Shown: positions 1 through 64,000, numbered from the stretch's first letter. The stretch: 64,000 nt of DNA from Flagellimonas sp. (GCF_965601775.1 NZ_OZ271837.1:2374990-2438989), one strand, 5' to 3'. The notes: a model not told the origin generated them from the sequence alone. Translations and numbers: made by a program.

Positions 1-75
1 GTAAAATCCTAATTTTTAGTAGTATGAACAACCATTATCGAGTACCCAGTTCAACGGTAAGAAAGGAAATCGAGC

Positions 76-609
76 TTATTTTGGAATCTCTTCGTGAGAA
101 ATACTAGCTTCCACTTTTTTGATATCCGTAAACTTACCATACTTTTTTAATAACAAGGAAAGCTTGGGGGTAATATAGGTAGTACAAAATGGTTTATTGG
201 AATCCGTATAGTAATAGTTGTGGAACTGTTCCTCGGAAGGCTTAAACCTTTCAAAATGAGACACTCGAGTAATTAGCTTTTCATCGAATACAACATTTAA
301 CTCATCCAATATTTTGTTTGATTTTTCAAAATCGGCAGAGTTGAAGGCGTAAACAGCAGAACGGTATTTACCACGCATGGAGTGATTTGAAGTACTCTTA
401 TGGGTATACAAATGAATCTCTATTAGTTCCTTCAACGAAATTTTAGAGCTGTTGTATGAAACAATAACTGCTTCAGAAAATATGGATTCCTCTTTGGAGC
501 TGATAAATCCCTGTTCCACCTGAATTACATCCTTCAACGATAAAAAAACTGCCTCGGTGCACCAATGACACCCTCCTCCCAATCCAATTTTTTTGATTTC
601 CATTTTCAT
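76..609 (-). CDS. msrA: Peptide methionine sulfoxide reductase MsrA-like protein, divergent (GCHWC motif)
   Basis: GGGCHWCTEAVF resembles GCFWC; KYRSAVY and EEQFHNYY...PFC motifs. Start moved from ORF-track 675 to ATG 609 (or 603) because a terminator lies at 633-665. Confidence 0.8.
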   Translation of the reverse strand: MKMEIKKIGLGGGCHWCTEAVFLSLKDVIQVEQGFISSKEESIFSEAVIVSYNSSKISLKELIEIHLYTHKSTSNHSMRGKYRSAVYAFNSADFEKSNKILDELNVVFDEKLITRVSHFERFKPSEEQFHNYYYTDSNKPFCTTYITPKLSLLLKKYGKFTDIKKVEASISHEEIPK

Positions 610-632
610 TCTGCCTATTGCAAGGTACCCAC

Positions 633-665
633 AAAAAAGATAGAACCGAGAAAATCTCCCGGTTC
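633..665 (-). terminator. Intrinsic terminator just upstream of msrA
   Basis: Minus strand GAACCGGGAG-ATT-TTCTCGGTTC stem (9-10 bp with G-U pairs) followed by TATCTTTTTT. Confidence 0.7.
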
Positions 666-905
666 CATCAAACAAAACAACTTAAAAAGCACGACAACTA
701 AATCGCAACGCAACCTTGAGCATTGGTATCTAGTAGGTTACCGGATTCTTCAACCGATAAACCTATAGATTCCCAGTTGTGTAACCCTACTAGAGCATTT
801 GGCAACTGAGTTAACCAAAACTCTCTTGATCCAACTGGAAAATACAGCTATAGCAGTTGCTATAATTTTGTACGCTGAATACTTAGCTTTCTTACGCCGA
901 GTTTT
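633..905 (-). ncRNA. Candidate structured non-coding RNA or leader, family unrecognised
   Basis: 13-bp stem 729-741/781-794, crossing 9-bp stem 771-779/832-840, hairpin 849-864; ends in the 633-665 terminator; no convincing ORF. Confidence 0.3.
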
Positions 906-1020
906 AAAAGGAAAAAATGAAGTAAAACAAGGTGTTTGTAAATAATTATAAATCAAATAGTTATGTAGTCGTGATTTATTTATTTGATAGAAATGTTATA
1001 AAAATATGATATTTCCAAGC

Positions 1021-1104
1021 AGACTTTGGATATCAGACATCAGACATCAGACATCAGATATAAGATATCAGAACTTTAGACTTTGGACCTTTAGCTTTGG
1101 ACCT
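1021..1104. repeat. Degenerate heptamer tandem array (about 12 units, AGACATC/AGACTTT/GGACCTT type)
   Basis: agacttt ggatatc agacatc x3 agatata agatatc agaactt tagactt tggacct ttagctt tggacct; abuts the nudK stop codon at 1105. Confidence 0.9.
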
Positions 1105-1683
1105 TCAAGAAAAAAGTCCATTCAACTTGGCGTATTGCAGTAACATAATAGTCTTGGCATCACGGATTTCTCCTGTAACCATCATCTGCCATGCTTGAGT
1201 AAAAGGAAGTTCCAGCACTTCAATATTCTCAGTTTCATCCTCAGCGCCACCACCTTCACTCACTTTCATATGGTCTTCATACTCCCCAATAAAAAAGTGT
1301 AAAATCTCGGTTACGGAACCTGGTGACATATAGGATTCAAATACTTTCTGGACCTTGTCTATTTGATAACCGGTCTCCTCTTCCACTTCCATTTTAATGG
1401 TTTCTTCGGCATTGCCCTTTTCCAAGATTCCAGCACAGGCTTCAATCATCATTCCGTCGGTATTCCCATTCAAATAGGTGGGCATTCGAAATTGACGGGT
1501 AAGCACCACGGTTTGCTTTTTGGTATTATACAGCAGGATTACCGCCCCATTGCCCCTATCGTAAGCCTCACGGATTTGGGTTTCCCATTGCCCATCTTTC
1601 CTTTGATACTCAAAGGTTACCTTGTTCAGCGAGTACCAATTATCTGAAAGCAATTCTTTTCGAATATTCCGCACTTTACCCAT
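1105..1683 (-). CDS. nudK: Nudix hydrolase, GDP-mannose pyrophosphatase NudK (YffH/AdpP family)
   Basis: [21 protein letters not shown], Nudix box AGILE...[15 protein letters not shown]. Confidence 0.9.
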
Positions 1684-2038
1684 TTGCTTCAGGTATTTCG
1701 TCCAAGTCGTAATAAATTTTCAATCCTAGTTCCCTTGCAACCTCAACATCTTGGTCTGCACCCTTGGATGCTCCTTCAATACGAAGAATAGCATCGCACT
1801 TAGTCAGCAGCCTATGGGCCGTGGGATATTGCAGTTCTTGAAACACTGCATCCCCTATTTCTTTAGAGCCCGCCAATTTCATCAATGGATTTGCCACCCA
1901 TTCACCAATCATGGGTACATGTCCTTTTCGAAAAATAGGTAGTGCCATCGCCTCCAGGTTATCCATATTTTGCTGAATCAAAACCGGGTCATTCCCCGTT
2001 CCACTTCGATACGGACCGGCAATCATAATTAGCATCAT
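1676..2038 (-). CDS. DUF4406-like protein (nucleoside deoxyribosyltransferase-like fold)
   Basis: [28 protein letters not shown]; overlaps the nudK start by 8 bp. Confidence 0.7.
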
Positions 2039-2047
2039 CGCTTTCGT

Positions 2048-2079
2048 TTTACCAAAGAAACAAATTTGTTTGCGGTAAA
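2048..2079. promoter_or_regulatory. Palindromic putative operator upstream of DUF4406-nudK
   Basis: Perfect 14-bp palindrome AAACAAATTTGTTT (2058-2071) nested in TTTACC...GGTAAA, 10 bp upstream of the start codon. Confidence 0.45.
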
Positions 2080-2092
2080 CTCTTAAGATAGT

Positions 2093-2707
2093 TTAAGACC
2101 CTATCCTGTTTTTGACCGTGCTTAAAAATTCTGGGGTCACCCCCAAATAGGAGGCTATTTGTTTTTGGCTGACCTTTTTCACGATTTTCGGATATTTTTC
2201 CAAAAAACGGAGATATCTTTCTTCCACGGGACAGGAAATGGCATCTAAAACTCGCTGTTGCTCGCGCACATAAGCTCTTTGATACAAAATTCTGAAGTAC
2301 TTCTCCATTTTAGGTAAGGTAAAGAGCATTTTCTCAAGAGCTTCTGAATCAATTTCAAAGAGCAAACTGTCATCCAAAGTTTCTAGGGAAATACTGGCTG
2401 CTTGTTCATTCAAGAAAGCCCCCATATCGGTAATCCACCAATCTTCCACAGCAAACATTATAGTTGATTCCTTGCCTTCTAAATTGGTATGAAAAGCCCT
2501 TACACTGCCTTGCTGCACAAAATAAAATCTTCTGCATAGGTTCCCTTGTTGCAAAAAAAGTGTCTTTCTAGGCCGACGGGTAACATTGAAAAAACCTAAT
2601 ACCAAATTTTCCTCATCAGCACCGAGGTCTACGTGTTTTCGAATATTTGAAAACAACAGATTTTTTGAAGACTTATCTGGAAAATCATTTTTTATGCCAT
2701 CATCCAT
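2093..2707 (-). CDS. Crp/Fnr family transcriptional regulator
   Basis: cNMP-binding core (FVQQGSVRAF...FAVEDWWITD), C-terminal HTH SQKQIASYLGVTPEFLS; start uncertain (2728 or 2707). Confidence 0.85.
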   Translation of the reverse strand: MDDGIKNDFPDKSSKNLLFSNIRKHVDLGADEENLVLGFFNVTRRPRKTLFLQQGNLCRRFYFVQQGSVRAFHTNLEGKESTIMFAVEDWWITDMGAFLNEQAASISLETLDDSLLFEIDSEALEKMLFTLPKMEKYFRILYQRAYVREQQRVLDAISCPVEERYLRFLEKYPKIVKKVSQKQIASYLGVTPEFLSTVKNRIGS

Positions 2708-2738
2708 AGCGGGTGGAAATAATAACATTTATTGGAAA

Positions 2739-3392
2739 TTATAAAAAGACGGCCTGATTCAAGTATCGCCTAAAAGGTAGCATTTCCAAGTATACCTCCT
2801 TTATTTTCTCCTTAAAATCAGGTTGAAGCACCTCTGCTTGGTCCAATTCATGGACGACGGCAAAAGTTTTGTTCTTGAGTAATTCGATATGGGGATGTTC
2901 TTTGGTAAATCCCTTGGGAGGATTTCTTAGTCTTTCGTCTTCGTAAAGTTCACCGAATAGTTCTTTAAACTTTGGCTTATCCAAAATGGCTTGAAATTCT
3001 TCTCCGTCGTAGTCGATCCCATCACGAATGCTTCGCAACACTTTAGGTTCTGGTCTCCAAAAGCCTCCAGCCAAAAGGCATTGCTTTACGCCTACCTCAA
3101 TATAAAAATCAGCAGAACCGGGTGCCTTGTCTAATCCAGCTCCAAAATGGTCCTTATAAATGGGTTTATGGGGATGGAACATAAGGTTGTTGTTGATTCT
3201 ATTTATCCCCTTTTTACCCGGAGTGGGGTAATAATCCTCATCCAATTGGGCCATGGTATAATCCAAATCGTCCAACCAGAGAATAAAATCTTTCCGAAGG
3301 GAGGTATACCATTTTCGATTGGCATCCATCCATTCTTTGGTGTTGTTTTGCTGTAATTGTTCTAGGAAGTCGAAGAGCTCTTTAAAGTTCAT
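2739..3392 (-). CDS. DUF2461 (TIGR02453) family protein
   Basis: FLEQLQQNNTKEWM..NRKWY, INRINNNLMF, PIYKDHF, LKNKTF. Start set to MNFKELF at 3392; the ORF-track extension runs through the repeat array. Confidence 0.85.
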   Translation of the reverse strand: MNFKELFDFLEQLQQNNTKEWMDANRKWYTSLRKDFILWLDDLDYTMAQLDEDYYPTPGKKGINRINNNLMFHPHKPIYKDHFGAGLDKAPGSADFYIEVGVKQCLLAGGFWRPEPKVLRSIRDGIDYDGEEFQAILDKPKFKELFGELYEDERLRNPPKGFTKEHPHIELLKNKTFAVVHELDQAEVLQPDFKEKIKEVYLEMLPFRRYLNQAVFL

Positions 3393-3396
3393 GTTT

Positions 3397-3438
3397 TTGA
3401 ATGCTCGATGTTTGGTGTTTGGTGTTTGGTGTTTGGTG
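3397..3438. repeat. Heptamer array downstream of the four-helix-bundle gene (TTTGGTG x4 plus 2 degenerate units)
   Basis: ttgaatg ctcgatg tttggtg x4; minus strand reads (CACCAAA)4 CATCGAG CATTCAA and fills the gap between the stop at 3445 and the next ATG at 3392. Confidence 0.9.
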
Positions 3439-3444
3439 ATGAAG

Positions 3445-3807
3445 TTATAGTTTATTTCTAAAAGCAATAATCATATTCATCAACTTAAAACAATCATCAT
3501 ACAGTGCTGAAAAACTAGTAGATGAGATATATTTTCTATGATTGGCTGTGTGCAAACAGGTAACTACCTCGGCCAATGACCTAGCAGAATATCCCAAAAA
3601 CCTCCGGAATTCGGGCTTAGATTGTACTATGGAACCTTCTGAGATATTTAATGCCACAGAATCAACCGCCCGACATATTTGAGAGGTCAAGTTAAATCTT
3701 TCTTTGTCAGGAAAGTTATCGGCTATTCCGACCACCGCTTCGCCAAGTTTCATGGCATCCTTCCATATATGCAACTTCTCAAATTTGAATTTGGGTAGGC
3801 CTTCCAT
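3445..3807 (-). CDS. Four-helix-bundle protein (TIGR02436 / 23S rRNA IVS protein / Avd-like fold)
   Basis: FEKLHIWKDAMKL...FPDKERFNLTSQICRAVDSVALNISEGS..QSKPEFRRFLGYSARSLAEVVTCL; 120 aa from ATG 3807. Confidence 0.9.
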   Translation of the reverse strand: MEGLPKFKFEKLHIWKDAMKLGEAVVGIADNFPDKERFNLTSQICRAVDSVALNISEGSIVQSKPEFRRFLGYSARSLAEVVTCLHTANHRKYISSTSFSALYDDCFKLMNMIIAFRNKL

Positions 3808-3829
3808 AAGCAGATAAAGATTTGGAAAG

Positions 3830-3837
3830 CAAACATA
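3830..3837 (-). promoter_or_regulatory. Bacteroidetes housekeeping -7 promoter element for the four-helix gene
   Basis: Minus strand TATGTTTG matches TAnnTTTG, 22 nt before the ATG. Confidence 0.55.
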
Positions 3838-3853
3838 CAATATTCGTAGCTGA

Positions 3854-3981
3854 GCCTCTAGCATCTAGCACCAGACCCCAGACATCGATCATCAGACCTC
3901 AGACTTCGGGCATCAAACTTCAGACATCCGACATCCGACACCCAACTCCCCAACCATCAACTCAAACACCCAATTCATCAA
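3854..3981. repeat. Degenerate heptamer array upstream of the four-helix-bundle gene (about 17-18 units, GACATCA consensus)
   Basis: gcctcta gcatcta gcacca gacccca gacatcg atcatca gacctca gacttcg ggcatca aacttca gacatcc gacatcc gacaccc aactccc ... Confidence 0.9.
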
Positions 3982-4044
3982 TTGCCTACTCCGCTGTAAA
4001 TCAATTCGTAGCATCTTGAAGTTTTAACTATAAACGCTTAAAAA

Positions 4045-6447
4045 ATGAGCTGCAAAAAGATTTTTCATTGTGTACTTTTCCTATTGATTGTCATGTCCTG
4101 CGGCAAGGACGATGAACCTTCCCTTCCCCCTGAACCTGAAAACAATGCCCCTACCATGGAGGCCCAAACCCTGTCCGCAGCAGAGGATGTGGCCCCAGGC
4201 AGCAAGATTGGGGACATCAGTGCATCTGATGAAGATGGAGATGCGCTTTCCTTTGCCCTGAGTGGCGATTCACCATTTGTACTTTCGTCAGATGGCAGTC
4301 TAAGCTTGGCCGAAAACCAAAACTTGGACTTTGAGGCCGCAACAACCTATGCGCTGAGCGTTACCGTGAAAGATACCGAAAATGCAACGGCCTCAGCCAC
4401 GGTGACTGTTAATGTGACCAATGTAAATGAGCCTCCAGTTTTTGAAAAAGAGTCCTTTGAATTTATGCCAGACGAGGATATTCTACCTAATACACCTTTA
4501 GGTGCAGTAACCGCCACCGACCCTGAAAATGATGAAATTGAGTTCAGTATCAGTGCGAATGACAATGATCTCTTTACTATTGATCCCGCTACTGGAACCA
4601 TTAGCCTGGCCGAGAATAAGACCTTGGATTTTGATACCGTACCTGAACATACCATTACCGTGACCGCCGATGACAAAAAAGGGGAAACAGCAGTCGTCAA
4701 TGTAGGTATTGGATTGATTAATGTCAATGAATCTCCTGTATTTGGCCAAGAAGCTTACAATTTCGAAGTGAGCGAAGGCACTCCCGAAGATTCTTTTGGT
4801 TCTGTAAGTGCGGAGGACCCCGACGGCGATTCTGTAATCTACGAGATTATTGTAAATCCCTATGATTTGTTTGTGATCAACCCCGAAACTGGGGGCCTAA
4901 GTTTGGCCGAAGGCCAGAGTTTGGACTTTGAGGCCTTTGAGGGTGCAGAACCAGTGTATACTCTGACCGTACAGGCAAGCGACAGTGAAAACATGCCTCA
5001 AAAGGAGGTGACCATCACCGTATTGGACGTCAACGAAGCTCCTGTATTGACAGGCCCTACTAGTTTCAATGTCAATGAGAACATTCCGGATACTGAAGTT
5101 TTTGCTACGCTTACGGCAGAAGACCCGGAAGGAACCAATGTAACCCTAACACTTACTGACGATGCCGAAGGTGTTTTTGAAATGACAGGGGAAGGAAATA
5201 TCAGTCTAGTCAATGGACAGCTATTAGATTTTGAACAACAACCCAACTCCTACGAGATAATTGTGCGGACAAGCGATGGTACAAATGAATCAGACCATAT
5301 AATTGGAATACAAGTCCAGAATGTGAATGAAACTCCTGTGGTGGAAGACCAACAGATAGACATTGAAGTAGTGGAATCCATTAATCATGTAGTAAATATT
5401 GCTCAAATCGTAGCATCAGACCCTGATGGTGATGAAACCCTAAGTTTCGATATTTTGGGCAACAACACATTATTTGAGGTTGATGGTAACGGAATTGTAA
5501 GCCTCATTGATGGCCAAAACTTGGATTTTGAAATGATGCCTAACCTAGGGGTCACGATTCAGGTAAGTGATGGTGAGTTTGAACTACAAACCCAGATAAA
5601 TCTAACCATAACTGATTCTTTTGCCGATGAACTTACACCTTATGTTACTACTTGGCGAACTACAAATCCTAATGAAGAAATCAGAATTCCTACTACAATC
5701 GGCCTTGATACTTACGATTTTATGATAGACTGGGGGGACGGTACTTTGGAAGCTATTAGTTTTATAGGAAATGATATTGTTCCCCATGTGTTTGAAAATC
5801 CAGGAACCTATACCGTAGCAATAATCGGTGATTTTCCAAGGAGTGAAGCAGCCAGTCTCAATAATGCATTCTCCGAGAAACTAATGAGTATCGAACAATG
5901 GGGGAATATCGAATGGTCAAGTCTTGTGACAGGTTTTCAGGAATGTGTGAACATGGAATATCACGCGACCGATACACCCAATTTAATAAACGTGCAAAAT
6001 ATTGATAATCTATTCTTCGAAGCTCGTTCTTTTAATGGAGATTTGAGTAACTGGGAAACTGAAAACATAACATCAATGAACAATGTATTTAGAGGTGCGG
6101 ATGTGTTTGAGGGAAACGGACTAAGTACTTGGAACACTGAGAGTGTAGATAGCATGAACGGAATGTTCCGTTTTGCATCTTCCTTCGACCAGAATTTAGG
6201 AAATTGGAATATCCAAAATATTACTTCGATGGAGGTGCTGTTCTCAGCATCAGGAATGTCTCCCGAAAATTATTCACAAACTTTGATTGGTTGGGCTGCT
6301 CAAGCCCCAAATATCCAAAACGGCGTAATCCTCGATGCTTCGGGTATCGAATACTGTAATACTCCAGAGGTATTGGCCGCTAGGGATATCTTGGAAAACA
6401 CGTATGGATGGATCATTACCGATGCTGGACCAGTCGATTGCAATTGA
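4045..6447 (+). CDS. Surface lipoprotein with five cadherin-like repeats, a PKD-like segment and a BspA/DUF285 repeat domain
   Basis: Lipobox IVMSC; five ASDxDGD/ATDPE...LDFE...NVNE units; IDWGDGT; FNGDLSNWETENITSM-type DUF285 repeats. Confidence 0.85.
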   Translation: MSCKKIFHCVLFLLIVMSCGKDDEPSLPPEPENNAPTMEAQTLSAAEDVAPGSKIGDISASDEDGDALSFALSGDSPFVLSSDGSLSLAENQNLDFEAATTYALSVTVKDTENATASATVTVNVTNVNEPPVFEKESFEFMPDEDILPNTPLGAVTATDPENDEIEFSISANDNDLFTIDPATGTISLAENKTLDFDTVPEHTITVTADDKKGETAVVNVGIGLINVNESPVFGQEAYNFEVSEGTPEDSFGSVSAEDPDGDSVIYEIIVNPYDLFVINPETGGLSLAEGQSLDFEAFEGAEPVYTLTVQASDSENMPQKEVTITVLDVNEAPVLTGPTSFNVNENIPDTEVFATLTAEDPEGTNVTLTLTDDAEGVFEMTGEGNISLVNGQLLDFEQQPNSYEIIVRTSDGTNESDHIIGIQVQNVNETPVVEDQQIDIEVVESINHVVNIAQIVASDPDGDETLSFDILGNNTLFEVDGNGIVSLIDGQNLDFEMMPNLGVTIQVSDGEFELQTQINLTITDSFADELTPYVTTWRTTNPNEEIRIPTTIGLDTYDFMIDWGDGTLEAISFIGNDIVPHVFENPGTYTVAIIGDFPRSEAASLNNAFSEKLMSIEQWGNIEWSSLVTGFQECVNMEYHATDTPNLINVQNIDNLFFEARSFNGDLSNWETENITSMNNVFRGADVFEGNGLSTWNTESVDSMNGMFRFASSFDQNLGNWNIQNITSMEVLFSASGMSPENYSQTLIGWAAQAPNIQNGVILDASGIEYCNTPEVLAARDILENTYGWIITDAGPVDCN

Positions 6448-6489
6448 TATAGAAAAGCAAGTATTTTGGTTTTAAATTGATTTTGATTT

Positions 6490-6524
6490 AAAGCACCGTC
6501 GGTCTTGACCTATGGTGCTTTTTT
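6490..6524. terminator. Terminator between convergent genes
   Basis: AAAGCACC...GGTGCTTT inverted repeat followed by a T run. Confidence 0.7.
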
Positions 6525-6531
6525 ATGTTTG

Positions 6532-7329
6532 TTAGAAACCATTATCCCCCATGACCATATCGCCTAGGCCACCCAAAATACTTCCTTCCCCTTTATCTTT
6601 TCCACCTCTTGGGACAGCAGCCAAAACTCTTCCAGCCAGTCTGCTAAAGGGTAAGGATTGCACATATACCGTTCCTGGTCCTCGTAGGGTTGCGAAAAAG
6701 AGTCCTTCACCCCCGAAAATAGTATTCTTGATGCCTCCTACAAATTCGATATCGTAATTCACGGTTTGGTCAAAACCTACAATACAACCGGTATCTACCT
6801 TGAGTACTTCGCCGGGAGCTAGTTCTTTTCGCGCCAAGGTGCCTCCTGCATGTACAAAGGCCAAACCATCGCCCTCCAACTTTTGCATGATAAAGCCTTC
6901 ACCTCCAAACAGGCCGCGGCCCAATTTCTTCGAGAATTCAATCCCGACAGAAACACCTTTGGCCGCACAAAGAAAAGCATCTTTCTGGCAAATAAACTTA
7001 CCGCCTATTTCAGATAAATCTATGGGAACTATTTTTCCGGGATAGGGAGAAGCAAAGCTTACTTGCTTTTTTCCTTGGCCCACATTCAAAAAGGCCGTCA
7101 TAAACAAACTTTCCCCTGTGAGCAAACGTTTACCCGCTGAGAACAATTTGCCCAATACTCCAGAATCTTGACCGGAACCATCTCCAAAAATGGTATCCAT
7201 TTTAATGTCGGTGTCCATCATCATAAAGCTTCCCGCTTCGGCTACCACTGCTTCTTGGGGGTCGAGTTCAATCTCGACATATTGCATTTCTTCCCCATAA
7301 ATTTCATAGTCTATTTCGTGTGCGTTCAT
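6532..7329 (-). CDS. TIGR00266 / AIM24 family protein
   Basis: [57 protein letters not shown]. Confidence 0.9.
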
Positions 7330-7412
7330 TTTTTGATTTTTAAGATTCGATATATTGGTGAGCTAATTCGATATTTTGTTACAGTCTTATTGGCTTGCGA
7401 CACCCCTAAAAT

Positions 7413-7434
7413 AAAAAAACAGCCCTTTGGGCTG
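7413..7434 (-). terminator. Intrinsic terminator after the yegP-like gene
   Basis: CAGCCC-AAA-GGGCTG followed by T7 on the minus strand. Confidence 0.6.
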
Positions 7435-7464
7435 CTCTTTTATCTTTTCGGAGTGAATTACATT

Positions 7465-7794
7465 TTAAGAGTTATCCACTACGTCAGCATCAGGAGCGTT
7501 TTTCTTAACAGAGGCTATTCCGTTTTCCATGGCGTCATTTGAAGAATACATTTCACTCTTTCCAATAATTTGACCATTGGTAGCCGTAAGCGTAAAGAAA
7601 GGGCTTCCATCTTTAGCCGTCTTGCGATCAAAACGCGCATCGTCCTGTGAATTCTTTTTTACAGACTCAATACCATTTTTACATCCATCCTTGCTCTCAT
7701 AGCTTTGACTGGTCAATATTACTTGCCCATTACCTGCTTTAAGATTGAACATGGTTTTACCTGAGCTTCCTGTTTTAATTTCGAATTTTCCCAT
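7465..7794 (-). CDS. YegP family (DUF1508) protein
   Basis: Tandem FNLKAGNGQVILTSQSY / FTLTATNGQIIGKSEMY...ENGIASVKKNA repeats. Confidence 0.9.
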   Translation of the reverse strand: MGKFEIKTGSSGKTMFNLKAGNGQVILTSQSYESKDGCKNGIESVKKNSQDDARFDRKTAKDGSPFFTLTATNGQIIGKSEMYSSNDAMENGIASVKKNAPDADVVDNS

Positions 7795-7935
7795 TTTGGT
7801 GTTTAATTTCTAATTAGTGTATAGTTAATGCTGAAATTACTAAAAAAATGGGTTTTCTTATGCTTTGTTCGCTGAAACCCACCATTTTGTTTCTTTTTTT
7901 AAGACACACTTGTTTTTAAAAGGTCACAAGCCAAA

Positions 7936-8391
7936 CTATTTTTTTAGCCGGATAGTCCATTCAAAGTTAAAAGTTGAAACCTCAATACCCTCTTCATTAA
8001 CGCCTACCGATTTCATCCAAAATTTCTGGCCTTCTCCGGTTTCGATGGTTTTTTGGATGGCATCCGCAATCAAATGACCGTCCTCGCAGGTGAAGGTAAT
8101 ACGACCTGTTGCTTTCTTTCCAAAATAGGCGTTGTTATTTTGAACCAACATGGATATTTTCCGTCCACTTTGTTGAATTTGGTCGATGACCATAGCACCC
8201 GTGCTCAGCTCCGCAGCCATGCCTTGAACCGCCCAAAACATACTTTTAAAAGGATTTTGATTCACCCATTTATGCTTTACCGTGGTAACGGCTTTTTTCT
8301 CATCAAGATATTTAAGTCGAACCCCGCACCACCATGCTGATGGCAATTTAAAAAAAGTAAACGTATTGAATTTACTGGGAGTCGCAGCCAT
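7936..8391 (-). CDS. DUF4442 hot-dog-fold thioesterase-like protein
   Basis: KLPSAWWCGVR, NQNPFKSMFWAVQGMAAELSTG, FGKKATGRITFTC. Confidence 0.8.
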   Translation of the reverse strand: MAATPSKFNTFTFFKLPSAWWCGVRLKYLDEKKAVTTVKHKWVNQNPFKSMFWAVQGMAAELSTGAMVIDQIQQSGRKISMLVQNNNAYFGKKATGRITFTCEDGHLIADAIQKTIETGEGQKFWMKSVGVNEEGIEVSTFNFEWTIRLKK

Positions 8392-8464
8392 ATCTTAATT
8401 GTTTGAAGGCTAAAAATAGGGAAAATAATTCGAGATATAAATGTTAATAATATGTTAATTTATA

Positions 8465-8506
8465 GTACTTTGTTTTGCATAGTACCATCTTTTGGATATA
8501 TATTTG
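8465..8506 (+). promoter_or_regulatory. Promoter (-33 TTTG 8474-8477, -7 TATATTTG 8499-8506) with an overlapping GTACT-N11-AGTAC inverted repeat, putative PadR operator
   Basis: Consensus Bacteroidetes spacing of 21 nt; the palindrome straddles the -33 element upstream of an operon containing padR. Confidence 0.55.
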
Positions 8507-8561
8507 CATCGTAAGCTAATGGGTAAACCCATATAATTGTTAAAAATCATCAATCAAAAAC

Positions 8562-9044
8562 ATGGCAGCTACATTAACCAAACATGAGAGAAATTTGTCG
8601 GCAATCATACATGCCTCCACTTTTTCGAAGTACTTTATTCCTTTCGGCAACTTCATATTTCCATTGATTTTATGGACGGCCAATAAGAAAGAATATGAAT
8701 TTGTGGACTATAACGGAAAGCAGGCCCTTAACTTTCAAATTAGCATGTTGTTGTACTCCGTAGTGGTAAGCTTAATCACCATACCATTCTTTATCGGATT
8801 TCTGCCTGACCTTTTCGATTGGAATTTTTTAGGAATTCATCGCCTAAGTGATCTCAATAATCTAAACATCCATATCAGCAGTGACGACTTCAGATTTGGA
8901 CGCTTGTTTTGGCCCGCAGGTATTTCGGGTTTATTGCATGTAGGTTTGGTTATCATTAATGTGGTATATACCATATTGGCAACCATTAGAACCAATGAAG
9001 GGCAAACGTTTAAATATCCGTTGACCATTAAATTCATCAAATAA
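8562..9044 (+). CDS. DUF4870 membrane protein
   Basis: HASTFSKYFIPFGNFIFPLILW, GKQALNFQISMLLY, FKYPLTIKFIK. Confidence 0.85.
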   Translation: MAATLTKHERNLSAIIHASTFSKYFIPFGNFIFPLILWTANKKEYEFVDYNGKQALNFQISMLLYSVVVSLITIPFFIGFLPDLFDWNFLGIHRLSDLNNLNIHISSDDFRFGRLFWPAGISGLLHVGLVIINVVYTILATIRTNEGQTFKYPLTIKFIK

Positions 9045-9165
9045 GTATATAAAGGAGTTTATTTATCAATCAAAAAACGAATCATCAATTAAATCATCAT
9101 CAATCAACAACAAATTGAATCATCAATTAAAAAACGAACAGTTAACAAAATAGAACCATGACGAT

Positions 9166-9495
9166 ATGAACATAGAAAACACAAAAGCGCAAATGCGAAA
9201 AGGGGTTCTAGAGTACTGTATTCTGTCAATATTAAAGGATAGTGATAAATACGCTTCAGAAATTCTGGGAGCGTTAAAAGATGCCAAGATGCTAGTAGTG
9301 GAAGGCACCATTTATCCCTTATTGACCAGACTTAAGAATGCAGGACTACTGAATTATCGCTGGGAAGAGTCCACTTCCGGACCTCCCCGAAAGTATTATG
9401 CACTCACGGAAACGGGACATCTGTTCTTAAACGAACTCAACGGTACCTGGGATGAACTAAGAAATGCAGTAAATCTGGTAACCAACACAAAATAA
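9166..9495 (+). CDS. PadR family transcriptional regulator
   Basis: QMRKGVLEYCIL, VVEGTIYPLLTRL, WEESTSGPPRKYY. Confidence 0.92.
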   Translation: MNIENTKAQMRKGVLEYCILSILKDSDKYASEILGALKDAKMLVVEGTIYPLLTRLKNAGLLNYRWEESTSGPPRKYYALTETGHLFLNELNGTWDELRNAVNLVTNTK

Positions 9496-9503
9496 CATCA
9501 ACA

Positions 9504-11234
9504 ATGAACAAAACAGTAAATATAAATTTAGCGAACACGCTCTTCCACATAGACGACGACGCTTACAACAAGTTGAGGCGCTATTTGGAATCCATAAAAC
9601 GTTCCTTTGACGGAACTGCAGGGAGCGATGAAATCATTGCCGATATAGAGGCAAGGGTTGCCGAGCTTTTCTTGGAAAAAATGGAGAATGAAAGGCAGGT
9701 AATCACACACAAAGAAGTAGATGCGGTAATTGCCGTAATGGGTCAGCCAGAAGACTATATGGTAGACGAAGATATCTTTGAGGACCAACCTAGAAGAAAA
9801 GAAACATCCACCAGACGGACCAAAAAACTGTACCGGGATATTGACCAAAAGTATATTGGTGGGGTATGTGCTGGATTGGAACACTATCTTGGCATAGATG
9901 CCTTGTGGATTCGTTTGATTTTCATCCTATTGGCCGTTTTCACCGGTTTCGGACTTATTGCCTACATCCTGTTGTGGATTTTGGTACCTGAAGCCGCCAC
10001 AACCTCCCAAAAATTGGACATGACGGGGGAGCCCATCAACATCAGCAATATAGAACGCAAAGTTAAAGAGGGGTTTGATGATGTTGCGGACACGGTAAAA
10101 AATGTTGACTACGAACAAGTGGGCAACAAGGTCAAAAGCGGCTCCAAGACCTTTTTCGACACCATAGGTGAAATCATTGTGTTCTTGTTCAAAGTGTTTG
10201 GCAAGTTCATTGGCGTACTTCTTATCATTATTGGTGCATCCACACTAATTGGATTATTTATAGCACTATTTACTGTCGGTATGTTCAATGCGGTGAATTT
10301 CCCAGGAGTGGATTTCTACGAGATTGTGAACACCACGGGAGCTCCAGTATGGTTGGTTTCACTGTTAATGTTCTTTGCCATTGGGATACCTTTCTTTTTC
10401 CTGATGTATTTGGGCTTGAAGATTTTGGTTAACAACCTGAAATCCATAGGTAACATTGCCAAGTTCTCCTTATTGGGACTTTGGCTGATCTCCATCGGAA
10501 CCTTATTTGCCCTTGGGGTTAGACAAGCAGCTGAGTTTGCCAATGTGGGTAGCGTAAATGTTAAGGATGAATTGGTCATGGAAAATCCATCAGACACCTT
10601 GGTCATTAGAATGAATAATTCCGCTTTCGATTACGACCGTGGAGATGTACACTTTGGACGTATGACCTTTGCCTACGATGAGAATGATAAACGTTTCCTG
10701 CTTTCGGATGATGTTCGGTTCAAAATCAGAAAATCAGAAGATAGCCTAGTCAAAATCAACATTAGAAAAGATTCTCATGGAAGCACTACCGTTAAAGCCA
10801 GGGAACGGGCAAAGAATATTAATTACGGATATGAATTGAATCAGGGAGAGGTGGTCTTGAACGACCACCTTACCACTGACCTATCCAACAAAGCACGTGA
10901 TCAAGAAGTTACTACCACCATTTACATTCCTGCTGGAAAAGTAATTCATGTGGATGAATCAACTTACGGACATGTGGGAAGGGGCATTAAAAATGACCAA
11001 AACTATTATCGAAGTGGGGTTGTGGACCATCTTTGGATCATGGGTGAGGACGGTGAACTTAAATGTCAAGACTGTCCAGAAGACGAATCTGTTGATGAAG
11101 ATGAAGAAGGAGGAAAGATTATCATTGACGGAGATGGAGTGGATATTGACATAAAAGACAATTCCGATTCATTCAAAATGAAGATAGACGAAGACGGCAT
11201 CCAAATTAAGGCAGGTGAAAAGAATGACAATTGA
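9504..11234 (+). CDS. PspC domain-containing membrane protein (Bacteroidetes long form)
   Basis: MNKTVNINL...IIADIEARVAELF; PspC core KKLYRDIDQKYIGGVCAGLEHYLGID..WIRL; several TM helices; C-terminal CQDC and acidic tail. Confidence 0.88.
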   Translation: MNKTVNINLANTLFHIDDDAYNKLRRYLESIKRSFDGTAGSDEIIADIEARVAELFLEKMENERQVITHKEVDAVIAVMGQPEDYMVDEDIFEDQPRRKETSTRRTKKLYRDIDQKYIGGVCAGLEHYLGIDALWIRLIFILLAVFTGFGLIAYILLWILVPEAATTSQKLDMTGEPINISNIERKVKEGFDDVADTVKNVDYEQVGNKVKSGSKTFFDTIGEIIVFLFKVFGKFIGVLLIIIGASTLIGLFIALFTVGMFNAVNFPGVDFYEIVNTTGAPVWLVSLLMFFAIGIPFFFLMYLGLKILVNNLKSIGNIAKFSLLGLWLISIGTLFALGVRQAAEFANVGSVNVKDELVMENPSDTLVIRMNNSAFDYDRGDVHFGRMTFAYDENDKRFLLSDDVRFKIRKSEDSLVKINIRKDSHGSTTVKARERAKNINYGYELNQGEVVLNDHLTTDLSNKARDQEVTTTIYIPAGKVIHVDESTYGHVGRGIKNDQNYYRSGVVDHLWIMGEDGELKCQDCPEDESVDEDEEGGKIIIDGDGVDIDIKDNSDSFKMKIDEDGIQIKAGEKNDN

Positions 11235-11321
11235 GCCTATCAATACAACAATTGAGTAAAATCAACTAGCAAAACAAAAAAGAAAACAACAAATTTGATC
11301 AATCATTAAAAGAAAACAATC

Positions 11322-12044
11322 ATGACAACACTAGCAAGAATCGCAATCGCAGTTATACTGGCTATTTTGGCCTCTTCCTGCAATTTTGACATCAACTTCG
11401 GCAACGGAAAGAAAGGAAACGGCGTAGTTGTAGAAGAAACCCGAAATATTTCTGAGGATTTCACTGCGGTTTCCGCCGCGGAAGGCCTAGATGTATTTGT
11501 TACCCAAGACAACGAATTTAGTATTTCGGTTGAAGCGGACGAAAATGTAATCGACCTTATTGCTACGGATATTAGGGATGGAAAACTGCGTATACATACG
11601 ACCGAAAATATAGGAAGGGCGACCAAGAAAATCTATGTTTCTCTACCTCAAATTGATAAATTGAGCACCTCTAGTGGAGCGGACTTAATAGCGCAAAACG
11701 TAATACGTACGGATAAATTGGAACTTGATGCCAGTAGTGGTTCTGATTTACATGTTGAACTCAGTGCTTCTGAAGTGGAAGCGGATGCGAGTAGTGGAGC
11801 AGATATCAAATTGTCGGGAAGAGCGGATATGCTTTATGTAGATGCCAGCAGTGGTGCAGATATTAGAGCTCGAGAGTTGGAGGTTAAAAAATGTAACGCA
11901 GAGGCCAGTAGTGGCTCGGATATCTCAGTTAATGTTTCAGAATCCTTGATTGCGGACGCCAGCAGCGGAGCTGATATTTCCTATACAGGAGAAGCCAGCG
12001 TCCAAAAGAAGAAATCAGTTTCGGGAAGCGTGCATAAATATTAA
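11322..12044 (+). CDS. Head GIN domain (DUF2807) lipoprotein
   Basis: Lipobox LASSC; repeated ASSGADI/ASSGSDL beta-helix motifs. Confidence 0.88.
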   Translation: MTTLARIAIAVILAILASSCNFDINFGNGKKGNGVVVEETRNISEDFTAVSAAEGLDVFVTQDNEFSISVEADENVIDLIATDIRDGKLRIHTTENIGRATKKIYVSLPQIDKLSTSSGADLIAQNVIRTDKLELDASSGSDLHVELSASEVEADASSGADIKLSGRADMLYVDASSGADIRARELEVKKCNAEASSGSDISVNVSESLIADASSGADISYTGEASVQKKKSVSGSVHKY

Positions 12045-12115
12045 AAAGCGTTTTTTAGCAGCGTTTCAGAGCATGGCATTTTAGCGTTATTCAACTAAAC
12101 AAACCAAACCATGCC

Positions 12116-12147
12116 AAAAAGGCCCAGAGGTATTCTGGGCCTTTTTT
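12116..12147 (+). terminator. Intrinsic terminator of the padR-pspC-GIN operon
   Basis: AAAAAGGCCCAGA-GGTAT-TCTGGGCCTTTTTT. Confidence 0.85.
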
Positions 12148-12242
12148 CATATTGTCAATATAATTTCCTGTTTTTTAAACATTTAATAAAAATTATTGTA
12201 CCTTATTAGTGAAATATCACCAATAATCTTAAACACACCACC

Positions 12243-12689
12243 ATGAAGAAAATACTCGGATTGATTTTTTTGATGCTCTTTTTGGTTTCAGCGACGAAAT
12301 GGGCTTCACCTAAACCTGAATCTTTTCACTCCATTGAAGGAACTTGGGAGCTGGAAAGTTTTTATAGTTTTGATGGTCAAGATATCACTGATACCATTCC
12401 CAAAGCGGACGGTTATCGCCAGGTTAAAATGTACTCGAGGGGAAAAATTATGTGGACGCGCTACGTTCCGGATGAACCCAACGGGAGGTTTGGTTACGGT
12501 TCCTATCGGATTACTGAAAATGAGCTCATTGAGACTATTGAATATGGGGATGATGGTATGATGAAAGCTTTGGATACCATGCGAAATTTCACCTTTGAAT
12601 TAATTTTAAAAGAGGACACTTTTAGTCAAATCACTTTGGATGAAGAAGGCAACCGTACCTCTTCCGAGAACTACAAGCGTATAGACTGA
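12243..12689 (+). CDS. Secreted lipocalin-like hypothetical protein
   Basis: Signal peptide, then the IEGTWELES lipocalin-type motif and a beta-rich body. Confidence 0.65.
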   Translation: MKKILGLIFLMLFLVSATKWASPKPESFHSIEGTWELESFYSFDGQDITDTIPKADGYRQVKMYSRGKIMWTRYVPDEPNGRFGYGSYRITENELIETIEYGDDGMMKALDTMRNFTFELILKEDTFSQITLDEEGNRTSSENYKRID

Positions 12690-12714
12690 AAACAAATAAT
12701 AACCAACTAAAATG

Positions 12715-12740
12715 AAAAAGGCACCCTAGGGTGCCTTTTT
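12715..12740. terminator. Bidirectional terminator (perfect 26-bp palindrome)
   Basis: AAAAAGGCACCCTAGGGTGCCTTTTT between convergent genes. Confidence 0.85.
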
Positions 12741-12762
12741 GTCTTTCAAGTTACGCAGTCTG

Positions 12763-13731
12763 TTAAGACACAACAGCCTCTTTTGAATCCACCATAGCTA
12801 AGTATCGCTCGGCATCAAGAGCAGCCATACAACCTGTACCCGCTGCGGTAATGGCCTGTCTATATTCTTTATCTTGAACATCTCCACTTGCAAACACTCC
12901 AGGCTTGCTGGTTTTTGTGGATTTACCCTCGGTAATTACGTAACCGGTTTCATCCATTTCCAACTGTCCTTTAAAAATGTCGGTATTGGGTTTATGTCCG
13001 ATGGCAATGAATAATCCTGTGATTTCAATTTCTTCCTTCTCACCGGTTTGGTTGTTTACCATACGTAAACCCTCTACAACCTGATCACCAATGACCTCAT
13101 CCACTTCTGTATTGTATCGGATTTCAATGTTCTCCAAACTGTTCACCCTATGCTGCATGGCCTTTGAAGCTCGCATGTGATCTTTTCTAACCAACATAGT
13201 CACCTTTTTACAGATATTGGCCAAGTAAGAAGCTTCCTCAGCAGCCGTGTCTCCCCCGCCAACTATCGCTACTTCCTGTCCTTTATAAAAGAAGCCATCA
13301 CAAACGGCACAAGCGGATACTCCTCCACCTCTTAACTTTTGTTCACTCGGAATATTCAAATATTTGGCCGAAGCTCCCGTAGAAATAATAACCGTTTCTG
13401 CCTCAATCACTTTGGAATTATCAATAGTAACTTTATGTATACCACCTGGTTCATCGCTCAAATCCACGGCGGTGGCCATACCTATGCGAACATCGGTCCC
13501 AAATCGTTCAGCCTGTTGCTGAAGCTGTACCATCATGGTTGGTCCATCAATTCCTTCAGGATAGCCAGGGAAATTATCCACTTCGGTTGTGGTAGTTAAT
13601 TGCCCCCCAGGTTCCATCCCTGTATAAAGTACTGGTTTTAAATCGGCTCTTGCCGCATAAATGGCAGCAGTGTAGCCCGCAGGTCCTGAGCCAATTATCA
13701 AAGTTTTCATTCTTTCTATTTCTTCTGACAT
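12763..13731 (-). CDS. trxB: Thioredoxin-disulfide reductase
   Basis: IIGSGPAGYTAAIY, GGQLTTTTEVDNFPG, CAVC redox motif, GGGDTAAEEA, GDVQDKEYRQAITAAGTG. Confidence 0.97.
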   Translation of the reverse strand: MSEEIERMKTLIIGSGPAGYTAAIYAARADLKPVLYTGMEPGGQLTTTTEVDNFPGYPEGIDGPTMMVQLQQQAERFGTDVRIGMATAVDLSDEPGGIHKVTIDNSKVIEAETVIISTGASAKYLNIPSEQKLRGGGVSACAVCDGFFYKGQEVAIVGGGDTAAEEASYLANICKKVTMLVRKDHMRASKAMQHRVNSLENIEIRYNTEVDEVIGDQVVEGLRMVNNQTGEKEEIEITGLFIAIGHKPNTDIFKGQLEMDETGYVITEGKSTKTSKPGVFASGDVQDKEYRQAITAAGTGCMAALDAERYLAMVDSKEAVVS

Positions 13732-13761
13732 AACCTAATCTTCGTGTATAAGTTGTTACTA

Positions 13762-13769
13762 CAAAAGTA
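13762..13769 (-). promoter_or_regulatory. -7 promoter element of trxB
   Basis: Minus strand TACTTTTG, 30 nt before the ATG. Confidence 0.55.
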
Positions 13770-13870
13770 GCTTTTTTGACCAAAAACTTACAGTTGAATG
13801 TGATAGTTTGTCAACATGAGTATTGGATAACCTTAAAGCATATTTTTATTCCAAAAAAGAGTATCCCAAT

Positions 13871-13904
13871 AAAAAAGAGCCACTTTGGGGTGCAGCTCTT
13901 TTTT
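13871..13904. terminator. Terminator-like inverted repeat with U tracts on both strands
   Basis: AAAAAAGAGC-CACTTTGGGGTGCA-GCTCTTTTTT. Confidence 0.7.
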
Positions 13905-14329
13905 AAATAGACACGTAGATTAAGTCAAAAAAATATCGCGGGTTCAAAACCGTTACAACCAAGGAGCTCAACCTCAAAACCCCTTGGTGTAACGTAAATC
14001 TTCATCGATCAGTTATTTAGGTAAAGAACACATATTTGGAGCTCAAATATTACCGCTGATGTATTGACAAAGATTTGATGAACTAATTGTAATTATTGAT
14101 TACTTCGTAAACTTACTGTGCAGGAAAGAGGAATACGGGGGAGAATTAATAGATGACCGTTCTCCTTTAACGAATAGTGGTTTTGGATCAATACAATTTC
14201 AAACCAGAAAATGCTTATTCCATTTCAAGGTTTTATAAAAACATTGTCCTTTAAATGTTGAGATTTTTCATTTTACTTAGACTTCAGTACCGCTTCCTGA
14301 AACCAACGAAATCAGGCAGATTGAATCTA

Positions 14330-14357
14330 ATGAAACCTACTGCTTACTAGGTTTCAT
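14330..14357. terminator. Perfect 10-bp hairpin downstream of the EthD-like gene
   Basis: ATGAAACCTA-CTGCTTAC-TAGGTTTCAT; U tract is weak. Confidence 0.45.
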
Positions 14358-14384
14358 GTTTGAAAGTAGAAGAACTGGAGAGGA

Positions 14385-14792
14385 CTATTGGACTACCTCA
14401 CTGATGAGCACAACGGGCTGAATGTTGGTATAATTTGGAATATCACTTAGAATCTTTTCAGCATTTGGTCCAAAAACATTTTGGTAATCCGCCAGAGTGT
14501 CAAAGTAGAAATAACCGGCAGCCAAACAGGGTGCGGGTTCATCTGGGGTTCTTCCCGATATACCTTTGTCAATCTGCATAAACTTCAGGGCGTCACCAAA
14601 CAAACCTGCGACCATGGGCATGTGCTTGGTTGAATAGTACTCCATATCAAAAGTTTTTCCTTCATCATTCGGGTAAAGTATGGCCACTTTGACCATCCCT
14701 TTTTCAATTTTTGAAATGTTCGAAGTTGTACTCTGCTGAAAACTGGTAAGTGTAGCTACAATAAGAAAAAGAAGGATGACTTTTGTTTTCAA
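14385..14792 (-). CDS. EthD family protein with a signal-peptide-like N-terminus
   Basis: VKVAILYPNDEGKTFDMEYYSTKHMPMV...ILSDIPNYTNIQPVVLISEV. Confidence 0.8.
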   Translation of the reverse strand: MKTKVILLFLIVATLTSFQQSTTSNISKIEKGMVKVAILYPNDEGKTFDMEYYSTKHMPMVAGLFGDALKFMQIDKGISGRTPDEPAPCLAAGYFYFDTLADYQNVFGPNAEKILSDIPNYTNIQPVVLISEVVQ

Positions 14793-14984
14793 TTCGTTAG
14801 GATTTAAGGATTAAGTAAACGGATTTTTGATTGCTTAATTTACAAAAATTAGGGTTTGTTCGATTCAGTCCTTTGTTTGCTGTTAGTGTGTAAAGTAATG
14901 TTTGTATGGCTTTCCGTCTCTTTGTAAGTAACCATAAGGTTAAAATTATAATATCCTTAACATATATTCCCTATCGAAATCTTC

Positions 14985-14992
14985 TAGATTTG
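14985..14992 (+). promoter_or_regulatory. -7 promoter element immediately before the GTG at 15000 (leaderless or near-leaderless transcript)
   Basis: TAGATTTG, 7 nt upstream of the start codon. Confidence 0.55.
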
Positions 14993-14999
14993 TGATATT

Positions 15000-15314
15000 G
15001 TGAACGTTGGAATTAAACATATAGGTACGCTGCTGTTTACAGGCCTGCTTCTTCTAAAGGTTTCTGCGTTCCATGTTTATGAACACCATGACAAACACGA
15101 GGACAAAACCCACGAACATGAAAATGAGTGTGAGCTTTGTTTTCTAACTTTCTTTTTTCAGCAATCGGATATTTTAACCGCTGATTTTGATAGCATCCAG
15201 ACGAAGGTAGTTAGTCCTGTGTTCCAAGACCCAATTATTACCTTAGATTCTTTGGTGTTATCCGGATTATGGGAAACTTATTTCTTGTCTAGGCCGCCAC
15301 CTTCCTTATCGTAA
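15000..15314 (+). CDS. Small His-rich/CxxC membrane-anchored protein ending in RPPP (DUF2946/CruR/CutF-like leader peptide)
   Basis: N-terminal hydrophobic helix, HVYEHHDKHEDKTHEHENECELC, C-terminal LSRPPPSLS. Confidence 0.7.
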   Translation: MNVGIKHIGTLLFTGLLLLKVSAFHVYEHHDKHEDKTHEHENECELCFLTFFFQQSDILTADFDSIQTKVVSPVFQDPIITLDSLVLSGLWETYFLSRPPPSLS

Positions 15315-15479
15315 CCCAAAGTTTAAAAGTATCAGCCTTTCTATTCAAGGCATAGGTCCAAATCACTTTTGATTATCTATTCAAGTGGATTAACCATACA
15401 ACTACTACGCTTGAACTCCATGGTTTTATTTATACCACCATGAAATGAGGATTTCCAAACATAGTTCATATACAAACCG

Positions 15480-16196
15480 ATGATTATAACGAACAATCTT
15501 ACAAAAAAATACGGTGACCAAACGGCACTTGATAAACTGAACATGAACATTAAGGAGGGCGACATTTATTGTCTTCTTGGGGCAAATGGTGCCGGTAAGA
15601 CCACAACCATTAACCTCCTACTTGGGTTTATAGAACCTTCTTCTGGAAGTGCTTTTATCAATCAAATGAATGTCCATGAAAACCTAAAGGCGACAAAGCG
15701 ATTTCTAGCCTATATTCCAGAAAATCTAATGTTGTACCCTAGCCTATCCGCCATGGAAAATTTAGAGTACTTCTCGGGAATCGCGGGTAAAAAGCTTTCA
15801 AAAGAGCAGCTGGGAGCATTTCTGGACGAATCTGGACTGCAATCGGAAGCTTTCCAAAAGCGAATTTCCACTTTTTCCAAAGGAATGCGGCAAAAGGTAG
15901 GTATAGCCATTGCTTTGGCGAAAGATGCCAAAGTGTTGCTGTTGGATGAGCCTACGTCTGGTTTAGACCCCAAAGCCAGCAACGAATTTGGTTTGCTGTT
16001 ACAAAAACTACGCGCCAAAGGAGTAGCCACGCTTATGGCTACTCATGACCTCTTTCGAGCCAAGGAGGTAGCCACCCATATTGGAATCATGAAAGACGGT
16101 CAATTGAAACAGGAAATGGTTGCTGCTGATATTTCACTTCAAGATTTGGAAAAGGCCTACCTCAATACCATGGAATATAAAGAATTGGCGTTATGA
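15480..16196 (+). CDS. ABC transporter ATP-binding protein
   Basis: Walker A GANGAGKTT, signature FSKGMRQKV, Walker B LLLDEPTSGLD. Confidence 0.95.
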   Translation: MIITNNLTKKYGDQTALDKLNMNIKEGDIYCLLGANGAGKTTTINLLLGFIEPSSGSAFINQMNVHENLKATKRFLAYIPENLMLYPSLSAMENLEYFSGIAGKKLSKEQLGAFLDESGLQSEAFQKRISTFSKGMRQKVGIAIALAKDAKVLLLDEPTSGLDPKASNEFGLLLQKLRAKGVATLMATHDLFRAKEVATHIGIMKDGQLKQEMVAADISLQDLEKAYLNTMEYKELAL

Positions 16197-17599
16197 TTTT
16201 CAAGACTTTTCTAAAAGAAACCAAAGAACTTTTTCGAGAGGGTCGAGTGCGTATTTCTCTCATTATTGTCCTCTTTCTGTTGGGTATCGCCGTTTGGATA
16301 AGTACCAAGCAATACCAAAACATAAACGAGCAGTATGCCACAGCAACCAATATTGAGCGTGGATTGTGGGATAACCAAGGAGAAAAAAATCCGCATTCTG
16401 CTGCACATTATGGCACTTATGCTTTTAAACCCAAATACCCTTTGTCCTTAGTGGACCAAGGGGTTGATAAATATGCTGGAACCTCTATTTTTCTGGAAGC
16501 CCACAAGCGAAATGAGGCACAATTCAGTGCTGCTACGGACCAAACCGGACTTGCTCGTTTTGGTGACCTTACTCCAGATTTCATCCTCTTATTTATTATA
16601 CCACTCTTAATAACCTTATTAGGCTATAACAGCTTTTCCAAAGAACGGGAAATGGGAACCCTTACTTTACTCAAGAGCCAGGGAATATCCAATTGGAAAT
16701 GGATGTTGGGCAAATGGCTTGCGCTATTCCTACCCGTTTTGGGCATTACATTCATTTTATTTCTGATAGCGGGGGTTTTGTTGTCCAATCTCAATGACTT
16801 TGGGGTATTTAATTGGGGATCGCTTTTTACGATGTTCCTAGTTTTTGTGGTTTACTATATGATTTTTACCAATATAGTACTACTCATTTCCGCAGTAGCC
16901 AAAAGGTCAGGCATTTCCCTGGTGGTTTCCCTTTGTGTTTGGATTATCGCCTGCTTGGCTGCTCCAAAAGCAGCTAGCAATATTGCTGAAAGCAAACATC
17001 CCTATCCCACCCGACAGGAATTCGCAGCCAATGTATTAAAAGATAAAAAAGAAGGCTTGGACGGTCACAACCCCTGGAGTAAGGAAGCAAAGCTTCTGGA
17101 GCAGCAGGTTTTACAGGAACATGGTGTGGACAGCCTTCATCAATTGCCCTTTAATTTTGATGCCTATCGTATGCAAAAGGGTGAAGAACATGAGGCTGAA
17201 GTTTATTTTAAGCATTACAATCATTTAAAAGACCAATTCGCACAACAATCGAAAGTGTACAGGGGCCTAGCGGCGATATCGCCCTATTTGCCCACTCGTT
17301 TTTTAAGCATGTCCATTGCGCATACAGATTACGCTACCCATTGGGATTTTGCCGATGCCGCAGAAGAATATCGAATTGCCACTCAAAAGTTCCTGAATGA
17401 CAATTTTGCCCAGAATTCTGAGTATGGCAATTGGAGGTATAAAGCTGATGCTAATTTTTGGAAGGATTTGCCTGCTTTTGAATACGACCCTCCGGAATTA
17501 CGTACTATTCTTTCCAGGAATTCTTCTAACCTTGTGATTATGGGAGTATGGTTTGCCGCCTCCTTTGGATTTCTTTTAGTATCAATCAAAAACGTATAA
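16193..17599 (+). CDS. ABC-2 type permease with DUF3526 domain (subunit 1)
   Basis: KNPHSAAHYG, EREMGTLTLLKSQ, multiple TM helices, large periplasmic loops; ATGA overlap with the ATPase. Confidence 0.85.
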   Translation: MIFKTFLKETKELFREGRVRISLIIVLFLLGIAVWISTKQYQNINEQYATATNIERGLWDNQGEKNPHSAAHYGTYAFKPKYPLSLVDQGVDKYAGTSIFLEAHKRNEAQFSAATDQTGLARFGDLTPDFILLFIIPLLITLLGYNSFSKEREMGTLTLLKSQGISNWKWMLGKWLALFLPVLGITFILFLIAGVLLSNLNDFGVFNWGSLFTMFLVFVVYYMIFTNIVLLISAVAKRSGISLVVSLCVWIIACLAAPKAASNIAESKHPYPTRQEFAANVLKDKKEGLDGHNPWSKEAKLLEQQVLQEHGVDSLHQLPFNFDAYRMQKGEEHEAEVYFKHYNHLKDQFAQQSKVYRGLAAISPYLPTRFLSMSIAHTDYATHWDFADAAEEYRIATQKFLNDNFAQNSEYGNWRYKADANFWKDLPAFEYDPPELRTILSRNSSNLVIMGVWFAASFGFLLVSIKNV

Positions 17600-17601
17600 T
17601 C

Positions 17602-19032
17602 ATGTTGTCATATAATTTCAAATACGAGCTGAAACTTCTTTTGCGCAGCAGATGGATTCAACTCTTAAGCATCATTCTATTGGTATTATTTGGATTTTCG
17701 ACTTATAACGGTCTACAAAAAATAGAAAAACGCGAAAAAGATATAGCGGATGCGCATCTCGAAGTTAAAGAGAATGATATAATGATGTTGAAACTACTTG
17801 ATTCGGTGGAACGTGGAATGCAGGTAAGCGCATCCAGATGGACTATTCCCACCAACCCCATGGCTGTAGGAAACTATCGCCCAAGGGTCGCTGCGATGGA
17901 CCCACAACCCATGGCTTTTATTGCCACAGGTCAGGGAGACCTATTCACGCATTATGTAAAACCAAAAGTATCCGGAGACGATTTCGCTTTGAACTTTGCT
18001 GAAATGACTAGTCCAGTGCAATTGCTATTTGGCAGTTTTGATTTGGCGTTTGTGATTGTTTACCTTCTTCCTTTACTTATAATCGCATTCTCTTACAACG
18101 TACTTTCTGCAGAAAAGGAAAGTGGCTCTCTTCGGCTCTTGGCTTCACAACCCATCAGAATTCATAGTTGGGTTTTGCAAAAATTGGGACTTCGTTTCTT
18201 CTGGCTTTCCGTACTTGTTATTGGAACTCTAGTTCTTGTTTTTTTCGCAGTAGGTCTGAATCCATTTTCTGATGTGGCTACCTTTTTGGGACTTATCGCA
18301 CTGGTTTTGGCTTATATGCTGTTTTGGTTTGCTATTACATTCCTAATCAACCTGTGGGTAGGCAGCTCAGCTAAGAACGCTGTAACACTGCTTGGTCTTT
18401 GGGTGGCATTCGTACTTTTAGTACCCTCAATGCTAAACCAATTGGGCAATACACTATACCCAATGCCCTCAAGGACCTTAATGATTAATGAAATGCGGAC
18501 CCTTAAGGCAGAATTGTCTGAGAGACAAGATGAAATATTGGACAACTACTTGCGAGACCACCCAGAATATGCAATTAATGATACTACCCAATCCCGTGGA
18601 TTCTATCATCGCTATATGGCCTCGCAAAAATTGGTTAAGGAAGAATTGTCACCACTTGTCAGCGCGTATGAGGATCAATTGAAAAAACAACAAAAATGGG
18701 TAGGAAACCTAAAATGGGTCTCTCCGGCCATAATTGCACAAGAATCCTTGAATGAGATGGCGGGAACTTCCACAAGGGATTATGAGCACTTTAGAAGACA
18801 AGTAATCGGATTTGCAGGGAAATGGAGAGAACATTTTTTACCGTTCCTATTTAACAACCAAGACTTTTCCCAAAAGGATTACACGAACCTTCCTCAATTT
18901 CAATATGAGCAAAAGTCATATGCTTCTTTTGGGGCCATTCCCATTTTATTGCTGATTTCAATAGTACTATTTGCTGTTGGATTCCTATTTTCTGGACAAA
19001 CAAAAAAAGCAGGTATGCTTAGCTCGAGCTGA
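17602..19032 (+). CDS. ABC-2 type permease with DUF3526 domain (subunit 2)
   Basis: FDLAFVIVYLLPLLIIAFSYNVLSAEKESGSLRLLASQP; start set to MLSYNF at 17602. Confidence 0.85.
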   Translation: MLSYNFKYELKLLLRSRWIQLLSIILLVLFGFSTYNGLQKIEKREKDIADAHLEVKENDIMMLKLLDSVERGMQVSASRWTIPTNPMAVGNYRPRVAAMDPQPMAFIATGQGDLFTHYVKPKVSGDDFALNFAEMTSPVQLLFGSFDLAFVIVYLLPLLIIAFSYNVLSAEKESGSLRLLASQPIRIHSWVLQKLGLRFFWLSVLVIGTLVLVFFAVGLNPFSDVATFLGLIALVLAYMLFWFAITFLINLWVGSSAKNAVTLLGLWVAFVLLVPSMLNQLGNTLYPMPSRTLMINEMRTLKAELSERQDEILDNYLRDHPEYAINDTTQSRGFYHRYMASQKLVKEELSPLVSAYEDQLKKQQKWVGNLKWVSPAIIAQESLNEMAGTSTRDYEHFRRQVIGFAGKWREHFLPFLFNNQDFSQKDYTNLPQFQYEQKSYASFGAIPILLLISIVLFAVGFLFSGQTKKAGMLSSS

Positions 19033-19033
19033 T

Positions 19034-21241
19034 ATGAAAAGATTACTTCTATTGATTCTTTTGTCCAGCTCTTGGATGGGAAAAGCACAGCAGCTTGTTG
19101 ACAACTTTCCCCCACCAGAAAATCCGGTGATTATAACAGCCTCAAGAGCCCAAGGCATGATAACCATCGATGGTCGGTTGGATGAATCCGACTGGAATTT
19201 GGCACAACCCGTTACCGATTTTTTTCGAGTAGAGCCGGTGCAAGGTGGGACAATCAAGAATCCCTCAGAAGTACGTATCCTGTACGATGACAAATACATT
19301 TATTTCGGGGTTTTTGCTTTGGATTCCCTGGGAAAAAAAGGAGTTCGGATGCAGGACCTAAGTAGAGATTTTAATGGGTTGGAGAATGATGTATTCGGCA
19401 TTCAAATTGATGCCCAAAACACCAAACAATATGCTGTTTCCTTTCAAACTACACCCTATGGTAATCAGCAAGACGTTCAAAATTTTAACGACAACAACAG
19501 GGATGAGGATTGGAACGCCCTGTGGCGCGTGCGCACCCAAAGAACAAATAAAGGGTATTTCGCTGAATTTGCCATTCCATTTAAATCCATTCGATATGAT
19601 AACCCTGTGGAAGGTATTCCAGTGGAATGGGGCATCACTTTTTTTAGACTGGCCCGGAAAGACTACGAGAAAACTGTTTTTCCGGCAATTCCCCAGTCTT
19701 TTTCAGAAAATCGTATGACCTATGCTGCCAAACTCACGGGTTTGGAAGTACCTCCCCCTTCTTCCAATATTCGTATTGAACCTTACGCACTCTACCAGTA
19801 TGATGAAAGCAGAGAGGGAGATGTGTTAGTCGATAAATTGAACAATCCCAAAATTGGCGGGGATGTCAAATGGGCCATTAGTCCAAATGCAGTACTGGAT
19901 TTAACCATCAATACGGATTTCGCCCAAGCGGATGTTGACCAAGCCGTAAACAACTTGGAACGGTTCAACATCTTTTTCCCAGAAAGACGACAATTTTTTT
20001 TGGAAAACTCTGGAATTTGGGCAGGGGCTGGCAATTCTTTTGTTCGACCTTTTTTTAGTCGTACCATAGGTCTCTCCAACGCTTTTAACGCTGCTCCGGC
20101 GCCTTTGGATGCTGGTGCGAGGTTTACGGACAGAAATGAAAATCGTACCCTAGCAGCACTCACCGTTCGTCAACGGGATACCGAAGATAGTGCAGGTGCC
20201 ACCTTTGGAGTGGCTCGCTACCTTCAGAACTATGGTAAGGAAAATAACTTTGGTGCCATGGTAACATACAGGAGGGACGATGCACTGGCCGCATTGAATC
20301 AATCCAGTCAAAATAACACCACAATTTCCATAGACGGTTTTATCCGTCCGCAGAGCGAAGTCACATTCTCCTATCTGTTATCTACTTCGATAGACAGCGA
20401 AACTGAAGAAAACGGATATGCGGGAAGATTCTTTGCTGGCAAGCGCACGAACGATTATTATATCGGTTATTTTAACAATTTTGTTAGTGAAAACTACACT
20501 CCAGACATGGGTTTTGTCCGTCAGCGAAACGTCATGCAACACAGCCCTGGAGGGTATCCCATTTTACGTCCTAAATGGTTGCCCTTTGTACGTCGTTGGG
20601 ACCCGGGGGCCTTTTTTAATTATTTCCATGATTTTGAGGACTTTGGAAATTTTCAGCAGTCCAATCTGTATATTTTTCCAATTTATACTTGGTTCAAGGA
20701 CAATAGTTTTCTAGAAGCTTCCCTCACCCCAACATGGCAGAACATCAACTTTAATTTTTCTCCTTTAGGACTAGAAATTGCGGAAGGGCGTTATAGTTAT
20801 ACGCGATACACACTTCGCTATAATTCCGATCGGTCCAAAAAGTTTTCGGGCTCAATACGATATGATTTCGGTAATTTTTATAATGGGGTTCGGAATTCGG
20901 TCATAGCAGGATTGAGGTACGCTCCAGTACCACATATCGCCATGAATATTGACTATGAAAATAACAATATTAATGGGGTAGGGATTCTATCTGAAGATTT
21001 GAATACCGATTTATATACCGGAACATTGCGATTGGCCTTAAACCCAAGAGTCCAGCTTTCTACGTTTTACCAATACAACAGCTTTGATGAACAAGGTAGA
21101 TGGAACGTCCGGTTCAGCTGGGAATACACACCATTATCCTTTATCTATATTGTATTAAATGATACTCAGACGGAAATTTTTGATCCTATACAGCAAAGCA
21201 CCCAATTCATAAGTAAAATCACCCTGTTAAAGCAGTTTTAG
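19034..21241 (+). CDS. DUF5916 protein with an N-terminal CBM9-like domain; probable outer-membrane beta-barrel
   Basis: Signal peptide MKRLLLLILLSSSWMGKAQ; IDGRLDESDW, LTINTDFAQADVD, FFPERRQFFLEN; C-terminal Phe. Confidence 0.8.
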   Translation: MKRLLLLILLSSSWMGKAQQLVDNFPPPENPVIITASRAQGMITIDGRLDESDWNLAQPVTDFFRVEPVQGGTIKNPSEVRILYDDKYIYFGVFALDSLGKKGVRMQDLSRDFNGLENDVFGIQIDAQNTKQYAVSFQTTPYGNQQDVQNFNDNNRDEDWNALWRVRTQRTNKGYFAEFAIPFKSIRYDNPVEGIPVEWGITFFRLARKDYEKTVFPAIPQSFSENRMTYAAKLTGLEVPPPSSNIRIEPYALYQYDESREGDVLVDKLNNPKIGGDVKWAISPNAVLDLTINTDFAQADVDQAVNNLERFNIFFPERRQFFLENSGIWAGAGNSFVRPFFSRTIGLSNAFNAAPAPLDAGARFTDRNENRTLAALTVRQRDTEDSAGATFGVARYLQNYGKENNFGAMVTYRRDDALAALNQSSQNNTTISIDGFIRPQSEVTFSYLLSTSIDSETEENGYAGRFFAGKRTNDYYIGYFNNFVSENYTPDMGFVRQRNVMQHSPGGYPILRPKWLPFVRRWDPGAFFNYFHDFEDFGNFQQSNLYIFPIYTWFKDNSFLEASLTPTWQNINFNFSPLGLEIAEGRYSYTRYTLRYNSDRSKKFSGSIRYDFGNFYNGVRNSVIAGLRYAPVPHIAMNIDYENNNINGVGILSEDLNTDLYTGTLRLALNPRVQLSTFYQYNSFDEQGRWNVRFSWEYTPLSFIYIVLNDTQTEIFDPIQQSTQFISKITLLKQF

Positions 21242-21251
21242 TCTAAAAGTA

Positions 21252-21316
21252 AAAAGGTTTCCTTAAAAAGTATACTCTCTAAGAAAACCTTTAACGCTTT
21301 AACTTGTTGGGATGAC
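21252..21316 (-). repeat. att-like duplicate of the tRNA-Pro 3' end plus its terminator; also a terminator hairpin (21253-21292)
   Basis: Hand alignment to 27555-27620 gives 55/66 identity, with a 23/24 core AACGCTTTAACTTGTYGGGATGAC. Confidence 0.85.
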
Positions 21317-21481
21317 GGACCATCATCCAATATATAAGTCGCTGTCTATCAGATAACAGCACTATTTAATCTTAAATACTCACCTCTTTGCACTTTCAAA
21401 TAGAAAAAAGTGGAGTTTTATGTAAAACCTTGATATAAAACTAAGCAAATCTGACTGAAATAAATTGATTAATCTCAAATC

Positions 21482-21512
21482 AAAAAAAGAGGCTGCCTTT
21501 TCAGACAACCTC
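21482..21512 (-). terminator. Intrinsic terminator of the 21538-21993 lipoprotein gene
   Basis: Minus strand GAGGTTGTCTGAAAAGGCAGCCTC followed by T7. Confidence 0.75.
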
Positions 21513-21537
21513 ATAATTCTTTGTTTCAAACTGATTT

Positions 21538-21993
21538 CTAGTCACCTTCACTTAAAGAGAAACTGCCATCACCATTAAAATCAGTTACAGTTATGGTTAC
21601 CGTCCAGATTCCTGATGTACCCGAAGAGGTGACCCCGTCAAACGAATCAGGTTCAACTGCACCATTTAGGCTTCTGTCCAACACGGTTGCTCCTTCAGAA
21701 TCGCGGACCACCATCTGAAAAGTTCCCTGGGCAGTGGCCGTGATATCAGCGTTGTAGTCAGCGGTGCTAAGATTATTGTTCCAACTGAACACACGAGTTG
21801 CTGTACCACCGTTACCGGTAAAGCTGGCATCAATATCCCCGTTAAAATCGGAACGGTCGCCCACTACAAAATTGGATGGGGTAGCCGTTAATTGGGTTCC
21901 ATTTACGGAAACACTTGCTGTTGGTCCATCGTCATTACTGCAGGATACCAGAACCAGTGAAAAAACCATAGCGAATAAAAGAACATGTTTCAT
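21538..21993 (-). CDS. Hypothetical lipoprotein (beta-rich, Gly/Thr/Asp-rich)
   Basis: Lipobox VLVSC, followed by SNDDG. Confidence 0.8.
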   Translation of the reverse strand: MKHVLLFAMVFSLVLVSCSNDDGPTASVSVNGTQLTATPSNFVVGDRSDFNGDIDASFTGNGGTATRVFSWNNNLSTADYNADITATAQGTFQMVVRDSEGATVLDRSLNGAVEPDSFDGVTSSGTSGIWTVTITVTDFNGDGSFSLSEGD

Positions 21994-22051
21994 AACAAAA
22001 ATTTGGTTTAAGTAGGGATAAAACGTTTAATATCATTGTTTTCGTACATAA

Positions 22052-22077
22052 AACAACCTTGGGTCAAAAACTCCTGA
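22052..22077 (-). promoter_or_regulatory. Putative ECF sigma promoter TCAGGA-N14-GTTGTT
   Basis: Same motif and spacing as 23340-23365 and 23944-23969. Confidence 0.75.
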
Positions 22078-22115
22078 AAATTTTTATTTTTTTCCTAACT
22101 CCTTGTTTTTCAAAT

Positions 22116-22143
22116 AAAAGAGAGCGGATAATCGCTCTCTTTT
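22116..22143 (-). terminator. Intrinsic terminator of the acidic lipoprotein gene
   Basis: AAAAGAGAGCG-GATAAT-CGCTCTCTTTT. Confidence 0.8.
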
Positions 22144-22222
22144 CAGCTAACGGAAAATATGGACCTGTTTTTCCGAAACTCAATACATTAATTTGAATTT
22201 CTCTAGAAGCAACCTTGTCCTC

Positions 22223-23302
22223 TTAGTTTCCTGAACAGTCGCTTTCGAAACTAAGTTCGTCATCTCCCATTCTTAGTTCAACTTCACTTTCACCAACTTC
22301 TTGCTCAATTTCATGAAGGTTCCAACTGGCATTGAAATCACTTAAATCAGGTATGTCTATGACCACGGTAATATCATTGCCGGAACCACTAGTTTCCCAA
22401 GTACCGGAGAAGGACTCTGAGTCGGTCTCCGCGGTTAAAGTTCCATCACCTGCAAAATTAAAGCGGTATGCCTCAAACTGCTCGTCCAAATCTTGATCAT
22501 TGCGTTCCAATTCATCCACGCTCCAATCTGAACAGCTGGTCAAAACATCTGAAAGTTGTTCAGTAGTGCAATTATCGCAATCATCATCATCAAAATCATT
22601 GTCGTCATCCTCATCGCAGTCATCTTCAGCATCCTCCAAAATATCCTCCAATTCATCAAGATTTGTGGCCTCGACCTCAGTACCATCGAACAAGATTACG
22701 GTAACCGGAAAATTCACTTGTACAATATCATCCTCATCAAGGTCATCAATAAACACATAAAGTTCTTGGTCATTGTTGAAGGTAATGGTGTCAATAACCT
22801 CATTGTTGGTGTTGAATACCGAGGCAGTGACTGGATATTTGATGTCTGCACATTCAATGTCATCATCAAATTCATTTTCCCCGTCACAGTCATCTGTAAA
22901 GTCTTCCAATTCATCCACATTGTTGATGACTAATTCAGTAAAATCACTTAGGATGATGGTTATGGGAAATAATATTTCCAGAATATCTTCATCGTCATCA
23001 AACTCATCAAAGATGTCTTCAATTACCTCCAAGTCTTCAGTCGAATCCACAATGATTTCAACACCGTCCACCACAACGGTTACTGGAAGTTGAATGGAAA
23101 TGCAGCTTGCATTGTCAATAATGTTGTCATCGGAACCATCTTTGGAAGCAGTGTTTCGCAATAAATTGGCCACGTTCGAATTCGCTGCCAAGGTCTCTTC
23201 CTGAGGACCTTCAATAAAAACAGACTCTTCCTCACGACAGGAGCCCAAGGAAAGTGTAAGAATCACTAGTAAAAAACTAAGTGCTTTCATGGTATTTTTC
23301 AT
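22223..23302 (-). CDS. Very acidic hypothetical lipoprotein with internal repeats
   Basis: Lipobox SLGSC; four (L/F/Y)P(V/I)T units, paired Cys residues, DDCDEDDDNDFDDDDC tract. Confidence 0.8.
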   Translation of the reverse strand: MKNTMKALSFLLVILTLSLGSCREEESVFIEGPQEETLAANSNVANLLRNTASKDGSDDNIIDNASCISIQLPVTVVVDGVEIIVDSTEDLEVIEDIFDEFDDDEDILEILFPITIILSDFTELVINNVDELEDFTDDCDGENEFDDDIECADIKYPVTASVFNTNNEVIDTITFNNDQELYVFIDDLDEDDIVQVNFPVTVILFDGTEVEATNLDELEDILEDAEDDCDEDDDNDFDDDDCDNCTTEQLSDVLTSCSDWSVDELERNDQDLDEQFEAYRFNFAGDGTLTAETDSESFSGTWETSGSGNDITVVIDIPDLSDFNASWNLHEIEQEVGESEVELRMGDDELSFESDCSGN

Positions 23303-23339
23303 AGGTTTTATATTTTACAATTGCTGTGTTCACTACTAA

Positions 23340-23365
23340 AACAACCCAAACCTAAAAACTCCTGA
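23340..23365 (-). promoter_or_regulatory. Putative ECF sigma promoter TCAGGA-N14-GTTGTT
   Basis: TTTTCAGGAGTTTTT-AGGTTTG-GGTTGTTTTA, 37 nt before the ATG at 23302. Confidence 0.75.
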
Positions 23366-23418
23366 AAAAAATTGAAGAATTTATTTTTTTACTTTTAACC
23401 TGAACCCAGCCGGACATT

Positions 23419-23943
23419 TTGAAGAAAGAGCTGCACAAGGATATATGCGAGGATTCTATATTTAGGGGACTCTATGAGCGTTTGGCCGATAGCCTGCATG
23501 ATTATCTGTATTATAAGTATGGGGAAAGGCTTGACCCAACCGATAAGACGCAAGAGGCGTTTATCAAACTTTGGGAAAATTGCAAAAAAGTAACCCCAGA
23601 TAAGGCCAAGTCATTTTTATTTACAGTGGCCAATAATTTAATGCTAAACGAGGTCAAGCATCAAAAAGTGGTTCTTAAATATCAAAACGACAAGCCCAAA
23701 GATGTAACCCACGAGTCTCCCGAATTTCTTTTGGAGAAAGAGGAGTACTTTAAAAAATATCAAGAAGTGCTGGCTAGTTTGACCGAGGAACAGCGAACAG
23801 CCTTTCTATTAAACAAAGCCGAAGGGAAAAAACATGGAGAAATTGCAGACCTATTGGGCGTTACGAGAAAGGTGGTTGAATACAGGATATATTCAGCATT
23901 CAAGGTATTGAAGACAGAATTAAAGGGTTTTAACATAAAATAA
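23419..23943 (+). CDS. ECF RNA polymerase sigma-70 factor
   Basis: DKTQEAFIKLW (region 2), KSFLFTVANN, LTEEQRTAFLLNKAEGKKHGEIADLLGVT (region 4); TTG start. Confidence 0.92.
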   Translation: MKKELHKDICEDSIFRGLYERLADSLHDYLYYKYGERLDPTDKTQEAFIKLWENCKKVTPDKAKSFLFTVANNLMLNEVKHQKVVLKYQNDKPKDVTHESPEFLLEKEEYFKKYQEVLASLTEEQRTAFLLNKAEGKKHGEIADLLGVTRKVVEYRIYSAFKVLKTELKGFNIK

Positions 23944-23969
23944 TCAGGAAAATGGACAGTTAAGTTGTT
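23944..23969 (+). promoter_or_regulatory. Putative ECF sigma promoter TCAGGA-N14-GTTGTT for fecR-TBDR
   Basis: Starts right after the sigma stop codon, 15 nt before the fecR ATG. Confidence 0.7.
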
Positions 23970-23984
23970 CCATTACAAAGTAAG

Positions 23985-24902
23985 ATGCGTATGGACAAGG
24001 ATTACTTGGTAGAAAAATGGCTGGCAGGAGAGCTCACGGAGAAGGAAGAAAAGGCTTTTGAGGCCCTTGAGGATGCAGCGTTCTTAAAAGGTATCGCAGC
24101 CGATGCCAAGAATTTCCAAGCCTCCCAGTTCTCCCAACCTAAAACCTATGAGGAATTCAAACAAGTCCTCAAACTCCAGAGCACCCCGGTACGAAAGCTC
24201 AACTGGCTAAGGCCGCTTATGCAAATTGCTAGCGTTCTAATTATAGGTTTTACTGCATACTATGCCTTTTTTTATGAAAATCTAACCCATGTGGAAACCC
24301 AATTTGGGCAGAAAATTACCGTAGAGCTTCCTGATGCATCAGTGGTTTCGGTCAATGCGCTATCTGAAATGGCATACAGCAAACATGGGTGGAACGACGA
24401 TAGAACCATTCAACTGGAAGGGGAGGCTTTTTTCGATGTAGCCAAAGGGAAACAGTTTACCGTAAGTACTCCCAAAGGTGAGGTTGCCGTTTTAGGCACT
24501 GAATTCAATGTGAAGCAAAGAGGTGATTTTTTTGAAGTACGATGTTTTGAAGGAACCGTTCGGGTCACAGTAAAAAATCAAAAGAAAATACTAGAAAAGG
24601 GAGATAACGTGCGATGGTTCAATGGGGAGATGGAAGAAGGCAAGAACAGCTATTCCACACCTCAATGGACCAAAAATGTCAGTGATTTCCAGAGGGTTCC
24701 CGTATCCCAAGTATTTGATGAGCTGGAAAGACAATACGGTATAAACATCACTTTGGATAATGTTGATAATCAACGTTTATTTACAGGCGGTTTTGTACAT
24801 GACAACCTGGATAATGCCCTAAAATCGATTGCAGTCCCTTTGGATTTGGACTTTGTTATTTTGGAAAACAAAAAAGTTAGGGTGAAGCCACGTGAAAAAT
24901 AG
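23985..24902 (+). CDS. FecR family anti-sigma / membrane sensor
   Basis: One TM helix, LPDASVVSVNALS, LEGEAFFDVAKG, VLGTEFNV, C-terminal DUF4974-like domain. Confidence 0.92.
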   Translation: MRMDKDYLVEKWLAGELTEKEEKAFEALEDAAFLKGIAADAKNFQASQFSQPKTYEEFKQVLKLQSTPVRKLNWLRPLMQIASVLIIGFTAYYAFFYENLTHVETQFGQKITVELPDASVVSVNALSEMAYSKHGWNDDRTIQLEGEAFFDVAKGKQFTVSTPKGEVAVLGTEFNVKQRGDFFEVRCFEGTVRVTVKNQKKILEKGDNVRWFNGEMEEGKNSYSTPQWTKNVSDFQRVPVSQVFDELERQYGINITLDNVDNQRLFTGGFVHDNLDNALKSIAVPLDLDFVILENKKVRVKPREK

Positions 24903-27405
24903 ATGCTATTCTATACTTTATCTCCTAGCTTTATTGCTCTGCGAGCCGTCACTGGCCCAGGAAACCGCTGAAAAAAGACCACTCATCACCATTTTAGAAG
25001 AGCTTCAAGGCCGCTTTGAGGTACGATTCAATTATGCCTCTGATTTGCTTGAGGAAATCACCGTAGCTATCCCTAACAAAGAATCCAGTTTGCCAGAGAT
25101 TGTCGAACAGCTGAGACAAGATACCGGTTTGGATTTTGTTTTTCTTTCCCAAAATGCCATTTCCATAAAGGCAAGAGCCACTCTTCTCTGCGGTTACGTC
25201 CGTGATAAGGACAGCAATGAACCTTTATCCTATACCACTATTCAATCCAATGGTAAAGGTACCGTGACTGATGAAGAAGGCTTTTTTGAGTTGGCTTTGC
25301 AAGGCATATCTCAAACCATAGTCATCAGGCATATTGGACATAGGACTATCCGCAGGGAAGCTCATTTGTTCGATACTTCCCAATGCGGTACCATCCATAT
25401 GGTGGCTGAACAACAAAAACTACCTGAAATCATCCTTTCCCAATACCTAATCCGTGGCATGGACAAATTGGATAATGGTGCTTTTCAACTCGATTTTGAC
25501 CAATTCTCTATCCTGCCGGGATTGGTCGAAAAGGATGTCCTGCAATCCGTGCAGGCCCTACCTGGAATTCTAAGTATTGACGAAACCGTCTCCAATATCA
25601 ATATCCGAGGTGGGAGCAATGACCAGAATCTCATACTTTGGGACAATATAAAGATGTATCAGTCTGGCCATTTTTTTGGTTTGATTTCTATGTTCAATCC
25701 CCAGATTACACAAAAAGTGGCCCTTCAGAAAAATGGTACCCCTTCCAGCTTTACTGATGGGGTATCGGGTACTATTGCGATGAGCACCGATAAGAACATC
25801 AATCCTGCTTTAAAGGGTAGTCTTGGTATCAATCTTATCGATGCCAACGGTTTTGTTGATGCACCTTTGGGTGAAAATGCCTCCGTTCAAGTTGCAGCGA
25901 GAAAAGCAATCAGTGATTTTTTTGAGACACCCACTTACTCGGAATATTTTAGTCGTATCGCTCAAGACACCGAAATTGAAGTGAACGATGCTTTGGTAAC
26001 CAACTCGGATATCGAGTTTGATTTTTATGATGCTTCCTTGCGATTTTTGTATCGCCCAAGCGATAAGGATTTCTTGCGTCTAAACTTTATACATACTGCC
26101 AATGAAGTGGTTTTTACCGAAAGTGCGGAAGTCGGAAACAATCAGGTGGAGCGGGAAAGTGGACTTGACCAGACCAGCATAGCAGCTGGCTTCTTTTACC
26201 AACGACAATGGAATGACCGTTTTAAGACGGAAATCGATATTTACAATACCGATTACAAGCTTCGGGGGATCAATGCCAATGTCCTACAGGATCAGCGTTT
26301 TTTACAGGAAAACCTAGTATCTGAAACGGGTGCTCGATTCGTGGCCCAAAACGAACTCCAAGAAAACTTCATCTTGCGCAGTGGCTATCAGTTCATTGAA
26401 ACGAAAGTGACCAATCTTGATGATGTAGACAATCCCATTTTTCGCCGGTTGGAAGGGGAGTTATTGAGGACGCATGGGGTTTTCTCTGAGCTGGATTGGT
26501 CAAGTTCCAACCGAAATACATACTTGAATGTAGGAGTGCGTTTTAACTATTTGGACAAGTTCAGAAGGCAACTTTGGGAACCCCGATTGAGCTTCAACCA
26601 TAGGTTTTTGAAGTATTTCAACCTAGAGGTTTTGGGTGAGTTTAAACATCAGAATACCTCACAAATTATTAATTTCCAAAATGATTTTTTAGGCATTGAA
26701 AGAAGGCGATGGCAACTTTCCAACGATATGGACATTCCAGTAATCCAAAGCAAACAGGGGTCTTTGGGATTGAGTTATCAAGAATCGGGTTGGCTGATTA
26801 ATACCGTAGGATTTCTTAAGGAAGTTGATGGAATAACCACCAAGAGCCAAGGCTTTTTGGATAGCTTTGAATTTGTCAGAACCTCAGGAAGATACGATGC
26901 CTTTGGTGTCGATTTTCTACTACGAAAACAATTGCAAAAATGGAATCTATGGCTAAGCTATGGGTACTTGAACAGTGGTTATGATTTTGATGAACTTCCC
27001 GAAACAGAATTCCGAAGTAATTTTGATATTACCCACTCGATAACCTCAGGAATTACCTTTTCCACATCAAAATTGAATTTGGCCATAGGTGGGAATTGGC
27101 GAACAGGAAAGCCGTTTACGCCCCCGTTGTCTAATAACGAAGTTGTTGATGGGGAGATTAATTATGGTATGGCTAACTCAAACGAATTGGACGATTTCAT
27201 ACGTCTGGATTTTTCTGCAATTTATAGCGCCAAAATCGGTAAGAAAACGAGCCTGCGAACCGGTGTTTCAATTTGGAACTTACTCAATCGTGAGAATCCC
27301 ATAAACACTTTTTTTAGGGTCAATCCGCAAAATGAAGCCCAACAAATTCTTCAGCGTTCATTAGGAATTACTCCTAATGCTAGTTTGAAGCTTTTATTTT
27401 TCTGA
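24892..27405 (+). CDS. TonB-dependent receptor with an N-terminal signalling (STN-like) domain
   Basis: N-terminal extension, GYVRDKD..EPL carboxypeptidase-like domain, plug LPGI...IRGGSNDQNLILWD, C-terminal Phe. Confidence 0.9.
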   Translation: MKNRCYSILYLLALLLCEPSLAQETAEKRPLITILEELQGRFEVRFNYASDLLEEITVAIPNKESSLPEIVEQLRQDTGLDFVFLSQNAISIKARATLLCGYVRDKDSNEPLSYTTIQSNGKGTVTDEEGFFELALQGISQTIVIRHIGHRTIRREAHLFDTSQCGTIHMVAEQQKLPEIILSQYLIRGMDKLDNGAFQLDFDQFSILPGLVEKDVLQSVQALPGILSIDETVSNINIRGGSNDQNLILWDNIKMYQSGHFFGLISMFNPQITQKVALQKNGTPSSFTDGVSGTIAMSTDKNINPALKGSLGINLIDANGFVDAPLGENASVQVAARKAISDFFETPTYSEYFSRIAQDTEIEVNDALVTNSDIEFDFYDASLRFLYRPSDKDFLRLNFIHTANEVVFTESAEVGNNQVERESGLDQTSIAAGFFYQRQWNDRFKTEIDIYNTDYKLRGINANVLQDQRFLQENLVSETGARFVAQNELQENFILRSGYQFIETKVTNLDDVDNPIFRRLEGELLRTHGVFSELDWSSSNRNTYLNVGVRFNYLDKFRRQLWEPRLSFNHRFLKYFNLEVLGEFKHQNTSQIINFQNDFLGIERRRWQLSNDMDIPVIQSKQGSLGLSYQESGWLINTVGFLKEVDGITTKSQGFLDSFEFVRTSGRYDAFGVDFLLRKQLQKWNLWLSYGYLNSGYDFDELPETEFRSNFDITHSITSGITFSTSKLNLAIGGNWRTGKPFTPPLSNNEVVDGEINYGMANSNELDDFIRLDFSAIYSAKIGKKTSLRTGVSIWNLLNRENPINTFFRVNPQNEAQQILQRSLGITPNASLKLLFF

Positions 27406-27554
27406 TTTAGATGAGGGAATCCTTTTTGATTTGTATTAGAATCCCAAAACCGTAGTATTGATTAGTTTTCTACCCTCATTTCCGATTTCTTATTCACAAC
27501 TGGTATTAGCAGAAACTATTCATTGCCGCTTTATTCTTAATTGGATTAAAATCG

Positions 27555-27595
27555 AAAAGGCTTCCTGAAGAAAGTGAACTTTCTACGGAAGCCTT
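27555..27595 (-). terminator. tRNA-Pro terminator
   Basis: AAGGCTTCC...GGAAGCCTT with an inner AGAAAG/CTTTCT stem, then TTCGATTTT on the minus strand. Confidence 0.75.
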
Positions 27596-27610
27596 CAACG
27601 CTTTAACTTG

Positions 27611-27684
27611 TCGGGATGACTGGATTCGAACCAGCGACCACACGCACCCCATGCGTGTACGCTACCAGACTGCGCCACATCCCG
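27611..27684 (-). tRNA. tRNA-Pro(GGG)
   Basis: CGGGATG/CATCCCG acceptor stem, D arm GCGCAGTCTGGTAGCGT, anticodon arm CACGC-ATGGGGT-GCGTG, T loop GGTTCGAATCC; CCA not encoded. Confidence 0.97.
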
Positions 27685-27695
27685 AAAATGGATTG

Positions 27696-27703
27696 CAAAA
27701 ATA
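27696..27703 (-). promoter_or_regulatory. -7 promoter element of tRNA-Pro
   Basis: Minus strand TATTTTTG, 11 nt before the tRNA 5' end. Confidence 0.65.
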
Positions 27704-27761
27704 TAAATTTTACCGAACTAGAAGGTCTTTTTTGAAGTCAATCCCCTTCTTCAACCCAAGT

Positions 27762-28058
27762 TTATTTTCCAGACAAAAATTCCCTGATTTCCAAACTTAA
27801 CGCCTCTCTTGCCTCAGGTGAATCATTCATAGGGTTCATAAGAAAATAGCTTACCGTTTGGTCTTGACAAAATTCTTCCAAATTCTTCCCCCCCCACAAA
27901 TAATAGCTGGTCAATACGGTGTGATAATCAATTTTGTAGGGCTTGTAGGCATCTCCAAGACCGTTGAGATAAAGATTTAAACGAAAGATGGAATAATCAA
28001 GATTTAGCGTATCATCGACTAAAAATGAAGAGATTTGGGTACTTAGGTTCTTATTCAT
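27762..28058 (-). CDS. Hypothetical protein, 98 aa
   Basis: Fills the gap between the tRNA and the SprB-like gene; A-rich leader; no family recognised. Confidence 0.55.
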   Translation of the reverse strand: MNKNLSTQISSFLVDDTLNLDYSIFRLNLYLNGLGDAYKPYKIDYHTVLTSYYLWGGKNLEEFCQDQTVSYFLMNPMNDSPEAREALSLEIREFLSGK

Positions 28059-28194
28059 TGGTTTTTTACTGCGCTTTTATCTTTGAATTTTGTTTTATCC
28101 AAAGACTAAAGAATTTAGGTCGTTCCTTTGGGTTCCCAGACATAAATCAAAGAACCCTTATTATTTTCTAAATATAGTAAAAAAGACCTTTTGA

Positions 28195-31100
28195 TTACCT
28201 AAGTAGTGTGAAATGTCCTACGAACTGCTGATTTTCTGAGTCATTTGCATTTACAACATACCAATAGTCTCCAGTCGGGAGTGGACTACCATCATAAGTT
28301 CCATCCCATTTTCTTACTTGATCCAATCGGGCCACTACCCTACCGTAGCGGTCATAGATGATGACATCGATATTGGGGAAGAACTCTCTGTTCTCCGGGT
28401 ACCAAAAATCATTCATATTGTCGCCATCCGGGGTGAAGAAGGGCGGGAAATCTGGCATGCCTTCAAAATTGAAAGGCAATACAAAGTTAGCCACACAACC
28501 ATTTTGGTCCACCACCATGATGTTTACGGTGGCATCCGCAATGATATTGAATACATTATTTTCCCCTGTAGACTCCCCTTGGAAGAAGTATTCATACCCT
28601 CCAAATCCTCCAGAGGCCGTTGCCGTAATTTCGTTAGGACCGGTTTTCATGGCTTCCAAAACCAAAGGTTCATAGGCATCAATTTCAAATTCCACGAAAG
28701 TCACACATCCGTTTTGATGATAGATGTACACTGTATGTTCACCAGGAGTTAAATCTGGGAATATACGTTGGTCCGTAGCCATTTGTATATCTTCTACATC
28801 CAAAGAGAACAGCAAATTGGGTAGCAAAGAACTATCCTGTACCGAAATGGTAGTGGTGCTATTTGGGAAGATTCCCTCACAACCGTACTCAACAATTGGT
28901 TCTGCCATAATTTCGATACCCAAATCAATATCGGCAATCACGTTGGTTTGACATCCATTGGCATCTCGGACGAAGACCACATAAGTTTCTCCTCCAGCAA
29001 GGTTGTCAAAGAACATGGTATCGTTCTGGACAAAATCGGCATCATCTGCTGAGTTAACACTTGTATAATATGGCGCAGTACCTCCGGTAACGGATAAGGT
29101 CATTGTACCATCTTCATCTCCCAAGCAGGTTTCTGGTGTCGTAGAAACCACCCCTGCCAATAGTTCCATAGGTTGTGTAATTTCAACTGTCCGGGTTATG
29201 GTACAACCTAAATCATCCTGAATGATGATATCGTAACTTCTCGGCGCCAAGTCGGTAAATGTTCTTCTATTAGGATGCACAGGGTCATCTCCTACAAAGA
29301 ATTCACTCAGGTTATCAGAAATGGAGTAACGGATAGCTCCGGTACCACCACTAGCTTCTATGATGATTTGACCATTACTATCTCCAGCACATAGTACTGG
29401 TACCGCTTCCAAGTATTCCAATACTAATGGAGGTTTAGGCTCTATGACGATAGGTGTTGAAATCGCCTCACATCCCCCACTCTGGGCATATACAAAATAG
29501 GTGCCTGGAGGTAGATTTCTAAATATTCCTGAGCTTTGAGCGGGTCTTACCGTGTTAACTGCTGTTGGATTTGGCGGGGTATTTGAATTCAACAAGGTAT
29601 ACACGTAACTTCCAATCCCTCCAAATGCTTCGGAACGTATAATTCCTGTAGCTTCTCCAGCACAGTTAATAGTTGCATTGGTCAAGTCCAAGGCAATCAC
29701 AAGTGGTGCTGCTGGGTCCAAGGATATTTGATTGGAACGTTCGAAAGGACAACCATTGGAATTCTGAACATCATATTGGAAAGGTCCAGGGTCTAGCGTA
29801 ATGTCAGCAGAGATTTCGATGCTGGTCATACCAACTCCAAAGGGAGTAAAAGGGTCAGCCGTTCCAGACCTTCTATAAAAATAATCTACACCAACTTCAG
29901 GATTGGTAACGGTGAGTTCCATTCTACCCAAATCCCCACATCCTGGTGGCTGCAATTCGACCAATTCGGCAACTACAATTTCCGGGTCTTGTACGGTAAT
30001 TGGAATTGTGGTAAAGCTACAGTTCCATCCATCAAAAATGGTTATGGTATAGTCCCCGGCAGAAAGGTTGGCAAAAGTAGGAGTCGTTTGAAGACCGCTA
30101 TTAGTCCCATCCGTAATACGATTCAGTTGATAGAGATAGTTGCCTGGTCCTTGCCCACCTGCAATATTGAATGCTTCAATGATTCCATCGTTGTCATTGT
30201 TACAACGGAGTTGTTGTACTATTTGAATATCTGCAGTAATTGGGGTCGGTAGAGGAAGGTTAATAGTATTACCGGTCTCACAACCTTCAGCATCTCTAAT
30301 ATTAACGGTATATGTTCCAGTGGATAGACCTGGGAAAACTGGATTCGTGTTTGGATAGTCAACCAAAACAGTGATTCCATCAGGTGCTATCAACTGATAC
30401 TCATATCCACCCCAACCTCCATCACCGGAAGCGGTAATCTCACCCAAACCAGGAACATTACAGGTTACTTCTCCTGTTTGAACCAAAGGAACGGTTAATG
30501 CCCTATCTGGAGACCGTACGGTAGTTACGTTACTGGTCACATCACAAAATGGAGTATCCAGTGCTTCAACTCTAACCACAAGGTTTCCTGCTGGTAGTCC
30601 CGCAATAATTTCTGGAGTGTTGATAGGAGCGTTTGTATCGAAGCTTCCCGTTACTCCAGTGGATGTTTCAACTCCAGCGCTATCCCGCGTAAATACTTCA
30701 TAGTTATATTGACCGCTATAGTTATTTACTTCTAGGCTGATTTCTCCATCATTTCCATTAAAACAGGTAACGGGTCTAACCTCCGCAATTATCGCCTCAA
30801 TATTATTGTATTCTGGCATGTTAACTGTAGAAGTAAGATAGGTACATCCTCCACTTCCAATATCCGTAACTGCAAAAATGTAGTCCCCAGGAGTGGAAAT
30901 ATCCCAAGTCACCCGATCTGTTCCTCCTGAGTTTCTAGCAGGTTCTGAACCTAGAGGCAGTATTTCAACTTCATAGTTTCCGGGACCTTCATTAATAATA
31001 ATATCGATAGTACCCGGACTCACTCCTGTACCCGAAGCATCACAAGTAATTGGGTTGACATTAAAACTAAAAGTAATATCCGTGGGTGTATTTATGGTTA

Positions 31101-34100
31101 CGGTGGATGTCTCCTCACAACCATTTTGATCTCTTGCGGTAAGAATAATGGTTTGATTAGTACCGTTGTCAATCACCTCGAACGTATTGCTGGTTTGGAA
31201 ATTCGTTCCATCAAACTGAAGGGTCCCATCATTCATGCTATAGGTATACGGCCCTGTACCTGTAGCCGTACCGGTACCGTCCCCATTAGTATCCGTAAAA
31301 ATGGTAATGGTTGCTGTACTAAATTGATTACTGGCAGGATTACAAGTAAAATCGGTATTTATAGCATTTACCTGTAATAAGGTAGGTTCCGTAATCGTAA
31401 CATCCCCTGACCTGTCCGTACATCCTCTATCCGATACAACCTCAACCTGATAAGTTCCAGGTACTAGGTTGTCGAAAATAGCTGTAGGCTGTGGACCAGC
31501 AATTATCGTCGTTGTGGACCCATCGTATAAAATATAACTTAAAGGCGTATCCGTATCACTTCCGGGCTGTAATTCTACAGCAATCGTTCCGTCTCCAGCT
31601 CCATTACAGGTCACATCAGTACTCGGGGTGGCCGTAATTATAGGAGTATTAACTGTTGAAACGTTTACAATAGCCTCATCCGTACACAAAGGTGTTGTGT
31701 TAGAGCTTAAATCGGTTACTAAAATATTATAATCCCCCGGTAACACATTGATAAAAGTGTTTGAGCTTTGAGCTGGACCAATATTGGCCAAAGTACCTGC
31801 ATCCCTTAGTTGGAATTCAAAGTTTCCACTTCCTCCGGTAGTATTGACCGTAATAGTTCCGTCACCTGCATTACAAGTAGGCAATGAAGTAGCATCAGCT
31901 GTAATGGCAAAGAAATCAAACACTTCGGCATTTACTGTTGTGGTACATCCATTACCATCCCTTATGGTGATGACATAATTGCCTGGGTTAGGAACCACGA
32001 AATTTGGACTACTTTGGAATCCACTGCCAATATCATATTGGAATGTCGTTTCCGGTGCGGGACCGGTGGTTAAAGGCGCAGTTACGTTGATTTGATACCC
32101 ACTCGTAGCCGTACACTGATTAATTACATCAATTGTAGGAGTTGGAATACCAGGGTCCTGATCAACGGTTGCGGTGGTAAAAGCAGTACATCCGTTAGCA
32201 TCCCTTACATAAAAATCGTAATCTGTAGGATAGGGTGCACCTATTTCAAAAGTGGTATCCGTCGTAAAAGTGGATGGAGCTGGGTCTCCCGTAGGAACGT
32301 ATGCAAATTCATAAGGACCAGTGCTTCCAAATCCTCTTACCGTTACAAAAGCACCTGCATTACAAGTAGCATTCACATTGCTATCAATCGCGATATTAGG
32401 ATTGCTTATTCCAATAAAAACCAAGGTACTGGCACTACAACCCGAAATATCATCTGTAACGATAATTTGATAGTTGCCTGGTGCCAACCCGGTAAACGTA
32501 TCAGCATAAGGAACCGGTTCGTTCGTCAATGAATTTGTAGAAAGGGTTGCTCCGGTATCCGTATTTTCTAAAGTGATAGTAAAATCTCCTGGACTCGGAG
32601 TAATACCATCAACCGTATAGTCAATAGTTCCGTTCCCCGATGTTCCACAAGAAATTGTGTTTGCTGTCGCCGTTACAGTTACTGGATTTGTAGCGGCTAT
32701 TGGGTCAATACGTTCAATGTAAGTACATCCTAGGGCATCTACTACCTCAACAAAATAAGTAACTCCAAAGGTCACAAGACCGGTAACATCAAAAATATCA
32801 TTACCAGGTCCTGTTCCCGGCTGAAATACTGGGTCACCTACTAATCTGAATTGGTATGGAGCGGTTCCCCCTGTGGCCTGTACCCGATACGTAAATGCTG
32901 AGCCAGAACAAACCGGTGGAGGTGTATCTAAAGGAATTAAATCCAATTGATTTTGGTCGATAATAAAATCATCCCGGTCTTCACAACCTTGGGAATCTCG
33001 AGTAACCACAGTATAATTCCCTAAATCCAAGTTGGGGAAATTTACAGTAGTACTGGCAGTTCCAGTTGAAGCGGCAATCAGGGTTCCGGAACCATCATAT
33101 AACTCATAATCGAAAGGTCCGACCCCGTTGTTAATTGTAGTAGAAACAGAACCCAGCACACTTCCCGCAGAACAAACTGCATTGGTCGGTGTTGCCGTAG
33201 CATCCAAAGGAGAACTATTACCTATTGTAACGTCATATACGGGGCTTACACACCCTCTACTATCGCGTATTACAAATCCCGTTTGCAATCCAGGTCCGTA
33301 TCCCGAAAAGATATTTTGAGTACTGAAAGTGACTCCACCATCGTTACTGTATTCGTATGGAGGTACACCTTGAGTTGTATCCGGAATCAACTCCACGATA
33401 CCACTTGTCAAATCACCACACTGCGTATCTGTTCCGACCACGGAACCAGCAATGGTTTCGGGCGGTGTTATGGTTACCACATTGGTTTCGGTGGTACATC
33501 CTTGGCTATCCGTAACTAAAAATTGATACGTTGTGTCTGAAGTTATGGAACCGTCATTGGGAATACTGTAAATAAAGGAATTCCCAGTTATATTATTGCT
33601 ATCGGATGTATAGGGGGCACCATTAATGCTTACTTCATAAATATCGTAATCACCACCGGAAGTGTATCCATTGCTGATATCCACTTGTATTTGAGCTGGG
33701 GGACCAGCACAGTCCAATTCCTGAATTATACTCGCATTGGCCACTACCTGAGGTTCGATTGTTCGAGTTACAGTATCCCGACAATCATTAGCGTCAACAA
33801 CTTCAATGGTATACGTCCCAGGAGTTAGTCCATTAAACGTGTTGCTAGCCCCTAATGGACCTCCATTGATTCTGTATTGATACGGTGCAGCTCCCAACGA
33901 TGCGGTAACCACCAAAGTAGCCGCATTAAAGTTGTCATAACATAAATCGGATGAACCTAAATCCAAAGTTAAGGTGGGTGCATCCAATCGGGTTAACGTA
34001 AAACTGTCGGTAACGGTACACCCGTTGGCATCTGTCACACTTACTTGATATAGACCATCTTGGGAAAGATTAGAAAATACTGATCCATTTTTTGGTCCTC

Positions 34101-36507
34101 GAGTAGATCCATCGGGTTGGGTAAGGGTATATCGATTACCTCCCCATCCACCAACAGTATTTATTCGAACGGCACCAATATTCCCATTTTGACAGCTCAT
34201 AGCGGTAACATCAAGACTTGAAATCGCAAAAGCTGTAGCAGGTTCTTCAATAACCAAAGTAGCTGTATCCGTACAATTGGTTTCTTCGTCAGTTACAGAA
34301 ATCACATAACTACCTGCAGAAAGTCCAGTCAAAGGAATAATGCTATTCGTTTGGCCAGTGAATACGGTACCACCATCAATACTATAGCTGTAGGTGGTAT
34401 TAAATCCATCCACTAGGTATCTTCCCTCACCATCTGAATCTCCGACACAGGTAACCACCCTAGTTTGTTGGGCTTGAACTCCTATGGAGCTTATATCTGT
34501 AATGGCATAGTTTTCATCATAGGAACATCCTTCAGCATCTGTTACTCGGAAAGTATAGGTCCCTAACCCGAGTCCAATAAAGCTATTGTTCGTTCCATTA
34601 TTTACGGCACTTGCCGCGGGCGCAATAATTTCATAAGTATACGGTGCAGTACCATCGGTTACGGTAACATCAATTGTTGCTGTTGTAGTGATACAATTGA
34701 GACTTGAAACCGCAAAATCCAAATCCGTTGGCTTGTTTAAAGTATTGAAAACGATATCCGGTAGCGGTTGGACACAACCATTGGCATCCCGTACCAAAGG
34801 GGTATAAGTTCCCACTCCTAAATTCGGGAATACTGGATTAGTACCAAATCCAGCTCCAATACTATACTCATAGGGGGCTGTTCCACCAGATACCCCAGAA
34901 ATCGTGATTTGCCCTCCGGTTTCATTTAAACAGCTTGGTGCAGAATCAGGGGTTGCCGTTGCCGAAATGGTTGAAGGTGTGCCAATAGTAGCTACTTGTG
35001 GCGTAGTGGTACAAACGAAGGTATCTTGCTGATATCGCAAGACAACATCATATGTACCAGGCGCCAAGTTGGAGAATACATTACTTATCTGATAGTTTGC
35101 ACCATTATCAATGCTATATTCAATTTCATATCCAAAACCGTTTACGATATTAACGGTAATTCGACCATTGTTTGACCCTCCACAATTAGCATCTTCTTCT
35201 GTGAGCGTATAGGTTGGAGGAGGAATATCCTGCACATCTACCAATGCACTTCGTTGACACCCATTAGCGTCTTCAACCAAAATGGAATAGGTCCCTGGCG
35301 TAGTAACGGCAAAAGAACTGGTCGACGCATAGGTTGGACCGAAAGGACCTCCATCAACACTAAAACGATAAGGTGCGGTACCACCAGAGGTCGTTACATC
35401 AACATCTATGGAAGTTGCACCACAGCCAAAGCTATCAGATGCGGTGGCAGAGACATCCAACGGGCTAATTCCACTCCCTATTTCAATAGGGTCACCATTT
35501 ACATCCAAGGTAATGGTTTCAGAACAGTTGTTTGTATCGACTCGAATACTGTAAACACCAGTACCAATATTGGCAAAAGTGTAGGAATCTGAAGCATCAG
35601 GACCAAATGTATCTACCGTAACACCATTTCTTATCAAACGATAGGTGTAGAATCCTGGAACTCCCGAAACCTGAACATCGATACTACCCAATTCCCCGCT
35701 ACAAAGAATATCATTGGCGGTTACATCCACATTAATATCCAAGTCTTGAACGGTGACTGAGTTGGAAGGAAACACACAAGCACTGGAAGGGGAATTTCTT
35801 AAACGTGCAAAAACCCGGTAATTCCCAGGTGCAGTAATATCAAAAAATGGATCATCTTGATATGGTCCCGCAGCGCTATTCAAACTATACTCGTAACCTG
35901 CCGGTACGTTGGTCACTTCCACCCTACCCGGATTGCCGCAAATAATATCCTCATGAATCAATTGGGGATCTAGTGGATTTAAGGTGGATTTGAAATAAAA
36001 ATACTGTCCTGAATCCACACGAACCCTAAATTCGCCATCAGTTGACAGATTAAATGTAGGTCCCGTCCCAACGGTGTTCCAAGTACAAGACGCATTGATT
36101 GTGGGACAATCTTCAACCACTGTGGGGGCACAGGTATTTGGGTCCAACTGCTGCCATTCATAATTGGAACCGGATTGGGAAAGACTTAAGGTTCTGATAT
36201 CACTGGTTCCACAAAGGAAAAACTTGGATAACGTACTTCCATCATTTGGGCATACCACTTCCTCATCGGCGCCTTGAATGATGGTCATGAACATTGCGCT
36301 TGCTGTAGCGCTCTTACTAGTTTTGGTAAAATTCTTTTGTGCTGACAACGAAGAGGACTCCTTCTCTGTCTTGGACTTTGAAGTTACAGAAGTTGCTTTG
36401 AAAATAAATTCAGCTACATCTGTTTTCGCCAGTACCGTGGTTCCATATACTGAGGCTGATATGAACAACACGGCATAGATGATATGCCTTGTTTTTCGAG
36501 GAAGCAT
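28195..36507 (-). CDS. Large SprB-like adhesin with a type B T9SS C-terminal domain (gliding motility-associated CTD)
   Basis: About 29 units of about 90 aa ending in VxDxxGC (hand count); CTD FFTPDGDNMNDFW...IYDRYG...WDGTYDGSPLPTGDYWY...GHFTLLR. Confidence 0.92.
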   Translation of the reverse strand: MLPRKTRHIIYAVLFISASVYGTTVLAKTDVAEFIFKATSVTSKSKTEKESSSLSAQKNFTKTSKSATASAMFMTIIQGADEEVVCPNDGSTLSKFFLCGTSDIRTLSLSQSGSNYEWQQLDPNTCAPTVVEDCPTINASCTWNTVGTGPTFNLSTDGEFRVRVDSGQYFYFKSTLNPLDPQLIHEDIICGNPGRVEVTNVPAGYEYSLNSAAGPYQDDPFFDITAPGNYRVFARLRNSPSSACVFPSNSVTVQDLDINVDVTANDILCSGELGSIDVQVSGVPGFYTYRLIRNGVTVDTFGPDASDSYTFANIGTGVYSIRVDTNNCSETITLDVNGDPIEIGSGISPLDVSATASDSFGCGATSIDVDVTTSGGTAPYRFSVDGGPFGPTYASTSSFAVTTPGTYSILVEDANGCQRSALVDVQDIPPPTYTLTEEDANCGGSNNGRITVNIVNGFGYEIEYSIDNGANYQISNVFSNLAPGTYDVVLRYQQDTFVCTTTPQVATIGTPSTISATATPDSAPSCLNETGGQITISGVSGGTAPYEYSIGAGFGTNPVFPNLGVGTYTPLVRDANGCVQPLPDIVFNTLNKPTDLDFAVSSLNCITTTATIDVTVTDGTAPYTYEIIAPAASAVNNGTNNSFIGLGLGTYTFRVTDAEGCSYDENYAITDISSIGVQAQQTRVVTCVGDSDGEGRYLVDGFNTTYSYSIDGGTVFTGQTNSIIPLTGLSAGSYVISVTDEETNCTDTATLVIEEPATAFAISSLDVTAMSCQNGNIGAVRINTVGGWGGNRYTLTQPDGSTRGPKNGSVFSNLSQDGLYQVSVTDANGCTVTDSFTLTRLDAPTLTLDLGSSDLCYDNFNAATLVVTASLGAAPYQYRINGGPLGASNTFNGLTPGTYTIEVVDANDCRDTVTRTIEPQVVANASIIQELDCAGPPAQIQVDISNGYTSGGDYDIYEVSINGAPYTSDSNNITGNSFIYSIPNDGSITSDTTYQFLVTDSQGCTTETNVVTITPPETIAGSVVGTDTQCGDLTSGIVELIPDTTQGVPPYEYSNDGGVTFSTQNIFSGYGPGLQTGFVIRDSRGCVSPVYDVTIGNSSPLDATATPTNAVCSAGSVLGSVSTTINNGVGPFDYELYDGSGTLIAASTGTASTTVNFPNLDLGNYTVVTRDSQGCEDRDDFIIDQNQLDLIPLDTPPPVCSGSAFTYRVQATGGTAPYQFRLVGDPVFQPGTGPGNDIFDVTGLVTFGVTYFVEVVDALGCTYIERIDPIAATNPVTVTATANTISCGTSGNGTIDYTVDGITPSPGDFTITLENTDTGATLSTNSLTNEPVPYADTFTGLAPGNYQIIVTDDISGCSASTLVFIGISNPNIAIDSNVNATCNAGAFVTVRGFGSTGPYEFAYVPTGDPAPSTFTTDTTFEIGAPYPTDYDFYVRDANGCTAFTTATVDQDPGIPTPTIDVINQCTATSGYQINVTAPLTTGPAPETTFQYDIGSGFQSSPNFVVPNPGNYVITIRDGNGCTTTVNAEVFDFFAITADATSLPTCNAGDGTITVNTTGGSGNFEFQLRDAGTLANIGPAQSSNTFINVLPGDYNILVTDLSSNTTPLCTDEAIVNVSTVNTPIITATPSTDVTCNGAGDGTIAVELQPGSDTDTPLSYILYDGSTTTIIAGPQPTAIFDNLVPGTYQVEVVSDRGCTDRSGDVTITEPTLLQVNAINTDFTCNPASNQFSTATITIFTDTNGDGTGTATGTGPYTYSMNDGTLQFDGTNFQTSNTFEVIDNGTNQTIILTARDQNGCEETSTVTINTPTDITFSFNVNPITCDASGTGVSPGTIDIIINEGPGNYEVEILPLGSEPARNSGGTDRVTWDISTPGDYIFAVTDIGSGGCTYLTSTVNMPEYNNIEAIIAEVRPVTCFNGNDGEISLEVNNYSGQYNYEVFTRDSAGVETSTGVTGSFDTNAPINTPEIIAGLPAGNLVVRVEALDTPFCDVTSNVTTVRSPDRALTVPLVQTGEVTCNVPGLGEITASGDGGWGGYEYQLIAPDGITVLVDYPNTNPVFPGLSTGTYTVNIRDAEGCETGNTINLPLPTPITADIQIVQQLRCNNDNDGIIEAFNIAGGQGPGNYLYQLNRITDGTNSGLQTTPTFANLSAGDYTITIFDGWNCSFTTIPITVQDPEIVVAELVELQPPGCGDLGRMELTVTNPEVGVDYFYRRSGTADPFTPFGVGMTSIEISADITLDPGPFQYDVQNSNGCPFERSNQISLDPAAPLVIALDLTNATINCAGEATGIIRSEAFGGIGSYVYTLLNSNTPPNPTAVNTVRPAQSSGIFRNLPPGTYFVYAQSGGCEAISTPIVIEPKPPLVLEYLEAVPVLCAGDSNGQIIIEASGGTGAIRYSISDNLSEFFVGDDPVHPNRRTFTDLAPRSYDIIIQDDLGCTITRTVEITQPMELLAGVVSTTPETCLGDEDGTMTLSVTGGTAPYYTSVNSADDADFVQNDTMFFDNLAGGETYVVFVRDANGCQTNVIADIDLGIEIMAEPIVEYGCEGIFPNSTTTISVQDSSLLPNLLFSLDVEDIQMATDQRIFPDLTPGEHTVYIYHQNGCVTFVEFEIDAYEPLVLEAMKTGPNEITATASGGFGGYEYFFQGESTGENNVFNIIADATVNIMVVDQNGCVANFVLPFNFEGMPDFPPFFTPDGDNMNDFWYPENREFFPNIDVIIYDRYGRVVARLDQVRKWDGTYDGSPLPTGDYWYVVNANDSENQQFVGHFTLLR

Positions 36508-36653
36508 AGGTTAAGTCTTGTTATGGCTAGAATATTCAGATTTGGGACCTCAATATTCTACAATTGTAATTTTCTAAACTTATATTAAATCTTTTTCTTC
36601 GGCTGTATTTAACCGTATTTTGTCTAATGTAATCTACTTTTCAACGTAAAACT

Positions 36654-37772
36654 ATGAAAAAAAGTGCGCTCTTACCCTATTTTTTCGTTGTACTGCTCAC
36701 CTCTTCTTGCGCACAAAACGGGGATAAAGGGGTAAATCTACCCGAAAAAAACCTATTTACTTTAGAATCCATAGTAGATGGAGTCCAAAATCCTTGGGGG
36801 ATGGCTTTCCTTTCAGATGGAAGCTTATTATTTACAGAAAAACGAGGGAAATTACTTCTTTTCAAATCCGGAGAACTTACAGAAATAGAAGGCTTACCAG
36901 ATATTTATGTGCGGGGACAAGGTGGCCTAATGGATATTGAATTACATCCGAATTACAATGAAAACGGCTGGCTTTATCTATCATACTCTTCTAAGAAAGG
37001 AGGTGGTACTGGAGGCAATACTGCAATTATGAGAGCTAAACTCAATGGAAATCAACTTATTGAAAAACAATTGCTGTATAAAGGTGTGCCCAATACAACA
37101 AAAGGACAGCATTTTGGAAGTCGCCTTGAATTTGACAAGGATGGTTTTCTCTATTTTTCCATTGGAGATAGGGGAAATCGAAACGTAAATCCTCAAGATA
37201 TCACAAGGGATGGTGGTAAAATCTATAGAATTAAGGACAATGGGGATATTCCATCAGACAATCCTTTTATTGACAAAAAAGGTGCGAAAACCGCTATTTT
37301 CAGTTATGGACATCGAAATCCCCAAGGTCTCATAAAACATCCGGTTACCGGGGAAATCTGGGAACATGAGCATGGACCTCGCGGGGGGGATGAAATCAAT
37401 ATTGTCCAAAAAGGAAAAAACTACGGTTGGCCCGTAATTACCTATGGTATTAATTATATAGGAACAAAAATTACTGATGAAACTGAGAGACCGGGTATGG
37501 AACAACCTATTTACCAGTGGACACCTTCTATTGCGCCTTGCGGGATGACATTCGTTTCTTCTGATAAATATCCTGAGTGGAATGGCAACTTACTGGTGGG
37601 TTCGCTCTCCTTCCAATATTTAGAGCGTTTGGTACTAGATGACAATACAGTAGTATATCGGGAAAAGCTTTTGGATGGTATGGGAAGGTTACGAAATGTA
37701 AAACAAGGACCGGATGGTTATATTTATGTGGGTATAGAAGGAAAAGGAATTTTCAAATTGGTTCCCAAATAA
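36654..37772 (+). CDS. PQQ-dependent glucose/sorbosone dehydrogenase family lipoprotein
   Basis: Lipobox TSSC; PWGMAFL, GQGGLMDIELHP, HFGSRL, SYGHRNPQG, EHGPRGGDEIN. Confidence 0.92.
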   Translation: MKKSALLPYFFVVLLTSSCAQNGDKGVNLPEKNLFTLESIVDGVQNPWGMAFLSDGSLLFTEKRGKLLLFKSGELTEIEGLPDIYVRGQGGLMDIELHPNYNENGWLYLSYSSKKGGGTGGNTAIMRAKLNGNQLIEKQLLYKGVPNTTKGQHFGSRLEFDKDGFLYFSIGDRGNRNVNPQDITRDGGKIYRIKDNGDIPSDNPFIDKKGAKTAIFSYGHRNPQGLIKHPVTGEIWEHEHGPRGGDEINIVQKGKNYGWPVITYGINYIGTKITDETERPGMEQPIYQWTPSIAPCGMTFVSSDKYPEWNGNLLVGSLSFQYLERLVLDDNTVVYREKLLDGMGRLRNVKQGPDGYIYVGIEGKGIFKLVPK

Positions 37773-37774
37773 GT

Positions 37775-38293
37775 TCAAACCAATGCCTCCAAGGTTTTTG
37801 ATGCCCTTTTAGATACCGATTTACGTTCATCTTGGGCTAATCGTTTCAAATGTGGAAGAAGCCACCCTTTCAGGTTTTCGTCTTTTTTTGCCCATTTGCC
37901 CAAGGTCTCTATAGTTTGATTCAATACAATCCAATCAGAATGGGTTGCCAAGTTTTCTTTGAGTATTTTTTTTGCACTGGCTTTTTGGGATTCAGATAAG
38001 TCTTTTTCCAACAGTAAAAAAAGTTGGGCCAATGTCCATTTTGTTGAAGCTTGATCAATTTTGGATATTTCATTTAAAAGCCTGTCAACATAAGGCAAAA
38101 CAATGGACTTATCGGCTTTACAAATACGTTTCATCCCATTAGAAACCCGTAGTCGAACTACTTCATCTTTACTGAAATAGCAATTAAAGAAATCGTCAAA
38201 AAGTTTGGGGTTTTGCAATACTTTCTCAACCACCTCGATGGTATTTCCAAGAGAGTTGGGGTGGCCACCTGAAAGTCGTTCTTCAAAACTCAT
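37775..38293 (-). CDS. Hypothetical helical-repeat (HEAT-like) protein
   Basis: LSGGHPNSLGNT, DEVVRLRVSNGMKRI, DWIVLNQTIETL; ATGA overlap with murQ. Confidence 0.6.
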   Translation of the reverse strand: MSFEERLSGGHPNSLGNTIEVVEKVLQNPKLFDDFFNCYFSKDEVVRLRVSNGMKRICKADKSIVLPYVDRLLNEISKIDQASTKWTLAQLFLLLEKDLSESQKASAKKILKENLATHSDWIVLNQTIETLGKWAKKDENLKGWLLPHLKRLAQDERKSVSKRASKTLEALV

Positions 38294-39117
38294 TGTTGCT
38301 TCAGGGCCTCCATGGCTTTTTTAACTGATCCATATTTGATAAGCGCTTTTTCGGCTTCATCATAGCTTAGTGCCAATTCTTCCACCAAATACCTGGTCCC
38401 TCTGTCTACCAGTTTGGTATTGCTTAGCTGCATGTTTACCATCTTATTGCCTTTCACTCTCCCAATACGAATCATCAATGCAGTAGATATCATATTGAGT
38501 ACCATTTTTTGGCTGGTACCACTTTTCATTCTTGTACTGCCAGTTACAAATTCAGGACCGACTACCACCTCAATCGCAATATCACTATCTAAAGCCAAAG
38601 GTGAACCCGGATTGTTGGTGATACCCGCAGTAAGTATTCCTTTATCCTTAGCATCATGGATACCTCCCAAAACATAAGGCGTGGTCCCAGATGCTGCTAT
38701 TCCAACAAGAACGTCGTTGTGATTAATATCATACGCCTCCAAATCCTTCCAGGCTTGTTTGGTATCGTCCTCTGCAAACTCTACAGCCTTTCGTATGGCG
38801 CTATCTCCCCCAGCAATAAGGCCAATAACACGGTCATGCGGCATTCCAAAGGTTGGAGGGATTTCTGAAGCATCCAAAATGCCCAGCCTACCACTCGTAC
38901 CTGCCCCTATATAAAATAAACGTCCTCCTTGTTCAAATCGCTTCGTAGTTTCATCCACTAACCGAGATATGCTGGGAAGAACTTTTTCAACAGCATCAGC
39001 TACCTTTTTGTCCTCATTGTTTATGCTGGAAATAATATCCAAAGTATCCATCTGTTCCAGCTCATCGTAATGAGAGGACTCTTCGGTTATCTTCACATGT
39101 TTTTCATTCACAATCAC
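38290..39117 (-). CDS. murQ: N-acetylmuramic acid 6-phosphate etherase
   Basis: YIGAGTSGRLGILDASEIPPTFG, GIAASGTTPYV, GPEFVTGSTRMKSGTSQKMVLNMIST. Confidence 0.96.
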   Translation of the reverse strand: MIVNEKHVKITEESSHYDELEQMDTLDIISSINNEDKKVADAVEKVLPSISRLVDETTKRFEQGGRLFYIGAGTSGRLGILDASEIPPTFGMPHDRVIGLIAGGDSAIRKAVEFAEDDTKQAWKDLEAYDINHNDVLVGIAASGTTPYVLGGIHDAKDKGILTAGITNNPGSPLALDSDIAIEVVVGPEFVTGSTRMKSGTSQKMVLNMISTALMIRIGRVKGNKMVNMQLSNTKLVDRGTRYLVEELALSYDEAEKALIKYGSVKKAMEALKQQ

Positions 39118-39863
39118 AGTAATTGTAAGTTCATAGTTTTAAAGGCATCAAGTTTGATGTCCCAAGGTTCCAATTCAGTAATCAATACATCAACATCTTC
39201 GACGCCACAAATTTTGTACCGCTGTAAGGACCCAATTTTTTCCGAAATGCAGGGTGAAACTACTTTTCTGGAACTATGGATCATTGCTTTTTTCATTTGA
39301 ACAATTTCCCAATCGAATTCGGTCAGGCCTTGAACTGGATGTATAGAATTAGTCCCCAAAAAGCAAATATCCACTTTTATTTCAGATAACATGTTAATTG
39401 CACTACCCCCAACTGTAATTTGGGAGTCTTTTGAAAGTCGACCTCCGATAAAAATAACGTCAACGTTCGGCTTAGTTAACAATTGAACGGCAATAGGAAG
39501 ACTTGGTGTGAAGCAAGTAAGTTTTATTTTGGTAGGTAGTCTACGAGCCAACTCCAAATTTGTAGTTCCCCCGCTGAGCAAAATAACCTGTCCTTCCTTA
39601 ATTAGGGTTATTGCTTTTTCTGCTATCTGGGATTTCTTCTCAAGCGAATACACTTTTTTCCCAACGGGAGAGTATGTATTAAATCCAAGGGAAACCGCAC
39701 CTCCATGTACTTTTTTGAGCTGGTCTGAATTGTGAAGTTCCTTGATATCACGTCTTACCGTATCAACTGAAACCTTCAACAAATCTGCTATATCCGTAAG
39801 CAATACCCTATTATGGATTCTCACTTCATTAAGAATGAATTGATGTCTTTCTTCCTTTAGCAT
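39114..39863 (-). CDS. DeoR/GlpR family transcriptional regulator
   Basis: MLKEERHQFIL...VSVDTVRRDIKEL..VHGGA; SGGTTN; DICFLG. Confidence 0.93.
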   Translation of the reverse strand: MLKEERHQFILNEVRIHNRVLLTDIADLLKVSVDTVRRDIKELHNSDQLKKVHGGAVSLGFNTYSPVGKKVYSLEKKSQIAEKAITLIKEGQVILLSGGTTNLELARRLPTKIKLTCFTPSLPIAVQLLTKPNVDVIFIGGRLSKDSQITVGGSAINMLSEIKVDICFLGTNSIHPVQGLTEFDWEIVQMKKAMIHSSRKVVSPCISEKIGSLQRYKICGVEDVDVLITELEPWDIKLDAFKTMNLQLL

Positions 39864-39871
39864 ACGGAGCG

Positions 39872-39998
39872 CAAAGTTAAATAAATCTTAAAACGAACTT
39901 TAATTACAGCAAAATACGGCAATTATGACAGAAAAGTACGTAAAAATCGACAAATATTGCAAATAATCGTATTAATTGCTGTTTTTTGCATACATTTG
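39872..39998. promoter_or_regulatory. Divergent promoters (TAACTTTG minus 39872-39879; TACATTTG plus 39991-39998) with two inverted 17-bp operator-like boxes
   Basis: GCAAAATACGGCAATTA (39909-39925) and the reverse complement of 39973-39989 (GCAAAAAACAGCAATTA) match at 15/17. Confidence 0.6.
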
Positions 39999-40043
39999 AA
40001 AAGAGGATTTCGATTTTTTGCAAGAACACTATAGCACACTTAA

Positions 40044-41960
40044 ATGGATTATAATCTACTCGAGGACCGAAAATTTGAGAAAATCCACACCATAATTCAG
40101 GAAAATTCGAATACTGCCTCCCTTTTTGTGGCCAATGAAATAGCAGGCTTAATTCAACAGAAGCAAAAAGAAGGTAAGAAAGCGGTACTTGGATTAGCTA
40201 CTGGCTCCACTCCGACCAAAGTCTACGATTATTTGGTTCAGTTTCATCAGGAAGGAAGGTTGAGCTTTAAAAATGTAATCACCTTCAATCTTGATGAATA
40301 CTATCCTATGGAGCCGAATTCACTACACAGTTATGTTCGGTTTATGAAGGAACATCTTTTCGACCATGTAGATATCGAACCAGAAAACGTTCATATTCCC
40401 GATGGAAATATTTCCTCTGATGAAATACGGGACTATTGCCAAGACTATGAGAGAAAAATTGAGAATGTCGGCGGAATTGATATTCAAATTTTAGGGATTG
40501 GTCGAACCGGCCATATTGGTTTTAACGAACCGGGGTCTGCACTTAACAGTAAAACGCGGCTAATTCGATTAGACCGAGTAACTATACTAGATGCAGCTAG
40601 TGACTTTTTTGGTCAAGAGAACGTTCCTAAGCGTGCCATTACTATGGGGGTTGGTACCATATTGTCTGCCAAAAAAATAATTCTAATGGCATGGGGGGAA
40701 GGAAAAGCCGATGTCATTAGTCAATCGGTAGAGGGTCCGATAAAGGAGTCTATTCCTGCCACATTTTTGCAACACCATCCCAATTGTGATTTCGTATTGG
40801 ACGATGCTTCCTCTTCCAAACTGACACGAGTACAAACGCCATGGTTGGTCACAGAATGCAAATGGGATGATCAATTGATTAAAAGGGCGACTATCTGGCT
40901 TTCAGAGCGCCTAGAAAAGGCCATTCTCAAACTCACCAATGAGGATTACAACGAGTACGGTATGGGAAACCTTGTCGCTGAAGTAGGTTCTGCGGAACAA
41001 ATCAATCTAAAGGTTTTTAATCAGCTCCAGCGTACAATTACAGGTTGGCCAGGTGGTAAACCAAATGCGGATGACAGCCAACGCCCGGAAAGGGGGAACC
41101 CTCATCCAAAGACTTCGTTGATATTTAGTCCACACCCTGATGATGATGTTATTTCCATGGGGGGAACCCTATTACGTTTGGTAGATCAAGGCCATGATGT
41201 CCACATTGCTTATCAGACCTCAGGTAATATTGCTGTTTTTGACGATGAGGTAATTCGCTTTTTGGATTTTGCCGCCACGGTGCAAAAGGACAATGTGGAA
41301 ATGGATAAAAAACTAAAAGAGGTTAGGGCTTTTTTGTCTTCCAAAAAACCAGGTCAAGTGGACAGTGCGGAAATTCAAAATTTTAAAGGACTGATACGAC
41401 GAGGAGAGGCACTAGCTGCTTGTCGTTATTGTGGAGTGGACGAGAAAAATGCACACTTTTTAAACCTCCCTTTTTATGAAACTGGAACGGTTAAGAAGAA
41501 ACCTCATTCCGAAGAAGACATCAAAATCACTTATGATTTGTTGAATAAACTAAAACCTGAGCAAATATTTGCTGCTGGAGATTTATCCGACCCTCATGGT
41601 ACCCATAGAGTTTGCCTAGAAATTATATATCAGGCCATTGAATTATTGAAAAAGAATCGGGCGGAATGGATAAACAATTGCTATGTGTGGCTGTATAGAG
41701 GCGCTTGGCAAGAATGGGAGGTTGCAGATATGGAAATGACCGTACCCATAGGACCTAAAGATATGGCACGAAAGAAAAATGCCATTTTCAAACATCAATC
41801 CCAGAAAGACAGTGCCATGTTCCCTGGAAACGATGAACGCGAGTTTTGGCAAAGAGCCGAACAGCGAAACAAAGAAACCGCTAACCGTTATAACGCCCTA
41901 GGAATGGCCGAATATGAAGCCATGGAGGGGTTCGTGCGGTATCATTTTAATTTTAACTAA
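40044..41960 (+). CDS. nagB: Glucosamine-6-phosphate deaminase fused to a PIG-L/LmbE deacetylase-like domain
   Basis: LGLATGSTP, FNLDEYY, GIGRTGHIGFNEPG; C-terminal SPHPDDDVISMGGT and DLSDPHGTH. Confidence 0.93.
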   Translation: MDYNLLEDRKFEKIHTIIQENSNTASLFVANEIAGLIQQKQKEGKKAVLGLATGSTPTKVYDYLVQFHQEGRLSFKNVITFNLDEYYPMEPNSLHSYVRFMKEHLFDHVDIEPENVHIPDGNISSDEIRDYCQDYERKIENVGGIDIQILGIGRTGHIGFNEPGSALNSKTRLIRLDRVTILDAASDFFGQENVPKRAITMGVGTILSAKKIILMAWGEGKADVISQSVEGPIKESIPATFLQHHPNCDFVLDDASSSKLTRVQTPWLVTECKWDDQLIKRATIWLSERLEKAILKLTNEDYNEYGMGNLVAEVGSAEQINLKVFNQLQRTITGWPGGKPNADDSQRPERGNPHPKTSLIFSPHPDDDVISMGGTLLRLVDQGHDVHIAYQTSGNIAVFDDEVIRFLDFAATVQKDNVEMDKKLKEVRAFLSSKKPGQVDSAEIQNFKGLIRRGEALAACRYCGVDEKNAHFLNLPFYETGTVKKKPHSEEDIKITYDLLNKLKPEQIFAAGDLSDPHGTHRVCLEIIYQAIELLKKNRAEWINNCYVWLYRGAWQEWEVADMEMTVPIGPKDMARKKNAIFKHQSQKDSAMFPGNDEREFWQRAEQRNKETANRYNALGMAEYEAMEGFVRYHFNFN

Positions 41961-41974
41961 AAACTAACTTCTGT

Positions 41975-44953
41975 ATGCGAAAACTGTATGATTATTTGAA
42001 AAAAACAGGGTTCCTGCTCGCGGTGTGTTGCCTTTTGACCTCATCATCCATTTGGTCACAAAGTCAATACACGTTTAATGGAACCGTAACGGAAAGTGGG
42101 ACAAACCTGCCTTTGTCAGGAGCTTCCGTTTTCATTGAAGGTACCTCATTCGGAACAATTTCCGATTTTGACGGTAATTATAGTTTTACCGCTACCTTGG
42201 AACAAGGTTCGGTAAATCTAAGTATTAGTTCCTTAGGATTTACATCACAAAAAATTGCAATTGACCTAGGTTCAAGTCTGGTCATTACCACAGATGTAGT
42301 CCTAGTAGAGGATTTGCTTAGTTTGGATGAAGTGGTAGTAACCGGTAACCCCGTTGGAGTTAACAAAAGAACCTTGGGTAACGCTATTTCTTCTGTAAAA
42401 TCCGAAGATTTGGTAAACAACGGTGCCATAGCTGTAGATCAGGCTATTTCCGGTAAAATTTCTGGAGCTTTGGTACAACAAAACTCCGGTGACCCTGCGG
42501 GTGGTATCAGTATTCGTCTCAGGGGACCAAGCACCGTTTTAGGGAACTCTGACCCACTGTATATTGTTGATGGTATAATTATTAGCAACTCTAGCAACAG
42601 TAATGATTTGGTGGATTTGGGAGGAACGTCCCAAAACCGTTTAGTGGATTTAAATCCAAACGACATTGAACGTATCGAAATCATAAAAGGTGCGGCAGCA
42701 GCGGCAATTTATGGTTCTCGAGCTAGTAATGGTGTCGTTCAAATTTTTACCAAAAAGGGACGAACGGGAACTCCCAAGTTCAATTTTTCAACCAATGTTC
42801 GGGTAAATGAATTGCGGAAGGAAATTGATTACAACACCGTACCTTTGGCCTGGGTAGACCCCTTTGACCGCACCAATCTGGAAACGGTACCCGTGGAGCG
42901 TTTTAATTTTCAAGACGAATTTTTTGAGTCAGGTTTTGGGATTGAAAATTTCCTATCCGTAAGTGGAGGGAACGAGAAGACTTCTTACTACATTTCTGGT
43001 TCTTTCTTGGACAATGAGGGGATAATCAAAAACACGGATTTCCAACGTGTGGGCTTTAAAACCAACATTACTCAAAAAGCATGGGATTGGTTGGAAATTA
43101 ATGCTGGCTTGAATTATACACGAAGTGTGAGCAATGACGTCCCAAATGGAGGTATCAATGCAGCTTACGGAGCCATCACAGGTTTTGTGTTTAGCGATAA
43201 CTCGATAAATCCTAATCCAGATGAGTCGGGTGTATATCCTGTTACCTCTTTATTGGTACCTCGAACCAATCCTTTGGAAGCAGTTGATCGCTTCGACTTT
43301 GGTCAAAAAGTAAACCGGGTAATAACAAGTATAGGTTTAAATGCCCAGATTACGGATAAGCTCAGCGCCAATTATCTCTTGGGACTGGATTTCTTTAATC
43401 AATCCGCAACAGCTTTTATTCCCATCAACAATACCTCCCCTAACGGTGATGGCTTTGCAAGAAGGGCAGATATCAACAACTTTCAATACAACAGCGATTT
43501 AAATTTGGCGTATCAAACGCCAATCACTGAGGATATTGAATCTACAACTACCTTAGGAGGCTCATGGCAGTACGAAGAGTTTGACAGGGTAGCCATAGAA
43601 GCAGATGGTTTAGCCCCGGTTGTGGAAGTTGCCAGTGATGGAAGTATACTAGCCCAAGGCGAAACACGATCGCAAATTTCATATTGGGGTTCTTTCTTGC
43701 AACAGTCCTTTAGTTTTAAAGATAGATTGTATCTCAATGGTGCCGTTCGTTTGGATGGGGCTTCTACTTTTGGTGAAGATGAACGAAATCAATTATATGC
43801 GAAGGCAAGTTTGTCCTATATCATTTCTGAGGAGGATTTTTGGAAAGACACCTTTGGTAATGCCTTTAGCACCTTTAAACTTAGAGGTTCATGGGGTCAG
43901 GCAGGTAACCTGACCGCCTTGTCAGCTTTCCAGAGATTTACTACACTCAATCCATCATCTATAAATGGAACACCCAGTTTGATTCCTGGGACGCAGCAGG
44001 GAGATCTGGATATCGCGCCTGAACGACAAGAGGAAATCGAATTTGGTTTTGACGCAGGATTGTTGGATAATAGAATCGGTATTGAATTCACATACTACAA
44101 ACAAGACGTGACGGATTTACTTTTGCCTCGTGAGTTAGCCTCTTCTACAGGTTTTGGGTCTCGAATTGAAAACGTTGGGGATTTAGAAAATGAAGGTATA
44201 GAGATTTTACTGCGAGGTGCTCCGATAAAAACCAATGATTTTTCCTGGGATATTACGGCTACCTTCTCTCAAAACGAAAATGTAGTTACCCGGGTTGCCG
44301 GTGGGGGACAATTCGCCTTGGCCGGAAGTTTTGCCACCAGTTTTGTGATTGAAGGTGAACCTTTAGGTGTTTTCTTCAGACAATTCTATGCAAGGGAAGC
44401 GGACGGAAGTATTTCTTTGGATGCCGATGGTTTTCCCTTTAGAGGAACAACAGACGAAGGTGCGAGCTCAAAGGTAATCGGAGACCCTAACCCGGATTGG
44501 TTTGGTTCATTGATCAACGAGTTCGCCTACAAGAACTTTAAACTTCGTATTCAACTGGACGCCGTACAAGGTTTTGATGTCTTTAACTGGAACCGCCGAT
44601 TATTGGACAATGTAATCTTCGGAGGAGGATTCAATGTGGGTCAGGAGTTATTGGGCAATCGCCTTAAAGGTTTTGGTGGTGCCCAAGCAGGTATTTTTGA
44701 GGAATTTGTAGAAGACGGTTCTTTTGTAAAATTGCGGGAACTAGCTTTGAGTTATGATTTTAAACCTCCGTTTGAAGGGGTGGATAACATTCAAATAAGC
44801 TTAGTGGGACGAAATTTAATATCATGGGATGACTATTCAGGATGGGACCCAGAGATAAATACAGCAGGACAGAGCAATGGTGTTAGAGGATTCGATTTTG
44901 CAGGGGTCCCTATACCAAGAACCTATCAGTTAGGAGTCAATGTAAGTTTCTAA
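41975..44953 (+). CDS. SusC/RagA TonB-linked outer membrane protein
   Basis: SDPLYIVDG, LNPNDIERIEIIKGAAAAAIYGSRASNGVVQIFTKKG, PRTYQLGVNVSF. Confidence 0.95.
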   Translation: MRKLYDYLKKTGFLLAVCCLLTSSSIWSQSQYTFNGTVTESGTNLPLSGASVFIEGTSFGTISDFDGNYSFTATLEQGSVNLSISSLGFTSQKIAIDLGSSLVITTDVVLVEDLLSLDEVVVTGNPVGVNKRTLGNAISSVKSEDLVNNGAIAVDQAISGKISGALVQQNSGDPAGGISIRLRGPSTVLGNSDPLYIVDGIIISNSSNSNDLVDLGGTSQNRLVDLNPNDIERIEIIKGAAAAAIYGSRASNGVVQIFTKKGRTGTPKFNFSTNVRVNELRKEIDYNTVPLAWVDPFDRTNLETVPVERFNFQDEFFESGFGIENFLSVSGGNEKTSYYISGSFLDNEGIIKNTDFQRVGFKTNITQKAWDWLEINAGLNYTRSVSNDVPNGGINAAYGAITGFVFSDNSINPNPDESGVYPVTSLLVPRTNPLEAVDRFDFGQKVNRVITSIGLNAQITDKLSANYLLGLDFFNQSATAFIPINNTSPNGDGFARRADINNFQYNSDLNLAYQTPITEDIESTTTLGGSWQYEEFDRVAIEADGLAPVVEVASDGSILAQGETRSQISYWGSFLQQSFSFKDRLYLNGAVRLDGASTFGEDERNQLYAKASLSYIISEEDFWKDTFGNAFSTFKLRGSWGQAGNLTALSAFQRFTTLNPSSINGTPSLIPGTQQGDLDIAPERQEEIEFGFDAGLLDNRIGIEFTYYKQDVTDLLLPRELASSTGFGSRIENVGDLENEGIEILLRGAPIKTNDFSWDITATFSQNENVVTRVAGGGQFALAGSFATSFVIEGEPLGVFFRQFYAREADGSISLDADGFPFRGTTDEGASSKVIGDPNPDWFGSLINEFAYKNFKLRIQLDAVQGFDVFNWNRRLLDNVIFGGGFNVGQELLGNRLKGFGGAQAGIFEEFVEDGSFVKLRELALSYDFKPPFEGVDNIQISLVGRNLISWDDYSGWDPEINTAGQSNGVRGFDFAGVPIPRTYQLGVNVSF

Positions 44954-44969
44954 TTCAAAAACAAAGACG

Positions 44970-46301
44970 ATGAAAAATTCAATAAAATACTTTATCATTT
45001 GTGTTTCACTTACAATAGGACTTTTTTCTTGTGAAACTGATTTTGACAACCCAAATGCAGCCACCGAAGACCAGGTATTTTCTTCGAGGGAAGGAATTTT
45101 TGCGGCCGCAGTCGGTCTACAGCAATTGTATTCTACCACGGGCGTGCGCTGGATTGTGGAGACCCCGGCTATAACAACCCGAGAAGGAGGCATCACTACA
45201 ACCTTTCAAAACATGATTGAGTTGGAAGATGGGGGGACTGCCCTTCCTAATTTTAATTCCAATGTACAGGGATTGTGGGCAACCATGCTACGGGTGGTAA
45301 AAATAGCTGAAGATATAGAGGCGAATGCAGCCAATATTGATTTGGACCCTGGAACCCAAAGTGGTTTAATTGCGCATGCTAAGCTTTTCAAGGCACTAGC
45401 CATAGGGAGTTTAGCCCAGAATTATGAGCAAGTGGTGGTAGAGACCAGCAATGACAACGATGCTACTTTTGTTCCAAGAAACCAAGGGTTTCAAACCGCA
45501 ATCACCTTGCTTACGGAGGCTGCGGCTCAAATATCTGGCACAGCACCCTCTGCAGAGTTTATCAATGGAGTTACTTTGGGGAATATTGACCTTGTAAACA
45601 CCATTGCCGCATACACAGCAAGGTATAACCTGTTTGCAGGGAATTACGATGCTGCCATCGCCGCAGCAAATACAGTGGACTTGACGTCAACTTCAATTTT
45701 TGCTTACGACACCCAAAACCAAAATCCGATTTGGGCCAGAATCATTCAAAATGATGCTCCGAACTTTAAGCCAAGAGATAATTTTGGATTACCCTCAGAA
45801 TTTGTTTTTGATCCTGCGGACGGAAGATTAGCCTTCTATCTCATTCCACTGGACGAGACGAATCAGAATGGTTTGCCTATTGAAGATGTGGCTGGTTTCT
45901 TTAATGAAATAACAGAACCTATTCCAGTGTATTTACCAGATGAGATGAACCTAATTATTGCTGAGGCCAACCTTAGACTAGGTACTCCAAATTTGGGAGC
46001 AGCTACAGCAGCCCTGAACGAGGTGCTTACCGATACGGATGACCCTTTCGAGGTTAACGCCAATGTAGCTGCCTATTCAGGAGCCAACACTGCAGAGGCC
46101 TTGCTTGACGAAGTATATCGCAATAGAAGAGCAGAGCTTCTGTTTACCGGAATGAGTTTGGAGGATAGCCGAAGGTTTGGAAGACCCGAGCCTAGCGGGG
46201 CGTCCATGAATTTTGCCGAGGAAAGGAATCGAAATTTCTATCCTTATCCAGATTTGGAAAGAAATAGTAATCCGAATACACCGGCTGACCCTGCAATTTA
46301 A
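44970..46301 (+). CDS. SusD/RagB nutrient-binding lipoprotein
   Basis: Lipobox LFSC; follows susC; YRNRRAELLFTG..LEDSRRF...PYPDLERNSNPN. Confidence 0.9.
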   Translation: MKNSIKYFIICVSLTIGLFSCETDFDNPNAATEDQVFSSREGIFAAAVGLQQLYSTTGVRWIVETPAITTREGGITTTFQNMIELEDGGTALPNFNSNVQGLWATMLRVVKIAEDIEANAANIDLDPGTQSGLIAHAKLFKALAIGSLAQNYEQVVVETSNDNDATFVPRNQGFQTAITLLTEAAAQISGTAPSAEFINGVTLGNIDLVNTIAAYTARYNLFAGNYDAAIAAANTVDLTSTSIFAYDTQNQNPIWARIIQNDAPNFKPRDNFGLPSEFVFDPADGRLAFYLIPLDETNQNGLPIEDVAGFFNEITEPIPVYLPDEMNLIIAEANLRLGTPNLGAATAALNEVLTDTDDPFEVNANVAAYSGANTAEALLDEVYRNRRAELLFTGMSLEDSRRFGRPEPSGASMNFAEERNRNFYPYPDLERNSNPNTPADPAI

Positions 46302-46343
46302 TTTGAAGCTTTTTGAATTTGTTAGTTTAAGTTAATTAAGCCT

Positions 46344-46379
46344 AAAGGCCTACTTTTAATCTTCAGGTAGGCCTTTTTT
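46344..46379 (+). terminator. Terminator/attenuator hairpin after susD
   Basis: AAAGGCCTAC...GTAGGCCTTTTTT. Confidence 0.75.
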
Positions 46380-46385
46380 ATTCTT

Positions 46386-47900
46386 ATGAAATTCGTTTTT
46401 CAGTACATCCTCTGTCTTTGCTTTTTGGCTTCCTGTGCTTCACATAGGGGTCTAAAAGCTATGCCCGATGAGGAATTCAGAGGGGTATGGATTGCTACTG
46501 TCGTTAATATTGATTGGCCAAAGAATGGAAATGATACAGCTTCCAAAAAAAAGCAAGACTTTCTTGAAATATTGGATTTCTACGAAAACTTAAACTTCAA
46601 TGCGGTAGTTGTACAGGTGAGAACGGCTGGTGATGCCTTCTATCCTAGCCAACAAGCTCCATGGTCAAAATACTTGACCGGCCAACAGGGAAAAGCACCT
46701 AAAGATTTCGAAGACCCTCTAGCCTGGATGATAAATGAAACGCATGATAGGGGAATGGAATTCCATGCCTGGCTAAATCCCTACCGAGCTACTTTTGATA
46801 TGGACACCCTAGGTTTAGACGCTACCCATGATTTCAACCAGCATAGGGATTGGATGATTAAATATGGAAAAAAGTTCTACTACAATCCTGGTTTACCCGA
46901 GGTTAGGGACAAGTTCGCTTTGGTCGTAAAGGAATTGGTGGAGAATCATGATATTGACGCTATCCATTTTGACGATTATTTCTATCCGTATAAAATTACA
47001 GGTGAGGTTTTTAATGATTCCCTTGCCTTCCAATCCAAAAAATTACCGAACCAAAGCTTGGATGAATGGAGAAGAAGTAATGTGGATTCGTTGGTTAGGC
47101 AGGTACACACTACCATAAAAAAAAGCAAACCTTGGGTGCAGTTCGGAATCAGTCCATTTGGAGTTTGGAGAAACAAGAATGTAGACCCCAAAGGTTCCGA
47201 TACCAAGGCCGGGCAAACCAATTATGATGATCTTTATGCCAATCCCTTACTTTGGATGGAGAAAGGATGGATTGATTATATAGCTCCGCAAGCCTATTGG
47301 AGCATGGATTACCCACCTGCTTCCCACCGAAGTGTTTCCGAATGGTGGTCAAAGCAGAAAGGGGCCGTAAACCTATACATGGGCAATGGACCATACAAAA
47401 TCAAAAACAATAGCGATAAGGCCTGGAACAACTGCAATGAAATTCCCAAACAACTTAAATTTTCAAGGTTGTTACCTAAAGTAAATGGCAACATTTTTTT
47501 CAGTGCAAAGTCATTATTGGGTAAGCATCCTAAAGCAGTCAAAAAAATCAGGAAAATTTATGCTGGGCCGGTATCCAATCCAACCTTAAAAAAACCATTT
47601 AAAAGAACATTAGAAAAACCAAAAGTTGACATAAAAAAAATAGCAAATAACAGAATACGTTTAAACCTAAATCATTCCGATAGCATATCTCGATTTGCAT
47701 TATTCTATGTTGACAGGAGGATGAGCAACGACAAATTTCCCTTGTTTAAAAAAAGCTATCTTTCGTCAAAAGAAGATAGCATTCAAGTTGAAATGCCCAT
47801 CACTGGCAAAATGAAAAGACAGGGACTACGAATAGTAATCCAAGATGTCTATGGCAACAGAACCCAACCCCTTATCCTAAATAAGAAACAGCTCCAATGA
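46386..47900 (+). CDS. Family 10-like glycosyl hydrolase (GHL10/DUF187, YngK/DigH-like) lipoprotein
   Basis: Lipobox LASC; EFRGVWIATVVNIDWP, MEFHAWLNPYR, IHFDDYFYP, FGISPFGVWR, DYIAPQAYW. Confidence 0.88.
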   Translation: MKFVFQYILCLCFLASCASHRGLKAMPDEEFRGVWIATVVNIDWPKNGNDTASKKKQDFLEILDFYENLNFNAVVVQVRTAGDAFYPSQQAPWSKYLTGQQGKAPKDFEDPLAWMINETHDRGMEFHAWLNPYRATFDMDTLGLDATHDFNQHRDWMIKYGKKFYYNPGLPEVRDKFALVVKELVENHDIDAIHFDDYFYPYKITGEVFNDSLAFQSKKLPNQSLDEWRRSNVDSLVRQVHTTIKKSKPWVQFGISPFGVWRNKNVDPKGSDTKAGQTNYDDLYANPLLWMEKGWIDYIAPQAYWSMDYPPASHRSVSEWWSKQKGAVNLYMGNGPYKIKNNSDKAWNNCNEIPKQLKFSRLLPKVNGNIFFSAKSLLGKHPKAVKKIRKIYAGPVSNPTLKKPFKRTLEKPKVDIKKIANNRIRLNLNHSDSISRFALFYVDRRMSNDKFPLFKKSYLSSKEDSIQVEMPITGKMKRQGLRIVIQDVYGNRTQPLILNKKQLQ

Positions 47901-48379
47901 AAGATATGCTCGTCCGACTTATGAATCTACCCGATGTAAATGGGGATGCAAATAACCTCTTTACGACAGAGAACATTGTTTTTAGAAAACCCATTGCTGC
48001 GGAAAAAAGTTTGGTTTTAAAATGGGTAGAGAAAAACTTCAGCATGAACTGGAAAGATGAAGTGGATGTAGCATTTTCAAATGTACCTGTCAACTGTTTT
48101 ATTGCACAGCGAGAACAGGAGATTCTAGGTTTTGCCTGTTTTGAATGTTCTGCGAAAAACTTCTTCGGTCCTACTGGGGTTATTCCTTCGGAAAGAGGCA
48201 AGAATGTGGGTAAAATACTTTTGATTAAAGCCTTGGAAGCATTAAAAGAAATGGGATATGCATATGCGATTATCGGGGGCGTTGGACCTGTTGATTATTA
48301 TGAAAAAACAGTGAATGCAAAAGTTATTGAGGGCTCAGAAAAAAGTATCTATCAGAACCTTTTAAAACAGAAGAAGTAA
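47897..48379 (+). CDS. GNAT family N-acetyltransferase
   Basis: FFGPTGVIPSERGKNVGKILLIKAL acetyl-CoA motif A. Confidence 0.85.
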   Translation: MKDMLVRLMNLPDVNGDANNLFTTENIVFRKPIAAEKSLVLKWVEKNFSMNWKDEVDVAFSNVPVNCFIAQREQEILGFACFECSAKNFFGPTGVIPSERGKNVGKILLIKALEALKEMGYAYAIIGGVGPVDYYEKTVNAKVIEGSEKSIYQNLLKQKK

Positions 48380-49660
48380 ATGAAAGTGGCCGAAAAAGAT
48401 AAAGGGGCTTGGGCTTGGATTCCAACCTTATACTTTACGCAAGGAATTCCCTATGTCCTTGTAGTTATGGTCTCTGTTATCATGTACAAACGCTTAGGAA
48501 TCAACAATTCGGATATTGGCCTTTACACCAGTTGGCTGTACTTGCCTTGGGTCATAAAACCCCTTTGGAGCCCCATAGTTGACCTCAACGGAACCAAAAG
48601 AAAATGGTTTTTGGGTATGCAGATGTTGATTGCCCTTTCGTTTCTTGGGATAGGTTTTTTTCTACCCACCAATGCGTTTTTTACCATTACGTTGGCCTTC
48701 TTTTGGATGTCCGCTTTTGCTTCCGCGACCAATGATATTGCCTCTGACGGGTATTACATGATTGGTCTTTCTCAAAAAAAACAAGCTTTTTTTATTGGGC
48801 TCAGAAGTACGTTCTACAGATTGGCCATGGTTACTGCACAGGGGCTTTTGGTGATACTAGCTGGTTTTCTGGAAAAAGAATATGGCGATAACACCAAAGC
48901 CTGGTCCATCACCATGATTTGTACAGCAGGTCTTATGTTTGTGCTTACACTCATCAACTTTTTCGTTACTCCAAAATTTGAAGACCCTAAAAGTGACAAG
49001 AATGAGAGACCCGGGAGTTTTTCAGAAGTTTTTGTGACTTTCTTTCAAAAGAAACAAATTGGTATAGCCATCCTCTTTATTCTTTTGTATAGGCTTGGTG
49101 AATCCCAGTTGGTTAAAATGGCCTCCCCTTTTCTTCTCGATGAAAAACAGCTTGGAGGGCTAAACCTCAGTACCGAAGCGGTTGGGACCATTTATGGAAC
49201 TGTGGGTATTATCATGCTTTCATTGGGTGGTATAATTGGGGGCATTCTAATTTCAAGGGACGGGCTCAAAAAATGGATGCTTCCTATGCTCCTTGCCCTT
49301 AATCTTCCCAACGCTTTATATGCTTTGCTTGCTTTCACAAAAACCCAAAGTTTGATAGCTGTGGTAGGAACAGTGGTCTTGGAACAATTTGGGTATGGAT
49401 TTGGTTTCGCGGCATTCTTGATTTTTCTCATTTATATTGCCGAAGGAGTATCTAAAACTTCACATTATGCAATTGCCACAGGATTTATGGCCCTCGGAAT
49501 GATGTTACCTGGAATGCTTAGTGGTTATATCCAGGAATGGTTGGGGTATCCCGGTTTCTTCACTTGGGTCGTTATTGCTGCTTTGCCAGCGTTCTTGTTG
49601 CTTCCTTTCCTAAAATATCCGCCAGAGTATGGCAAGAAATCAGCAGATTCCAATGAATAA
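48380..49660 (+). CDS. AmpG-like MFS muropeptide permease
   Basis: WAWIPTLYFTQGIP, LPWVIKPLWSPIVD, SATNDIASDGYY, TSHYAIATGFMAL. Confidence 0.85.
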   Translation: MKVAEKDKGAWAWIPTLYFTQGIPYVLVVMVSVIMYKRLGINNSDIGLYTSWLYLPWVIKPLWSPIVDLNGTKRKWFLGMQMLIALSFLGIGFFLPTNAFFTITLAFFWMSAFASATNDIASDGYYMIGLSQKKQAFFIGLRSTFYRLAMVTAQGLLVILAGFLEKEYGDNTKAWSITMICTAGLMFVLTLINFFVTPKFEDPKSDKNERPGSFSEVFVTFFQKKQIGIAILFILLYRLGESQLVKMASPFLLDEKQLGGLNLSTEAVGTIYGTVGIIMLSLGGIIGGILISRDGLKKWMLPMLLALNLPNALYALLAFTKTQSLIAVVGTVVLEQFGYGFGFAAFLIFLIYIAEGVSKTSHYAIATGFMALGMMLPGMLSGYIQEWLGYPGFFTWVVIAALPAFLLLPFLKYPPEYGKKSADSNE

Positions 49661-51272
49661 AGGCCTGAAACAGCATATAAAACTAAGTTCGACCCAAAAT
49701 TTTAGTCTAAAACAAAAGGTAGGGCAATTGTTCATGATTGCGGTTTTCATAAACGATTCTGAAGAAAACGTTCAGGAAACGGAAAACCTGATTAAAGAAA
49801 ACCATATTGGGGCTTTGTGTTTTTTTCACAGCAGAGCAAGTGCAGCCACAAATTTCGAGGGTAAGAAAAAAGTGGTTTACAATGAAAACAGTTACGAACG
49901 ACTTGTCTCATTAATCGATAGATACCAAAAGGCGTCCCCTACTCCACTTTTAATCACTATGGATGCCGAATGGGGACTTGCCATGCGTATTGAAAATACG
50001 CCACAATATCCTTATGCTTTGACCCTTGGGGCCCTTCAGAATAGAGAAGACTTAATACACCAAGTAGGGTACAACATAGGTCAGGATTGTCTTGAGGCTG
50101 GAATTCATTGGAATCTCGCTCCGGTACTTGATATCAACAACAATCCTGAAAATCCGGTTATTGGATACCGGTCGTTTGGAGATGACAAAGAAAAAGTCAC
50201 CCAAAACGCAAAAGCTTTTATAGCAGGAATGCGTGAAGCAGGTGTTCTAAATTCGCTTAAGCATTTTCCCGGTCATGGGGATACTCATACCGACTCGCAT
50301 CTTGCCCTACCAATTATAGATAAATCAAAAGAAAATCTTTTGGAAAATGAGATGTACCCCTTCCAAGAGCTAATGCACGAAGAAGCTGATTCCATCATGA
50401 TAGGACACCTCTCCGTTCCCTCTTTAGACCCCTCAGGAAAGCCCGCTACTCTATCCAAAATCATTTTGACCAGCCTTCTGAGAGAAAAATTAGGCTATAA
50501 TGGGGTAATTATCTCAGATGCCATGAATATGCATGCGGTATCCAAAAGCTTTGAGGAAAAGGGAGCTCTGGAATTAGCCGCGTTTAATGCCGGAATGGAC
50601 ATATTTTGTTTTTCGGAACATCCGAAAGAAGCCATTGACAAAATTGTTTCTGAGAACAAGGTTAAGCGGATTGAATCCAGTTTTGAACGGGTTTGGGAAT
50701 TAAAGAAAAAAACCTTCAACCAGTCGAATGACATTCCTAAAACTAAGAGTACTCTTAAAAAATTGAATACCGAAATAGCAAAAGCCTGTTTAACTGAACT
50801 CTTTGGTAGTGGCAAAAAATTGGTAGAAACATCATCTCAGGATTTGGAACAAATTGTTTTTGGCAAACCAAAATTAAGTGTCTTTCCTCGGTATTTGGAA
50901 CAAGAGTCAAAAGTCCAGCCCTCGCGGATAAATGACATGGAATCGGAGCGAGTTCAAGATTCATTTGAGAACCAAAAAACAAAAGTACTTTCTGTCTTTC
51001 CACCCTCGGTGAAACCTAAAAACGGATTTGGGTTTACAAAAGAAGAGCTGGAGACAATGAATCAAATGCTAAAAAAAGGCAGTTGCATTTTGTATCTATT
51101 TGGCAATCCCCTTTTTCTACATACACTGCATATAAGTGCACAAAACTCATACATCCTAATGTATCAGGACTTTCCTGAATTTCAAGAAGTGGCCTACTCC
51201 CATTTCAAGGGAGAACTTGTAGCTGAGGGCAGGCTTCCCTTTCAACTAAAAACGAATTTGCATGAAAACTGA
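49653..51272 (+). CDS. nagZ: GH3 beta-N-acetylglucosaminidase (NagZ-like), no signal peptide
   Basis: MDAEWG, APVLDIN, RSFG, KHFPGHGDTHTDSH catalytic loop, IISDAM nucleophile; start set to MNKGLK at 49653. Confidence 0.82.
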   Translation: MNKGLKQHIKLSSTQNFSLKQKVGQLFMIAVFINDSEENVQETENLIKENHIGALCFFHSRASAATNFEGKKKVVYNENSYERLVSLIDRYQKASPTPLLITMDAEWGLAMRIENTPQYPYALTLGALQNREDLIHQVGYNIGQDCLEAGIHWNLAPVLDINNNPENPVIGYRSFGDDKEKVTQNAKAFIAGMREAGVLNSLKHFPGHGDTHTDSHLALPIIDKSKENLLENEMYPFQELMHEEADSIMIGHLSVPSLDPSGKPATLSKIILTSLLREKLGYNGVIISDAMNMHAVSKSFEEKGALELAAFNAGMDIFCFSEHPKEAIDKIVSENKVKRIESSFERVWELKKKTFNQSNDIPKTKSTLKKLNTEIAKACLTELFGSGKKLVETSSQDLEQIVFGKPKLSVFPRYLEQESKVQPSRINDMESERVQDSFENQKTKVLSVFPPSVKPKNGFGFTKEELETMNQMLKKGSCILYLFGNPLFLHTLHISAQNSYILMYQDFPEFQEVAYSHFKGELVAEGRLPFQLKTNLHEN

Positions 51273-51930
51273 AATAATAGACTCTTGGGAAAAAAATGCC
51301 AAAGAATGGAGTAAAATTATCCAAAATCACGGTATAGCCTCTAGAAAATTTACAAACAAAGCCATTCTTGATAGCGTGAATCAAATTGAAGCTGCAAAGG
51401 TGGCCGATTTTGGCTGTGGAGAAGGGTGGTTAACCCGAGAAATAAGCAAAATGGGGAGGGATGCCTATGGATTTGATGCGATACAAGCCTTACTTGACGA
51501 TGCTGAACAGAAAGGACACGGGCACTTTCAGCAATTGACCTTTGAGGATATGATTTCGGGAAAACCCATTCCTCATAGCCCATTCGATTTGGGGATTTTT
51601 AACTTCTGCATTTACCTAAAAGATGGTCTTAATGAGTTGATTGAAAATACTCTAAAAGCAATCAATCCGAATGGATGTATCCTTATCCAAACATTACATC
51701 CATTTTTCCTGATTCAAAATGGGATGGAATATAAAGGACAATGGATTTCTGATTCATGGAAAGGACTCCCGGGTAATTTTATTGAAGGCCATTCGTGGTA
51801 TGCAAGAACCTTTGAAGATTGGATTGCAGTTTTATCTTCCTTTAAAGGAGTAGATTTCACCATCAAGGAAATAACAAATGATGAAGGACAGCCTATTTCA
51901 CTTATCATCCAAATTCAGAAGTCCCGATGA
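51262..51930 (+). CDS. Class I SAM-dependent methyltransferase
   Basis: VADFGCGEGWL motif I; overlaps both neighbouring genes. Confidence 0.88.
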   Translation: MKTEIIDSWEKNAKEWSKIIQNHGIASRKFTNKAILDSVNQIEAAKVADFGCGEGWLTREISKMGRDAYGFDAIQALLDDAEQKGHGHFQQLTFEDMISGKPIPHSPFDLGIFNFCIYLKDGLNELIENTLKAINPNGCILIQTLHPFFLIQNGMEYKGQWISDSWKGLPGNFIEGHSWYARTFEDWIAVLSSFKGVDFTIKEITNDEGQPISLIIQIQKSR

Positions 51931-53006
51931 AGGAATACAAAGTCTTGGGTATGATGTCAGGGACCTCATTGGATGGTCTGGATTTGGCTTTTTGCCGCTT
52001 CTCCAAGAGTGACCAGAAATGGAATTTTTCAATAGAAAAGACCACAGCAATTTCCTATGACACGACCTGGAAAAATCGATTAAAACACGCCATTCACTTA
52101 AGTGATAAGGAGCATGATACTCTGGACCACGAATATGGCGTTTGGCTGGGTAAACAAGCCAAACAATTCTTGGAAGATGCCCAGGAAGAAGTGGATTTCA
52201 TAGCCAGTCATGGTCATACTTCCCATCATAGACCTGAGGAAGGTTTTACTTTTCAGTTGGGCAATGGGCAGGAATTGGCCAATGCTTCGGGTCAAAAAGT
52301 AATCTGTGACTTTCGAACAAAAGATGTAAAATTAGGAGGGCAAGGAGCACCTTTGGTACCTATTGGTGACCATTTGCTTTTTGGAAAATATGATTTTTGC
52401 TTGAATCTGGGAGGAATCAGCAATGTTTCCTTTGTAAAAGAGGGTAAAAGAAAAGCCTTGGATATTGGAATGGCCAATATGCCGTTGAACCATATTACAC
52501 AGAAAATTAACCTGGAATATGACGAAAATGGTCAATTGGCGCAAAGTGGAAAACTTCTTCCAGAACTCAAAACAGCCTTGGACAATTTGGAATACTACAC
52601 CCTTCCGCATCCAAAATCCACGGGGTATGAATGGTTTCTAGCCGATGTGGTTCCGTTAATTGAAAACTCGGAAGGAAGTGTGCCGGATTTGCTACATACC
52701 CTGATTCACCACAATTGTGAGCAAATAGCATCGGAAATTGCAAAATTCAGAACTAAATCGAATAATACCATGTTTGTCACCGGTGGTGGCGCATTCAATT
52801 CATTCTTTATGGAAACCCTACAACAGAAACTCGGAAATTCTTTTACATTAAAGATTCCGAACAAAACGCTAATTGCCTTTAAGGAAGCTTTGGTTTTTGC
52901 ATTAATGGGTGTCCTACGGGAAGAAAACCAAACCAACATTTTTGCGTCGGTTACAGGAGCAAGGGAAAATAGCTGTAGCGGAGAAGTTTTTTTTCCTAAC
53001 GTGTAA
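51927..53006 (+). CDS. anmK: Anhydro-N-acetylmuramic acid kinase
   Basis: LGMMSGTSLDGLD, ASHGHT, DFRTKDVKLGGQGAPLVP, NLGGISN, GGGAFN, KEALVFA. Confidence 0.95.
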   Translation: MKEYKVLGMMSGTSLDGLDLAFCRFSKSDQKWNFSIEKTTAISYDTTWKNRLKHAIHLSDKEHDTLDHEYGVWLGKQAKQFLEDAQEEVDFIASHGHTSHHRPEEGFTFQLGNGQELANASGQKVICDFRTKDVKLGGQGAPLVPIGDHLLFGKYDFCLNLGGISNVSFVKEGKRKALDIGMANMPLNHITQKINLEYDENGQLAQSGKLLPELKTALDNLEYYTLPHPKSTGYEWFLADVVPLIENSEGSVPDLLHTLIHHNCEQIASEIAKFRTKSNNTMFVTGGGAFNSFFMETLQQKLGNSFTLKIPNKTLIAFKEALVFALMGVLREENQTNIFASVTGARENSCSGEVFFPNV

Positions 53007-53011
53007 ACATC

Positions 53012-54223
53012 CTATTTTGCTGTCGCAAGTTTCCGGGACCTTTTCGCCATCCAAAAGATAGCTACGGAAATAAGTCCGCAAATGGCCAATCCCAGAAAAA
53101 GGGGAAGTACCTCATCCTCCACATAACTCCCTATGAAGGTTGCTATGGGAATTGCAATTACAGTGGAAATAAACCCGTTAATTGCTGCACCTATTCCCGC
53201 GATATGCCCTATGGGCTGCATCGCAATGGACCGAAAGTTTCCCCACATGAAACCCAAGCAAAAGAATTGAAGGAATAAAAAGACGATAAGCACAAGAACG
53301 CTAGGATTTCCAGTCTGCCAAAAAAGTAAAACGAATAATAAAGCAACCGCGCAAAAAGCGAGTAAAGCCATATAGGAAAGTTTCCACATGCCATAGCGTA
53401 AGACCAAGGTGCCGTTTGAAAATGTTGAAACACCTATAGAAATGGATAGACCCGCAAAAATGTAGGGAAAGGAATCCTTAAGACCATATAAATCCTCAAA
53501 AATATGTTGTGAAGCACTCAAATACACCAAAAAAGCTCCCGTTATAAATCCAGAAGCCAAGGTAAAAGCAACCGTTTCTTTATAGCGCATAAACTCCTTC
53601 AGTCCATCAATAAAAACATGTCTTGTAAATGGAATTTTATATTCAGGTTTCAGGGTTTCAGGTTGACGTCTCCAAAACCATAACCCAACTAGCAATGTGC
53701 ATACCAACTGCACGTAAAAAATAGCCTGCCAATTTGAAACATCCAAGATGATTTTCCCTATAGACGGAGCCACTACGGGCACCAAAATAAAAAAGGCAGT
53801 GACAAAAGACATTACGCGAGCCATGAGATCACCGCTATAAGTATCTCGAATAATGGAAATAGCAATACTTCGGGCAACAGAAAGTCCAATGCCTTGAAGT
53901 ATCCGACCTACAATCATCCATTCCAAATTCGGAGCCCAAAGACATATAAAACTAGCGATGGCAAAAACCACCATCCCCAGATAAACCACTGGCTTCCTTC
54001 CATAGGAATCAGAAAGGGGGCCAAAAAACAACTGGCCCAAGCCCAATCCTAAGAAAATCATGGTTATCAACTTCTGATTCTCCGTTGGGTCAAAACTGTT
54101 TATGGTTTCACCAATATTTGGAATTGCGGGCAATAAAGTATCAATGGACAGCGCTACAATCGACATAAGCGCCGCCATTAAGGCCATGAATTCAAAACTT
54201 GGTTTCTGGTTTTCTTTTTGCAT
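53012..54223 (-). CDS. Bcr/CflA family multidrug efflux MFS transporter
   Basis: ALSIDTLLPA, GPLSDSYGRKP, GRILQGIG, IIRDTYSGDLMARVMS. Confidence 0.9.
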   Translation of the reverse strand: MQKENQKPSFEFMALMAALMSIVALSIDTLLPAIPNIGETINSFDPTENQKLITMIFLGLGLGQLFFGPLSDSYGRKPVVYLGMVVFAIASFICLWAPNLEWMIVGRILQGIGLSVARSIAISIIRDTYSGDLMARVMSFVTAFFILVPVVAPSIGKIILDVSNWQAIFYVQLVCTLLVGLWFWRRQPETLKPEYKIPFTRHVFIDGLKEFMRYKETVAFTLASGFITGAFLVYLSASQHIFEDLYGLKDSFPYIFAGLSISIGVSTFSNGTLVLRYGMWKLSYMALLAFCAVALLFVLLFWQTGNPSVLVLIVFLFLQFFCLGFMWGNFRSIAMQPIGHIAGIGAAINGFISTVIAIPIATFIGSYVEDEVLPLFLGLAICGLISVAIFWMAKRSRKLATAK

Positions 54224-54310
54224 TGGGCAAAATTAGTCAACCTTGAAAGACCATGTATCCTTTCTAGTAAGTATTTAACTTAAGTTAATAACAACTTTCC
54301 ACTTATCGGA

Positions 54311-55852
54311 TTATAGCGGAATATTCCCGTGCTTTTTCTTAGGAGTTTGCACTTCTTTTTTCTCCAACATAGCAAATGCTTTTAACAGCTTTCTACGCGT
54401 ATTTTTGGGAAGGATTACCTCATCAATAAAACCTCTTCTTGCCGCACGGTAGGGATTGGCAAACTTATCCGCATACTCGGCTTCTTTTTCCTTCAATTTC
54501 GCCTCTGGGTTATCTGCCGCGGCAATCTCTCGCCTAAATATGATTTCACTGGCACCTTTTGCACCCATTACGGCAATTTCTGCGGTGGGCCATGCAAAAT
54601 TAAAATCAGCACCAATGTGCTTGGAGTTCATCACATCGTAGGCACCGCCATATGCCTTTCTGGTAATGACGGTTACACGAGGCACGGTTGCCTCGCTAAG
54701 GGCATATAAGAGTTTTGCTCCATGCATAATAATTCCATTCCATTCTTGGTCAGTTCCCGGAAGGAATCCTGGCACATCAACCAAAACCAATAAAGGGATA
54801 TTGAATGCATCACAGAACCTAGTAAATCGAGCCGCTTTTTGGGAGCTCTTTACCCCAAGTACACCTGCTAAAAACATGGGTTGATTGGCAATGATTCCTA
54901 CACTTCTACCTCCCAACCGGGCAAAACCAACTATGATATTTTCCGCATAATCCTTGTGAATTTCATAAAAGGAATCCTCGTCTATGATACCATTTATGAT
55001 ATCATGCATGTCGTATGGTTTGTTCGGATTATCTGGAACAATTTTGGAGAGTTCCTCACGTATTTCATCCCCTAACTCATAGGGCTTGTGCTTGGGAATC
55101 TCCTTATTGCTCTGTGGAAGGTAATCCAATAGTTTTTTGATATCATCCAAGCAAGCGGCATCATTACTGGAAGTCTTATGTGCCACGCCGGACTTCACCG
55201 CATGGGTGCTGGCGCCACCTAACTCTTCTGAACTCACTTCCTCATTGGTAACGGTTTTTACAACATTGGGTCCCGTCACAAACATATAGCTGGTCTCTTC
55301 TACCATGATGATAAAATCCGTCATAGCCGGGGAGTACACCGCTCCACCAGCACAAGGTCCCATAATAGCAGAAATTTGAGGAATTACTCCGGAAGCCTGA
55401 ACGTTTCGATAAAAGATATCGGCGTACCCCCCCAAAGATTTCACTCCTTCCTGAATTCGTGCACCTCCGGAATCGTTCAATCCAATGACCGGTGCTCCTA
55501 CCTTCATGGCCAAATCCATCACCTTGCAGATTTTCTCCGCATGGGTTTCCGACAATGCGCCACCAAATACGGTAAAATCTTGAGCATAGACATAGACCAA
55601 TCTTCCATTTATAGTACCATACCCAGTTACCACCCCATCTCCAAAGTAGATTTCCTTATCCATTCCAAAATCCGTGGTTCTATGGGTTACCAAAATACCC
55701 ATCTCTTCAAAAGAACCTTCATCCAATAAGTATTGGATTCGTTCCCTGGCCGTTAATTTTTTCTTGGCATGTTGTTTTTCTATACGCTTCTCACCACCTC
55801 CTAAATGGGCTTGGTCAATTCGTTCTTTAAGGGTCCTTAATTTGGAATCCAT
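54311..55852 (-). CDS. pccB: Acyl-CoA (propionyl-CoA) carboxylase beta subunit
   Basis: GKLTARER-like start, [46 protein letters not shown]. Confidence 0.92.
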
Positions 55853-55857
55853 AGGTT

Positions 55858-57300
55858 TTAGTTTGTTGGAAGTTGGACTGTTTTTTGGTCTTCGAAATAT
55901 AATTTTAGAGCAATCATGGCCGCAACTTCGGCCTCGTCTGCGCTTTTTTCTTTTATTGCCTCTGGGGAATAATAGTTTTTCACAAAATGGGTATCAAAGT
56001 TCCCCGACCGGAAGGCTTCATGCTCAAAAACGAAGGTCCCGAAAGGTAAAGTGGTCTGTACTCCCTTTATTTTATAGTCTTCAATAGCTTTTAAAATCAA
56101 CTCGATAGATTCTTCCCGGGTTTTACCATAGGTAATCAATTTGGAAAGCATGGGGTCATAATAAATCGGCACATCCATACCTTCTTCAAACCCATTATCC
56201 ACACGAACTCCCTCTCCTTCGGGCAATCTGTAGGTTTCCAACTGTCCAACGCTAGGCAGAAAGTCATTCAATGGGTCCTCAGCATACACCCGGAGTTCCA
56301 TAGCATGTCCCGTAATGGATAAATCGCTTTGTTTTAAAGGCAACTCTTCACCTCGAGCAACTTTAATTTGAAGTTCCACCAAGTCTACTCCTGTAATCAA
56401 TTCCGTTACTGGATGCTCCACCTGTAAACGGGTATTCATTTCCAGGAAGTAGAAATTCATATCGGCATCCATTAAAAACTCAACCGTACCCGCTCCTACA
56501 TAATCACAGGCCTTGGCAACCTTGGTTGCTGCTTCCCCCACGGCATTCCGCAATTCTGGAGTCAATAGCGATGAAGGGGCTTCTTCCACCACCTTTTGGT
56601 GCCTTCGTTGGATACTACATTCCCTCTCAAAGAAATGAAGCACGTTTCCATGTGTATCTGCCATCACCTGGATTTCAATATGCCTTGGCGAGGTCACATA
56701 TTTCTCCAAAAACACGGAACCATCCCCAAAAGCCGAGGTTGCTTCACTAATGGCCCTTTCCATTTGCGATTCGAAATTCGCTTCGTCATCCACAATCCGC
56801 ATTCCTTTTCCTCCTCCTCCAGCGGAAGCTTTAATCAAAATCGGATATCCGATTTCGGAAGCAATTTTCTTGGCTTCTTTCACATCTGTAATCGCCTCAT
56901 CAATACCAGGGACCATGGGAATATTATAATCCTTAACTGCTTCCTTCGCTTCTAGCTTACTCCCCATAATGCGGATGGCTTTGGATTTAGGTCCAATGAA
57001 TGTGATACCGTTCTTTTCTACCGCTTCCGCAAAGTCTGCATTTTCACTCAAAAAACCGTATCCGGGATGGATGCCATCAACGTTAAGTTTTTTGGCCACC
57101 TCAATAATTTTATCCCCGACTAAATAGGATTGATTGGAAGGTGCCGGCCCTATGCATACCGCTTCATCAGCAAAACGCACATGTGGCGCGTTGCGATCTA
57201 CTTCAGAAAATACCGCCACAGTTCTGATTCCCATTTTCTTCGCAGTTCGCATTACCCGCAAGGCAATTTCTCCGCGATTGGCTACCAATATTTTTTTCAT
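55858..57300 (-). CDS. accC: Biotin carboxylase subunit of acyl-CoA carboxylase
   Basis: [54 protein letters not shown]. Confidence 0.93.
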
Positions 57301-57306
57301 GGAATC

Positions 57307-57792
57307 TTATTCGAAGGTTAATAATATTTGTTTCTTATCGACTGCCTCCCCTTGGTTCACCGATATTTTTTTGACCACGCCGTTTCTAGGAGATGCAATG
57401 CTATTCTCCATTTTCATTGCTTCCAAAATGAGAAGTGGGTCGTTTTCATTCACTTCCTGTCCCTCTTTTACCATGATATCCAAAATAAGTCCCGGCATTG
57501 GGGCTTCAATTGAGGATATATTTTTCGCCCCATTGGCAGCGAATCCCATTTTGTCTATTAAGTGAAGTAAAGGCGTTTTGACCGACGTCGTATATTCAGC
57601 ACCGTTTACCTTCACTATATATTGTAAATCATTAAAATTGCGGTTTATCAATTCGATATGATAGGACTGCCCATTCTTTAAAATATGGAAAGTGTTTTTT
57701 GAAGTCTGTAAAACATCTAATTGGACAATATCTTCTTGGGTGAGCTGAAATTCATGGTCTTCATTTACCATGATGGAATAGGATTCTTCCAT
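57307..57792 (-). CDS. Biotin carboxyl carrier protein subunit
   Basis: APMPGLI, EAMKMEN biotinylation motif. Confidence 0.93.
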   Translation of the reverse strand: MEESYSIMVNEDHEFQLTQEDIVQLDVLQTSKNTFHILKNGQSYHIELINRNFNDLQYIVKVNGAEYTTSVKTPLLHLIDKMGFAANGAKNISSIEAPMPGLILDIMVKEGQEVNENDPLLILEAMKMENSIASPRNGVVKKISVNQGEAVDKKQILLTFE

Positions 57793-57985
57793 GAAATAGA
57801 TGGCCTTTTGTTATTTAGTTAAAGATACGGTTTAAGGGGTAATCCAATGCAAATCTAAGTGCACATTCTTTTCCATTCTATGACAGGTGTCATGTGTTTG
57901 TTCAAAAACAAATCCTACCTATGCAAAGCGTATCGATGGATGAAAAACATATCAAATGTTTACTTTTGATATCAAAATTTTATCA

Positions 57986-58594
57986 ATGCTCATTATAGGA
58001 ATTGCCGGAGGTACTGGGAGTGGAAAAACCACCGTGGTCAATCAAATTGTGGAAGAACTACCCGAAAATGAAGTGGGTGTCATTTCCCAAGATTCGTATT
58101 ACAATGACCTATCCGATTTGAGCAAAGAAGAAAGGGGACAGGTAAATTTTGACCATCCCAATTCCATCGACTTTGATTTATTGATTAAGCATTTGGAACT
58201 GCTTCGACAGGGGGAAACCATTGAAAAGCCTATTTATTCCTTTGTAGAGGAAACCCGTTTGGAAGAAACAATTTCCGTCCATCCAAGAAAGGTGATGATT
58301 GTTGAAGGCATTTTGGTCTTGAGCAATCCCAAATTGCGGGAGATGTTCGATATAAAGATTTATGTGCATGCAGATTCGGATGAAAGATTGATTCGAAGAT
58401 TACAACGGGATATACGAGAGCGAGGTCATGATTTGGAAAAGGTACTCTACAGGTACCAAAATGCGGTAAAGCCTATGCATGAGCAGTTCATTGAGCCCTC
58501 AAAAGAATTTGCAGACCTTATCATACCCAACAACCATTACAACACCGTTGCGGTCGATATGGTACGAACCATTATTAATGATAAGTTGCACTAA
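57986..58594 (+). CDS. udk: Uridine kinase
   Basis: IGIAGGTGSGKTT, SQDSYY, NFDHP, IVEGIL; start moved to MLIIG because TACTTTTG (57961-57968) lies in the ORF-track extension. Confidence 0.95.
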   Translation: MLIIGIAGGTGSGKTTVVNQIVEELPENEVGVISQDSYYNDLSDLSKEERGQVNFDHPNSIDFDLLIKHLELLRQGETIEKPIYSFVEETRLEETISVHPRKVMIVEGILVLSNPKLREMFDIKIYVHADSDERLIRRLQRDIRERGHDLEKVLYRYQNAVKPMHEQFIEPSKEFADLIIPNNHYNTVAVDMVRTIINDKLH

Positions 58595-58927
58595 ATGGGA
58601 CTCAAGGAACTTAGACAAAAAAAATGGTTCAAAATAATGACCAACATGTATGTCTTGGTCTTGACCATTTTTGTGATTTGGATGGCTTTTTTTGATACCA
58701 ACTCTTTGTTGATTCATTTGGAGTTAAGAAAAGAAATCAAAAAGCTGGAAAAACAGAAGGAGTTTTTGAAAGGGGAAATTGCCAAGGACCAAGAGGTACT
58801 TGAAAAACTCTCGGACTCCAGCGAATTGGAAAAGTTTGCTAGAGAGAAATACTATATGAAAAAGGAAAACGAGGAGATTTTTTTAATTGAATATGAGGAC
58901 AGCCTAAAGATCAAGAAAAATGAGTAA
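58595..58927 (+). CDS. FtsB/DivIC family septum formation initiator
   Basis: One TM helix, coiled coil, LEKFAREKYYMKKENEEIF. Confidence 0.88.
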   Translation: MGLKELRQKKWFKIMTNMYVLVLTIFVIWMAFFDTNSLLIHLELRKEIKKLEKQKEFLKGEIAKDQEVLEKLSDSSELEKFAREKYYMKKENEEIFLIEYEDSLKIKKNE

Positions 58928-60290
58928 ATCCGGTTTGTTTGATGAATTTCCACAAGTTTCCGCTAAGCAATGGAAACAAAAAATACAGTATGATCTTAAG
59001 GGAGCAGATTACAACGAAACCTTGGTATGGGAATCTCCTGAAGGCATTAAAGTAAAGCCCTTTTATCATGCTGAGGATTTGGATAAAACTATTCCCAGCT
59101 ATGGACAAAAAAAATGGTGTGTTGCGCAAATCATTTATGCTGGTGATGTTTCAAAAGCCAACTTAAAAGCTCACGACATTTTGAAAAAGGGAGTGGAAAC
59201 TCTGATTTTCACCATCCCCGACCCCAAAATTGACCTTGTTGGTTTATTGAAGGGAATTGATTTAGCCACGGTTCCAGTCCATTTCAACTTTGAGTTTTTA
59301 GCCATTGAGCCTCTTAAAACTTTATTTTCCTTTGTAAAGGATAAGGAAGCCCAAGTGTACTTTCATATAGACCCAATCGGAAATTTAGTTAGAACTGGCA
59401 ATTGGCACCACTCCCAAAAAGAAGATGAAGCAATTCTGGGGGAACTTGTAAAACAAACATCAACAGGAAGCAATATAGCCACTTTAGTAGTTGATATATC
59501 CTTGTATCAAAATGCTGGTGCCGATATGGTACAACAATTGGCGTACGGCCTTGCACATGCCAACGAATATTTGAACAAATTCCAATCCAATTTTCCAAAA
59601 CCTATTTTTAAAGTGGCCGTTGGCGGCAACTATTTCTTTGAAATAGCTAAAATCAAAGCTTTGCGTTGGCTTTGGTCAACCTTAGCATCTGCCTATGGAA
59701 TAGACAAAATGTGCCATATACTTGCCATTCCCTCAAAAAGGAATAAAACCCTATATGACTATAATGTCAATATGCTGAGAAGCACTTCTGAATCTATGTC
59801 GGCTATATTGGGGGGAGCTGATACGGTTTGCAATGTACCCTACGATGCACTTTATCACAAAGACAATGAGTTTGCCGAGCGAATTGCCAGAAATCAATTG
59901 GTACTGCTGAAGGAGGAAAGCTATTTTGAGGAAGCTTCCCGAGCCACGGAAGGAGCATACTACATCGAATCGCTCACCCAACAATTGGCTGAAAAGGCAC
60001 TGGCCTTATTCAAACAAATTGAGGCCTCAGGAGGTTTTTTGGACTCACTATATAAAGGGAAAATTCAACAGAAAATAAAAGAAAGTGCGGCAAAGGAGCA
60101 AGACCTTTTCGATGAAGGTAAAACCACTTTGGTTGGCACCAACAAATATCAAAATCCGAAAGACCGAATGAAAGATGATCTGGAACTCTATCCTTTCATG
60201 AAAAAGCGGTCGGAAAAAACCCAAATAGTTCCCATCATTGAAAAAAGATGGGCAGAGGAATTGGAACAAAAAAGATTGGATGATGAGTAG
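58920..60290 (+). CDS. mutA: Methylmalonyl-CoA mutase small (beta) subunit
   Basis: [38 protein letters not shown]; lacks the B12-binding DxHxxG motif. Confidence 0.9.
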
Positions 60291-62352
60291 AAAAGACCTT
60301 CAACAGCTAGCCCTTAATAAAAAAACTGCTTCTAACTCTCAGGAACTCTATCATCAGAATTTCGCTGCGGGTATGCCGCCCTTTTTACGTGGCCCCTACT
60401 CCACCATGTATGTGAGGCGACCCTGGACCATTCGACAGTATGCAGGATTTTCTACAGCAGAAGAAAGCAATGCTTTTTACCGAAGAAACTTGAAGGCCGG
60501 TCAAAAAGGACTTTCGGTAGCTTTTGACCTTCCTACCCACCGCGGTTATGATAGTGACAACGAACGGGTGGTTGGCGATGTTGGAAAAGCGGGTGTGGCC
60601 ATTGACTCCGTAGAGGATATGAAAATACTATTTGATGGCATTCCTTTGGATAAGATGTCAGTATCCATGACCATGAACGGAGCTGTTTTACCCGTTATGG
60701 CGTTCTACATTGTGGCTGCTGAAGAACAAGGGGTATCCATGGAAAAACTGGCTGGGACCATTCAGAATGATATTTTGAAAGAGTTTATGGTACGAAATAC
60801 CTATATCTACCCTCCCATGCCATCCATGCAAATTGTTGCTGATATTTTTGAGTTCACCAGCCAACATATGCCCAAGTTCAACAGTATTAGTATTTCAGGA
60901 TATCACATGCACGAGGCTGGTGCGCCTGCGGCCATGGAGTTGGCCTATACGTTAGCTGATGGAATTGAATACATTAAAACTGGTATTAAAGCTGGACTCA
61001 AAATTGATGACTTTGCTCCCAGACTATCTTTCTTCTGGGGAATTGGCATGAATCATTTTACTGAGATTGCCAAAATGAGGGCGGGTCGCATGCTTTGGGC
61101 CAAACTGGTAAAAGAATTTAAACCTGAAAACCCGAAGTCTTTGATGCTTCGTACCCATAGCCAAACAAGTGGATGGAGCTTAACAGAACAAGACCCTTTC
61201 AATAATGTGGCACGAACCACCATTGAGGCTATGGCAGCGGTATTTGGAGGCACCCAAAGCCTGCATACCAATGCTTTGGATGAAGCCATAGCGCTTCCTA
61301 CGGATTTTTCTGCACGAATCGCGCGAAATACACAGATTTACCTACAACAGGAAACCCATATTACCAAAACGGTAGACCCTTGGGCTGGAAGCCATTTGGT
61401 TGAAAAATTAACCCAGGAGATTGCCGATGAAGCCTGGGAATTGATTCAAGAGGTTGAAAAATTGGGAGGAATGACCCAAGCCATTGAGGCTGGCATTCCC
61501 AAAAAACGCATTGAGGAAGCCGCAGCCAAAAAGCAGGCTAGAATTGATAGCGGTCAAGATACCATTCTCGGGGTAAACAAATACCAATTGGAAGACGAGG
61601 ATGACCTTCAGATATTGGAGGTGGACAATGCCATGGTTCGTAAACAGCAAATTGAACGCTTGGAACAAATAAAATCGACCCGAGATAATTCCTCGGTCCA
61701 AAAAATTCTTGAAAAAATTACAATAGCGTCCAAAAAAGCAATGAACCAAGATTCTGAGCGTGATAATTTATTAGCTTTAGCGGTTGAAGCTGCTCGAAGT
61801 AGGGCTTCCCTTGGCGAAATAAGTGACGCCATGGAAGCAGCTTACGGAAGGTATCGAGCAAAAATACAATCTTTTACAGGCGTGTACTCTAAGGAAATCA
61901 AGAACGATGCAAGTTTTGAAAAAGCCAAAACTATGGCTGATGCATTCGCTGAAAGAGAAGGTAGGCGGCCTCGTATCATGATTGCAAAAATGGGCCAGGA
62001 TGGTCATGATAGAGGGGCCAAAGTGGTGGCAACCGGATATGCCGACTTAGGTTTTGATGTGGATATTGGACCTCTTTTCCAAACCCCGGCGGAAGTTGCC
62101 AAACAAGCGGTTGAAAACGATGTCCATATTTTAGGTGTTTCTTCCTTGGCAGGTGGGCATAAAACCTTGGTTCCTGCCGTGATTAAGGAATTGGCCAATT
62201 ATGGACGCGAAGATATTGCCGTAATAGTTGGTGGAGTTATTCCGAAACAGGATTATAACAGTTTGTTTGAAAGTGGTGCGGTAGCGGTTTTTGGGCCAGG
62301 AACGAAAATCAGCGAAGCAGCCATAGAAATCTTAAATATTTTGATGGATTAA
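60283..62352 (+). CDS. scpA: Methylmalonyl-CoA mutase, catalytic subunit
   Basis: [31 protein letters not shown]12 motif QDGHDRGAK; start 60280 or 60283. Confidence 0.96.
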
Positions 62353-62487
62353 ATCCACTTAACCATCTTATAATTAAAACTTTAACTTTCTTTAACCTCT
62401 AATGTTAAGGTTATCCACGCTCTGTTAACAAAATACATTTTTTGGCATCGCAAATAATCGTATTTTTAGCCCCTAACTTACTATGAA

Positions 62488-63261
62488 ATGGGCAAAATCA
62501 TTGCTATTGCCAACCAGAAAGGTGGCGTAGGCAAAACCACTACTACGGTAAATTTGGCCGCGTCCCTAGGTGTACTTGAAAAGAAAGTGTTGTTGATTGA
62601 TGCAGACCCTCAAGCCAACGCAACCTCTGGATTAGGGATTGATGTGGATAGTGTGGAGAAAGGAACCTATCAGCTTTTGGAACATACTTTGGGTGTGAAT
62701 GACGTGATTATTGAAACGGACTCTCCCAATGTGGACCTTATTCCCGCTCACATCGATTTGGTTGCGATTGAAATCGAATTGGTTGATAAGGACAATCGGG
62801 AATACATGCTGAAGGAGGCTCTCAAAAGTCTTGGAGACCGATATGACTATATTCTCATTGACTGTGCTCCTTCCCTAGGACTTCTTACTTTAAATGCATT
62901 GACCGCGGCTGATTCAGTCATGATACCAATTCAATGTGAATATTTTGCTTTGGAAGGTCTGGGCAAACTATTGAATACGGTCAAAAGTGTTCAAAAAATA
63001 CATAACAACGATTTGGATATTGAAGGTATGTTGTTGACCATGTATGATTCCAGATTGCGGTTGTCCAATCAAGTTGTTGAGGAGGTTAAAAAGCACTTTG
63101 CGGACATGGTCTTTGATACCATAATACAAAGAAATGTCAGGTTGAGCGAAGCACCCAGTTATGGTGAAAGTATTATTAAGTATGACGCCAGTAGCAAAGG
63201 GGCCACCAATTACCTCAACTTGGCCAACGAAATTTTAAAGAAAAACAAGGAAAAAGTTTAG
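62488..63261 (+). CDS. parA: ParA/Soj chromosome partitioning ATPase
   Basis: NQKGGVGKTTT, DADPQANAT, DCAPSLG, PIQCEYFALEG, RLSEAPSYG. Confidence 0.96.
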   Translation: MGKIIAIANQKGGVGKTTTTVNLAASLGVLEKKVLLIDADPQANATSGLGIDVDSVEKGTYQLLEHTLGVNDVIIETDSPNVDLIPAHIDLVAIEIELVDKDNREYMLKEALKSLGDRYDYILIDCAPSLGLLTLNALTAADSVMIPIQCEYFALEGLGKLLNTVKSVQKIHNNDLDIEGMLLTMYDSRLRLSNQVVEEVKKHFADMVFDTIIQRNVRLSEAPSYGESIIKYDASSKGATNYLNLANEILKKNKEKV

Positions 63262-64000
63262 ATGGCGAAAGCAACCAAAAAACAGGCTTTGGGTAGAGGC
63301 CTGTCCGCTCTTTTAAAAGACCCTGAAAATGACATCCAGTCGGTTTCGGATAAAAATGCGGACAAGGTTATTGGCAATGTTGTAGAGCTAGACCTAGAAG
63401 CTATAGAGGTTAATCCATTTCAACCTCGTTCCAACTTTAATGATGAAGCACTCGAGGAACTGGCTAGTTCCATTAGGGAGTTGGGTATAATTCAACCTAT
63501 TACAGTTCGAAAGCTGGATTTCAACAAATATCAGTTGGTTTCCGGAGAAAGGCGTTTTCGTGCTTCCAAGACGGTGGGATTAAAAACTATTCCAGCTTAT
63601 ATCCGGATTGCCAATGACCAGGAATCCTTGGAAATGGCCTTGGTGGAAAATATTCAACGTCAGGATTTAGACCCCATTGAAATTGCGCTTTCCTATCAGC
63701 GTTTGATTGACGAAATTCAAGTCACCCAAGAAAAACTGAGTGATCGTGTGGGTAAAAAACGTTCCACGATAACCAACTACCTTAGACTTTTAAAACTGCA
63801 TCCCATTATCCAAACAGGAATGCGGGACGGTTTTATCAGTATGGGACACGGTAGGGCTTTGATAAATATCGAAAAGAAAAAGGACCAAATCGAACTGTAC
63901 GAACGTGTGGTTTCCTCTGGGCTTTCTGTTCGGGAAACGGAACAATTGGTCAAATCGTACCAAGAGTCCAAGAACGATGGTGCGCTAAATAAAAAGTCCA
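63262..64000 (+). CDS. parB: ParB/Spo0J partition protein, truncated by the window end (absent from the ORF track)
   Basis: ATG directly after the parA stop; MAKATKKQALGRGLSALL, NPFQPRSNF, IIQPITVR, SGERRFRAS, ALVENIQRQDL. Confidence 0.95.
   Translation, partial: MAKATKKQALGRGLSALLKDPENDIQSVSDKNADKVIGNVVELDLEAIEVNPFQPRSNFNDEALEELASSIRELGIIQPITVRKLDFNKYQLVSGERRFRASKTVGLKTIPAYIRIANDQESLEMALVENIQRQDLDPIEIALSYQRLIDEIQVTQEKLSDRVGKKRSTITNYLRLLKLHPIIQTGMRDGFISMGHGRALINIEKKKDQIELYERVVSSGLSVRETEQLVKSYQESKNDGALNKKS

Follow-up and report, generated by a model that had tools for sequence, protein, structure and literature searches.

A cell-wall sugar recycling operon that appears to have merged with a SusC/SusD importer module in a marine flavobacterium

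Gene content and organization of the locus

The window analyzed here, a 64,000-nucleotide stretch of DNA from a marine flavobacterium of the Flagellimonas/Muricauda type, carries a locus of 12 genes at positions 37775-53006. A minus-strand unit comprising deoR, murQ and a HEAT-repeat ORF diverges from a plus-strand unit with the order nagB-susC-susD-GHL10-GNAT-ampG-nagZ-methyltransferase-anmK. An earlier note on this DNA had listed eleven of these genes and described most of them as having overlapping stop and start codons. ORF calling and profile matches agree with that list at every position and for every family, and the packing is confirmed by the overlaps and short gaps read from the coordinates. 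The gene left out was the HEAT-repeat ORF, which shares 4 nt with murQ at the latter's stop codon. The features are as follows.

37775-38293, minus strand: HEAT-repeat protein of 172 aa (weak HEAT/HEAT_2 matches; single genomic copy)
38290-39117, minus strand: MurQ, N-acetylmuramic acid 6-phosphate etherase (TIGR00274 equivalog, 320.4 bits versus cut-off 302; NF003915, 376 bits)
39114-39863, minus strand: DeoR-family repressor (HTH_DeoR and DeoRC)
39864-40043, no strand: control region between the divergent units, with recurrent TTGCAA / GCAAWW words and a TAnnTTTG -7 box of the Bacteroidota type
40044-41960, plus strand: long NagB, a fusion of GlcN-6-P deaminase and PIG-L/LmbE-type deacetylase (PF01182, Glucosamine_iso, and PF02585)
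41975-44953, plus strand: SusC-type TonB-dependent outer-membrane transporter (TIGR04056, 570.5 bits versus cut-off 368)
44970-46301, plus strand: SusD-family lipoprotein, predicted at the surface (lipobox Cys21 followed by ETDFDNPN; fold by model and Foldseek)
46386-47900, plus strand: GHL10 lipoprotein, Cwp19/DigH type (PF02638, 245 bits, profile positions 1-310 of 311)
47897-48379, plus strand: small cytoplasmic GNAT acetyltransferase (PF00583, 26 bits)
48380-49660, plus strand: AmpG-like MFS permease (best NCBIfam matches all AmpG models, below curated cut-offs)
49629-51272, plus strand: NagZ-type GH3 beta-N-acetylglucosaminidase, cytoplasmic, extended by an additional region at its C-terminus (PF00933, 262 bits)
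51262-51930, plus strand: cytoplasmic class I SAM-dependent methyltransferase (Methyltransf_23/25/11)
51927-53006, plus strand: AnmK (NF007144 equivalog, 494 bits versus 436; PF03702, 217 bits; single copy)

Overlaps of 4 nt also join murQ to deoR, GHL10 to GNAT and the methyltransferase gene to anmK; GNAT and ampG abut without a gap, and nagZ overlaps the methyltransferase gene by 11 nt. Between ampG and nagZ the overlap is 32 nt; taking the second Met of nagZ (49653), its likely start, shortens this to 8 nt. The gaps measure 14 nt between nagB and susC, 16 nt between susC and susD, and 84 nt between susD and GHL10. The HEAT-repeat gene adjoins murQ in 12 related loci by tblastn (11 by ORF labelling) and probably closes the transcription unit that begins with deoR and murQ.

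The control region between the two units contains what reads as a -7 box of the TAnnTTTG type (TACATTTG, approximately 39991-39998); seven or more GCAAWW words within 180 nt are found here and at only one other place in the genome. Across 55 orthologous intergenic regions, TTGCAA reaches a density of 7.2 per kb (87 copies, compared with 3.6 +/- 2 in shuffles), against 0.38 per kb genome-wide. These words are candidate operators for DeoR, the probable sugar-phosphate sensor of the locus, whose gene lies beside susC, or beside nagB-susC, in 48 of 57 full-length orthologous loci.

AnmK and MurQ, the latter converting MurNAc-6-P to GlcNAc-6-P and D-lactate, both score above their equivalog cut-offs. 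The AmpG-like permease stays below the TIGR00901 cut-off (187.7 bits, E 2.8e-55, versus 350); its sequence matches in the PDB are AmpG proteins only, over the full length (E 4.5e-23), and it is predicted to import GlcNAc-anhMurNAc across the inner membrane. The NagZ-type protein scores 178 bits with NF003740, under the cut-off of 207. Its translation has no apparent signal peptide and contains KHFPGHG-x4-DSH (as KHFPGHGDTHTDSH), a form of KH[FI]PG[HL]G-x4-D[ST]H, which we take to be the NagZ Asp-His dyad motif. Long NagB scores 1057 bits with PRK02122 and 260.8 versus 236.9 bits with TIGR00502. The earlier note had read these genes as a route to fructose-6-phosphate. The complete genome, however, holds no NagA above cut-off (best match 27.7 versus 225 bits), and no cytoplasmic AmpD was found in it, the sole Amidase_2 protein bearing a lipoprotein signal. 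We propose that the PIG-L domain of long NagB carries out the deacetylation, in which case the last pathway steps would rest on that domain. The genome also lacks an Mpl above cut-off. The failure to find a cytoplasmic AmpD fits peptide-free import and, combined with the results for Mpl and NagA, suggests that the traffic is in sugars only. NamZ is encoded elsewhere in the genome, outside the locus, and profile searches of the window locus detected neither a MurT symporter nor a MurK kinase beside MurQ.

Two of the genes have no place in the known recycling pathway. The closest structure to the methyltransferase is 3e8s (E 6.7e-28), an uncharacterised putative methyltransferase, and its homologues bear generic names only. 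The gene is nonetheless found in 47 of the 57 full-length loci, often straight after susD, and, together with deoR, accompanies this SusCD pair more consistently than any other gene. The GNAT gene, for whose product no sequence relative was found in the PDB, lies between GHL10 and ampG in 16 of the 57 and beside murQ and ampG in Saprospiraceae; its product might possibly re-acetylate GlcN-containing fragments.

The importer pair and the GHL10 lipoprotein

SusC belongs to the SusC/RagA subfamily, with CarboxypepD_reg and Plug domains and a match to the signature TIGR04057 (48.3 versus 46.2 bits). The Pfam SusD_RagB match of its neighbor falls narrowly under the cut-off (22.1 versus 23.1 bits). 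An AlphaFold model (pLDDT 80.5, pTM 0.83) was compared with known structures by Foldseek, and the best matches were all SusD-family structures, with probability 1.0 and TM 0.55-0.68. The SusD fold is thus confirmed, at the level of the model, for the product of this susC-adjacent gene, which would act as lid and ligand binder of SusC. The model is 12-16% identical to all solved SusDs, none of them a relative informative about the ligand.

According to a rule established empirically in Bacteroides and Capnocytophaga, acidic residues following the lipidated Cys direct lipoproteins to the surface (LES; PMC6222051). SusD of the window carries such an LES-like motif, C-ETDFD. Its orthologues, 56-93% identical over 77 loci, share the pattern C-E/D-T-D/E/N-F with one to three acidic residues at +2 to +6 in all 72 cases scored, and the protein is predicted to be surface-exposed. 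The GHL10 lipoprotein differs on this point. Its lipobox, LASC, is followed by ASHRG, with zero acidic residues after the Cys. D and E are absent from +2 to +6 in all 25 orthologue N-termini scored by the lipobox pattern and, by eye, in 11 further orthologues that the pattern missed. Without the acidic export signal found in all SusD orthologues, GHL10 is predicted to face the periplasm and is probably not a surface enzyme that attacks other cells.

The link between the GHL10 family and peptidoglycan cleavage proved stronger than the earlier note had claimed. Residues 21-394 are about 50% identical to the catalytic domain of Cwp19 (PDB 5oq2, E 4.4e-98), the segment HFDDYFYP being common to both, and the GHL10 domain of Cwp19 has experimentally shown lytic transglycosylase/muramidase activity on peptidoglycan (PMC6016235). 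The protein is accordingly best described as a putative peptidoglycan glycan-strand cleaving enzyme. Inspection of the translations from 38290-53006 revealed no secreted proteins besides the importer pair and this lipoprotein, hence no surface endo-enzyme or extra surface glycan-binding lipoprotein of the kind expected in a canonical PUL. The locus alone therefore cannot attack intact sacculi, and the likely substrate of SusCD is soluble, largely peptide-free glycan fragments.

Recurrence of the arrangement in other genomes

The arrangement recurs in orthologous loci of many genera, which indicates that it is not due to chance. A murQ or anmK gene lies within 10 kb of the SusD orthologue in 40 of 57 full-length loci; by our own arithmetic, two single-copy genes of a 4-Mb genome would be expected this close in about 1% of cases. 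The other 17 have no MurNAc gene within that distance, and five of the genomes concerned were checked: each encodes murQ and anmK at other sites. Flavobacteriaceae and Saprospiraceae between them show the link in five or more different gene orders, a recurrence that ties SusCD functionally to anhydro-MurNAc/MurNAc catabolism, as the earlier note had proposed. The full merged operon is found in Flagellimonas, Croceitalea, Aquimarina and Ascidiimonas. Maribacter has susC-susD-MT-anmK-SSF symporter-murQ (MT, methyltransferase). Four loci (L026, L033, L076 and G010) have susC-susD-murQ-nagZ-like, followed in L026 and L076 by long nagB. In one genome (G082), a minimal deoR-susC-susD-murQ-anmK operon contains the second anmK copy. 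A Saprospiraceae MAG has two tandem SusCD pairs adjoining nagB, anmK, GHL10, deoR, murQ, GNAT and ampG. No GH18 or GH20 chitin enzymes were among the genes identified in these variant loci.

Euzebyella has a recycling cluster without SusCD (GSDH / murQ-deoR <> nagB-GHL10-ampG-nagZ-anmK-bcr). That of Pareuzebyella is the same minus GHL10, again without SusCD, with anmK about 170 kb away. Both genera keep deoR-susC-susD-MT elsewhere, apart from the recycling cluster, and each module has its own DeoR, the two paralogues being about 65% identical. Because the two modules lie apart in these genera, we read the window locus as a merger of deoR-susC-susD-methyltransferase with a recycling operon. The SusD orthologue is rare (4 of 120 genera sampled), whereas AnmK is near-universal (114 of 120), which makes SusCD an accessory addition to a pathway that is itself housekeeping. 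The earlier note had seen GHL10, too, as an addition that turned recycling into foraging. Its presence in the SusCD-less cluster of Euzebyella and its periplasm-facing signal speak against that view. "Dedicated to scavenging" was likewise an overstatement, as ampG, anmK, murQ and GHL10 are each the sole copy in the genome and all lie in this locus; the operon must therefore also serve self-recycling.

Proposed function and relation to known systems

The gene identities, operon packing, single-copy status, conserved linkage, module merger and lipoprotein sorting signals, all obtained directly, are in our judgment quite likely to reflect a single peptidoglycan-sugar recycling operon whose merged SusC/SusD module takes up external wall fragments. 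The comparative evidence supports MurNAc-containing fragments as the putative SusCD ligand, and the host probably also feeds on fragments shed by other bacteria. One could envision soluble glycan fragments, released by turnover, lysis or lysozyme/phage action on other bacteria, being captured by surface-exposed SusD and pulled through SusC with TonB energy. In the periplasm they would join the cell's own turnover products, and periplasmic amidases encoded elsewhere would remove the stem peptides. The GHL10 lipoprotein, by lytic transglycosylase chemistry, might then convert peptide-free strands to GlcNAc-1,6-anhydroMurNAc, and the AmpG-like permease would bring the disaccharide into the cytoplasm. 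There, NagZ would split it, AnmK would yield MurNAc-6-P, and MurQ GlcNAc-6-P and D-lactate; the NagB-PIG-L fusion would turn GlcNAc-6-P into fructose-6-P by deacetylation and deamination. Both divergent transcripts would be under the control of DeoR, whose probable signal is a sugar phosphate, for example MurNAc-6-P or GlcNAc-6-P. We found no published experimental description of such a locus, and cell-wall fragments would be a substrate without experimental precedent for SusC/SusD-type importers.

The single-copy genes, through which own-wall recycling must pass, and the occurrence of the same cluster without SusCD in related genera could also be taken to mean that the operon does self-recycling only, SusCD recapturing leaked fragments of the cell's own wall or importing something unrelated and merely co-located. 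This is unlikely: a TonB-dependent importer with a surface lid acts on extracellular ligands and makes sense at the outer membrane only for such material; "own" and "foreign" fragments are indistinguishable once outside the cell; and the recurrence of the link in five or more independent gene orders, the minimal operons among them, contradicts mere co-location. We consider it very improbable that SusCD imports chitin oligosaccharides or other GlcNAc-rich glycans, with the MurNAc genes co-operonic as the routes converge on GlcNAc-6-P. The operon is headed by nagB, GH3 NagZ-type enzymes also cleave chitobiose, and Caulobacter crescentus uses GlcNAc and chitin oligomers by way of a TonB-dependent receptor (mentioned in PMC13046382, citing Eisenbeis 2008). 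However, profile searches of the window locus found no GH18, GH19 or GH20, the minimal variants drop nagB and nagZ and keep only the MurNAc-specific murQ and anmK beside SusCD, and GHL10 is a peptidoglycan-cleaving family (PMC6016235).

Some Saprospiraceae prey on bacteria, and the orthologous association is present in this family. A true predatory or necromass PUL, in which GHL10 works at the surface on the intact sacculi of other cells and SusCD takes up what is released, is still most doubtful: in zymograms, whole Micrococcus cells are lysed by GHL10 enzymes (PMC6016235), but acidic residues are missing after the lipid-attachment Cys of GHL10 and its orthologues, the gene is part of Euzebyella's SusCD-less cluster, and DigH, the characterised Gram-negative member, works in its own cell's periplasm on septal denuded glycans (PMC12288456). 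Prey, which the earlier note had named as a source, is not indicated, soluble fragments being the likelier substrate.

The uptake and recycling system proposed here shares parts with several known systems. Cwp19 of Clostridioides difficile (PDB 5oq2; PMC6016235) has a GHL10 catalytic domain about 50% identical over 374 residues. It is an autolysin that CWB2 repeats anchor to the surface of a Gram-positive cell, whereas the window protein is a predicted outer-membrane lipoprotein that continues at its C-terminus for about 110 uncharacterised residues. With canonical PULs of the Sus paradigm the locus has in common that SusC and SusD are adjacent, that glycoside hydrolases are co-transcribed with them, that a regulator is encoded locally and that SusD bears an LES. 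It differs in having no surface endo-glycanase or extra surface glycan-binding protein, in its DeoR regulator in place of a hybrid two-component, SusR or ECF system, and in a downstream pathway that is the housekeeping wall-recycling route. The key hydrolase was assigned here through a Pfam family, GHL10 (PF02638), which to our knowledge has no counterpart among the CAZy families; PUL catalogues built on CAZymes could miss such a locus for that reason. Families that target peptidoglycan are reported to be under-represented in PULs (PMC6499787).

The predicted inner-membrane and cytoplasmic sugar steps are those of Escherichia coli recycling (AmpG, NagZ, AmpD, AnmK, MurQ, NagA, NagB), and the E. 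coli GHL10 enzyme, the periplasmic lipoprotein DigH, degrades denuded glycans (PMC12288456). The E. coli genes, however, are scattered and include no outer-membrane importer, whereas those of the window form one operon with SusCD, in a genome in which cytoplasmic AmpD, Mpl above cut-off and NagA were not found. Tannerella forsythia is a precedent for a member of the Bacteroidota living on exogenous muropeptides by means of AmpG and MurT-MurK-MurQ. Its MurNAc salvage operon, Tanf_08345-08385, comprises lytB, ampG, namZ1/ybbC, murT, murK and murQ, with the regulator GppX (PMC5388701, PMC7670621, PMC5790795). As is proposed for the window locus with its AmpG-like permease, this Bacteroidota operon brings exogenous muropeptides and MurNAc into the cytoplasm through AmpG and/or the sodium-symporter-type MurT and on to MurQ; in compact relatives of the window locus (Maribacter-type and Saprospiraceae variants), an SSF symporter takes the place of MurT. 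The genes listed for the T. forsythia operon include no SusC/SusD, and SusC, SusD and TonB are absent from the text of PMC5388701. T. forsythia, a MurNAc auxotroph in which salvage feeds wall synthesis, has MurK but lacks AnmK; in contrast, the window locus, with AnmK, GHL10, NagZ, long NagB, DeoR control, GNAT and the methyltransferase, points to catabolism.

Gene content and linkage of the importer

Open reading frame (ORF) mapping and Pfam/NCBIfam scans located every gene that the earlier note had named, at the coordinates given, together with a HEAT-repeat frame absent from its list. The note's observation is thus confirmed, and its interpretation partly supported.

Genes of the window locus (coordinates, strand, feature and support)
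37775-38293, minus: HEAT-repeat ORF of 172 aa, overlapping the murQ stop by 4 nt
38290-39117, minus: murQ, equivalog score above the cut-off
39114-39863, minus: deoR, ORF map and Pfam/NCBIfam scans
40044-41960, plus: long nagB with a PIG-L domain at the C-terminus, Pfam/NCBIfam scans
41975-44953, plus: susC, TIGR04056 at 570 bits
44970-46301, plus: susD, just below the Pfam threshold, fold by AlphaFold/Foldseek
46386-47900, plus: GHL10 lipoprotein, Pfam scan
47897-48379, plus: GNAT, Pfam scan
48380-49660, plus: AmpG-like MFS transporter, Pfam/NCBIfam scans
49629-51272, plus: GH3 enzyme of 547 aa with the NagZ-type motif KHFPGHG-x4-DSH
51262-51930, plus: class I methyltransferase (MT), Pfam scan
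51927-53006, plus: anmK, equivalog score above the cut-off

By ORF coordinates, five of the junctions overlap, one abuts and the others leave gaps of 14, 16 and 84 nt. The plus-strand unit ends at 53012, against a Bcr/CflA efflux gene that runs towards it. In Foldseek, the AlphaFold model of SusD, built on 25 orthologues (pLDDT 80.5, pTM 0.83), matched structures of the SusD family best; the search confirmed the family and gave no hint of the ligand. The HEAT-repeat protein is single-copy and kept in the closest relatives only. The giant protein of 2770 aa encoded at 28195-36507 (minus strand) combines SprB repeats with a type IX secretion signal (CHU_C/Por_Secre_tail); it is probably a gliding-motility surface adhesin and appears unrelated to the locus.

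We fetched 77 loci encoding SusD orthologues (56-93% identity) and placed every protein of the window on them, basing linkage counts on the 57 whose 10-kb flanks are complete. Within these flanks murQ or anmK was found in 40 loci, and GHL10, ampG, nagZ, anmK and murQ all together in 27; deoR was present in 48 and the methyltransferase in 47. By our arithmetic, chance alone would link two genes, each single-copy in a genome of 4 Mb, in about 1% of cases, a figure to be read with the relatives not being independent. Despite the kinship of the loci, the link between SusCD (the SusC and SusD pair) and murQ/anmK persists in different gene orders, and remoter SusCD homologues (about 43% identity) still show it.

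Gene orders around SusCD (<> marks divergent genes)
(i) merged operon as in the window
(ii) deoR <> susC-susD-MT-anmK-SSF symporter-murQ, as found in Maribacter, among others
(iii) susC-susD-murQ-nagZ-like, with a long nagB behind it in two loci (L026, L076)
(iv) deoR-susC-susD-murQ-anmK, a five-gene unit in a genome carrying another anmK elsewhere
(v) nagB-susC'-susD'-SSF-susC-susD <> anmK-GHL10-deoR-murQ-GNAT-ampG, in a Saprospiraceae MAG

The minimal variants retain, beside the transporter, only two MurNAc-specific enzymes, and this makes chitin or GlcNAc a less likely SusCD ligand; the importer very probably serves MurNAc-containing wall fragments. The Saprospiraceae MAG holds two tandem SusCD pairs, with an SSF symporter between them, in a single peptidoglycan-sugar locus (L099, 1490-12077); the window pair shares 64/61% identity with one of them and 44/41% with the other, an arrangement that suggests two ligand classes or sizes.

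The class I SAM-dependent methyltransferase (51262-51930) lies directly after susD in many genera (loci L020-L046) and is kept even at loci with no other peptidoglycan gene nearby. We know of no MurNAc pathway in which it has a place, and an atlas look-up, a PDB search (an uncharacterised structural-genomics entry) and a homologue search (generic names) gave no clue to its substrate. For GNAT, the atlas look-up and PDB search returned nothing specific; one might speculate that it re-acetylates GlcN-bearing fragments, by analogy with C. acetobutylicum GlmA, which is described as doing so. It is conceivable, if somewhat short of probable, that this conserved SusCD clade fills the gap at the outer membrane as importer of peptide-free peptidoglycan glycan or anhydro-MurNAc fragments, and that the co-inherited methyltransferase, and in part GNAT, performs an unrecognised tailoring step on which the use of foreign, chemically modified wall sugars depends. 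Were this so, bacterial cell wall would truly count among the SusCD substrates of marine Flavobacteriia and Saprospiria.

Recycling genes and the merger of two modules

By its SusD orthologues the window belongs to Flagellimonas/Muricauda, which are marine Flavobacteriaceae. In tblastn searches of the window's own genome (one 3.94-Mb contig, C1), ampG, anmK, murQ, GHL10, the long nagB, GNAT and the methyltransferase each proved single-copy, so whatever its other roles the operon is the route by which the cell recycles its own wall sugars. The earlier view of a locus dedicated to scavenging therefore goes too far.

Euzebyella and Pareuzebyella carry deoR-susC-susD-MT at one site (L074, L022) and, at another, a SusCD-less recycling cluster whose genomic setting is the same as the window's.

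Recycling clusters without SusCD
Euzebyella: GSDH / murQ-deoR <> nagB-GHL10-ampG-nagZ-anmK-bcr
Pareuzebyella: the same without GHL10, and with anmK about 170 kb off on the same contig

Between themselves the two DeoR paralogues of these genera share about 65% identity, and with the single DeoR of the window about 55%. In Flagellimonas, nagB and GHL10 have been parted by insertion of the importer module, and nagZ and anmK by that of the methyltransferase. Among other genera of the family (n = 120), AnmK occurs in 114 and a SusD orthologue in 4: recycling is housekeeping, and the SusCD importer a patchy accessory. An importer module joining a housekeeping recycling operon offers an example of how a catabolic polysaccharide utilization locus (PUL) can arise.

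Elsewhere the genome encodes NamZ, an LdcA-type S66 peptidase, an Amidase_3 protein and, beside pfk and gap, a BadF-type kinase; its sole Amidase_2 protein bears a lipoprotein signal. Neither NagA (best score 27.7 bits against a curated cut-off of 225) nor Mpl reached the curated cut-off in this genome. The PIG-L/LmbE deacetylase domain of the long NagB (40044-41960) is the obvious candidate to stand in for NagA by deacetylating GlcNAc-6-P. Since no cytoplasmic AmpD is recognisable in the genome, stem peptides are probably taken off in the periplasm, and the AmpG traffic is then probably a peptide-free disaccharide, which fits a locus without any peptide-handling gene.

The Amidase_2 lipoprotein (AmiD-like) lies head to tail with a small exported protein and a 488-aa exported protein (C1:1792523-1795077; region L087, 2024-4578), possibly as a periplasmic stem-peptide stripping unit; from its HxxE-type motif the 488-aa protein looks, by eye, like a zinc carboxypeptidase. 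The Amidase_3 gene is found near a 969-aa fusion of GH3 and beta-lactamase domains (C1:1500568-1508411; region L088, 6569-7768 and 11503-14412), a likeness of the Rhodothermus marinus Nag3 architecture (PMC6987092).

Predicted route of wall fragments and its control

In all 72 scored SusD orthologues the lipobox is followed by C-E/D-T-D/E/N-F, and 1-3 of the residues at +2 to +6 are acidic. None of the 25 scored GHL10 orthologues has an acidic residue at these positions, and 11 more outside the lipobox pattern are alike by eye. An acidic stretch after the lipidated cysteine is the lipoprotein export signal in Bacteroides and Capnocytophaga, and lipoproteins without it face the periplasm (PMC6222051); SusD is accordingly predicted to be surface-exposed and GHL10 to be periplasmic. 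No signal peptide was apparent in the translations of NagZ, AnmK, MurQ, NagB, GNAT or the methyltransferase.

In its catalytic domain GHL10 shares about 50% identity (E 4.4e-98) with the domain of C. difficile Cwp19 whose structure is solved; the protein also has a C-terminal extension of about 110 residues. From peptidoglycan, Cwp19 frees both 1,6-anhydro-muropeptides and products with a reducing end (PMC6016235); another member of the family, E. coli DigH, breaks down denuded glycans (PMC12288456). By lytic transglycosylase chemistry, periplasmic GHL10 would yield GlcNAc-anhMurNAc. This disaccharide is the form that E. coli AmpG transports; NagZ would strip its GlcNAc and AnmK would then phosphorylate the anhMurNAc. 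The earlier note counted GHL10 among the additions that make foraging on other cells' walls out of self-recycling; lacking the acidic signal and present in the SusCD-less cluster of Euzebyella, it appears rather to be a core periplasmic recycling enzyme.

The 180-nt divergent control region between deoR and nagB repeats the words TTGCAA and GCAAWW. In 55 orthologous intergenic regions TTGCAA is 19 times as frequent as in the genome, far above shuffles, and the genome has only one other stretch as dense in GCAAWW; the repeats are candidate DeoR operators. This other 180-nt stretch falls where two coding frames meet (C1:800370-800580; region L086, 3871-4081), and the genome-wide search by GCAAWW density named no regulon member. 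A sigma-70 consensus promoter scan was set aside, the sites being fewer than in shuffles and the consensus inapplicable to Bacteroidota.

Comparison with known systems

In the sea, in sediments and in guts, peptidoglycan is a large store of organic carbon and nitrogen under constant renewal. A full-text literature search found neither a published SusCD locus for peptidoglycan nor an experimental report of one, and the papers searched do not describe how wall fragments pass the outer membrane in Gram-negative scavengers. Two apparent precedents were rejected: a woodchip-bioreactor PUL owes its 'peptidoglycan' label to a GT51 neighbour only, and a Maribacter laminarin paper only mentions a GH3 adjoining anmK. 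To our knowledge GHL10 is not a CAZy family, and because this key hydrolase family lies outside CAZy, CAZyme-based PUL surveys may have missed such loci. Peptidoglycan-active families are reported to be under-represented in PULs (PMC6499787). A SusCD clade that recurrently travels with murQ and anmK is a concrete, testable candidate for the outer-membrane step, and could serve as a marker gene for 'bacterial necromass use' in metagenomes and metaproteomes.

The closest functional analogue is the salvage operon of T. forsythia, the best-studied scavenger and the proof that Bacteroidota can live on exogenous muropeptides (PMC5388701, PMC7670621); unlike the window locus, the published operon lists no SusCD or other outer-membrane transporter. 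The SSF symporter of the variant loci occupies the position of T. forsythia MurT, a MurNAc transporter of the sodium-symporter superfamily (PMC5790795). The inner steps of the window locus are those of the E. coli recycling pathway without AmpD and NagA. Whereas a canonical PUL has a surface endo-enzyme, the window locus is without one; soluble, largely peptide-free fragments are thus a likelier substrate than intact prey walls, and the locus is best described as taking up oligosaccharides or fragments, not as degrading sacculi.
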